Of a stretch of 64,000 nucleotides of DNA, positions 1 to 64,000 are shown one piece after another. Position 1 is the first letter of the stretch, and each line of letters begins with the position of its first letter. The stretch is taken from NCBI GenBank assembly GCA_038496445.1, contig JALMLS010000568.1, positions 69,485 to 133,484 on the forward strand. The letters are read 5' to 3'. Below the pieces are notes generated by a model. That model was not told where the DNA came from, did no database searches, and saw only the letters and a list, made by a program, of their open reading frames with translations. The DNA comes from Trichosphaerium sp. ATCC 40318 (lineage: Eukaryota > Protista > Tubulinea). The position numbers and the translations under genes are program-made.

Positions 1-700
1 GAAAGTAGAAAATTCTATCTTTTGATTTGATTCAAGCAACTCTTCTGCAAGTCCTTGAGCTTCGTATAACTTAAATGTTTTGATATAATAATTTATCAAT
101 AATGTAACTGTATTAGAATCTGGTTTAACATCATTCTTACTAAACTCACGTAAACAAGATCCCACCCTTGAATCCATGCTTGGAGTATCAGCTGCTGATT
201 TAGTGTAAAACCTTATTAAACCTCTTAATGTCCATTTATCCATCCGTAGATTCAGTTTCTTGATTTTTGAAAGGATTAATTCAATTTCCTCTTCTGTCAT
301 ATCATAGCGTCCTAGAACTGTGTTGTACGTCACAATGTTCGTTTCTACTGATGGATCTTTTTCACATTCGTTTAGTATTGGGAAAACTTGCGCGCTAGGC
401 GCTATTTTGATCAAAGTGTTGTAAACGAATGCATCTGGTTTTAATCCTTGTTTTTTTAGGACGTTTAGTTCTTTTACGGCGTACACATAATCATCTATAC
501 GCGACATACACCATACCCAATCTCTTAGGCGCTTGTTTGTTATCAAATGAGCCTCGGCGGCGTATTTTTCTTTAGAACGCCTGACGAAGTCAGATCGCTT
601 TTGAATACGCATAGGATCGAATTGTTGGCCTCTATAAACGCCGTAAGAGCGTGTTTGGTGCGGTTTCGTTGTTTTTATTCCAGACACGGATCGTAAGCTC
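1..700 (-). CDS. Pentatricopeptide repeat (PPR) protein, runs off the left edge
   Basis: Open minus-strand frame reading ...LKKQGLKPDAFVYNTLIK...ETNIVTYNTVL...VKPDSNTVTLLINYY..., which are PPR-type motifs. The 5' exon (to ~780-820) is uncertain. Confidence 0.8.
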
Positions 701-1385
701 TATAACAATAAGATTTAATTAATACACGTTGGCCACGCATAGATGGCATAATTACAAGCGCAAAGTGGCAAAAACATTCGCAATAATTTATTCGTGCGTA
801 GGACTCAGTTTTGAGCATCGTTGTGGTTTGTTAGTGTAAAAGCGACACGTACTGTTAAGCTATGGAATCGTAGCATATTTTACTACAATGCTTTATTAAT
901 ATCGTGGTTATGGGTGGTGACCTTTTGGGCGTTCTCTAACTTCTCAGTCAGCGAAAGGTCAAAGCGGAGAATCCAACGTATTACTTCTGCCATAGAGAGT
1001 TCAAGCGGTAAAGGTAAGCCATCTTTGTGTCGAAGCGCTAAAATGGCTAAAATCGCCAAATGTTGTTTTGCCATTTATGTATTGACTTCAAGCAGATCTA
1101 GGAGTACATCATATTAGACTTTACGTTCATACTGACGTTTACAAACTTACGAAACAGGCAAGTGACTATTGACGCATGAAACGAATTTGACACACTATAT
1201 AACTCCATTTGAAAGCATAACAGTCGTTTTTTTTTCTAATTACACGTGAATGCAAACGCCAAGCCCTAAAAGCTTATAAAAACGTCCTAAAATCCACTAG
1301 AAGCGTATACTGAAAGAATTGCAAAAAAAGGGAGACAATCTACAAAATTAGCAATAATTAACGTATTAAATTATAAACCGATTAA

Positions 1386-4350
1386 ATGGAACCAAGAGAT
1401 GCAGACTCAGAAGAGAAATCATCACCGCTAGATAAAGCAACAGCAGGATTTTATTGCTCGAGAATTACGCGTGGCTCGTCAAAACAGTATTGGTTTGAAT
1501 ATGACAGCGATTTTCACCTCGTACGTGTTGCTCTAAAGCGCGTAGTTAAAAAAAATAACACCCGTTGATCTTCTAGCTTCGATACTACTCAGACCGTACA
1601 GCCAAGAGAACAAAACGCAAGTATAGAGGAGCTATATACCTCAAAAGGGCCCAGATATCTTACAACATAAGAGACAACAACAGGATACTGAAGATCAAAC
1701 CAAGGGTACGCAACAGTACACTTGTAGTGTTCCGTAGTTTCCTTGAGTGACATCGTGCAGGCTGGCAAGGCAGAGATCTTAAGCAACCCATCCAGTACGA
1801 GATTAGAACAATTCGTCGAAACGTTGTTTTCTAACGACTAATAGTGGAATTCTATGACCTTCTAAAAGCAATACATAAACGACATGATATTTCTAACCTT
1901 GTTGCGACAAGTCTTGAGGAAAACGTGAAGCTAACTGGTGAGCATGAATCAAAAACAAACATAAATCTTTTCGCTCTGTTCTCTTGATTTTCTTACATCT
2001 CTGTAGAACTTTCGAGTATTGATGTATACACTATTGATGGTAGATCAATTCCTCTAGCTTCTCTACTAGGCGAGGACCCGGCTGTTATACTATTCCTAAA
2101 GCACTTTAAATGGTACTGCTTAAAATTTTTTTTTTGCTATATTTGAAAGACTTATATCTATCAGTCCCGTATGTATTAAAGCTGCAGAGATTGTTGTACG
2201 AGCGACTGCTACTTTTAGAAACTTAGGCACACGTGTGATAATAGTTGCACACGGTGCACCGCCACATGTTCTTTCTTTTATCGATGAGAATGAGTACACA
2301 GGTACGAATACTTTTTTTACAAGGTTTTGGCTTGTTATTAATTATGTAGGTGAGATTTACTTGGATTCGTCCAAGAGTGTACTACGATATTATAGATCAA
2401 AGGATAATTCAATAGAACGAAGGAGACGCGTATTCTCGCCTGTTGACGAGTAAGAAACTATTGCAATGACCTGGGTCCTAATTTTAAGGCATTATGCTTT
2501 GTATATTGTTTCTAGGGATAAGGGTATAATATACAGTACTACGACTGAAGTCTTTGATATTAAATCAATGACTGCATCTATTATTCAGTTCTCTTGTCAG
2601 TATCCAGCCAACGTTTGGACTTCAGCAAGTCCTTTTATGGAGTGGAAATATGTTGAGGTAGTTTTGAGCTACTTTTCTTTTTTTTTTTGTTTCTGATAAC
2701 GAAATAGCATGGATGTGGGCAAGCTGAGTTGGTTGATACTACAATACCTGGTTACTCTTTCGAATATGGTAGAAAGCTACCAACGATGAAGAATGATGTT
2801 TTTCTTATAAAGAGCGTTAAACTGTTTCAGCACTTCTTTGATGCCAACGGTAGTTTTTGAAACTAGATGTTCTTTCAACTCATCTTCCTGTTTTTTAGAG
2901 GTAGCAACCTTTTGGATTTGTAAGGATCTTCGTGATCCAATGTTACTGTGCTTTAGAGCACCTAATGTTCATACTGGTGATAGCAAGGCCATGATTGTAG
3001 ATCACAGGGTAACTTGTTTAAATATCTTGTTCTTTTTTTTCTTTTTTTTTCTATTTCGAATTTTATTTTTGACTTTGCTAGGGTGTAACAAGAAAGATTG
3101 TTCCAAAAGGATTAAAATATCCAAAGCTACGTATTAAATATTTACTACAGCATGCTTGTGGATATGACGAGAAGAGTGCTGAATCGGCAAAGTTTGACCA
3201 GGTACACTGTATATTTATGTCTAGTACTATGGCTAACATTTTCTTTCTTATCAAAGCTAATTGATTCACGACAAATGAGACATCATATTTCATTAGAATT
3301 GGAACAAATAAGTACCAAAATGCATTATTCATTTGGTGTACTGTATGCTGGTCCAGGACAAACTAGTGAGTCTCAATGGTATACAAATGGTGCGAGATAA
3401 TTTATTTTTTTAAATTATTGTTGTTTCATGTGTTAAGCTTAGTTGTATAGAAAAGCATTCAACAGATTTTGAAGAGTTTTTAGACTGGCTCGGTAATCGA
3501 GTTGCTCTTAAAGGATGGTCACATCACTCCGGTGGTTTACAGACAACAGGCAAGGCTTCCGTTGTTATTATCATTTTAGCACTATTATTGTTTTTAACAC
3601 CAAACACTAGGGAGCGGAAAAGATGGTAATTTTATGTACTACAGTTGGATGAACAGCATTGAGATTTGCTTTCACGTATCAACTTTAATACCTTTCCATC
3701 CTGCGGATCCTACAAGGTACGCGTGTTTATGAGATAATTATGGGAGTATAATATACAAACCAATAAAATAGGAAGCGTCATATTGGAAATGATAGAGTTA
3801 TTATTGTTTTTAAAGAAGATAAAGATCAAAAGATAGATGTTACAACATTTAAGTCTCGTGTTCAGCGTACGGAATATGAAAATGCTAAGCGTTTAATTAC
3901 TGATATATACTAATTAGAGACTTTCTTTATTGTACACAAGGAAGCAAACTCGCACAAGAAAAAGACTAAGTATAGGTAAGCAAAGAACGATCATTGATTT
4001 TGTGCTTCTAAACGCCTCTGTAGAATAGAGATTGCTAATAAGCAGCCTATACCAGCCTATCCACCTTTCCTCCCCGACCCTCCAATTCTATTAAAAACAG
4101 AGGCAACCAGATTGTTCCTACTGAACAAGAGTATGACCTTTATTTTTTTGTGCGGAACTCATGTTTTTATTAATATTTTCTTCAAGTGATAAATGCTGAA
4201 CGTGTTGCTTTTACTGCTGTGCCTGGTTATCTAAAATGTCTCTCTGTAACAAACAGATTGAATATACTGGAATTTGCTAAGAAGTATCCTACGATTCAGT
4301 CGAGAAAAGGTAAATTAAAGCGCCATGGAAGTCTAGAAAGCGGAAAGTAA
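1386..4350 (+). CDS. Multi-exon PH + peroxiredoxin-like (AhpC/TSA-2, CxxC) + Rap-GAP domain protein
   Basis: Spliced translation gives PH-like WFEYDSDFHL-LRYY...YRGAIYLK, a thioredoxin-fold VILFLKHFKCPVC...VIIVAHG...GEIYLD, and RapGAP motifs YSFGVLYA, FEEFLDWLG, ICFHVSTLIP, KRHIGND, INAER. Stop at 4348-4350. Confidence 0.85.
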
Positions 4351-4727
4351 GTTCAAAGCTACATTGTCACATTTTATTCTTAATTTTTTTTGGTAGTGAT
4401 GAGAGTAGACGATGGTTTAGGCATCATGCAAGTAAAGACAAAAGTGAAAGTAGACGGAATACTGTAAGTATGACCAAAAGTAAGAGTTTTGCATGGCGTA
4501 ATAGACAGAAATAACTCAAAAGATAAAGAAAAAAATTTAACCAAATAAACTCGTAAACCTTGAAACAAATTAGTTCATTATGTTGCACACTAGCGTATAA
4601 AAAATAGAATAACCCGTTTTCTTGTCAAGTTGTAGAACAGTTTGACAAACACGTATTTGTGCAAGCAACCTTATTTTTTTTAATGGTAAACTCTTACTGT
4701 ACAAATTTAAGACACAAAAAAATCTAG

Positions 4728-5580
4728 CTAAGTACTTTTGCTAATTTTTTTCTCCTCCAACTTCTAGATGTTTCAAATCAAGTTTTACCAAGATATTTTG
4801 GTTTGTAGCGTTTATACTATAATAAACATATAAAAACCCATCAGATGCAATTACTTTCTTGGCATCTCTCCAAGGAGGATCTGTACGTAACGTCACAACC
4901 TAGAAAAAAATGTAAAAAAAAAACCAAGTTATTTCACTGTAAAAAAAAAAGTTAAAATAGTTTTATTATTTTGTACCTCTCCAGAAGAACTCAAGCGACG
5001 AATACCAACGCCATCATCTGCCACATATATATATCCATCATCACCAACAGCAATAGAGCACGGATAGTAAAATTGTGCGTCCTAACAAAAGAACTTAGAA
5101 ACACTTCAGGAAACAAACAGCAAATTTCTACGTACTGCTCCAGATCCATCAATCAATCCTCGAGTACCATTTCCAGAGAATGTACGTATACAACCTCTTT
5201 TATCAATCCTACGTACTACATAGTTACAGGCTAAAACAACAGTTAACTGAGGAGCCTTTTGTGGTAAGAACAAGTTAAGTTGCATGCAAAGTGATTAAGT
5301 GCGAATGATTTGTAAAGCCTTTTTACGTACTATCTACAACGTATACGTTTCCTGAATTATCGACAGCCGCACCAAGAGGAAAGTTGAAACGGCTATCTGT
5401 AAGAAGCGCATCTACATGTCCCCTAGCATTCGGGCTACCGGCATGTAAAACTGCCACAGAATCCTTTGAATTGTTCATTCTGTAGATACAATGACTACCA
5501 GCGTCAATAATTAATATATCGTTATCATTATCAAAACACAGTGATAGTGGCCCTATAGAAACGTTAGAGACATTGCTCAT
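4728..5580 (-). CDS. NHL-repeat (beta-propeller) protein
   Basis: GHVDALLTDSRFNFPLGAAVDNSGNVYVVD and AQFYYPCSIAVGDDGYIYVADD are NHL repeats. Several short introns. Confidence 0.75.
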
Positions 5581-5683
5581 CAATCAAAGAAAAAAAAACG
5601 GCGCAAGTTGTTAAACCCTTCAAATATTGTAGATTCAAGCGCAAAGTCAATTTTGCGCGTAGAAAACAAGAACAACGGAGGTT

Positions 5684-6447
5684 TTAGGGCGAAAAACGCG
5701 TACCAACGAATTCTTGATCTAGTTTGTAAACGCCACTATCGAATTCAGCCATGTTAACAACGTCGTCAGGGTCTACTTGTGTAAACAGAGCTAAAAGAAA
5801 ATTGTTGTTAACATGATGCTAGTAAAATATCTCTAGATTGATACCATTATACTCTGCGACTGTGTATTTTCCTGTTTTTGAGTCTACTAGAATTTGCCAT
5901 GGGTTAAAGTAAGTTCTAGAGAACAAATTGCGCTTAGGCTTTGTGTATAGAGTGTCAGTATCTCCATTGCGTGTATTAACTAAGCGTAGTGATCGATTGT
6001 AATGATCGACGACAACTAACTGGAGAAATAGCGTTAATATATGATAGTACATAGCTACAACGTTATACAAGAGAACATAGCTCTACTATAAACAATAAAA
6101 AAGAAATATGATGCTGGTTGCCTATTTAGGCTATTTACTAGCCTTGCGCAGCGCTCGTTACTGAGCACGGAAAGTTGAGCATAAGCAATAAGTATCAGGT
6201 GTATTCTAGCGCGTACGTTTCCTGTAGAGCGTAGCGCTGCGCCTGTAATAGTGGCGAAGCGTGCTTCCTCCAAGTTACCATCAACTAATTGTAGCGCTTT
6301 CGGTTGTTGATGCAATACTAACATTCTAAATAGCCATGATATAGAACTAAACGAGCGATATTGTCGGAGTGCTCGTAAACCAAACGGAAATAGTGGCTAG
6401 ATTAAGTCAGACACCCATTTTTAAGTACCTATCATTGTAGATGTCAT
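5684..6447 (-). CDS. Second divergent NHL-repeat-like protein (may be a separate gene or the 5' part of the neighbour)
   Basis: LVDGNLEEARFATITG, LVVVDHYNRSLRLVN and FNPWQILVDSKTGKYTVAE resemble NHL repeats. Boundaries approximate. Confidence 0.55.
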
Positions 6448-6618
6448 ATCTACTTTGTATATAATACACTAGTACCAAAGTACACATACAGGACATTCCC
6501 AAACCAAAAGATTAAGAATCAATCGAGAAATCTTACATATTTTTAAACACAATATTTTTGGTGTACTCACACAGTATCAACAGCTCATATTGAAGCAACG
6601 ACGAGTATATAATGTTTT

Positions 6619-7529
6619 TTATATTGGAACAACCTCTATCTCTATTTCTTGGTCTTCCTTTAGACGTAAAACATCTCTATCTTTTCTAATTACAGTGTTT
6701 GGTAATTTTCTAACCATAGTTAATCTTTCTTTTGTTGTATCAATCTCCATTTCTTCTATTAGTGCAGTGAGAAGGCCACGAAATGTTTTCTCAGTGAAAG
6801 CAACTTCATAAAAATCCTCTTCACCCTTTCTTTTGACCTTTACAAAAAATTCTTCTAGACAATCATGTTAGTCATTAAACACTTGTTGTTTTGTTAACCG
6901 ATACTAAACAAAGCGCACAAACATGAAGTAGTATGTATATTCAAAACGTACCGGCAGGTTTTGGTTCTGGAGGAGGAAGCGTAACTTCAACTTTTTTTTC
7001 ATTTGTTTTTTGTAATTTTGCTCTTCTTTCGTCTGGATCTACCAAGTTTACTGGCCTAACTAATCTTTTTGTTCCCTGTGGTGTAAATGGCAGGTCTTTT
7101 TTCTCAACAGGTGCAACTGCAGCTATAAAATCCGTAAATTAAAAAAAGTTCAAGAAAATGGCGTGTCAAATAAATGTTACGACGGATAAAGATTGCGTAC
7201 CTTGTTTTTCGCCAAATAGAGACAGTATGGAGGCGTCTGTGGTTAATTGACTTGGCAATTCTTGTTTTTGTGTTTTAATTTGCGGATCAGCACCGTTAAG
7301 CAGTAAGAAGTTCACTGCATTTTGTCTGTTGCCCTTACAAGCCCAATGAAGCGCTATATTAACAAATGTAAGTAAAACGGAGTAATTATCAACGTTTCTT
7401 ACGTGTATAGCCGTTCATTGGGTTAGCTGCATTCACATTGAGACCTCTTTGTAGCAGAATACGTAAATTGTACATATCACCAGCATACGCTGCTTCTTCC
7501 AAATTAACGTCTTCCTTGTGTGGTTCCAT
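6619..7529 (-). CDS. ANKRD40: ANKRD40-like ankyrin repeat protein
   Basis: N-terminal ankyrins (LEEAAYAGD...NGYT-ALHWACKGN) plus the C-terminal VRKLPNTVIRKDRDVLRL signature typical of ANKRD40. Confidence 0.8.
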
Positions 7530-7667
7530 GCGTATTTATTACTTCAAAGCACTCTTTCAAGAATTGCCTGGCAAATTTTGTGCCATTGAAAATCTGACGG
7601 TCAAAATCAAACAGTATTTTAGAACATTGGTTTACAATAATAAGGTGATTCTATCAACTGTGTTGAG

Positions 7668-10600
7668 ATGGTGAGTAACGCTAGATGTAACAAATAGTTG
7701 CCTTCAAAGTGACTTTAGAGCCATGATTCCTTTCCGCTAAGTCAATACAATTCCTTTCTCTGAGAGGCTACTGGACGTGCAGCATAATGGAGACTGATGG
7801 TACGCTTAAAAGCGTTTTTGCAAGCAAAATTACTGTCGTACGCAGCGTTTACTAGCGTTTAAAGCTAACTTATCTGTCAAGTCGCAACAGCTTCTTGAAA
7901 CAACCCAAAAATTTCTTTGCGATGATCAAGAGCGTTTTTTAAATGAAACGCCGACAGGTAATGCTACGCCGCTGTCCTAATACTTATAGAAATAACGTAG
8001 ACGAGCTCAGCGAGCTCCGAGATTACATTGCGGGGTTTAGATTTTCGTTTCACTCGCTGTTTGGCGAAATGTTTTCTGAAAGCGACAGTTTCATCATTGA
8101 AGGTAAGCCAAGCATATTATTCGCTTAGAAACAACACTAGCGAAATAGATCCGCAAATGTGACACCTTTGTAGGTGATTCTGTTCTAGCAACATTACTAC
8201 TCGACGCCAAACTTTCTTCTGGAGAATTCCTTCACGTAGTGTATCTGTTTGAGCGGTTCTTGGTTAAAATGAGAGAGTGCAGCCCATGCTTCACGCTACT
8301 TTTTATGCAACCAAACAGAAGCATCTGGGTAAATAACCCAGAATGCCTAGCTCTTCGAGATTTGCTCATAAGGTACGCGACAAACGAGCTTTCTTCAATC
8401 CTTCCTGCCAAGATAACCACTAATCCAACCTTACAGTCACTTACAACGTAACACGACCTTCAATATTAAAGTTGTAGACTACGACTGTTTATCTCCCGAA
8501 TTCAGCTCTTACTTGAAAGAGTTCCACCCGGCGTTTATTGTATGCTCTAATGGATCTGATTCATCTATGAGAAACCTTTTAAAAGGACAACAAGTATCTA
8601 TTCTACAAGCATTCATGATGGTACGTTAAGTCAGACTAAGCTAAGCTTTTTTTTCTTCTCACTTTTTTTAGCAATGTGTCGTTTTGAATCACAATGTTGT
8701 GTGCATGGAAGAGTTACAAGTTCATGGTGGACGTGTATGGGGTTGGATACTATATTGGGTATTCAGTGTGGGCAGACATGCTAAAAGAATGAAACCAAAC
8801 ATTGTACGAAGAAAAACTCGAGTTTTCATCTGCTTCTTTTTTTCGGCTGACTTAACATGTTAGAAAGTCGCAATGGATTTATCTCGTAGCGCTCTTGCCT
8901 CGTTTGAAAATGAACTATCTATAGAACAAAGTACGTGGCTTCTATGAAGAGAATTATTTCTAACACAAACTGATTATCTAGGTATTGCTGAAGTTGAGGT
9001 ATTTACATACGCAATGGGTTTGACTATTCAATCAATACAAAAACTTGAAGATTATGAAAAAATGCGTGATTGCTTAAAGATATTTGTACTTCAACTACAC
9101 CTGTTGCCTCACATTCCTCTTAAATCTAGAGTAAGTACCACATTCGGAATAAATGCTCACAAGTTATTTACGCTATTGTATAGGCTTTTCTGATGCTTCC
9201 AGTTGAAACAAGTAGCTTGACGCTTATTGAACCACTTGTCAAAACTATTTTTCGCTATTTTGTTGCAGCGCGTTCAAAGGTAGAAGGCAATCTATGTTAA
9301 TACTCCTAATAATTCAATAGGATAATGTTACACTTCCTGAGTGTCCCTCAAATTGCTTCTCTAGAAGAGTACTCAAGCAGTTGGTTAGCTTTTTACACTT
9401 GGAATCAACTGGAATAGTTAGTACGTCGTTGTTTTTGCGTTTGATCTTTTTCTGTGAGATTATAATTGTGCCTTTAGAATCTCGAGAATCTGCTTCAGAT
9501 ATCCTAGGTATCCCAGACAATATAATACGTGAAGCTGAATCATCTTGGATGACCATCTGTTCGCTCGCAAACATAAACGATAATTTCTATCCTATTTGCT
9601 CGAATCTTGATGGTATCTTGGATGCTGATGCTCTCAACGCATTGTTACTAAGCAACAAAGGTACTTATTGCTTGTACAAGTATATAACTGATATTCTACA
9701 TAGCGAAGCCTTTATATGCTCTTCCCTTTGATTCTCCATTGGAAACATTTATTCTTGGCGACGAAGCACAACAAATTCCAAAAATTGACGGTATGAGAAA
9801 AAAAAAAAAAAAGGAAAAAGCTTCTAATGTCTTGTTCTAGAAAACGATCCAAGCGTATTGGCGATAAATAACAACAATAATTTCTTTAACGAAAAATATC
9901 ACTGGCACAGAAAGCAACCGTTGGTTCAAGGTACTCAAGTACACCCAAAGAGAAGAACAAGACCATACTAAGATTGTTTTGCAGATTTTAAACTGAAGAG
10001 GGATGATAAACGTGAATACACTGAAAGACAATTAAGTAGGAGAAAGAATAGACTCCAAACATATATGCATAAATACGCAGAAACGCTAGCTGGATCTCGT
10101 ACGATGGCTATTGATCGAAATGTTCATTCGTGATTTATTCTTACTTTTTTTTCTCTTATTTTTCAGATTTAAAGCAAATGGAGATTCAAGCTGTCTCAAA
10201 TATAAAGGAACCCACAGCTAAGGAAAAAGCTAAATATGAACGTATTAAAAAACAAGAGCAACGTAAGAAGGATATACAAGCAAAAGCCAAAAAAGGTCAA
10301 AAAAAGAAACCAACAAAAAAAGAACAAAGACATGCAGAAGTAGCAAAAAACCTCGCTCAGAAAGAACTAAATAACAGTAAAGAAAAGGCACTCTCTAGTC
10401 ACTACTCATAATTATACTAATTATTTACAGTGGCTTGGTATTAAGAAGCGTATGGCCAAGGGAAGCTTCGAAGAAAAGATAGAGCAAATACAAAGAGTTG
10501 TCGAAAATCCCAATCAAAATGTTAGGTTTTTTGATTTTGTACTTGCTGACTCTCTTAGGTCATTATTAAGGATCTAGCGTGGTTATATAGGGTACCTAAC

Positions 10601-13600
10601 ATTCTTTCAAAGCCTACTGATAAATTTTAAAAGCTATCTATCTTATCAAGTGAGTTTACAAAGACACCGAGTATCGTGTTGAAGATTGAAATATTTCGAA
10701 CGATTCATCATCTCAAAGATGTCAAATCACCTGAAGTGGCTTCTGTACGCCATATATGAAAGTAATAGTAGCTGAAAAAAATATTCTAGGCTTTAAAACT
10801 CATCGGGTTTCCTAAATGTGCGGCTAGCATGTCGTCGAAAAGAAAAGTACATGTTGAAACAGATGCTATTGAAATGCAAATGAACCATCACCAAGAAGAC
10901 ATATCACGTGTTTCAGGAACAGAATTAGATGATCCAAGAGTAAGAGGCTTCAAATTAGACGCATGGCAAGTCAAATTGCTCAATGCTGTTGATGCAAATG
11001 GTACGATATTGGAACCGAAAAAAATGATTCATTTTTACTCTAGAAAGCGCTCTGATTGTTGCACCTACTTCGTCTGGAAAGACTTTTATTTCATACTACT
11101 GTATGGAACAGGTACATTAAAAATACTTTCTGTCTATAATAACCACAAACTGATTTGTTTTTCGGCCAGACTCTACGTCAGAGCGATGAAAATATTGTTG
11201 TTTATGTTTCTCCTTCAAAAGCTCTTGTAAATCAGGTTGCAGCATCAGTTCTTGGAGCGTTCAAAAAGAGTTATACAAAGTCTAATAGTAGAAACTTGTA
11301 TGGTATCTTCACAAGAGACTACAGGTTCCCTGAGGACAATCCATTAAAATGCCAAGTACGAAAAATTAATACTATCTTTGGGTGTAGTTTCTTCCTTTTA
11401 AATTTCCCACGTGACTTCTTTTTTGTTAAGTGGAAGTATCACGTTTTTGGAAAGTTTGTTTTTGTGCACTAATTTTTGAAAGATACTTGTTACTGTACCT
11501 GTTCTGTTGGAAGTTCTCTTGCTTTCACCTGAAAACAGAGAATTTGTAAAAAAGATAAAATGGGTAATCTTTGATGAGGTTCACCAAATTTCAATGGAAG
11601 GAACAGGTCCTTACTGGGAACGTTTACTTGTTATGATAAAGTGTCCATTCATTGCACTTTCTGCAACAGTAGGAAATTACAAGGAGTTTTATTCGTAAGT
11701 GACTAAATTGTCAATGTTGCTAAAGTATACTTTTTTGTTGACTTGTTTTTCGTGTAGCTGGCTTGTTAACGTGCAAGGAAAACTGTCTGAACAATACCCA
11801 GATGAGAAAACAGAACAAATAGAAATAACAAGAGGACAAAAGTACATCACAAAGAAACCCAGACGGTTCAAAGGTAAACTCTTTTTTCTCATTACAATTC
11901 TTCTTTTTTTCTTACTTTTTTTTCTTCTTTAGTGCACCTCATTCATCACAACATACGGTTCTCAGATTTAAGAAAACAATTCTATCTTCCTCAAAAACAT
12001 AAGTTAGATAAAATGATAAGCGCTCCAGTTACATCAACAAAAGATCCTTTGAGCCACGAAGTCGGGTTAGTAGCGACTCTGTTGACAGAACTTTTTCTAA
12101 TCAAGATTTCGTGAAAATACAGAGTCTTCCTGAAGATTCATCCTATGCATTGCTTAACAATTGCCATGCTCAAAGACAAAGGCTTTCCTGAAGGTACATA
12201 GATCACCAAACGTTCAATAACTATTCATGCTAAACACTTGGTTTCTAGACCTTATCTTGGAGCCACAAGATATCCTAAAACTTCACAATGAAATGGTTAT
12301 AGTTCTACAAAACTCAGTTTCGCAACAAGATCAAGATACTGTTTTGCCTTCGCTTCTTCGATCTCTATTAGATAACAACCCATCTAAGTACTTCAAAGAA
12401 GTTCTAGTGACAAGACATAAAACTCGTGACTTTGCCAGTGATACAGTGAAGGTAAAGCAATGTCCAAAATACGTATTTGTTTAACACTGTTTTGTTTAGA
12501 TGTTTATGAGTATACTTACCAAGGGATATGAATCAGAGATTCAGCAAGTTCTTGATAGTCTAAAGACTCTAGGGATTCCCGATCCGAATGATAAAAAGAC
12601 ACGTTCTGATACATACTCTCGTAATTTCATGGTAACGCATTTGTTACGATTATTGACAAAGCTACGAAAAGAAGTGAGTGCTTGGTATCTCTTTTTTTGT
12701 CTAATAGTGTCTGTCATAGGATAAACTACCTTGTATTGTCTTCTCTCTTGATAGGAGTAATGTCACAGCATTGCTAAGTGGTGTTGTACGTGACTTATTG
12801 CTTGAAGGGGTTTTTTAAGAAAGAGCATTGTTAATGATTGTATAAAGGTTTTATCTTTGTTACAAAGTGAAGAAGCTTTTAAAGAAAGTGAAGAATACCA
12901 GAAGAAACTGAAAAGGAATATGCAGAAGAGAAAGGTTCAGGCAGCGAGGCAAAAGAAGGCACAAAATACAAGAAAAACGAAAGACGAGAAAGAAGCCGAT
13001 GAGGTACGCTTCAAAACCAGGATATCACCGGGTTTATGTCTTACTCCTATAAGGTGTTCGAAGAGGAAATAGTAGAAGCTTTGCCTGATGTTGAACTTGA
13101 TTTCTCTTTCTTGGATGGTCAAGTCGAAGTAGAATTAAACTGGCAACTCGAAAAAATATTCAAAACGAGACACAATGGGCAGATACTTCTTGAGTACGTT
13201 TAGTCTTTCTAAGTAATGACTAATAGATTTAAGGGGTCTAAAACGTGGTATCGGTATGCATCATGGCGGATTACCTTTGGCGTATAGACGTTTAGTCGAA
13301 CAGCTCTTCAGACAAAAGGTGCTTGACTATTGAAAGCTTGTCTTACTGATGCTTTACTTAGAAACTGCGTGTAGTGGTTTCAACTTCTACTCTTGCACTA
13401 GGTATTCATATGCCTTGTCGTTCGGTGATTTTTGCTGGAGCTAATATATGGCTTCATCCAATGAGCTATAGGCAAATGTCCGGACGTGCAGGAAGGCGTG
13501 GTTTTGATCGTAAGTTACAAGTAATTTAGACCTTTTATTCTCATTATATTGTAGCTATTGGTCATGTTGTATTCTATGGTGTCTCTGATAGTAAATTGAA

Positions 13601-15292
13601 GTACCTTCTATCAAGTCGACTACCTACACTTACCACAGAGTTCCCAGGTAAACAAAAACTTCCAACTTCAATTTTTTTTTTGTTTTTTTTGGTTTTGAAC
13701 TTGTTCAGCTTACAGCTTTGGTTTCTTTTTTAGTGACCTTCACTACTATCTTGAGATGTTTGCTTCTTTATAATACAGAAAAGAATAAAGATAATAAAGA
13801 AGATATAGCCAAGATGATAGCTCGTTTGTTTTCAGTTTCATTGTATGCTGAAAACAAATCCCAAGCGTTCAAGGATCACGTGCGTTCCTTTATTAAAAAG
13901 CAGTCCATCATCGCCATCAATACTTCTTCTTATTAATCTGTATCTTGTAGTTGAAGCACTACTTCAGGCTAGCTATTGAGTACTTTGTATACAAAGGATA
14001 TCTCAACCTTCAAGGAAAAGTACTAGCTCCTGCTGCTTTGGTTACTCATTTGTTTTACCATGAACCTTGCAACTTCATATTCGTTCATTTGCTTAAAAAA
14101 GGCGTATTTCATGCTATAGCAGAGGATGATAAACTCAAATATGAGCAAAAATGTATCAAGATCTTAGTACGCCAAGAACAAACAATGTCCTGTTTCTAAT
14201 GAGAAAAGAAACAACAATTTGATTAATTTTTTTAGGAGATTATGGCTCACTTATTTACATCAACACCAATACCAAGTTGGCTTTCTACTGAAGATTTGAG
14301 GCCGAGAGATCGCTCTCAAATTGTGTTAAAAGTAAGAAAAAAAACCAATTGAGATCTCAACTTGTGATCAAAAGATTGACTTTAGTTGTAGCCTCTTACT
14401 GGTCCTGTTCAAGAATCTATAATGGAACATAACCAAGAGACCTTAGATATATTTGGTAGGTACCTGAGATCCTACGGTTCCATCCTAGAAACAAAGAGTC
14501 CTGACGTACACCTTCCAGCATCAAAGTGAGTTGAAGTTATAATATTTACAAACTCAAGGCATTAACTTTTTTTGTAGAGTTGTTTGCGATGCACCTCAAA
14601 CAGATGCAAAACCAGAATCGTTTTTAGGCAGTCTCAATACATTAAAGATTCCTGTTGTAGCTAGATCATCTTTTGTTGCGCTCTCTGGGCATACGGACGT
14701 CTTCGACTCACGGGTACAGTTTTCTAAAACATAGCGTACTCATTTTTCTAACATCGAGTTACAGGATGATTTTTATAATTGCAGACAAGGTACTATTTAT
14801 CTAGTTAGCTATATCCTATTAACTGCAATTGTATCTCTAATATATTATAGGCATATCTCTTAATATTAAGACAATACCTTTGTTGTATACAAATGATAAG
14901 GAGAGGTTTAACTCGTGGGCTGTAGACTTTTGGAGACATGGTAAATCAAATTACAGTTTGTTTCTTCTTTTTTTTTCAGTAGCTTCAGTCCTTGTTAGAG
15001 CATCACACTCACAATTTTGTATCTAGGGAGCTATAAAGTACTTGTTAGGGTTAATCTAATACATAGTGGTGCTTACTTTGAGCTAATAAAAGGCTTCTGC
15101 TTAGCGCTTCAGGTACGTTTTTTTTTTGTTGTTGTTTTCTGAAGGTGTCTTGTTTTATAGGCTATTGCTGTTGCCCTTGAGCAAATGCAAGATATTGGAG
15201 ACAAAGAGAGCAAGACCAAGGATCCATTCTTGAAGTTATTTACTGAGATAGCAGAGACGTACAGGAACAAGTTCACAAAAATGTGGGCTTAA
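7668..15292 (+). CDS. DDX60: DDX60-like Ski2-family DExD/H RNA helicase, many introns
   Basis: FKLDAWQ...[84 protein letters not shown]-terminal FIIEGDS...[10 protein letters not shown] is typical of DDX60. Start approximate. Confidence 0.9.
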
Positions 15293-15517
15293 GTTGTACT
15301 TAAGTCGGACCATACAGACTGGAAGCAAAATAAATGCAATGGTTACGAAAAGCCCTGATTATGACTTTTCTTGATACTTTAATGTTTGTGTTACCACAAT
15401 ACGATGGTTTTTATTTTACACTCAAAACGACTACACCACAATCAACAAAAATAAAGTGATTCTTCAAATCTATATTCTTGGTTTTTTTTGATTATTTGGT
15501 AATCGAGTATTTCTCGT

Positions 15518-20927
<5,410 letters not shown>

Positions 20928-21074
20928 TTAGTACGGTATCGCCACGAGGGACGCTTTTATTATAACTAGGAGCGCCTTATCTACAATTGGTTTAACACTG
21001 GCGCGTTTGACGGTGAAAGTCCGCTTACAATTTCCACCCAAGTTTTGATCAAAATAATCACAAAACTACTCGCC

Positions 21075-22400
21075 ATGAAGCTTATCGCTATACTCATTAT
21101 TGTCATCGTGCTCGTACACGCCAGACACCAGAAAAAGAAGAAGCATCACCCAAAAGGTGACTGCACTAAAGCCAGAAACATTGGCGGTGGCTCATGGTAC
21201 GGAGATGCCTTGTAATCTATCTCACACGCACTAGGGACTACATAGAACTTGTACAACAATGGCCTGGATCTGCTTGTCGCAACACACACAAACCTTGCGA
21301 TGTGTACGTAATTACGGACTTGAAAGTTACTTACATCGCGTAGATTTATGTCTACATGGTCTATCCACGGTAATTATACGAGGAGTTTGCGGTTTTTTCA
21401 TTTTTATAATTCCCACGCATAATTACACGATCTTACGCGTTATACATTAGGTTTATGGCCTGATTTGAGTACTGGACACTGGTACGTTCGTTTTTGGAAA
21501 AGTCTCCAAGTTACCGTATTAAAAATGATTACTAGGCCTCAATTTTGCACCAGCGATAACTTTAACGTAACCGCCATTGAATCTCTTATGCCTAGGATGG
21601 ACAAATACTGGTACTTTTCCAAAAAAACAAAAAAACTAAAAAATAACGATTACTTTTTTCTTTTTTGTCAAATGAGTCTCGAAGTCTGATAGTCTTCTAT
21701 AATAAGTCACTCAGTATCTAGTTTCGTATTTTATTTGTTTCCAAAAAAGTCAGAAAAGAAGCATACAACTTTGACTCACTTTTTTCTCTTTTAGGCAAAG
21801 TTATTACTCCCAAAACTCCACTTGTTTTTGGGCTCATGAATGGTTAAAGCACGGTACATGTGCTTCAGAAGCTAAGCCTTTCAGCAGTGAACTCAAGTAC
21901 TTTGGCGCTGCTCTTAACCTTCGCGAGAAGTTCGATTTCTTGGTACGTTTACAAACTTTTTTTCTTTACATCTTCTTCTTCCTTTCGCTTACTTGGTACT
22001 TTAAAGAGTATTCTAGGAGAAGCTAATATTGTTCCTTCAAATAAGAAGACATACAAAGTCGATGATATGACTGCAGCCATTAAGAGTGCTACTGGTGGCG
22101 AACCAGTTATTCGTTGTCAAAACGCAGAGGTCTATGAAATTAGCATCTGTTTAAATAGAGAAATGGAGGTATGATTTTTTTTTTCAAGAAGAAAACAACA
22201 AGAAAGAAAAAAAAAACCAAAAAAGGCTAACCGCTAGTTTTTTTTATTTTCTCGACTCTTTCGCTGTTTTATCGTGTATCCGTTTGTCCGTGCTGTTTCT
22301 GACGCTGTTTACCTAGGTTATTGACTGTTTCAAAGGAACTGCATGCCCTGGCAGCGTCAGTTATCCAACATTAGTCCAAAACGACAAAGTGCAGCATTAG
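21075..22400 (+). CDS. Secreted ribonuclease T2
   Basis: Signal peptide MKLIAILIIVIVLVHA, LVQQWP, CAS I WSIHGLWP, CAS II FWAHEWLKHGTC, EISIC. Confidence 0.93.
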
Positions 22401-22722
22401 AATGTTGGCGTAAAAATGTTATTCGCGTTTATCAACGCTCAAAAAAAAAAAAATGAAATTAAAAAAGCATCAACCAGCATTTGTTTTGAAGTTGGTTAGA
22501 TTCGTATCATAAAAATTAAATAAACATCATAACGCGAAAACTGCAGCAGTATCATTTTCGCTTTATTTTATTCAGACCTCTCTGTCAAGCCACAATTGGC
22601 TGCCAATCCGAAAGGCGTTGTCTTTTAAGTCTTGATTCCAAAAAAACTGTAATCATGTGAGCAATTTTTAGCTAGACAAGACACGATTATTTACAATTTT
22701 TTGAAAACATTATTTAGTAGAA

Positions 22723-24354
22723 TTACTCCTGGCGAGCGAAATTGTTATTTCCAAACTGATTTGGAATAGTCATTATTTTCCTTTTCTTGCGCGGATTTTT
22801 TTGTAGTGGTATGCTAATAATAACGTTAGCGAGGAACTAAAATCAAAACACGTGCATATCGTTTGCGTTTCTTTTACCCTGGACTTTTTTCGCAATAGGT
22901 ATATTAGTTATTTTCTTTTTTTCTTGAGAGTATTTATCTTCCATCTCTTCTAGGGAATCATAGAAATAAATATAATCTCTTTTGTCCACTTTACAGCCTT
23001 TGCAGGCTCTACATGATGTGACGTATATCTTTATCTCATGAATTGTTTCTCCACTTGGTTTGTGTTCAAAGGTTGCCACGTATGTTCCCGTAAAAGCAAA
23101 TGCTAGTATAATCTCATATTTACTAGGTTCGCGTTCAGGACACCAATGATTTATTAGAAGCCCCTTCATTGAGTATTTCTCGTTCACATCATCGGAGTCG
23201 TCACAGCAATCAAATAGGCATTCATCGAATACAACTTGATCTTTCTTGTATGTTGGATTGCCTGTTATTTTCACTTTGTATTGGCTAATGTGCATTGAAA
23301 AGTGTAACTTGATAGACTCCCTTTTTTCTAGCGCGTTCGAATACCAACATATCGGTTCCTATTAATCAACAATAAACACAATGGATTTGTTGTATGTACT
23401 TGCCTTAACCCTTGATTTTGTTACCATCTTTGCACAACCATACTTGCATACATGATATGCTATTGCTTACTTTTAGTACTACAACGGACTTGATTGAGTT
23501 CGTACTGTTTGAAAGAGGATCATAATTGTTTCCGGGTAACGTTAAAGAGTTTGGTTTGCTTTGCCTTTGCTCGAGTGAAAATGATTCAACGGGTAAGTGT
23601 GTTGCTTCTTGTTCGTATATTGCAATCGTATTAGGTATGGGTAGCTGTGAAACCTGGGTTGGCGATACAGTTTGGCGCTGGTCGCATGTGCGTTCTCTGG
23701 AAAGAGGTGCGAACTCTTCAAGGGCAGCCGGAAGAGCTGACTCATTTTGAGTCGCTGGCAGAACCAACTCTGTCTCCGTAGCTAACTGGTATGCAGCACA
23801 CTTCTCAGCAAACATGTCTAGTATTTTTTGAAACTTCGCTTTCTTTTTGTGGTAAATCCAAGCAATGAATTGCACTGACTTGTTTGAGGAAGTCCGAGTA
23901 TAAATGTCAGCGCCTGCGTTAGTTAGAGGAGAACTTTTGGACTGAAAAAACCCAGTACCTAGGCGAATGAGGTCGCGTATGGTGTGTAAGTTGCCGACTT
24001 TTACAGCAACGTGTAAAGGTGTATGACCGGCTGAGTTAGTGCTGTTAAAGTTGACGTAGCACTTTTTAAGGATCTCAAAAATGGGCGTTGTGGTCTCCTG
24101 GCTCGCTGCCACGTGAACTAGAGTGTCTCCAGCTAGATTGATATAAGCGATACAAATTTCGGGCAAAATGCTAGGGATGAGCGCACAACACAGTTTGAAC
24201 CGTTCTAAATTGTGCGTATTTCTAGCTAGTATTTCTTCTAGTAATGTAAGTTTGTTGGTATGTAGGGCTCTAAATGCATCAACAACTAATATCATTAATA
24301 TCATTTTAACGTATTACACGAACCCTCCTGACTCAACGCGGTAGTTGCTTCCAT
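22723..24354 (-). CDS. Pair 1 gene A: ankyrin repeats + unknown domain X + basic NLS-like tail
   Basis: GDTLVHVAA and GHTPLHVAVKVG ankyrins. Domain X KGLLINHWCP...YEIILAFAFTGTY...YIYFYDS. Last exon PRKKRKI. Confidence 0.75.
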
Positions 24355-24457
24355 TTATGGTTATTTGTGGATTTTGTGAGTAAAAAACTGGTCGAAACTG
24401 CTCAAGTTCGAACAACTTAATAGTTGTGGAACAAAAAACTATTACTCAAGGAAGTAA

Positions 24458-27400
24458 ATGTATCAAACACCGAAATTGCGTCTTGAACCCACTACCGTTT
24501 GTACATTACTTAACTTTGTTGGAAACGAAACAAGTAAAGAAGTACCCTGTTTGGAACCTCCACCTTGCCTTACACTTGTACTGGGGCTGTTTTTTCTGAT
24601 TTGACAAGTATTTAGGTTAATAATGCTGGTATTGATGAGTCGCATTACTATGTGAAATGTACTGTTGTACAGAGGGAAACAAACTGTTTACGTCGTATTG
24701 CGCTTCGCGATCCAATTATGGCTGACAAGGAACCGGCTCCTAACGTGAAAACCGTTACACGACTGTTCTGTAGAGGAACCGCAACGTTTACAGATATCCA
24801 GTTAGGTATGTTATGCTATTTTTTAATGCGCTAACATTTAAAAGGCCTTGCTACTTACACCCAAAATTTGGATAGAGCATTGACTTGCAGTCTTGAATTT
24901 TCTGTAGTCTCGGTACGCGAGTTTGAAGGTTGCCACTAAAAAATGTAGAAACAATTTCCGAATTCAGCGCCATTAACAACCGCGATACTGCTTGTAGAAG
25001 CGCATGAGTGGATAGGCTAGTAATTTATCAGCGTATGTGCTAACAACATACAGGACATTCTCTCGATAAACCTTACATTGAAGATATTTCGCATCCGGAA
25101 ATACTTGTTGGACGCCAAGAGAGTACGTTGCTTAACGACGGAAATTTATTAATATATTATTAAGCGGCGGTAATCTATGGACGCAACTTCGCGCCACCAT
25201 CTATTGTTAAGTTCTCACATGGTGAAAGCGTGGAAAAAAACCACGATAACAACTCTTATATTCCTAAAATAAAAATGCCTTGTTTTGAGTACGAAACGAC
25301 CATTGACGCCTGTGTGTTATCTCGTACGTTTTCTTGTAGCACTTTGAAGTCTAATTGTAAAAAAGTAAATGGGCTATCTAATAAAATAAAGATCCAATAC
25401 TACTTAGAAGATTCGCCCTATCGTGATGATTATCAAAAAACTATAGGTATGTGCGACTTCCCGTTTATGTACTCACTTGTTAAAAGGGATTAATGAACAA
25501 AAAGGGAATGATGAACAATATCTACTCCCCAGTTTCGCAAACAAAGACAAGAAAATGGGTGAATCAGACGATGACACTTCCTGCTCTGCTTGGAACAATA
25601 ATGTTGGGTCATTTTTTTCGTTTGAGTATACATTTGGGGCTCTTGGAGCTAAGAGACATTCCAACTGTATGTGATTCAATGATGCTATACATCCCTAAAC
25701 AAGAACTAGACGGAGAGACCGCGCTTCATTTTGTAGCAGCCCACGGTACTGTTGACAATACGAGAGTTCTTCTCGCTGAAGGTGCAACGCTTGAAGCGAA
25801 GAATAATCGAGGCGATACGCCTTTATTCTATGCTGTAGCAAAACGAAATGAGCCTGTTCTTCAGTTCTTAATTGAGAACGGTACCAAGAAATATAACCTC
25901 ATTTTGTTTTATGTCATGCTTTTACTATCATAGGAGCATCTTTGGAAGTAGTAAACAAGGATGGTATAACACCTATCATGCTTGCATCGCTGTTTGGATA
26001 CGATCTGGAAGTTGCAAAGAGTTTAGAAAAGCGTAGGAAACAGGTTTTAAAAGCCGGAGGTGTTGAGGTATGATTTAAAAACTCTGTACTTTGCTGCGCC
26101 TATGACCAGTTTAACTGTTTTCTTCAACAGTTTATTCCTACAAAAATCCTTTCATCAGCATACGACGATGACTCAGTAGGTGGTTGTGTTAACGACTCTT
26201 CCGCCACTATCAGTTATAGCCCTAAAGAACTTCCCACTTCCCCAAATACAACACCACGTACCGAATCATTTGTTCACCAATTTGATGGTATACATACGCT
26301 ATACGATAAAATAGAACGCGATTGGAACGAGGAGTATCAAGTATGAGATGTGATTGTTTAATGCTTCATTTATTTATTACTAGTCTCTCAAAGAGCAACA
26401 ATTTAGCGATAAAAGCAAAGAGCTAGAGAGAACATCGCAATTACGACATTTGACCGAAGTAAAAATTTTTAAATACTTCTGAATGCACGCATTAGCTTAT
26501 ACGAATAGGAATTTTCTGCATGCGCCACAGAGACTGCTAAGCGAATTATATCAGAAGTGCACTTGCCTGACTCAAGAAAAACTATTAAGCCTGTTACCAA
26601 GTACAACCCTCATTTATAGCGTTTGGAAAAATACAATTGACTCTCCAGATTTTATTAATTCCTGCTTTTAGTAAACTCGGTGGCGCTGGTGGAGTTCAAG
26701 TACGTATCGTATTACTGTTTCCAAAACGGTTTTTTTAACTTTTTTTGTCTGTTTACAGTTTTTCCACAATTCCATCTTGTTCAAGTTCCCAAGTGATGGT
26801 AGAGGGATATATCAAAACCAAGATGGTGTAAGAAAGGCGTGTGGACATGAATTGAAGGGTTTAATGTGCTTGATGGACTGTCGTGTTGAAGGTAAGACGA
26901 AATAGCATCTTGTAAAACCTTAACTTTTCTTTGAAAAATACATACACTAACAACATTTTTCTTGTCAGCGTTATGTTTTCCTTTGATGACTATTATTGAT
27001 TATCGAGGATGGCGTATTCTAGCGGAAGCCATTTTGCCAATTGATAAACAAACTGTTATTTATGGGTCTACAGATGGTGCTCAGACTATTCATAATAGTA
27101 ATGATGAAATGGACGAGAAAATGGGGATAGTCGCGAAAATTCTGAATTTAGAACCTGAAGAGGTCTGGAACCGGGATAAGACCAAGAAAACGCGGTTGCA
27201 TGTCTCTTGTGATATCGAGGGGCACCTTGGACGAGATCATAGGTTCTACCTAATCGGTACACCTCTTTAACAAGTCAAATTTTTTCAAAAATATCCGTCG
27301 TCATTTTTTTGGTTAAAATCGATCACTTACTCTATTTATTTCGTCTGTAATTTAATGTATGTTTTTTTTATAGATACTGCACGTGTTATGCCACCGGCTG

Positions 27401-29932
27401 AACCTATAGTTGGTATTAAACGTGGATTTCTTTTTCAACAACTTCGGCCTGAACTTGTTGTTATGAATTCTGATAGTCTTTGTGCTGATGCTTTTTCTGG
27501 GTTTACTATTTGTAATGCAAAAACACATAAGAAACATATATGTGATGCAACAAGAAGATTAACTAATCATGTCATACCACACTTTGGTAAAGAATTGATG
27601 AGAGATAGAAACTTCTTGAAGAAGCTTAATGATCCTACTAATTACGTTTTTCAGCATCTAATCACTGCGCTACATCAGCATGGTATAAATGTTCGGTATT
27701 TGGTGCGTCTCAGTCTTCTTTTAACAGCGGTTTTCCTACGGTTTTCCAAACAAAAGAAAATGTTGTAACTTACCTGTTTTCCTTTTTTTGGCTTTGTCTT
27801 TTCTTCTCCCGGGGTGGGCTAAATTTTCTTTAGGCTATGTTACGGAATAGTGTACAAGGCGAAGAATTGAGAAAGTTTTTGATGACTGAGATGGTTGCGC
27901 GTGTGCTTAAACATGAACTTCGTTCAAAAATGAGTGAACTTACGCAAACAAATGACGAGGACTTTTTTGTGCTAGTAGCTGACTTCTGCAACTTGGTTCG
28001 TATTCTTTCCTACACTAATTTACGCGGGCACTTGTGGTAGTACTTACTTATTACGTACACTAGGTGTTTCAAGATCACCACGACTCGTTCATGCTTTGGT
28101 CAACAACAATACATCATGAACTAAAAAGTCGGTTTGTTGGATGGGATTTAGAGTCTACACAGTCTACTTATCTTAAACAAACATGTGTTCTCCCTTTCCA
28201 TACGTTTAAACGGCTTATGGCTCTAACGTGTTTTTCTATTTCGAAGGAACGTGAAGCGTATTTGAAAATGAATTGGAAAAAATTGATTTCGGGGCGTGGT
28301 GATGTCTTATTACGAGCAGCTGATGTAACCAGTCTTGATCCTAAGGTTAAGCATATACATAGGTTGTATTTTGAAGAAGCTACAGCTATGCCACATTATG
28401 CAATGAATACTAGAAATCAAAAGAACAAAAAACATTTATTTAAAAAAGCTGTTCAAGGTTTTGGAACGGCTATTCGTGCTAAGCCTGGTGACTTTAGAGC
28501 ACATCATAACCTTGGTATATCTTACCTATACTTAGCAAAGAATATAACAAAGCTAGATAAAACAAATATTGAGGTACGGCAAGTCTAAGAAAGGAAGAAA
28601 AAAAAGAAGTTCATAAGAACTTTTTTCTTCTTGGTGTTAACTGCTTTCTGCTGTAGGTTGCGGATCAGAATAAGCTGCTACAGGCCCGTTATTACCTTGA
28701 GAAGTCTGTTTCAATGAGACCTAGAGCTGATACTCTTATTCATTTGGCGGACTGTTGTGTTGAAATTGCAAAAACTCATCACTCTCAAAAAAAGGCTCTT
28801 GATAGTTTGAACAAGGCTTTTACTCACTTTAAGAGCGCTTATAATTTAAAAAAGACTGCTGGTCTTTTTCTTAGTTGGGGTAATGCTATAATACAATGTG
28901 CGAAGGTACATCTTATTTGGGATAAAACACGTGATGACAAGAAAAAAGAACTTTATGTTGAGGCTTGTTCTTTTTTCAAAAAAGCGCATGCTCTTGGTAA
29001 CAAGAAAAATCATACTATCTTGGTTCAGTGGGCTCTAGCACTTCATGAGATGGCTCTTATGTGCGGAGCAAAACAAAGAGATGTTTTATTTTCGAAGGCT
29101 ATCAGGAAATTCGAAGAAGCAGCAAGTTTTAAAGGAAATTATGCAACTTTTTGGCATTGGGCTAATACATTGTATCGTCATGCCCGATGTCTTATTGCTG
29201 ATTGTACTGAAAAAGCGTCAGAGGATAAAGGGTATATAACAATGATTTTATCTATATTAGGATCAGCAGTGGATAAATACAGACGGTACTTGAGCTAAAC
29301 AACAGTTTTAAATCGCTAAACGAAAAAAAGTTTGGTTGGATTTTTTTTGCACGTGTTTTGTTTCGCTTACCTTAATTTTGTAGAACAATTCAAGCAAGGC
29401 CTACGTGTCGTAAGGCTATTTCAAATTGGGCGAAGGTATTAACGTCTATTTGGGATATATCAGCGAGGTTTGGTCCTCAGAAACAAATAGATCGATGTTT
29501 TGTTGAACAACTGACGGTTTTTTTGAAAGAGCATCACAAGGTTCATGTACCAGCTAATCAGCGTGAAATACTTTTAAAACAGATTACAGGACTTCATCCT
29601 GATGTTAAATCTATGGTTGATAATTTTTCACAGCCTCTTGTGAAACATTCACCAAAGCCACTTCAAAATGTATGGCAAACTTCACATTCTCAAGAAGCTC
29701 CTAAGAGAAGTCACTCTTCAAATGTATTAAGACAAGTTTTCGCATCAGATTCTGTTGGTACTTATGAACCAAAGGCAAAACGACAGAAGATTACGAAGGT
29801 AATAAGGCTTTTCCTCAAAGAGCTTTTCTGTAAGTTGTCTTGTTCTTTGTTTACTGACACTTTTTTACAAAGACTGAGTCACCTGATGATGACATTATTT
29901 CTATGACTCAAGATAGTCAAATGGCTGGATAA
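24458..29932 (+). CDS. Pair 1 gene B: putative Ig-fold domain + IPT/TIG + ankyrins + CLU domain + TPR-like repeats
   Basis: LLNFVG...LEPPP, ATFTDIQLG and AHEWIG, then IPT-like PYIEDISHP...AVIYGRNFAPP, ankyrins DGETALH and GDTPLFYAV. CLU motifs RDWNEEYQ, GHELKGL, IDYRGWR, YGSTDG, DIEGHLGRDHRFYLIDTAR, LRPELV, HQHGINVRYLG, EMVAR, followed by TPR-like helices. 3' end approximate. Confidence 0.75.
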
Positions 29933-31102
29933 TACAGTCTTTTTCATTTTACACAACCAGCTTCACAACAATTGAATGTTCTCAGCTTGGTTCTCAACTT
30001 GGATCACAACTTGTTTTTCAAATGCCTGTATCTCATACGAATTATCAGCCAGATAACATTGTCAAAAGACGTCCAAGGTACAATTTTGCTAAGAACACCT
30101 CTTCCTAAAGGCTATGAATATCAGAGTTTTGAAAGAGAACGCTGACTTGAAGGTACTTTAATAGGTTTGGTTTTTTTTTTGCTTAACGAGAATTCAATAG
30201 TATATTTTGGCGACCGCTTCAAAGTTGTTCAAGTACATTCAACAAAAGTAATGAGAGGAACCTAGTAGATAGAGTACGAAGATACCACATGAATATACGA
30301 TGTCTGACATTGTAACATATGAGAAGTTGTAAATGTGGCCATACAAAATTTGGTGTTCCAGTTATGGACAAGTAAATTTGGAACAGCCATCATTTCTTCT
30401 AAAAATAATTTATTGTCCGTGTCATTCGAGTTTACTAATATTTTCTAGAAAGTCAGTTTCTAGCACTTTTATCAGATCAGCAAAAATTGACACTTCTGTC
30501 AAATGGTGTAGATCTATCACAATGTGAACTATTTGCGTTACTATGTTGTCCTTCATAGTGTGACTTCAAACAAACTTTGCCTCTTTTCGATTGACAAGCC
30601 GGCAGAACTACCAAATTCCAAGAATTTCAAAAACTGTCCCAAAAGCGATGCTGCCGTTAACGCAACTAAATTTTCATTACAACAATGATGCACGCAAATC
30701 CTTTTAACTGTGCTATGCATGTCCAACTAGCAAAGAAAACCTTCAAAATCAAAAAATACAAAAAAGAACAGCTCAACATGTTTCCCACACGTATATATGC
30801 GTTCCGTACGACTTTACTAAATAAAAGTCTTTAGATATGCGTTTTCTTTTGTTTTGTCCGGTTCGTTTTAGCTGTTTGCTGTTAGCTCTTAACATTTTAC
30901 AACACTACGCATCCTGTGCCAATAGTAACAACGACAATTGTCTAGGCGAACACCTTTATTACCTTCTATGACAACATAATGAACAAGTTCTTGGGTTGTT
31001 TAAAATAGCGACGCCAAAAAAAAACAAATGTTAAGTTTATTTTTACAATAGAGTACGGAGAACAAAACAGTTTTGGTGGATTATGAAAGCCATAGCTTAG
31101 CT

Positions 31103-32345
31103 CTAAATGGTTTTGTATGTGATACATAATTTTTCTTCGTCGAGGGGTAAAGAGAACGTCCCTTCCATGAGCTCATAACATGCTTTACCAAGAGAAATGA
31201 TAATGTCTTTAGTTGGGAAAGTGTGTAATAGTACTCGCTTTCCACGAGTAACGTTGGCATTGAAATGATTGGCCACAAAAGACGAAAATTGACTTACAGT
31301 AATAGGTCCCGGAATACCTGAAAATCGAACCTCTTGGACTGTAGGGCGGTGAGCCACAGCCGACCAAAGTAGACCATGAATAAAAAAGCAGCTCTCTTTT
31401 GAATTGGATAAAGGGATGCTGTCAGAACCTCGCACTGTGATGATATAGGAGCTGCTGGTGATGTCCAAATCAGCGTTTTCATTTTGTAGCTTTTCTATGA
31501 TTATTTCTTTGGAGCCATAAATGCGATGAGGCTTCCATGAGAAGCTCGTTAAGTTCTTTTTCAGAAAGAGTATTGAGACCATGCTTGAAAAAGCAGCTTT
31601 CTTTCGAGTAGGCTTCAGGGATGCAGTCAGAACCTCGTACAGTGATGATAAAGGAGTTGTTGGCAAAGTCCAAGTCAGTGTCTCTTTCTTTGTGAAGTTT
31701 TTGTAGCTTTTCTATGATTATTTGTTCAGAGCCATAAATGTACTGCGAGGCTTCCATAAGAAGCTCGTTTAATTCTTTTTCATTAAAAGTATTTCTATTG
31801 ATTGCAACAGGAGTTGTGGGTGTATTTCCGCAGGTGATTTGTTCATCTACAGGTTTACCAAGCAAGCTGATTTTGAACGTTGAAGAATGCTTTTTACCCT
31901 CAAGGAGATTCGACATTTTCTCCTTCAGGATGAATTACTTTTGTGCAATCTCGCAGCCTTTTCTATTCGTTGCCTCATTTGTTTATTGTATGTAAGCCTT
32001 AATTAACATTAGCAGTTAGCTGAAACTAGAGTAATCTGATAACGTACTGCTTTGTATTTGTTCGCTATCTCACAACCCGTTTTCTGTTCTTCATCCAAAA
32101 TTTGTGGCAACAAACCAATATCATCTCAAGCGAAATATCACAGTAGGAGTTTTAAATGGATATTCGCAATAATGTTGGCACAAGGTCGAAGCATGAGTGT
32201 AAGTTTCCTTCTCGCTTTTCTTCTTTTTTGCTTTCCTTGACTCTAATGTGAATTTGTTACTCACTCTCATAAGATCTCAAAACCTCAATATCATGGAAAC
32301 CCATTTGAAAACCATGACCCAATTAGAGTAATTCTTCCTGGAAAC
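31103..32345. pseudogene. Rearranged gene-A pseudogene: chimeric, frameshifted domain Y (minus strand) plus an inverted domain X fragment (plus strand)
   Basis: 31103-31575 is near-identical to 41858-42330 with a 2-bp deletion. 31575-31916 is a diverged partial Y copy. ~31920-32050 matches the reverse complement of ~59830-59985. ~32065-32345 matches the reverse complement of ~43170-43450. No ankyrin exons. Confidence 0.75.
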
Positions 32346-33022
32346 GACACTTTTCATGTTTGACTAAATGTTCATTGCAACAGTTGACTGGTTTTTTTTT
32401 TTTACAGAAAACAAAAATGAAATTTGGGTGTGGTAGGTGATTTCTGCTAGCTATCCTGTTACTGTCGTTGTCGGTTGCCAGTTGGTCTTGGTCCGTCGCG
32501 TTCAAACGTATGAAATGTACATCTTCAGTCAAAAAATGGCTGTTGACGTGTTTTACTCCGTTACAGACGTTTGGGTAAACTTCAGTTGACTTCGTATAAA
32601 TCAACAACAACCTACAAAGCTTATGAACAACATGATGAGCAGCAATCACCCACATCCCACCCAAAAATTTCCTAAACCTTTCTTTATTTTCCAAGTGTTC
32701 TTGTGTAATATATAACAATGCTTGGCGCTGTGCTAGAGCCACAAGACATTTTAGATTCCTCCCAACATCGTTTATAGTTAGTGTTCTTTGTTAGTTGATA
32801 GAAGAAAGTAAACTGAGAGTGTTAGAACTCTAACGTTGTAGCACAACAAAGACCCCTTAACTTTTCTCATTTGCAATCAACTGTTAACTACCACGTGAAG
32901 CGTTTATCTTATCACTGAAAAAACTATGAAACCACAACCAGTCTTCTTTTTAAATTCTTCAGTTCGCTTCAAAAATTAAATAAAGAACAGAAAATGAGTA
33001 TTCTTTATTTTGTTTTGAATAT

Positions 33023-34599
33023 TTACTCAACACAAGACAAGGTTTTAGAGTAATGGATGACTGGATTTAGAGCACGTGTCAATTTCCTTTTTTTGGGTTG
33101 CGGACTATTTAGTTGTCTAATAACATGTTAGTACTACAACAAAATCAAGGCACTTACGTATTTTTTGCATTTCTTTTACGAGCCACGTGTTTCTTCTTTG
33201 TTATGCTTGTTTTTTTGTTTATTTCTTGGATGTATTTATCTTCCATCTCTGCTCGTGAATTGCATAAATAAATGTAATCTTTTCTATCCACTGTAAATCC
33301 TGCTGTAGCTCGATGTGACGTGACGTATATCGTTATCAGTTGAACTGGTTCTCCACTTCCCTTGTTGATATAGGTAACAACGTATGTTCCAGGGAAAGCG
33401 AATGCTAGTATTATCTCGTATTCGCTCGTCTCGCCGACCTCAGGGCACCAGTGATGTATTTTTAGCCCCTTTGTTGAGTATTTGTTGTTCACATCTTCGG
33501 GGCTGTCGCAACAATCAAATAGGCAATCATCAAATGTGTCAGCTTTGCGTTTTGGAGTGCCTGTTATTTTCACTTTGTATTGGTTAATGTGGCCTTTAAA
33601 CTGTAGCTTAATAGATCGCCTTTTTTTAGGGTCTACAGCAATTCGATACCAACAAATTACTGGAATCTATCAAACTCAACAATCAACAGCCAGCTGCATT
33701 TTGACTAAATACTTACCTTGACTCGTGTCATGGTTACCATTTTTACGACAAAAAAGTTTGTTTTGTCGTGCTCTACTTCTTACTTTAGTACTAGAAACGT
33801 CTTGAGTACTTCCGCACCTGTTGAGTGAGACAAATTACAACGAGAGCCCTTCACTATAAATGGATTTGAGTTGCCACATAGCTGCTCTAGTTCAATAGGG
33901 CGCAGAGTGGTTTCTGGTTTGCTTGTTAATATTGAATTCGATACACCACGTGTGGAAGGCTGTGGTGATACCGTTCTGCTCTCGTGTTCGTCAAGAGGTG
34001 TGAGATCATCAACAGTAGCCGGCAAAACCAACTCGCTCACTGTAAGCTGAGCAAACGCATCTTGAATAGCATTTAAAGTCGGTTTGTTTTTTTTGTGGTA
34101 AAGGGTGGCAATGTCTTGTACAGTTTGGTTTGATTTTGTACGAGCAGAAATATCAGCGCCTGTGTGTATTTAGAGGTTGCAAAAAGAACTAATTTGCACC
34201 TTCGCTTCTCAGCTTGCGAATGGCATCTAGGCTGCCTGTTTTTACAGCGATATGTAATGGAGTCTGGCCAAAAGAGTTAGCGCTGTTAACGTCAACAAAT
34301 TCACGAAGGATTTCGATAAATTTTGATGCATTTTTGCTATTCTCCTTATTTAATGCCACATGAAGTAGAGTGTCTCCAGCTAGCATTACATAAATAAAAA
34401 CAACTATTGAGAAAAACAAAGCGGCCGTACAGGGAAGTTTGAACCTATCCAAGTCATACTTAGTTTTATTTAGTATATCTTTGAGCTCTTCAGGCTTGTT
34501 GTCGTGCACTGCTTGGAACGCTTTTAAAACTAATAATACGTTAGCTTGTCACTATAAGACTGCGTTTTTAATTGTTACACTGACCTTGCATCTGTTCAT
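33023..34599 (-). CDS. Pair 2 gene A: ankyrin repeats + domain X + NLS-like tail
   Basis: GDTLLHVAL, GQTPLHIAVKTG; X domain KGLKIHHWCP...YEIILAFAFPGTY; last exon PKKRKL. Same intron layout as pair 1 A. Confidence 0.75.
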
Positions 34600-34694
34600 T
34601 CCGTTAAAATTTTACCGTTCGAACAGTTTCGCACGTGTTCCGAACAACTTAACAGGTTAAGTGCACAAAAAGTTTTCAAACCGAAACATAGCAA

Positions 34695-37600
34695 ATGGAA
34701 CGACGATTGCCTTTTGCGCGTCTCGAAACTCCCAAGAACGTTTGTACTTTGCTTAACTTCCTTGGAAATGTAACATGTAAAGAGGTGCCTTATTTAGACC
34801 CTCCACCTCGCATTAAACTGGTACTGGGGTTGTAGTTTCTGATTTGACTTGATTTAGCTTGATAGCCTTGTAAACGAGTGGGATTACACTGTACTATGTA
34901 CTGTTGTACCAAAAACAGACCATTTACGTCGTATTACACTTCGTGATCCTGTCTCAGACTCTGGAAATAAGTCGGTTCATACCGTACAGCGACAGTTCGT
35001 TAATAGAATCGCAACGTTTACTGACATCCAGTTGGGTATGTCAACACTATTTTATAACATATTGTTTGCTAACAATTTAAGGCCTTAAGACATACACCCA
35101 ACATTTTGATCGTGCTTTGCAATGCTCTCTTGAATTTTCTGTTGTCAAAGTACGTCCGATTTTGGTTGGTTCGCCTCTAAAAAATTTAGAAAAACGACAG
35201 CCAGTCAGAGCCAATAATAACTATGACACTTTATGTCGAAGCACATGAGTGGATAGGTTGTAATTTATCGCTTACTATGTTGTTAATAATGATAGGACAT
35301 AGTCTCATGTCGCCTCATATTGTCAATATTGCACCTAACAAAGTACGTGTTGGACATCAAGAAGGTAACGTTTGTTACATGATTTTATTGAATATTTAAC
35401 ATATTTTTATAAAGAAGCCGTAATCTATGGACGTGACTTTGCTCCACCATCTATTGTTTTCTTCACAACCGGTGAAAGTGTAGAAAAGGAGCATGAGTAC
35501 ACAGCATTTATTCCTGAAATAAAAATGCCTTGTTTGGAGCAACCAGAAGTAGTTTGGGCTCGAGTATTATCTTGTACGTTTTCTTTTGTAAACTTGTACG
35601 GTTCTTATGTTTAACCAAGTAAATGGGTATTCTAATTATGTACCTATCGAATACTATCGAGAAAATACAACATCTCAAAATGGGTATCAACAAACCATAC
35701 GTGCGTGCGACTTCCATAGTTATATTCTCACTTTTTACCAAGAAAATTATGAGAATTACGAAGGGACTTGCATTTACAAAGACGAGACAATGGGCGACTC
35801 AAGTATGGAACTTTCCTTCTTTTCTAAGAAGATAATCTTTTTACAGGTTTTTCGTTTCCAAATACCTTTGCGACGCTAGGACCAACAGGACAATCTTGCT
35901 GTATGTTTACATTGTCGCTACAAATTTCTAAACATGAACTAGACGGAGAGACTGCACTTCATTTTGTAGCAGCCCATGGTACTGTCAACAACGCAAAGAT
36001 ACTTCTAGGCGAAGGTGCAGCGCTTGAAGCAAAGAATGAACGAGGCGATACACCTTTATTCTATGCTGTAGCAAAACGAAATGAGCCTGTTCTTCAGTTC
36101 TTAATTGAGAATGGTACCACAAAATAGAATCTCGTTTGGTGATTTGTCGTGCTTTTACTACCATAGGGGCATCAGTAGAAGCGGTAAATAAGGACGGAAT
36201 TACGCCTATCAAACTTGCGTCACTGTTTAGATATAGTCTGGATGTTGCAAATAGTGAAGAAAAGCGTGTAATACCGGTTTTAAAAGAAGCAGGTGTTGAG
36301 GTATTATTTAAAAAACTCAGCAAATTTTGTGGCTATTAAACGTGATTCCTTCAATAGTGTATTCCTACAAAAAACATTACATGCACATACGATAATGAAG
36401 CACATATTGCAGGTGGTTCAGATAGAGGTAAGCACGAGAACAACTTTTTTTGTGGATTTTCATTCTCTTTTAAGATGTTTATCTGGCAACCTATGCTGGC
36501 CTGTATGTTGCTATCAAGATATTTAAGGGACAATTTGCTATTGATTCAAAAAGTGATTTTAGTTTATTTAATAGAGAGGTTATCGCATTAAACTCTTTAC
36601 ATCACGAAAATATTGTAAAATGTCTCGGATACATTCAAGGTACTAACATATTAACTTTTTATTGTTGATTGTTTTAATATAAGGTGGTGTTACTATGAGA
36701 GGTATAACCACAAAGGTATTGGGTATTGTAACACAGTTTCTTCCTGGCTCTGATTTAGCAAATATGATTGATTGTACAAAATTTTCACTCTATCCAGTAC
36801 GGGGTGTGTCTCGTTTTTGCTCGGATATTAAGTTGGTTTGTTTTAGGCAAATGGTTTCAAACAAATACTGAAGATATTACAAGGTATTGCTCAGGGTATG
36901 GCGTATATACATAAGTTAAATGGGGCACATAGAAATCTAACAGCAGAAAATGTAAGACAAAAATAGTACAATCTTTGTTACACATCCTTTTGTAGTTGAG
37001 CTATTGACCTGTTTGCTTAGGTACTAGTGTGGGCAAAAGACAAAGTAAAAATAACAGGTTTTGGACTTTGTATATACGACACAACTGGTGTTAGTAAACT
37101 TTCTTCTGGACCTTCAGTGAAAAAAAGAACTGCCAATACTAGTAGATCTCTCCGTCAATGTGTTGGTACACCAATGTACGTTCAATTCTCTACCGAGAAT
37201 GCTAGCTATGGTTTTTCTTTTTATGCTTTTCGTTAAGTCTCTATCAAAGATACATGGCTCCAGAAGTACATACTTTCTTCCCCGACACTTCACTTTCAGC
37301 TAAAGTAACAATTAAAGATTGGCAAATGTACGTACTTGAGCATTATGTAAAGGCTTATAAGAATGCCGTACTAAAGCCCTTTGTAGGGCAGATGTGTATG
37401 CTTTTGGTGTACTATGTTACGAGCTTATAAGCTCTACGCGGGCTTGGGGAGCTTTAGATACAATAGAGCTAGCGTAAGATTTCAGCAATTGAGATAATTA
37501 ACCCACGTGTTGTGTAGACGTCTAGTATTACATGGGCACAGGCCAGAGTTTCCTGATGGAGTTTGGGATAGTGAGGATCTAGCAGAAGTGGGAATCTTGG

Positions 37601-39482
37601 CACAAGACTGTTGGGATGCTGATCCTAAAAAGAGGCCTACCTTTCGTCGTATCATTGACACTTTGGAGATTGTCGAACAAAAGACGAGTAAAAACAAAAA
37701 AGATCCTCAAAGTATGCCTTTAGTGTTCGAAAATGCGTTTTCTATGCTCACACTTTGTAGTTCTAGGATCAAAGATACGCTCTACATGTACGTTTAAAAT
37801 GAAGCTATAAATTCCTAACTAAAGTAGATCGGGAGAGTTCAATTCCTTTTGGGGCGCATGGCACTTTAGATACTGCAAAGGATCAGGTTATGACTGAAGT
37901 CAGAGTACAAACTTGATTGTGTAACTTACTTAATTAACAAATGATCACAGCAGGAAATCGATGCCATGGATGTAGACATTATAACTCCAAACCAACATTT
38001 AGAACATGGCAAACTTGAAAAAGATACTTACTTTAGTACGAGTATTGTCGTACGTTGTAATTGATTTGTGTGCTACATACAGTAACTTCATTAGGATAAG
38101 TTTTTTTATCCAAACACAAGCGAAAAGGACACTTGCGTTCAAAATACTGAAGATGATATGGATGTCGAGAAAATATTGGGAATAGACGATGTGACGTTAG
38201 GTAGGGAGTTAGTCGACATAATTTTATACCAATATCTTCAAAGTTAGTTATACTAAGTTTATTGGCAGGGTTTGAATCAGCACGTGGCGAAAAACTTACA
38301 AAACATCGAGAAGAGATGGAATATAAATACTCTCAATCCAAGCCAGAAAAGAAGACCCAAAGAAAAAAGAGAAAAACCGAAATTACCGAGCTACAAATGA
38401 GGAAAACAAGTACACCTTCAGAAGAAACCAAAGTACAGTTTCAGTTTAAAATATATTTTCTTCCAAATAGCTTATACCTACAAACAAGCATACATCAAAT
38501 TACGATGAAGAATGGATTGACAGTATACGCAAAGGTAGGATAGATAGTACAACAGTTTAATAACATTTTGTTTGTAACAGTAATGCCAACAACGGAATTT
38601 AAACTAAACGTCAACGAGATCTGTTATGATAGAGCCAAGGTACTCTAGTTATCAAAAAGTGCTCCTTAAACTCACGTAAAAAGCCGCATGCCTTCGAGAG
38701 AGAGCCAATCCCACACGATAATCCTATTATTGTATATCATCCAATTGGAGTCTATAATTGGCGAGACGTTCAGTATACCATTAAATGCTTGAGTAAGCTG
38801 TTTGTACAGGAATTGACTAAATATCCTCACATATTCATAGACAAACGAAACAAGGGTGAACCCAAAACAAAAGAGGATTGGAATGTAGCATTTGACCGGG
38901 GACTTTATAATCACCTTCTTCGTAATGAAATAGCGACTATTGACGGGACACAGACTATTCTTTACTTTCAGTTTGCATATATTGGCGAATACGAGATATC
39001 TCTATTTTACTACACACCTGATCATCCAATTGGAGTTGTCAAGTGCCATGTAGTTTCTGGGCTACCTCCTTTTGTTCCTAGTTACCTTGAAAAAACTACT
39101 CGGCCTAGTCGGTACCTTTGTTACTCATCTCTACTCTTGCTAAATATAATACTAGAAAGCGTCTACGAACAGATGATCACCCCAATGATACTTTATATCC
39201 CCATCAAAACAGTAAAATTGTACTGGATAATGAAGCTTTTTTGGACTTGCTTCAAAGTTGTTCAAGTACATTCAACAAAAGTAATGAGAGGAACCTAGCA
39301 GATAGAGTTCGAAGATACCATAATGAATATACAAAGTCTGACAAAGTACGTTTTGTTTAATAGTTAAGGCGAAAGCGGTTGTATAAAACAATTTTGTGTA
39401 GGAGGATAAGGAACTCAATAATTTGGCTACTAAATTGTATGCCACTTTTAATGACCACGTAAAAGATGATACTTCAAAGTAA
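34695..39482 (+). CDS. Pair 2 gene B: Ig-fold-like + IPT + ankyrins + TKL-like pseudokinase + C-terminal X-related domain
   Basis: N-terminus homologous to pair 1 B (LLNFLG, LDPPP, ATFTDIQLG, AHEWIG, IYGRDFAPP, DGETALH). Kinase fold VAIK, LHHENIV, GMAYIH, HRNLTAENV, ITGFG, GTPMYMAPE, DVYAFG, CWDADPKKRPTF. Then TILYFQFAYIGEYEI. Confidence 0.75.
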
Positions 39483-40280
39483 ACAATCGAGCGTATGTTT
39501 CTTATATTAAGATGTCCATTATATCAAGGCGAGTACAGTTTGTTAGTGATGTTAAACAACTGAAGTAGACTCAAATAGCTCGACTTTTGAATATTAAGCG
39601 AGTTGAATTTGAATACAACAAGAAAAAAGTAGGAAAAGTATGGTTTGAGCACTTCAACACCACTGCATAGTTGTTTTTCTTATCGAATACTATGTTTTGG
39701 TTCTATGGTGTTGGCACGAAACACTGGTTGGTATAACATTCACTTATTAGACTGTTCAAAGGGGTACCTTAACTAGTTTAGCGTTAAGTGCTGAGTGTTC
39801 ATCGAATTTTGGTAGACGAATGCCATCAGACCATTTCTTTTTGTTGTTGTTGTTATGGTTGAATTGAATATGGTGCTTACATAGTTATTTGTTACAGTGG
39901 GAACTAGTTTGAGTACTCATTCATTGTTTGGATCATTTCGTTTGCATGAGAGAAGTTGTAAATGTGGCCCTACAAAATTTGGTGTCCAGTTAGTACAAGT
40001 AAATTTGGAACAGCCATCCATTTTCATTTTCTTCCTTCCATCAATAATTTAAGAAACACAAAGAAAATTGCACATGCAGAACTCAAGTGTACTATACATG
40101 GCGCGATGGCCGTAGGTACAAATTTTAAAGCCTTTCATTGTTAACGGTTGGTATAAAACCGAAAAGTACCGACAGTCAAAGCAATTTTCCAAACAAACTT
40201 TGCCTCTTTTCGATTGACAAGCCGGCAGAACTACCAAATTCCAAGAATTTCAAAAACTGTCCCAAAAGCGATGCTGTTAA

Positions 40281-41410
40281 GGACATGCACTATTTTTTTT
40301 ACTTTCGCTCCGGATATTTTTGGATTTTGACGGATATCGCCGACTTTACACGTTTTTTTCCGGATACTCTGTTCACTGTTGTCATGTGACCAAGGTCCTA
40401 CAGGTGGGTACCTAATGTGACGTACAATACAAATTGCTTATGCATTCAGTGACATACAAACAGCTTTGAGAAACTTGCACTCTTCCATGAAACAGTACCT
40501 TGAAGATGAATTGAGGTGCTCAACACAACTTCTTTGTTGTTATGGCATGAACATTAGCTCATCTTAGTTTGGGTACACTCCTTTTCAGAAACAGAGGGGC
40601 ATTATGTACTGTTCACAGCCTGTACATGCTCCATCTAAAAAAGGTATCCTTCTGCAATTGTAAATTGCTACCTTTGTTTTCAGAATCATTGAAACAACAC
40701 AATCAGCACAGACTGCCACAAAGAGAATATACACAGATCCCAGAGGTGTAATAATCCCCTCAACAAGATTAATTCAAACGACAAACCATTGGAGGAATGC
40801 AACGAATCTGTAAGTACAAAGCAATTGCCAATTGCTATTGTCAAATTTTTTTATCTGTTTTGTAATTTCAGTATGCAATTTTCACGGCATGGACATGTTT
40901 ACTTTTTACATATTAATTCCTATGATTGCTTTTGGCGTACAATTAGCAATTGTTCCTTAAACTGACTCATTGCAAGTGTCACTTGACACTTGGTGTCAAC
41001 AATTGTCAATTGCATAAACAGGGAGATAAGTACACTTCCTCCTGTTCCTACGAGCCATAAAACAAGTGTGCTCAAAGAATGTGGAAACAAATGAGCATTA
41101 AAAACATTGTACAGCTCCTTCAATCTACACCACCGGGGGTACATGCTTCAATTTTCAAGTACCAAGTTTCTCTAAGGTAAGGCAATTTCCAGTTGCCCAA
41201 CCTCATTGACATCAATGCCATTAGGTACAGCTTTGACACTAAGCAAGGTGAGTGCACCATATTGCCAGCAGCTTTCACCAAACAAGGAAAAAACACCAAT
41301 TGCCCTTAGTATAATTCATCTCGTTATCCGGAAAACAAGGAAAAGTCCGACACACAACCGTCAAAAGTTGAAAATATCCGGAGTAAAAATAAAAAAAATA
41401 GTGCATGTCC
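40281..41410. mobile_element. Non-autonomous TIR DNA transposon (PIF/Harbinger-like), 1130 bp, TAA target duplication
   Basis: TIRs GGACATGCACTATTTTTTTT... and ...AAAAAAAATAGTGCATGTCC with extended imperfect homology. TAA on both sides. The paralogous empty site (..GTTAACGCAACT..) is at ~30656. No recognisable transposase. Confidence 0.88.
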
Positions 41411-41857
41411 TAACGCAACTAAATTTTCATTACAACAATGATGCACGCAAATCCTTTTAACTGTGCTATGCATGTCCAACTAGCAAAGAAAACCTTCAAA
41501 ATCAAAAAAACACAAAAAAGAACAGCTCAACATGTTTCCCACACGTATATATGCGTTCCGTACGACTTTACTAAATAAAAGTCTGTAGATATGCGTTTTC
41601 TTTTGTTTTGTCCGGTTCGTTTTAGCTGTTTGCTGTTAGCTCTTAAAATTTTACAACACTACGCATCCTGTGCCAATAGTAACAACGACAATTGTCTAGG
41701 CGAACACCTTTTGTTACCTACTGTGACAACATAATGAACAAGTTCTTGGGTTGTTTAAAATAGCGACGCCAAAAAAAAACAAATGTTAAGTTTATTTTTA
41801 CAATAGAGTACGGAGAACAAAACAGTTTTGGTGGATTATGAAAGCCATAGCTTAGCT

Positions 41858-44124
41858 CTAAATGGTTTTGTATGTGATACATAATTTTTCTTCGTCGAGG
41901 GGTAAAGAGAACGTCCCTTCCATGAGCTCATAACATGCTTTACCAAGAGAAATGATAATGTCTTTAGTTGGGAAAGTGTGTAATAGTACTCGCTTTCCAT
42001 GAGTAACGTTGGCATTGAAATGGTTGGCCACAAAAGACGAAAATTTACTTACAGTAATAGGTCCCGGAATGCCTGAAAATCGAACCTCTTGGACTGTAGG
42101 GCGGTGAGCCACAGCCGACCAAAGTAGACCATGAATAAAAAAGCAGCTCTCTTTTGAATAGGATAAAGGGATGCTGTCAGAACCTCGCACTGTGATGATA
42201 TAGGAGCTGCTGGTGATGTCCAAATCAGCGTTTGCATTTTGTAGCTTTTCTATGATTATTTCTTTGGAGCCATAAATGCGATGAGAGGCTTCCATGAGAA
42301 GCTCGTTAAGTTCTTTTTCAGAAAGAGTATTGATGGCATGAGTAGTAATTGTAACTTTTCTCGGATCAGGTTCGGTGCTCCAGATAGTTGTAGGTGTACA
42401 TCCATTATCGAGTTGTTCTTTTGTGAGTACAGGTTTACCAAGCAAGTTGATATAGAACGTTGAAGTATGCTTTTTGCCAACAAGCAGATTCGACATTTTC
42501 TCCTTCAGGATTTCATCTGAATTACTGTTGTGCAATGTCATAGGCTTTCCTGTTCGTTGTCTTTTTTGAGAATTGTTTAAAGGCCTAAAATTAATATTAG
42601 CAGTTGTAGCTGAAATTGAAATGACGTGCTGGTGTGCATTTTTTCGCTTTTTGGACATTTTCTCCTTCAGGATTTCATCCGAATTTCTTTTTTGCAATGA
42701 CACAGGCTTTTCTATGTCTTGTCTTTTTTGAGGATTGTTTGTAGGCCTTACATTACATTAACAAACTGTAGCTTAAGCTGATAACATACTGCTTTGTATT
42801 TTTGTTTGCACGACTGTTGAGGTTGTTTTCTTGTTCTTTTACTTGTTTTTCAGATGTGTAGTATGTTATTTTATCTTTCATGCCTGCGTATTTGGAATTA
42901 CGAGAGTAAGCGCGGATGGTTATCTTAAAAATTTCTTCTTTGGAGTCAACGTGGCTGATGATCGCAGTGTACCACCAACCATGAGCAAGCGCCAATACCA
43001 AATTGTATTGTAAATTTCCATCTGGCGTTATTGTAGATGATTGTCGTTTCTCCAATACTGGATGTCTCCCTTTATTCTTATCGTGTTTTGTGTTTGGTTC
43101 GCTACAAGGGAATTTTCGTTTTAAGTCTTTGGTCTTATGCTTAACCTCACATACATATTTTGTTATGTCGTTTCCAGGAAGAATTACTCTAATTGGTTCA
43201 CGGTTTTCAAATGGGTTTCCATGATATTGAGGTTTTGGGATCTTATGAGAGTGAGTAACAAATTCACATTGGAGTCAAGGAAAGCAAAAAAGAAGAAAAG
43301 CGAGAAGGAAACTTACACTCATGCTTCGACCTTGTGCCAACATTATTACGAATATCCATTTAAAACTCCTACCGTGATATTTCGCTTGAGATGATATTGG
43401 TTTGTTGCCACAAATTTTGGATGAAGAACAGAAAACGGGTTGCGAGATAGGTGTAAATTCACGTGACTTTTCTTCTTGTATCTTTTCTGGGGGTGACTCA
43501 AGTGTCAAATGAGCACTGTCTGGTATTTTTCTTGAATTGCATGAACTTGTGGTTTGTACATTGTTTAAGTTTTCTTTGAGCATAGATTGCTCCTCTCTAT
43601 TTCGTACGTAACTTCTTATTATTTCCTCGATTTTAATTTTACCAAAAATTCGGGCTGCTGTGGCTGGTGTCAAACCATCAGTTGTAGTTGCATTGACATC
43701 AGCTCCTACAATAGTAAAGTGAGGACAGAATATGATTAAGCTAAAACAATGAGCAGTACCCGCGTGTAAGAGAGTGCTAACGATAGGAACTTCACCTTTC
43801 ACCGCGGCTACGTGTAGTGGAGTTAAGCCTCTTTTTTTAGTTTTCGCATTTACATCAAACCCGTTGTTTAACAGTAATATGACAGCGTCATGGTTTTTTC
43901 CATTTATCGCCAGGTGCAGCAACGTTTCTCCATCTTTTTAATGTGTCAGAAACGGGAGAAACATAAAAAGGAAACAAGTAAACGAACCGTCTAATTTTTC
44001 GTTTAGAAGCGAACTGGCACCTAGTAGGTGCGTTTTTTGAATTAATTCCATTGCGCTAAATGCTTATTAGCGGTAGTATGTTGAGTATTTATCGTTACAT
44101 ATCTAGACCCGAAGGGACACTCAT
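41858..44124 (-). CDS. Pair 3 gene A: ankyrins + domain X (second subtype) + duplicated basic exon + domain Y
   Basis: DGETLLHLAI, GLTPLHVAAVKG, GLTPA; FKWIFVIMLAQG...LQYNLVLALAHGWWY. Splices in frame into the Y ORF 41858..42703. Confidence 0.75.
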
Positions 44125-44260
44125 TTGAATATTGGTACGAAATTATAAGCTTGTGAAGACTTAACAAACGCTAGCCTCGAACAAATTCAGTTAATTTAAC
44201 AACAAATGGTTTTGTTTTCGTCAATCAAAAATAAACTATTAACTCGAACAAACGCGCCAG

Positions 44261-47200
44261 ATGGAGACCGATGACCGTGAAGATATATTTCCGCTTCCAC
44301 CGCGCGATTCATCTTCCGCTACATGGGATGACACAGCGAACACACAGCAGACAAAGATAGACGACATTGAAAATTCATTTCCGCTAGTTGCAATGGATTG
44401 TGGGGATATTGAAACTCCAGCACATTTCTATGGCGGTGAAGTTTCGAAACAGTATTTAACACCAGAACCTTGCGTTTTTTTGGTAAAGACCCTCAATAGT
44501 ATTAAAACTGACTGCTTTGTAGACCGTGAAAGAAGATGCACCAAAATGCTACGTACAGTGTACTATTGAAACGGAACCATGGCTATCACCTTTTAAACAA
44601 TTGAAGCTTAGAGAAAACAACAACCCAACGGGTACGCAGCGTTTAAGGGCCTTAAACTACGTAATTAGCTTTTCGTATAACGACAAACATCCTACAGGTT
44701 ACCATTTTTTTTTGCGTGACGTTTGGATCACGTGTTTTTATTTGGTTTTTTTTTGAAGCTGAAATTATGTTGCGGGTATAAATATGCGCTTGGATAGCGA
44801 AACGAAAGGTTTTAACACGTCCGTCTTCAGTTACGGCCATTCCATTTTCTAGTGCCACCCATGTGCTCTTCAGCAGTTCTACCTACTCTGAATGGACTCA
44901 ATCGTTAAACCAGTATCCTGTACCTAAAAAACTAATCTATTTGTAAAGATTACATTCGAAGAAATTTTGATGCAAACGGTGTTGCCACGTTTGATGGAAT
45001 TCAATTAGGTACCACTTACTGGTATTAACAATACAATAAATGATCGTTTGGATAGGAATTAACGTTAGATTGGATGGACATCCATTTAAGTTCGATGCAT
45101 GCCTCCGGTTTGGTGTTTTTTTGGTATGTTTTCTATATGATCACATATGTTTCTTACGATCTACTAAAGTGGCATTCGACAGAACCTTATAAGGAATTCT
45201 TTGTTAAAGTAACGGCTCATATGTGGATGGGTTGTTTAGAAACACACTTTGTGACACTTCTTTTGACAACATCATAGGCATTGACAAACCTACAATAACA
45301 AGTATCGCACCTGATGTTATTTTACTTAATTGTGGAATGCGGGGTTAGAAATGAAGAGTTTTGGAATGTTCTTACACCTTCTCTAGGAGCAATTACAGGA
45401 AGTAATTTTATGCCACCATCTACGATTTACTTTTATACGGAGCGAGGAATACTTGTGCATTGGTCCTGTGCACATGATCATCCCTCGTTATACATTAAAC
45501 AAGTAGAAATGGCAATACAACGTGAACCCTGCACACTGTACGCAAGAGTAGTATCGGGTATGTCAAATGCTCTCTACGTACATTGCTGATGTTCTGTTTA
45601 AGCTAATGGATGGTCGAAAAACCATGTTGCAGTTCGATATGTTACACACGAACAAATGACTCAAGGCTTTCGTGTTGGAGCTCCTGATGAGAATAAGTCA
45701 AGTTCCCCTCCAAGATATGACGTAAGCGACTTCCTGTTACTCGAGTCAGCAGAACAGACTGTGATCCTTCGCAAAGGTTTTGATTACGAATACACACTTT
45801 CTAAACTTGGTTCAAGTGGTAGCAATAGATGTACGTTGCGTCAAGCATATGTCACTTACAGAACTAGACGGAGATACCACACTTCATTTCGTAGCAGCAC
45901 ATGGTACAGTTGAAAATGCTGAAGATCTTCTTTCTAAAGGAGCATGTCTCGAATCTCAAAACGAACGAGGTGATACACCTTTATTCTGGGCAGTGGCAGC
46001 AAAAAATGCAAATGTACTTAAAGTTTTGATTGACAAAGGTACACAAACTTTGATATTATCTCATCGTATTACAAGTTCACTTTTACTTGGTAGGGGCATC
46101 AACACAAGCTGTAAACAAGGATGGTATGACACCTCGAAAACTTGCATCGCTGCTTGGATATAGTTTAGAAAATGGAAACGCCTATCATAACAAAGATAGC
46201 CATGTTAGGAACAAAAACGATCAGTGAGTATTAGAAACAATAACACTGCTTATTTTCTATTCTAGGGAAGAAGAGGTTGAAGAGGGCATACCGAAACAAG
46301 GTAACATACATTCAGGAATACTGGTTTTTTCTTGTTTTGACGCCGATTAGTAAAAAGATGTGTTAAAGAGACGCCTACAAGTGTTTTAAAAGCAGCAGGA
46401 GTTAAGGTACAGTTCAAAAGCAGAATATATTTTGTTGTTGTAATCGATTTGTTGCTTCTGAACCTATTACTTCTATAGTTTATTCCTACAAACAACATTG
46501 TATCTACATATGATATTGAGGCATATCTTGGAGGTGATATATACGGTGGGTTGTATAGTTTTGAGACTTGTTTTATTAACTTGTGTTCTTTTCATAGAGG
46601 TGTATCTGGCTGCCTTCAAGGGTGAGAGAATTGCTGTTAAGATTATTAAGGGATATACTGCCATTGATTCTGAAGGATTTACTGCTTTATTTCATAGAGA
46701 GGTTATGACATTGAAGTATTTACATCACGAAAACATTGTGAATTGTCTTGGATACACAGAAGGTACACATTTGTGATACTATTTGATATAAAGTAACGGT
46801 CATAAGGTGATATCACTATGGGAAATGCATCGATGAGTGTATTGGGTATTGTAGTAGAGCATATTCCTGGTCATGATTTAGCAACAATCATCGAAATACA
46901 AGAAGAATACCTTGCGAATTTAACAATACTTCAAAAATTTTGGAAATTGGTATCCATACTAAGACTATGCTAATGTGCTAAGTTGTTTTAGCCAAATTTT
47001 GTGTCTGAGAGTTTCAAACAAAGGTTGAAGGTTTTAAAAGGCATTGCTCTCGGTATGGAGCATTTACATAAATTAAATGGAGCTCACAGGAATTTAAGAG
47101 CCGAGAATGTATGAGACCATCATTACATTTGATCAACTTTAATGTTTTTGTTGTTTAGGTTATGGTACAGCCGGGAGGAAATGTAAAAATTATAGGCTTC

Positions 47201-48013
47201 GGTTTATCTATGATTTGTGGTACAAGTGCCAGTACTATACAAACTACCAGCTCACTCAATGAAACCCATGAGCAAATGGGTACACCAATGTGCGTTCAAT
47301 ATCAACGACAAAGACATCTTTTTGCACTTTACCAATGTATTCTTAAGATACATGGCTCCAGAAGTACACGCTCTCTTCCCTGACATTCCAGGAAAAGTAA
47401 CAATTAAAGCTTGGCAACAGTACGTACTTAAGCATGATGTAAAAAAAATTGTTTGTAGGGCGGATATATATGCGTTTGGTGTATTATGTTATGAGCTATT
47501 ATGCTCCAAACGCGCTTGGAGTGGTGTTATAGATACAACTGAGCTTGGGTATGAGTTATTCTGCACAATACTGAGATAATTAATGTTGTTTAGACGTCTT
47601 GTATTACAAGGGCAACGGCCACAGTTCCCTGATGAAATTTGGGAAAGAGTTGAGGAATCAGAACTGGCAATCTTGGCGCAAGACTGTTGGGAGTGTGATC
47701 CTAAAGATAGACCTACATTTGTTCATATTATTACTGTTCTAGATTACATTGAGCAGATGTACACGGATGAAGCACAATACTTAAGTGGTAAGTTGGGTTT
47801 TATTACAGACTATCTAAAGTGAAACACTAATACTGACAAAATACAAAAGACCATGATCCACTGGATGCAGTGCTCAAGTTAGCAACTAATAAAGCCACTT
47901 GTCAAAAGGAAATACAAAAATGCAATGCAAAATACCAAAAAGAATATTATGAGTGGCTGGCTACAGAAGCAAGGTACGACGCAAGAAGGAATTTTGATAA
48001 AGACACAAGCTAA
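44261..48013 (+). CDS. Pair 3 gene B: Ig-fold-like + IPT + ankyrins + pseudokinase
   Basis: AHFYGG...LTPEP, ATFDGIQLG, AHMWMG, KPTITSIAP, ITGSNFMPP, DGDTTLH. Kinase IAVK, HRNLRAENV, IIGFG, GTPMYMAPE, DIYAFG, CWECDPKDRPTF. 3' end approximate. Confidence 0.75.
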
Positions 48014-48358
48014 AGAAGGTGAAGGTGAAGGAAGAACAACAAATAGGCTTATTGGATAAAAGTTAATAAAGTGTTGTAAAGCGTGGTAATCTTTGCGTCT
48101 TTTATTGCCTGTTGCCCTCTGTGCTGGTTTCGAATCACTGTGTAGTAAGTCAGGTCTTGTTCTAGTTGCAACAAGGGTCTGTTTACAATAGTATGTAATA
48201 TACTTAGAGCAAACTCCAAGCAAACGGAGTGGTATTGGAAATCTACAAAGATAGTTTACTGGTTTAAGTACCATTAGCAATGGACATCACTTAGTATAAT
48301 TAGTAGTGAGGCCTGTAGCACGTGCAGCGATATCGAAATACTCTATCAAAGTGGAGGC

Positions 48359-49231
48359 TAGTGTTTAAACGACTGAAGTCAAGTCGACTCGACTCGACTG
48401 ACTCGCCAAGTCGACTCAAAATTTTGGAATCGGCTGACTTGGACTTGAAATGGCCTCAATTTCAGAAAAAATTAGAAAAAATACAGCGCCTAAGCACTTT
48501 GGTGGCATCACATTGGTGTGTCAAGTTACCGTTCACTCTATGTTGGTGCTGTGGCGCTTGTAGCGTATTCTCATAAAAACTCATTTTTGTTTAAAATTAG
48601 AATTTTCAAAGGCTCAAAGGGAGTAAGTACCCTTTGACTTGACGCTCGGATCACGCTGTTGACTCGACAATCAAAAAAAAAAATTGATTATCACATAACA
48701 CGTGATTTACAATTCTTTGTTCTATTTACTAATTACTATGTGTTTTTAGCGCTTATTCGCAGTCTGCTTTTATTAATGACAACTCAGCGGGACTCAAGTT
48801 TTGTCATATAGGGATGGTGATAATATGAACTTGGGGTTCTGTCGGGGCTAAAAACGTGCTCGAGTCGTGAGTGGTTTTTTTGTTCATTTAACATTATGAC
48901 TCCATGTCTGCCGGGGTAAAAGTGGTGCCGAGTCGGACTCAACTATTTGAGTTGTAGCTGACTAAGGTTAAAGAGCGGGATCAAGTCACAAAGGAGGTGT
49001 TTTTATTAACAGTTGACTAGTGTACATTTTACACTTGTGTCACGAGTCAGTATTCACTATGACTAGGGCTTGTGTCAGGTAAAAACATGCTCAAGTCACG
49101 AGTCAGTATGCGTTATGACTCCATGTCTGTCGGGGTAAAAATGGTGTTAGTCGTTACTCAACAATATTTACAATGGTACTATATATTGGGCGACTGAGTC
49201 GAGTCAGTCAAAAGTAGACTATTTAACACCA
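48359..49231. mobile_element. Degenerate non-autonomous DNA transposon (hAT-like ends) with GACTC-rich subterminal repeats
   Basis: The left end TAGTGTTTAAA...GACTCGACTCGACTGACTCGCCAA mirrors the right end TTGGGCGACTGAGTCGAGTCAGTC...TTTAACACCA. Four ~50-bp internal repeats (~48823, 48893, 49055, 49111). No clear TSD. Confidence 0.5.
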
Positions 49232-49629
49232 CCTTAATACAAGTATTATCCCCAATGATGACAATTAAGTTCTGATAATATACAAACCAGCAAAGGACTA
49301 GTACCGAAGGTCAAACCTTGCTACCAGAGCAAGGTTTGTGTTATTCAGGTGTTGTCAGTGCTAATAAATTATGAATATTGTAAAAAAATCAATCTAAAAG
49401 TTCTTACCAAGGCAACTAATAGTTCATTAGGCGCTCTAGTGCGCTGTCACAAGATATATTACCTCTAATTAACGCGCTCTTGTACGCCATCACTCTTATT
49501 TAGGAATACATAGTTGTTTAAGTAAGATGACTTACACTAACATTAGTTAAGTACCATTACTTACACACTAATAACACTAATAGCAGAAAACTAGAAATAA
49601 AAACCAGGTTTCAATTATCAATTGTTTAT

Positions 49630-50013
49630 TTAAGTGAGAATACAATCGCGCATTTGTACTTTAATACCAGCAATAATACAAGAATGTCCACGGCATTGGC
49701 CATTTCTCTTACACCATCTTCTTGAACTGTTAACTTTACCAGGCTCCAAGACAATGTGATCTGGGTTAGTACAAAAGGTACAATGACACAAGTGTGATGC
49801 ATCTACTAAAGTACGGGCCAAACCCGGATACCATAAGTAGTTGCCATCAAGCCCTTTGTCAAACAAAGTAATGCCCTTCTCCACATATAGAACTGTATGG
49901 GCTAGATTGAAAAGTCTGCTCATTTTTCTGGTTCTAAATACAGCACGGAGGTACCCTGCACTAGTGGTTGACCCTCTGGTGCACAATTTGCACCCGGTAT
50001 CTAGAATATACAA
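49630..50013 (-). CDS. His-Cys box (I-PpoI-like, His-Me finger) endonuclease ORF, intronless, lacks an in-frame ATG at its 5' end
   Basis: DASHLCHCTFCTNPDHIVLEPGKVNSSRRWC...CRGHSC matches the SHLCHxxxCxNPxHxxxExxxxNxxRxxC zinc-binding loop. Confidence 0.8.
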   Translation of the reverse strand: MYILDTGCKLCTRGSTTSAGYLRAVFRTRKMSRLFNLAHTVLYVEKGITLFDKGLDGNYLWYPGLARTLVDASHLCHCTFCTNPDHIVLEPGKVNSSRRWCKRNGQCRGHSCIIAGIKVQMRDCILT

Positions 50014-50246
50014 TAAGTTTCTGAGTGATTACTTTGCTTGTTTTGTTAAGGTATACACTTAAGCACACACACAATAACCCTAATAGTGACGCATTTGAAT
50101 ATAGATTTATACTTCAACATGTAAAGGATTGGACCTTGAGCTGTTTATAGTTGTAGTTTTATCAATCAATTCAGTATCAATGTCAATTTGGTTAAGTATG
50201 TGCACTTAAAATGAAATAGCCCGTATCAATATAACTCAGTGATTGA

Positions 50247-50950
50247 TTTTTTTTTTTTTTTTTTTTTGAAGTAGGTATTTGACAAGTCAAAGTTCCTCAG
50301 AGTCCTTAATCGGATCGCACATAAGTCACGGCGGCGTTAGCCGCCGTGTACCCTTCCCAAGGCGTGCAATGCACGCCTCTTACATGGGGTTGGGTAGTCT
50401 GAGTAAACCCACTGTTGTCCTTTCGGGTGGATCGAGATTCACCCCAGGACGGTATAATTAATAAATTATGTAATAGGCGGTTCTACAAACCTTCTATATA
50501 TACTGTCCAGTTCAGGACATTCAACATATTCTCCATCGCTATATTTCCACCAATCCTCGTGCTTTTTACATCTTGATATATATATATCATGCGCATTGTT
50601 AACCAAAATGTGTTGCACTTCTTTAAGTGTCTTGGTCACTATTTTCTTTTTAAAACTTTGCTCAATAATGCTATCAGAGAGACCAGCGGGTATGTACGCC
50701 TTAGCACCCAACTCCCGTACTTCAGCGGAAGGTGCATACCTAGCTTTAAAGCTGGCATGATCATTAGAGGACGGCCAAAACCTCTTGTACTTAACTCCAG
50801 GAAGATTATCTTCCATCACCTTTTTAATACGTTTAGCGTTGTGTACACGTATGTGTTCATGTTCAACACAGTCCGCTAGAATATGCATAGTGGTTTCCTC
50901 AGAGGGACAGAAGACACATACACCATCAGAGTACTTATGATTATGCATTG
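50247..50950 (-). mobile_element. 5'-truncated non-LTR retrotransposon (L1/Tx1-like ORF2 C-terminus, 3' UTR, poly(A))
   Basis: CVFCPSEETTMHILADC CCHC knuckle, HDIYISRC, terminal EPPIT*. ~200-nt UTR, then a 21-nt poly(A) (T run at 50247-50267). Confidence 0.85.
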
Positions 50951-50985
50951 TTGGTTAATGACATCAACTTAAAGTGAAATAGCCC

Positions 50986-51105
50986 GTATCAAAGTACAAC
51001 TTTTCAATCACTTTTGAAATGTGATTAAGGATGCGTACTTAAAATGTATCAAAGTACAACTTTTCAATCACCTTCAGAATGTGATTAAGGATGTGTACTT
51101 AAAAC
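50986..51105. repeat. ~60-bp tandem repeat, 2 copies
   Basis: GTATCAAAGTACAACTTTTCAATCAC...ATGTGATTAAGGATG(C/T)GTACTTAAAA occurs twice. Confidence 0.85.
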
Positions 51106-51579
51106 GTAATGACTCTAATGGTGGCAAATACAACATTGGTTGTCTGGTAACTGTGTTAAGTAGGTGAACTTAGATCGTAATAGCAACAATCAATCTAGTG
51201 AATTGTATTAAGCAAGGAAACTTAGTGTACAATGGCAACAATCAATCTTAGAGTAATGGCTATTCACTAGTGCTAAGTAATACAACTTAATGCAACATAG
51301 CACCAATAGGAGAAATAGAAAGATGGAAAAAAAGTAGGTAGTGTGAACATGGACCCTTGGTGTACACTATCATCACACTGTGGTATTGTCTTAATATGAT
51401 ATAGCCAGTATACTCAGTGATTGTATTATTGGTTAACGACATACACTTAATACGACATAGCCCCAATAGGAACAAATAAGTTGTATGACATTGCAAATAC
51501 CCTAATTAGTATTAGGTTTAGGGTTAAGTCTATGATATCCGTAGTTACATATCACTCAAGGAGTTCAAGTAAGAGACGT

Positions 51580-51699
51580 TAAGTAGTATCAGTAATTACA
51601 CCAATAGGGTTAAGTAATACAACAATTGCGCCACTGTGATTAAGTAATACAGCAATTGCACCACTTAGATTAAGAAATACAACAATTGCACCACTAGTG
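51580..51699. repeat. 30-bp minisatellite, ~4 copies
   Basis: TAAGTAATACAACAATTGCGCCACTGTGAT-like units in tandem. Confidence 0.8.
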
Positions 51700-52120
51700 G
51701 AGGCATCCTTTGCCAAGGCGCATCCAAATCGTCTGTAAAGGCTACGGAGGTAACTGAACAATAGTTGAATTAGCGATGTTCCAAACGAATAGAATACCGA
51801 ATATATCGCCAAAACGTAAAAAGTTGGAAATAGTCTACTATATAAACCTATTCGGTTTTTAGGTAAAACTAAGTCACGGTAGGCCTAACCGACACTTTTG
51901 TTGTGTGAAATTGTGCCAGTGGTGACGTTTTTTTGACAATTCGAGCCAATCTTGAGCCCACCACGTGATCTATTTTTTTGCTGGAAAACAAACGTTTTTG
52001 TTTATGGCATGAAGATATTCTAATTAGCAAATACCAGTATCACTAAATAGTTCTGACTAGTACAAATCTTTATTGTTACATGAAAAGTTTGAAATCTAAG
52101 AAAGTTCATCACTCAATCGT

Positions 52121-53619
52121 CTACTTGACTTCTGAAAGAAGCACTCATCGTTATTTTTTTTATCAGGAAAAAACGTACTTATCCTTCGTTTTTTTACCAC
52201 CCTGCACTTTTCTTGTTTTCTACTTGTGTCAGCAATGATAACAAGGAGAAAAAAAGTGCTTACGTATTATTTGAACGTCGCTTACTTTGAGGTTTCTGTT
52301 GTTTTTCTATGTTTCTTTTCTTTTTTTTTTCTATTTCATACTGGGCTTGCATTTGTTCTTCAGAATCGTAGAAAGATATATAGTCGTTTGTGTCCACAGT
52401 ACACCCTGCTCTTGCTCTACATGTTGTAACGTATATCGTGATCCACTTGACCGCTTGTGCACTTGGTTTATGCACAAAGGTAGCTTTGTATTTACCAGGA
52501 AAGGCAAAAGCAAGTATTATGTCATATTTGCTATTTTCAGGGCAAGAGTGATGTATCATCAACCCTTTTTTGGAATACTTTTCATTTAGTTCCTCGGAGC
52601 TCTCTCCGCAGCCAAAGGAGATCTCGTCAAACGAATCCCTTGACAGCTTTGGAGTGCCTGTTATAACAACCCTGTACTCTTTCATGGGCTTATTAAATAT
52701 GAGTTTGAGTGGTTTTCTTCTCTTTGGGTCAAGAGCAACTGACTTCCAAAATAATGAAGGTGTCTAGAACGTATTTTATAAAGGAATTGCGTATGGTATT
52801 TAACTCACCTTCACCCTTAGTTGCGTTACCATTATTGCTAGTATGTACTGCCCTTCGCTATACATATAATCTTCACCTGATGTGCTGTTAATTTTTGTTG
52901 ATGCGTGGCTCTGTATATCTGTTTGTTTCGTTTTCTTGGAGGCTGTTAACAGTTCTCTTGATGATGTTTGCATTAGCAGCAGTCCTTCACAGGTAGCCGT
53001 AAATTGTTGCCCTCCGGTCAAACTTCTAAAGAGACCAGAATGTTCGTTTGGTACCAAGTCACTTCTCGTCACGTGATTTTCAATACCGTATAAACTGGAA
53101 AAGTGCTTGTGGATATGATCTTTTTCGTTGTGGTAAATCTTAGCTATTGTGGCCGCTGTAAGATGCGCTTTCGTTCGAGCGTTAATATTAGCGCCTGCAA
53201 CTATTTTAGCGCCTAACAAGCAAACTTGGTCGAAAAATGTCGTGCCTTGTTCTATGAGGTAACGAATGATGTCCGTGTTTCCTTTTGATGCTGCTATGTG
53301 TAACGGAGTCTCACCCGATTTATTACTAAGGTTAACATCAATCCTTGTACAAAGCCTTTCAACCAATTTTAAATTGTTGTTTGAAACCGCCACATGTAAT
53401 AGAGTATCTCCATCTGGTGTTATGTCAAGAAAGAGCAATTATTGGTCAACTGTAGACGTGCGCTGCGTTTGTACATCCTGAAGTTGATTCGTAGGGTCAT
53501 TTATAGCGTCTCGCATTACTTTGCTGTCTTCATGGACTGCATGAAATAGTTTGAAAGTCTTGAATACGTTAGTCATCTCAAAATTTGCACAGGATTACCC
53601 CATCCGTCGTTTCAGTCAT
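52121..53619 (-). CDS. Pair 4 gene A: ankyrins + domain X + basic tail
   Basis: DGDTLLHVAV, GETPLHIAASKG; KGLMIHHSCP...YDIILAFAFPGKY...YISFYDS; KKKKRN. Confidence 0.75.
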
Positions 53620-53830
53620 CTCGCTTGATAACCATTTCGATATGTATTTTATAAGGTGCTAAGAGCAATTTCGCAGGATGAGGAACTATTTTCGTCAACT
53701 AAGTTCAATTCTCTGAAACATGAAGTTGAGGCCACCCTAATCATAGAACGAGAACAAGATCATCAAATGTAATTGTAAAACAAACGCCAACTAGCTACAG
53801 ATAATAAAAAAGGTCCCATAAAAAATACCA

Positions 53831-55706
53831 ATGTCGACGCCTTCAAACATTGTCGAACGACTTAAAAAGTTAAGTGACTTAAAAGTAAACTTCATCGCAA
53901 TACCAACGCGTTAATAGCAATCTAACACTTATGAATATGGCCCAGATTGAACTCTGCAATCCACTACATGCAGAGACGCTACTGAACTTCATTGGAAGCG
54001 ATGTGTATGACCAACAGCCGTATTTGACGCCTGCTCCTCAAATTAAATTGGTATTTGTCGTTTTTAAGTATTTGTTCGGTTGGAGTGACCACATTACTAG
54101 AACAACGAAATTGAGGAGTCGGATTACGTTATTAGGTGCACTGCTACGCCTATACAAATATGCCTCGCATTTGCTCACGCAGGGTGTTACCAAGTGAGGT
54201 TTCCTGCTGAAATTAATCCTTTGCGCAAAGTTAAACTACGTGGGGAAAAATGTGAAGGCGAGCATGACAATTGTAGCTATATACTTATTATTTTTAGATT
54301 GCGTTTACCGAGGTTTTTGTGGTGGTCTCGCGACGTTTGATAAGCTCCAATTGGGTAACTTGTTATTGACTTTTTGAACACAAGTATTAATAGTTTAAGG
54401 TCTTTTGCGTCATCACGAAGATGACCAATTTGCATTTCGCTGTGAGCTTCAGTTTGAATTGTTACGGGTTCGTTGTTTACAATTTTTTGGTTGCTCTAAA
54501 AATTATGTTTATTTTAGAAAGATAGACTCGATCAAGTGATAACAGCTGTTTCAATGAATGTTACAGCGCACGCGTGGATAGGTTAGTGATTTGTTATCAA
54601 GCATGACTTTATCGCATTTAACACATTCAAGGCAAATCACTACTTCCGCCTCGTATTGATTGTATTTCGCATCCTCAAATAATAGTCGGACAGCACGTGA
54701 CAAGTAAGTTAGACGATACTTCTTTGGATAATTCTATTTTTAAGGTGCTATGATCTCTGGGAAAAGATTAGTAGGTCCATGCAAGGTTTTCATCTCAGAC
54801 TCTGAGACTCAATCAGTTTCAAATAAAGCCGCTGCAGTTATTACAGGCATAAATATTCCAGTTGAGTATAGTCCAACAGTGAAAAGGGTGAGAGTATTGT
54901 GTTGTAAGTAATTGTGTTTCTGATGAGCACATGTACTAATTTTGAAACAAGTGAATGGGTACTCGAATGAAATAGAAGTCCAGTACATTGCATTACCATC
55001 ACCATCACTGTCTAACAACACAAGTAAACGTGATCAAAACATGTTATTCATATTTACACGGCATAGATTTCGTTGAGGAGGAAACACATATCGATTATTT
55101 GAAGTGTATTTCTGTCCATAGTAATTTCGCGTTTGACTATACTTTCAGTATCCTGGGGCCTATTAATCAAAGTCAGAGTGCGTTTATCGATATTGAAACA
55201 TAACTAAACATAGCTAGATGGAGAGACTGCACTTCACTTTGCAGCAGCCTATGGGACTGTAGAAAACATAAAGACTCTTCTTACAGAAGGTGCATCCCTC
55301 GAAGCTACTAATCACAGAGGTGATACTCCTCTATTCTATGCTGTGGCAACAAAAAATATTGATGTTCTTAAATTCTTGCTGGCTAGCGGTGCGAAAATAT
55401 AAATTAAGTGCCTCTAAATGTTAATGGCTCATTATCATTGTAGGAGCATCGATTGAAGCTGTAAACAAAGACTTTCTATCACCGCCCAAAATCGCGGCAT
55501 TTTTGGGGTATGATATCCATGCTTACTGTGAGAGTTATAACACCAAGAATATCAGCTCTCAATATGCCCTCGTGCAGCATAAAGAAACTGATAATTTAAT
55601 CACATGCATTGAAGAGTTGAATAATGAGACTGCCGTAAAGAATATTGCTACTAAATTACTATCACAGAAAAAAAGCACCATTATCCATGGTAGATTATCC
55701 AAATGA
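53831..55706 (+). CDS. Pair 4 gene B: Ig-fold-like + IPT + ankyrins + short tail
   Basis: LLNFIG...YLTPAP, ATFDKLQLG, AHAWIG, PPRIDCISHP, DGETALHFAAAYG, GDTPLFYAV. Stop at 55706 with no large effector domain. Confidence 0.72.
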
Positions 55707-57220
55707 GGCTACGGGAGCAAATACGAGATATACTAGACATTGATGGAGCATTTATTGTTACCTTTAAACGAAAGCCATGGACGTTAACACATTATACAGC
55801 GGACTCTGTTTTTTTTTCTTAGTTGCCACTATTTTTGTTCATTGTACTTGTAAAATAACCATATTCAGATTACTGTTCTTGGCATTATAACGCCACCAGG
55901 TTGCTCATAATTACTTCATCAAAACAGCGAAAAAACCTGTGAAGTTCAAAATAAAACTTTCTCAAATAATAAGCACAAATCTACGTTATTTATTGTTAAG
56001 ACTACTTCCAGGTGTCAGCTTTGGTATAACAAGTGTTGGAACCTCTTTACTAGGGACTTAGGTTTTTCTGGTGTCTCGTTTTCATTGAGATCATCACACC
56101 CCAATACTGGTACGATATTGGCCGGTTCTAGAAAGCCTTTGTTTACAGCTGTAATCAGTGCTCCTGTAGATAATGTTAACGCGTTGAAAAGTGCTTAGTT
56201 TATTTTCGTACCTTTAGTGTTCAAGCGATCTGTTCTTAGTGCAGCCCCTCCATCTAGCTATGTTTAGTCATGTATAAGTACCAATAAACGCACTATTGGT
56301 AGGCCCCATATTACTGATATCATAGTAAGACCCAAAAGTGTTAAACGTGCCCTGCCTTTGATTGATAGGTTCCAGGGTATCCTCTAAAGTAAGAATTGTA
56401 AACCCGTCGCCCGTTTCTTCCTCAATATTGTCTATGCTGTGTAAATACGATATTATAACATATTTTGATTATACTTACTTGCGGTGCTGGTGGGTATTGA
56501 TGGTGGTGATGATAATGCAGTGTAGTGGACTTCTATTTCATTCGAGTACCCATTCACTTGTTTCAAAATTAGTACATGTGCTCATCAGAAACACAATTAC
56601 TTACAACACAATACTCTCACCCTTTTCACTGTTGGACTATACTCAACTGGCATATTTATGCCTGAAATAACTGCAGTGAATTCATTTGCAATTAATTGAG
56701 GTGCAGCGCCCGAGTCTGAGATGAAAACCTTGCATGGCCCTACTAACCTTTTCCCACGGATCATAGCACCTTAAAAGTAGAATTATCCAAAGAAGTATCG
56801 TCTAACTTACTTGTCACGTGCTGTCCGACTATTATTTGAGGATGCGAAATACAATCAATACGAGGCGGAAGTAGTGATTTGCCTTGAATGTGTTAAATGC
56901 GATAAAGTCATGCTTGATAACAAATCACTAACCTATCCACGCGTGCGCTGTAACATTCATTGAAACAGCTGTTATCACTTGATCGAGTCTATCTTTCTAA
57001 AATAAACATAATTTTAGAGCAACCAAAAAATTGTAAACAACGAACCCGTAACAATTCAAACTGAAGCTTACAGTGAAATGCGAATTGGTCATCTTCATGA
57101 TGACGCAAAAGACCTTAAACTATTAATACTTGTGTTCAAAAAGTCAATAACAAGTTACCCAATTGGAGCTTATCAAACGTCGCGAAGCCACCACAAAAAT
57201 CTCGGTAAACGCAATCTACG
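54294..57220. repeat. Inverted near-identical duplication, arms ~54294-55000 and ~56500-57220
   Basis: Exons and introns are nearly identical in reverse complement (e.g. CGCGACGTTTGATAAGCTCCAATTGGGTAACTTG...). Confidence 0.9.
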
Positions 57221-57850
57221 CCATCTAACTAACATGGGTGTGTGTCATAATAAAAAATTGTACCAAAGCTGCGCAATTTAAGGGAGCTCTCCGTAGCCAC
57301 TACACTGAATCACAAATCACAGTTATAATGTAGTTGAGTTTTTTGTTCAAAAAACCGTATTTTTGTCAGAAAAAAGGCACAGCCTAGCAATACTGCCAGA
57401 AAAGTAAAAAAACAGTGAAAACCGCTCACAGACGGTACTTTGGCATTTAACACGCACCCTGAAGTTGCTGTACAGGGTTATTTCCGTCAATATTTGTATT
57501 AGTTAACTGTGCGGGCTTAACAAAGCACTTCATAATGTAATTCGACTCATCCCCACTCACTCCTTCCTAAAAATGTTGTCAAGCCAGAAAAACTAACCAA
57601 ACACAAATACCAATTCAAAGCAAGGTGGAGGCGTCAAACTTCGCCGTTCCTTACATTGGTCTCTACCAACGAAATGCAGTGGGATCGTATAGTCCGTAGA
57701 AGTGCAGGGAGGGAGAATTAGGCGTACATTTGGACCACAGTCCATTGGTACGGCTGAAGTGTTAACGGTTTGATGATAAGAGTTCCTTCAAATCCAAATT
57801 CCTGTACCTGGATACTGTCCAAGGGAGGTTTTCATCACCGTCGTTAGTCT
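55986..57850 (-). CDS. Pair 5 gene B: Ig-fold-like + IPT, ankyrin exon collapsed; 5' end may extend to ~58260-58400
   Basis: MDCG...PLHFVG...LTPPP, ATFDKLQLG and IPT. The ankyrin exon is reduced to LDGGAALRTDRLNTKG between conserved splice sites. Confidence 0.62.
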
Positions 57851-58592
57851 AGACTAAAAAATTAGAATTAGATAAAATTGTTGACTCACCAAATACCTGG
57901 CTTTTTTTTTAGTTCGTAAAACTCAACTATACGAACTTATACGCCCGAGAGCGATAGATACGAAGAGTTTATTGTGAAAGAACATGGTTTCTTTACAGAT
58001 ACAAAGTTGTGTTTGACATGACATGCAATCTTGTTGGACACTCAAAAACAAAAATTTGTCCCTGTCCCTACGTGAAGGAACGGCGATAGTAATAAGGCAT
58101 GTGATGTACACTGTGCCAGTGTCGCCGCAATCTAGGTTTGTTTTCATATTTTACAGTAGCAGAAAACTCGTGTGCTACAAGGGGGCAGTATAAAACGAGA
58201 AGGACACATAATTTTTGAGCTTCAATAAATAGCTCAAGTGTACACTCATTTAAATCGGTCACAACCTGCTCGCATAAACGGCTCGTATGCTATTGCAGGA
58301 ACAAGGGAAAAGTTGCGTAAAGAATGCTCTGGTCTAGTTTATTATCTGTTTAAACCTCAACCTAAAATACGCTATCACGGATTTCCTGCCCTCAGGCGCT
58401 CTTGTTCGCCATCGCACGTGCTATTGGTCAAAAACCTACAAAATCACACTGCGAAAGTTATATTGTTATCAACGCCTTTACTGGCACATTTTGGGTACAT
58501 TTACAAAAACTTTTCACCTGTAGAATTGAACGTATTCAAGAAAGCTGTTCGCCTCTAGCAAATTTCTTTTATTGTATAAATACAACTGGCCA

Positions 58593-60620
58593 ATGGCTGA
58601 AACCACTAATGGTGTGAAATGCCAAGCAAAACTTCATACAGCTAACTTGATTTTAGAGTTATTTCTGGCACTCCACGAAGACCCCAACAAAGTTATTGAA
58701 GCTATTAAGGACCCCAGTAGTGGAATTGAGACAATGCAATTGCCGCGTACGCAGAAAAATATTATTTTTCTTTCCCAACGTTTCACCAGAGTCTGGAGAC
58801 AATCTATTGCATATGGCAGTTAGTATTGAAAATTTGTCATTGGTTCTCGAGCTTGTAACGCAGATTGACTGCAACACAAGCAATAACAAGGGTGAGACTC
58901 CACTACACCTAGCCGCAATGAAAGGAAACGCCGCTATCGCTTCGCTCCTAATACGCAGAGGCACGCAATTCGTTGGAATAAGTATTTGGTCACGTGCTAA
59001 AATAGTTGTAGGAGCTAGTATTAGTGCTTGTACAGAAAGGAACGAAACAGCAGCTGATATAGCGGCGAGGTACTGGCCACAAAATGAACGGATCCAGAAC
59101 TCCGTTAGACCAGCTGTAATAATACCAAAGCCACCAGCAAAGATACCAGAAGAAAAGTCACTTCGATTTGCACCTATCCGACAACAAGTTTTTATTTCCT
59201 CATCCGAAATTTGCGACAAACCACTATCACCTCAAAAATACATTCAAACAAAATTCAAATGGATATTCGTGATAATGTTGGCACAAGGTCGAAACTTGAG
59301 TGTAAGTCTTTTCCGCTTTTCTTTCGCCCAACGTGAAACTCACTCTCATAAGCGCCCGAAACCTGAATATGAAGCGAAGCCATTCGAAAACCGCGAAGCA
59401 ATCAGAGTGATTCTTCCTGGTAATAACATAACAGAATTTGAATGTGAGGTTACACATAAAACCTGCGAAAAATTAACACGAACATTCCCTTGTGGCGAAC
59501 CAAACAAAGAATATGATAAAAAACAAAAAGGGAGACATCCAGTATTAGAGAAACTGCAATATTGGACACCAACAAAAGATGGCAACATACAGTACAGCCT
59601 GTTATTGGCCATTGCTCACGGTGGCTGGTACTCTGGCAGCATCAGATACAAAGCTGACCCTAAAGAAGAAATCTTTAAGATTTCCATCCGAGCTTTCAAT
59701 CATCGTAATCCCAAACACAAAGGGCTCAAAGACATAATTAAATTCTACACATCTGAACGAGAAGTAAAAGAACAAGAAAAGAAACTCAAAAGCCGCAGTT
59801 TTGAGAACAGGTCCAGTAAGCGAACAAAGACAAAGCAGTACGTTATCAGATTACTCTAGTTTCAGCTAACTGCTAATGTTAATTAAGGCTTACAAACAAT
59901 AAACAAAAGAGGCAACGAATAGAAAAGGCTGCGAGATTGCACAAAAGTAATTCAGCTGAGATCCTGAAGGAGAAAATGTCGAATCTGCTTGTTGGCAAAA
60001 AGCATACTTCAACGTTCTATATCAACTTGCTTGGTAAACCTGTACTCACAAAAGAACAACTCGATAATGGATGTACACCTACAACTATCTGGAGCACCGA
60101 ACCTGATCCGAGAAAAGTTACAATTACTACTCATGCCATCAATACTCTTTCTGAAAAAGAACTTAACGAGCTTCTCATGGAAGCCTCTCATCGCATTTAT
60201 GGCTCCAAAGAAATAATCATAGAAAAGCTACAAAATGCAAACGCTGATTTGGACATCACCAGCAGCTCCTATATCATCACAGTGCGAGGTTCTGACAGCA
60301 TCCCTTTATCCTATTCAAAAGAGAGCTGCTTTTTTATTCATGGTCTACTTTGGTCGGCTGTGGCTCACCGCCCTACAGTCCAAGAGGTTCGATTTTCAGG
60401 TATTCCGGGACCTATTACTGTAAGTCAATTTTCGTCTTTTGTGGCCAACCATTTCAATGCCAACGTTACTCATGGAAAGCGAGTACTATTACACACTTTC
60501 CCAACTAAAGACATTATCATTTCTCTTGGTAAAGCATGTTATGAGCTCTTGAAAGGGACGTTCTCTTTAAGGATCAATGGAGAAGTGATACGCATCAGAT
60601 ATGAAACTACTGATAGTTAA
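58593..60620 (+). CDS. Pair 5 gene A: ankyrins + domain X (second subtype) + domain Y
   Basis: GDNLLHMAV, GETPLHLAAMKG; FKWIFVIMLAQG...IQYSLLLAIAHGGWY. An intron at ~59838-59888 joins in frame to the Y ORF 59937..60620. Confidence 0.78.
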
Positions 60621-61363
60621 CCTAGTTTTTCATAATCCGGCAAAACTGTTTTATTCCTTACTCCAAGTTAAGTGTACTAATAAAATACATTGTTTTTTAA
60701 ACAACTATTAATAAGAATATCTGCAATTCTGACTTGGATTATTTTATCTTAGCGTCCTTGCTTTTAACTGCGCTACTAGCGCTAAGACAAATAAATACAT
60801 CTTGTGAAAGGTGGACTTACATTATTCTTAACGTTTAAAGCCTCCAGTACAATCACTTTCACGTACTTTAGTCACCAGTAGCTGAAACACTATCGTTGTC
60901 GTGCTAGAGCGAAAACAAACGAAGAATGCTTAGAACCAATGGTTGTTCATATATTTACCCACATTTACCTTACCGTCGCATTTATTGTTTTCATGTACTA
61001 CATTGCGCGAAAATTGCTTAAAAGGCAATTAAGTTTCATTTCACACCTGCGCCTGGAATAGCGACAGTCTAGAAACAAGTCATCGCTGAACAATTGTGCT
61101 ACAGCACTCGTTTCAGCCACTGAAGCGTAGTATTTATTTTGGGCTATTGGGCCATTTCTTAGCACACCATGAGCAAGTACGACCAAATTAATAGGCTAAA
61201 TGCTCTGTTTTTGTATTATTCGTGCAGGCACTTCATAGCGACCCAAACAAACGTAAATAGCCGATTTATTGCTAGTTTTGGTCGCTTGCTACCTCACAAC
61301 ACTTACTTGATGGCTTTTTTTTTGTTTTCACCATGAAAAGCTATAACGCTATACCACAAACCA

Positions 61364-64000
61364 ATGCTATTAAACACGACATTTGTTGATATTAATTCCA
61401 GGCTTGCGAAACTCACTGGAGGCGATGTTGGTCGCGACACGTTGGCAGTAAAGTCTATGAAAGCATCTAAACGGAATTCTACGCCATTGAAGCAAAAAAG
61501 CCCAAAAGTACTGAAAGCCGCACCGCCAAGTCCACGATCCGCTACTTCTAATAAATCATCCGCAAGAGAAAAAACAGGTAGTACTTGGCCCCTTTCCGTT
61601 TACAGACGCACAAACTAAACATTTAATTAAGGAGAACTAAAACTCGCGAAACTGAGCACACCAGACTTCGATGAGGGTCTAGGATCAAAATCAGCACACA
61701 AATATTTTTTCCGTTACAAAGCACCCTCAGATTACATTTACTATGCGCGAAATGAATCAGAGGTAAGTACTGCTTTATGGTCCTCTGTGTTGACACTTTT
61801 AAACACAGTTACAAGTTGCTGGTCACTTTATCAATATACAGTCGTTTAAACTGCTTAAACGAGGCTCCAACGTGCACACCTTTTATATAGCGCGTCCTCA
61901 GTCCAATCCTCACGGATTTTATTTCATGGCCAAGGATAGTGCCACATTGTGCGTTATATGTTTTATTATGCTCCTATTATACGCGTCACACTCGTTTAAC
62001 GTAGCGTTTGTGGATTTTATTTAATTTTATTTATTTATTTGTTACAACGCTTTTACGTTTACGTTTACGTACTCATTGCATGTAGTGATTATTGGTATGA
62101 AGTATTTGATAGTATTATCAATGCGCAAATAAGTAAAGTTCGCCACATGATGCTTGATAGCACGAATAATTTGGTTCTAACACGCACAACGTCATCGCAG
62201 ACGTCTTATAAGTATCACCACTATATTTACGTTAGGCGTACGTCACATTTGGCCGATATTCTTTGTTACTTTGTAGTTGATTCATAATGAAAATTTTTTG
62301 ATTACACTTGGGTGTACGAGGCTAATATTATATAGTGAGTGAGGCTAAACTCCAGTCAACATACGATAGTTATGCCCTACTACATTGTGATCACTCTGTA
62401 GAGAAATCTAGTGCGTTTTTATTTATTTTAGGAGATTTATTAATTTTTCTACTTCTAGCGATTGTTAAGGCTAGTAATAATCCTCTATGGGTTGAAGACT
62501 ATGAATTACAAGTTGTAGATCCTAATGAGTCTACTTTACGTCTTACAATATGGGAAGATAAGAAACTAACTGATACTCTCATTGGTTGTGCTGATATAAA
62601 TATCGCTCAATTTTCTGCCAATACAAATGAGAAGCAAGAGCTTTGGGTTGATCTAATGTCAGCTTCTGCTTCTGATGCCATTATAATGGGTGACCTAAAT
62701 GTTAGAATTTCTTTCAATGTGGCTACTTCATCACTATCAGTATCCAGTAAGGCTACAAGATTATAGTTGTTTGTTAGTTGACTTTTTTTTTTGTAGTAAG
62801 GAAAGCAAGGAACCTTGCTAAAGCTAAAGGTACTTGAGGTTGTGAATACTATTTTATACTTAAGCTGTTAGGATTTGATCGTGGTTATATGGCCAAGTTA
62901 TCTCTAAAGGGAGAGAAATCCCAGCGTACTAGATCTGTAAAGATGGAAGGTCGTATTAATGAAGTGAATTGGTTTGAAGACTTTACATTGTACGACTTTG
63001 TTTTTATTGTTTGACAAATAGCTTACAAATGTATCTGTAGTTCGGGTACTAATATAGCAAACTGTCACGAAGCGTTAGTGATATCAGTATCAAGAGAAAC
63101 AACAGCACTTCGGGGAAGGGTAAGAAATATTGCCTTTGTGGTTTTTTTCTTCTGGTTTAATGTTGTTTGTAGCGGTCGTTAGGAAAGGTTGAGATTCCTG
63201 CGTCTACTTTTCTATCAGCTAAAAACGAAGAAGCTTGGTACTTACTTCATTCAGATGAGACAAAGGTTGAAAAGAAAGAAGCAGTTAAAAAGGGTTCTGT
63301 AAGACTTACAGTCCGATATAAGGTAAGGAAGAATAAGTTACAACAAAAAATTCATTTTTTTGTTTAGGATTATAGAATCTTTAAGCCTAAGCTCTTTGAG
63401 TCGTTTACCAACCTTATTTTGGAACAAAGTACAGGTCTAGTATCAATTTTAGATAAATTATCAGCTGGTACTGATGCTGCTGCTCTTGGAAGAAAGAAGC
63501 AGTTGGCTAAAACATTAGTTAATATTTATGAGGCAAAAAATATGTAAGTCTTTTTTCACTGCGTATGAGTTCTTCTAAATCAAGATTTAGGGCGCCTCTT
63601 GTATTAAAGAATCTTGTGAGCTTGGAGATTGCAGAATCTCAAGCAGTTGAGACGTTATGGCGGTAAGTTGTTTGCTATTTAATTGAATACTTTTTTTTTA
63701 CTTTTTTTTTAGTGCTAATTCTGTTGGATCTCATGCTATTGATTCCTACATGAAGTATTCTGCCGTAGACTACTTGCATGAGATGGTCAGACCTCTCGTA
63801 GAGAAGATATATGATGAAAGACAAGTGCTTGGTGTATGCGTTGATATTTTTGAGTGAAGAGTATTAATGTCTTTTATTAGGTTTTTGATAATGCTAAACC
63901 AGCATCAGATGCGCTCATAGCGTACCTTGAACCATTTTTGGCTGATTTATGGGCTTCTGGAGATAAATTACCTGTGTACGTTAGAAATGGTTTAACTTAC
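61364..64000 (+). CDS. PH + C2 + C2 + RasGAP protein, runs off the right edge
   Basis: PH-like KYFFRY...YIYYA...FYFMAKD..DYWYE; C2 NNPLWVEDY...LTIWED and VNWFEDFTF; RasGAP LVSLEI...TLWRANS (arginine finger), YMK...YLHEMVRPLV. Start approximate. Confidence 0.85.

Follow-up and report, generated by a model that had tools for sequence, protein, structure and literature searches.

Young chimeric genes that originated from segmental duplications are known from Drosophila (jingwei and Sdic), and the paired plant NLR receptors RGA5 and RRS1 carry integrated domains, the so-called decoys; decoys often lose activity. In the canonical architecture of CLUH, the domain CLU_N (PF15044) is followed by CLU (PF13236), eIF3_p135 (PF12807) and TPR, and a kinase-like fold has been published for the CLU domain of the human protein (PMC10041065). 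The Clu domain-containing proteins of Dictyostelium act in phosphotyrosine signalling (PMC2906285). Among them CldA, CldB and ComB, which fall outside the CluA/CLUH orthologues, are signalling proteins that carry a CLU-then-TPR module behind unrelated N-termini (SH2 in CldA, Rab in ComB) and lack the CLU_N of canonical CLUH (PMC2906285). More generally, the fusions of CLU with SH2, Rab, kinase, LRR, C2 and SAM domains found in Amoebozoa are ordinary signalling architectures (PMC2906285 and our own survey of architectures, which covered database relatives).

The gene described here, B1, is located at ~24458-29932 on the + strand (as are all the features of B genes given below) of the window, i.e., the whole stretch of 64,000 nucleotides of Trichosphaerium sp. 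ATCC 40318 that was analysed, and belongs to a small tandem gene family together with B2 and B3. It resembles CldA, CldB and ComB in having the CLU-then-TPR module behind an unrelated N terminus and no CLU_N, a domain for which no exon scan gave a match (Pfam, PF15044). The order CLU, eIF3_p135-like region and TPR is also that of canonical CLUH, Clueless and CluA, as is the predicted kinase-like fold of CLU (PMC10041065). Unlike canonical CLUH and CluA, B1 has no CLU_N/GSKIP-like part and carries B-type ankyrins and a B-type linker before CLU, and unlike CldA and ComB its N-terminal partner is a beta-rich part plus the ankyrins of a local tandem family.

The N-terminal part, the ankyrins, the linker and the linker intron of B1 are common to its paralogues B2 and B3. 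The N-terminal exons (24458-26067) encode the beta-rich part and then the ankyrins, end in VLKAGGVE and are collinear with B2 in open blocks (tblastx), the first conserved block opening with the ATG at 24458. Ankyrin repeats were located at ~25703-25880 and ~25934-26067, with an Ank_2 match on 25484-25930 (Pfam, 3.7e-11). The TIG/IPT profile gave no Pfam match (E <= 1) on the single-exon translations of 24616-24831 and 25164-25490, the putative domain spanning both, and the name 'IPT' for this part remains a motif-level impression. At the DNA level, B1 24478-26171 aligns with B2 34718-36398 at 71.5% identity (blastn, E = 0, 1.7 kb), and since the linker stands at the end of this long alignment a chance likeness can be discarded. 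This linker reads VLKAGGVE (26044-26067), intron, FIPTKILSSAYD from 26131 in B1; VLKEAGVE (36277-36300), intron, CIPTKNITCTYD from 36358 in B2; and VLKAAGVK (46383-46406), intron, FIPTNNIVSTYD from 46479 in B3. The three introns (26068-26130, 36301-36357 and 46407-46478, respectively) interrupt the identical codon boundary in the alignment, that of B1 being 63 nt long (GTATGA..AACAG) with an in-frame TGA at 26071. The homology of the pre-kinase linker in the three genes, with a common intron position, had been proposed in the original prediction and is borne out by both the alignment and blastn. Past the linker, B2 and B3 enter the N-lobe of a kinase, matching positions 15-72 of the Pkinase / PK_Tyr_Ser-Thr profile (Pfam; 36474-36665 in B2 and 46462-46773 in B3). 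B1 has no kinase-like sequence between 26172 and 30216, nor beyond, and the kinase-like C-terminal domain of the B type is absent from it.

The limits of what took the place of the kinase can be read to within a few nucleotides. Homology between B1 and B2 ends at 26171 (B2 36398) and restarts at 30216 (B2 39249), and homology to a gene on another contig, C14, spans exactly 26175-30215 of B1 (both by blastn). Thus, the B2 interval without counterpart in B1 (36399-39248, in which lie its kinase-like exons at 36474-37794 and the terminal ORF at 38633-39295) is replaced by 4.04 kb of a foreign gene. The captured segment is a DNA copy of G000:C14:92046-96405 that includes exons and introns, is 80-97% identical to it, introns included, and begins 3 nt past the donor's ATG, its other end lying 60 nt inside the intron behind the donor's first kinase exon. 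The left breakpoint maps to 26172-26176, next to a 10-mer microhomology at 26176-26185 (GTAGGTGGTT) found from the alignment and the blastn limits 26171 (B2) and 26175 (C14); at this point the donor has GTAGGTGGTT in codons 3-5 of MQVGG, and B2 has GCAGGTGGTT in the Gly-rich loop IAGGS. The right breakpoint is at 30215/30216, with TTTTGG as the microhomology in the alignment, and from there B-type sequence restarts (30216-30309, 93.7% to B2 unit 39249-39343), continuing in flank blocks of 93-100% identity out to 31576. The left joint falls within an exon (26131-26340) of 70 codons that has neither stop nor Met. This exon begins with B-type linker (FIPTKILSSAYDDD, 26131-26172), continues as donor-type sequence up to the start of CLU, ERDWNEEYQ, and combines a B-type acceptor with a donor-type splice donor (GTATGAGAT); on its own it matched nothing in Pfam. 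The reading frame is kept over the joint. B1 is a chimeric gene formed by a segmental copy at the DNA level, with the donor's introns kept, both breakpoints identifiable and the joint in frame.

The donor is a CLU-TPR-kinase-like gene in which ~50 residues precede CLU and a kinase-like domain (Pkinase 9.6e-7, Pfam) forms the C-terminal end; for the exon of this last domain the genome offers no close paralogue. Where B1 has its stop, TAA at 29930-29932, the donor has GAA and reads on into this Pkinase-like domain. Behind the B1 stop we find 283 nt (29933-30215) of degenerate donor coding tail and kinase start (..PLPKGYE..), with indels of 1, 11 and 2 nt relative to the donor's open frame. This leftover sets the direction of the transfer as donor to B1 and rules out the reverse, i.e., that the gene on C14 derived from B1. 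The original prediction that a captured CLU-family gene had taken the place of the kinase, with a junction that can be traced, is corroborated by the donor paralogue, the two breakpoints, the resumed B-type flank and the tail remnant. As in jingwei and Sdic, 5' exons have been joined in frame to the copied exons of another gene, donor and recipient are extant and the breakpoints are readable. Unlike in jingwei and Sdic, the copy is genomic DNA with introns rather than a retrocopy and landed within an exon, the domain that gave way to the insert was one of similar fold class while the recipient's 3' end was left, and there are signs that donor and copy later underwent gene conversion.

This is a repetitive locus, with a 93% paralogue of its CLU part elsewhere, a situation in which an assembler might join the B cluster to a C14-like gene. 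That the chimera was created in this way is scarcely credible. A second copy, on contig C576, has the identical junction at 98% identity with SNPs and indels of its own, which speaks against an assembly artefact, and both junctions are present on two contigs, C173 and C576, with independent differences. The CLU part differs by 5-25% from that on C14 and has its own stop codon, shared by the window and C576; furthermore, the frame is kept at the left joint and B-type sequence restarts precisely at the right one.

The captured part has the organization expected of a CLU-TPR module. CLU starts, with ERDWNEEYQ, within the linker's own open exon, and its further exons occupy 26384-27256 (26384-26458, 26509-26600, the microexon 26672-26699, 26759-26891 and 26969-27256). 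Against a cut-off of 24, PF13236 reached 99.3 bits on the last of these and 26.8 bits on 26759-26891; RDWNEE, a DF..A motif and GGxAGG come from the exons other than these two. The stretch 26509-26592 matches seven other CLU paralogues end to end. An exon model of the region 26509-26758 with a splice donor GTTACC at 26593 was dropped for the 28-nt microexon (N-KLGGAGGVQ), which has strong splice sites, conserved in all three copies, and restores the family motif GGxAGG. The family-invariant residues, as derived from 31 relatives, are GGxAGGxK, the K in IxFKF, DxEGH, LD.AR and SDAFS. B1 has all of them with one exception: at the Lys position of GGxAGGxK both of its copies (window and C576) have Gln, whereas the donor and 31/31 relatives have Lys. 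An eIF3_p135-like region follows (27374-27995, exons 27374-27764 and 27851-27995; PF12807 2.2e-4 and 4.6e-3), its exon-level score of 21.8 bits being slightly below the cut-off of 22; PF12807 is present in 33 of 42 relatives. The weakest points of the gene model are here, at the splice donor close to 27764 and at the boundaries of the intron at about 27996-28063. The TPR-like helical repeat exons (28064-29285: 28064-28573 and 28657-29285) gave weak Pfam matches to TPR_11, TPR_17 and TOM20_plant. The model of exon 28657-29284 is a helical repeat (AF2, pLDDT 91.8), the top PDB matches of which are all TPR proteins (Foldseek). The tail exons (29384-29932: 29384-29798 and 29873-29929) lead to the stop at 29930-29932, which is common to the window and C576. 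A 3' model with the stop at 29904 was dropped, as indels of 9, 6 and 1 nt then become intronic (29799-29872) and both copies share 29930. For the fold of CLU, the model of the nearest named homologue gave a Z of 6.0 (VIA) to HopBF1 (6pwd), and the domain of B1 most likely has the kinase-like fold. Taken together, the Pfam matches and the fold model confirm a CLU domain plus TPRs in B1 at the place where B2 and B3 enter the kinase N-lobe.

Is this module translated together with the B-type part? We consider it probable, from the sequence evidence, that B1 is a DNA-level chimera in which the captured CLU-TPR stands in for the pseudokinase and is translated with the B-type part as one fusion protein. 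A quite improbable arrangement is that of two genes, B1 ending just past the ankyrins and linker, and CLU-TPR being transcribed by itself, with a promoter newly arisen within the linker intron or close to it. The copy does begin nearly at the donor's start codon and so comprises almost the whole coding region. However, neither the donor's ATG nor its upstream promoter region was copied, and the junction exon is free of stops and still has its B-type acceptor. Downstream of the in-frame TGA at 26071 the first in-frame ATG appears in the middle of CLU (GLMCLMDC, in exon 26759-26891), so that a separate protein would miss ~45% of the domain, yet the upstream exons concerned are constrained. The observation that would have spoken against a fusion, a CLU part with its own start, does not appear in the sequence, with no stop and no in-frame ATG between linker and CLU.

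A different question is whether the product matters, because B1 could be a real rearrangement whose product nevertheless has no function, a side effect of turbulence in the tandem array, unexpressed or drifting to pseudogene. The locus has undergone much recent conversion and rearrangement, a nonsense change has cost B1 the tail and kinase of the donor, and the invariant Lys is gone from both B1 copies. Among the sequencing runs listed for 24400-29950 none was of RNA, an absence that does not amount to silence. Between the window and C576 there are 12 non-synonymous and 4 synonymous changes, a dN/dS of ~0.8 that rests on few events; a recent relaxation on B1 is conceivable. Even so, we regard a dead chimera as unlikely. 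The 12 exons of the model make exactly 991 codons, open in the window, in C576 (2% apart) and in the donor, and the splice sites are all conserved. Indels relative to the donor are all multiples of 3 in exons and mostly not in introns, and the frameshifts fall in the stretch behind the stop. dN/dS between B1 and donor, an average over both lineages (a close outgroup does not exist), amounts to 0.32 in total; for the CLU exons it falls to 0.13 (dS 0.27), where values near 0.5 would be expected if one lineage had been neutral since the capture. Along these lines, B1-derived changes are not in excess at conserved sites; polarised replacements, informative at few sites given how distant the relatives are, comprise three derived in the donor and one in B1, plus the Lys-to-Gln change in the microexon.

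The captured domain is not exotic for this organism. With ~55 PF13236 loci in a 70-Mb genome, CLU is a promiscuous module in Trichosphaerium, and the named proteins that come closest to the B1 CLU core, at ~46-54% identity, are 'Clu domain-containing proteins' of amoebozoans (KYQ91377.1 of Tieghemostelium and KAL6065374.1 of Balamuthia). This does not favour the original description of CLU as simply a mitochondria-related RNA protein: B1 is one of the ~55 CLU loci and not the CLUH orthologue, and a role with mitochondrial mRNA cannot be assumed. The companion statement that no IPT-ankyrin-CLU fusion is known holds within the 150 closest CLU representatives, none of which has this architecture, and extends no further than that set. 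One candidate database protein with ankyrin and CLU was discarded, the only Ank-rich match (P0001) being without a CLU domain and aligned through the repeats.

The original prediction had also likened the module to an integrated domain or decoy. On such a reading the A/B pairs would be fast-evolving sensors and the CLU-TPR of B1 a bait for whatever targets CLU proteins, as in paired plant immune receptors. Like the RGA5 and RRS1 pairs, these are head-to-head gene pairs (divergent, A on the minus and B on the plus strand) in a variable tandem cluster, with C-terminal modules that vary among members and an unusual captured domain in one partner. The loss of the family-invariant Lys from the swapped-in CLU and the large CLU family of the genome would fit as well. 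We find a decoy highly improbable and the claim unsupported. The scanned exons contain no NB-ARC, NACHT or other known immune-receptor domain (Pfam). Unlike RGA5 and RRS1, B1 has no NLR core, which reduces the likeness to an analogy; ordinary domain shuffling in a signalling family would fit these features equally, and the fusions known for CLU in amoebozoans are of that kind (PMC2906285). A broader version by analogy, with the A/B pairs as a diversifying sensor system with an exchangeable kinase-fold module and B1 as a recent swap from TKL-type pseudokinase to CLU type (as bait or alternative output), is very doubtful. If true, it would amount to a modular surveillance of a kind not described in amoebae.

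Returning to the chimera with a single fusion product, its history at the DNA level can be considered demonstrated by the sequence comparisons. The linker exon of a B-type gene received a copy of 4.04 kb of genomic DNA from a CLU-TPR-kinase-like gene, of which the gene on C14 is the closest surviving relative; the copy replaced the whole C-terminal part of the B-type gene (pseudokinase and terminal exon) and left its 3' end in place. The short microhomologies at both joints suggest an event of the template-switch or end-joining type, and the two divergence strata suggest that both the donor and the adjacent B2 unit later took part in gene conversion, by which the 3' two thirds as well as the right flank would have been homogenised. 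Most likely a single product of ~1,400 residues is translated from the B1 start, with the predicted order beta-rich N terminus, ankyrins, linker, CLU (kinase-like fold), eIF3_p135-like and TPR-like regions. B1 would thus keep the N-terminal recognition part of its family and exchange one probably inactive kinase-fold scaffold for another, and the new scaffold with its TPR platform may, judging from domain content, connect it to the partners of the large CLU family. A function as adaptor is a guess.

As a rule, domain shuffling has to be deduced from architectures that are already complete. In B1 the recipient, the donor, both breakpoints with their microhomology, the leftover of the donor's C terminus and the conversion tracts are legible in one genome, making it a concrete and testable case of a signalling protein whose output module was apparently changed by a DNA-level copy into an exon. 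We would give the chimera moderate biological weight. The swapped domains are both of kinase fold and both look inactive, and their contribution is open to direct test. B1 adds one architecture to an unusually large and promiscuous CLU family, and lends support to the idea of CLU-TPR as a general scaffold module beyond the CLUH orthologues.

The genome of Trichosphaerium sp. ATCC 40318 (a eukaryotic assembly of 70 Mb in 642 contigs, with short GT-AG introns of about 45-160 nt) carries in the window a tandem array of gene pairs in divergent orientation, each with an A gene on the minus strand (for example the ankyrin gene at 22846-24313) and a B gene on the plus strand. The three B genes are B1 (about 24458-29932), B2 (about 34700-39350) and B3 (about 44240-47820). 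The minus-strand gene found 3' of B1 is part of the repeat unit of the array; it contains an internal tandem duplication (31371-31574 versus 31576-31793, 78% identity) and has copies downstream of B2 (41861-42757) and, inverted, near 60 kb (59883-60617). Between gene pairs there are also two long minus-strand ORFs (132 and 162 aa, 49633-50954) that contain Cys/His-rich motifs and may be a transposon remnant.

In all three B genes the end of the ankyrin region is followed by a short linker with an intron at an identical codon boundary, as had been proposed: VLKAGGVE, a 63-nt intron (26068-26130) and FIPTKILSSAYD in B1; VLKEAGVE, intron 36301-36357 and CIPTKNITCTYD in B2; VLKAAGVK, intron 46407-46478 and FIPTNNIVSTYD in B3. 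B1 (24478-26171) and B2 (34718-36398) align over 1.7 kb of DNA with 71.5% identity, and the linker forms the end of this alignment. Past this point B2 and B3 enter a Gly-rich loop (IAGGS.. and LGGD.., respectively) and then the N-lobe of a kinase (profile positions 15-72 of Pfam Pkinase / PK_Tyr_Ser-Thr), and their ORFs have GFG in place of the expected DFG. The terminal ORF of B2 (38633-39295, 221 aa), which lies inside the interval missing from B1, had no match in a Pfam search.

The switch of B1 from the linker to a CLU domain and TPRs, the central claim of the original prediction, is borne out by a single open exon (26131-26340, 70 codons) that runs from the linker to ..ERDWNEEYQ, the start of the CLU domain. 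The next large exons match PF13236 with 99.3 and 26.8 bits; they are followed by an eIF3_p135-like region, slightly below the Pfam cut-off at exon level, and by helical repeats whose AF2 model (pLDDT 91.8) has TPR proteins as its best PDB matches. We have assembled the gene model exon by exon. After the junction exon it includes, all on the plus strand, 26384-26458, 26509-26600, the 28-nt microexon 26672-26699, 26759-26891, 26969-27256, 27374-27764, 27851-27995, 28064-28573, 28657-29285, 29384-29798 and 29873-29929, immediately followed by the stop, and it totals 2973 nt from 26131 on, exactly 991 codons. Seven other CLU paralogues align end to end with the exon at 26509-26592, and the GGxAGG motif of the family is encoded by the microexon.

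A search of the whole genome at the DNA level and with blastn found the CLU-TPR part in three places only: the window, the 13-kb contig C576 (98% identical to the window) and contig C14. All exons of the model are open in the three copies and their splice sites are conserved. The C14 copy (G000:C14:92046-96405) is 80% identical over 26175-26718 and 93-97% over 26741-30215, introns included. Its homology starts 3 nt past an ATG (MQVGGYVND..), and upstream of this start nothing resembling a B gene was found. At the other end, the TPR tail of the C14 gene is directly followed by a kinase-like domain (9.6e-7 to Pfam Pkinase, positions 70-140). This makes the donor type CLU-TPR-kinase-like; three of 42 database relatives have the same architecture. 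The kinase-like domain of C14 (G000:C14:96391-97687, L021:6392-7688) has degenerate motifs (..YFELRPSKM.. for the expected HRDLKPxN), which makes it probably a pseudokinase as well; no close paralogue of it was found in the genome.

Both breakpoints could be mapped. On the left, the match of B1 to B2 ends at 26171 and that to C14 starts at 26175, and a 10-mer, G(T/C)AGGTGGTT (26176-26185), is common to B1, to the Gly-rich loop of B2 and to codons 3-5 of C14. On the right, the homology to C14 stops at 30215, 60 nt inside the intron behind the first kinase exon of the donor, and the homology to the B2 unit restarts at 30216 (B2 39249, 93.7%), with blocks continuing to 31576; TTTTGG is shared at this joint. 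Thus, in place of B2 36399-39248 (the kinase-like exons and the terminal ORF) B1 has 4.04 kb of a foreign gene, in line with the replacement of the kinase originally predicted, and the B-type 3' end was retained. The opposite direction of copying, from B1 to C14, is ruled out by what lies past the B1 stop. The TAA at 29930-29932 is common to B1 and C576, C14 having GAA there, and the following 283 nt are still homologous to the coding tail and kinase start of C14, with indels of 1, 11 and 2 nt; this indel-bearing donor tail identifies the C14-type gene as the source.

The second copy of B1 argues for the junction being real. Collinearity of C576 (1-13063) with the window is confined to 25685-31576; outside this stretch C576 resembles other units of the window (pair 3 and the 52-kb region) at only 78-91%. 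The contig represents either a haplotype of different structure or a second locus or cluster, and in both cases it is independent evidence of the junction. The rearrangement is real, and its origin can be traced to the nucleotide.

Divergence from C14 is not uniform along the captured segment. In non-coding DNA it drops from 25.1% (26341-26968) to 6.3% (27257-30215; Fisher p = 4e-16), with a parallel step at synonymous sites. The identity to B2 is likewise unequal, 71.5% in the left flank and 93-100% in the right flank (30216-31576). These two strata, together with the uneven flanks, suggest ongoing gene conversion between non-allelic copies. A C14-type segment would have been captured first (dS about 0.27), conversion by the donor would later have affected its 3' two thirds, and conversion by the B2 unit the right flank, both tracts presumably ending at the joint, where homology stops.

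A different reading of the locus is that of two genes, with the CLU part having a start of its own. At the sequence level no such start is seen. The path from the linker to CLU is stop-free, the donor ATG was not copied, the upstream region of the donor is missing from B1, the sole nearby ATG (26169-26171) is out of frame, and no in-frame ATG occurs between a TGA at 26071 and the middle of the CLU domain. A CLU protein made separately would thus be without about 45% of the domain, and the exons it would lose are constrained. Taken together, the lost share and this constraint favour translation from the B1 start, and we consider it likely that B1 is translated as a fusion protein.

The constraint was estimated by the Nei-Gojobori method, comparing the window with C14 over 965 codons. 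The ratio of dN (0.041) to dS (0.127) is 0.32 for all codons, 0.13 for the CLU exons (dS 0.270, dN 0.036), 0.67 for the CLU side of the junction exon and 0.39 for 27374-29929 (dS 0.081). Exonic indels relative to C14 are all multiples of 3 (3, 3, net 3, 3, 3 and 6), and most intronic and all post-stop indels are not. Between the window and C576 there are 12 non-synonymous and four synonymous changes, a ratio of about 0.8, which comes from too few events to be decisive and is nevertheless a caution. Polarised by distant relatives, the replacements derived in B1 show no excess. The notable exception is the Lys of GGxAGGxK, the Gly-rich-loop-like element of the kinase-like CLU fold, which is Gln in both B1 copies (26697-26699, window and C576) and Lys in C14 and in 31 of 31 aligned relatives.

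PF13236 was detected at 85 places in the 70 Mb of the genome, or about 55 separate loci by our count. This is a lineage-specific expansion of very large size; the other CLU paralogues have only 27-59% protein identity to B1. The CLU core exon found 1613 matches among 1.84 billion representatives, the best with only 49-57% identity, and the nearest named relatives are amoebozoan (Tieghemostelium lacteum and Balamuthia mandrillaris). None of the best 150 of these 1613 showed any likeness to the N-terminal or ankyrin exons of B1. Pfam domains in 42 long matches were CLU (41), eIF3_p135 (33), Pkinase (3) and, once each, C2, LRR, SAM and VHP, along with TPRs; the sole ankyrin-rich match among them was rejected as an ankyrin-CLU relative, having no CLU domain. 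A paper on the trypanosome FLAM3 (PMC4541047) reportedly mentions a Clu domain. In Amoebozoa, Dictyostelium CldA (SH2-CLU-TPR), CldB and ComB show CLU-TPR to be a signalling module (PMC2906285).

As for the fold, a model was made of the CLU region in the nearest named homologue (P0023:228-627, alignment A6, core pLDDT above 90); it applies to window 26300-27760. Its best match, at Z 19.6, was a conoid protein of Toxoplasma (9ya0_EA). The others were only kinase-like folds (HopBF1 6pwd, alpha-kinase 3lkm, Bud32, ULK4 and RIO kinases) at Z 5-6, weak alone, and in agreement with the published classification of human CLUH, whose central domain is a protein-kinase-like fold nearest to HopBF1 with altered catalytic residues (PMC10041065). 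Through the swap, therefore, a TKL-type kinase-like domain gave way to a kinase-fold domain very distant from it, together with a TPR platform. The idea that the module serves as an integrated decoy was unsupported. B1 is a young chimeric gene, a new architecture inside the known promiscuous CLU family, and its value, of moderate weight, is chiefly that of an unusually legible example of a chimeric gene.
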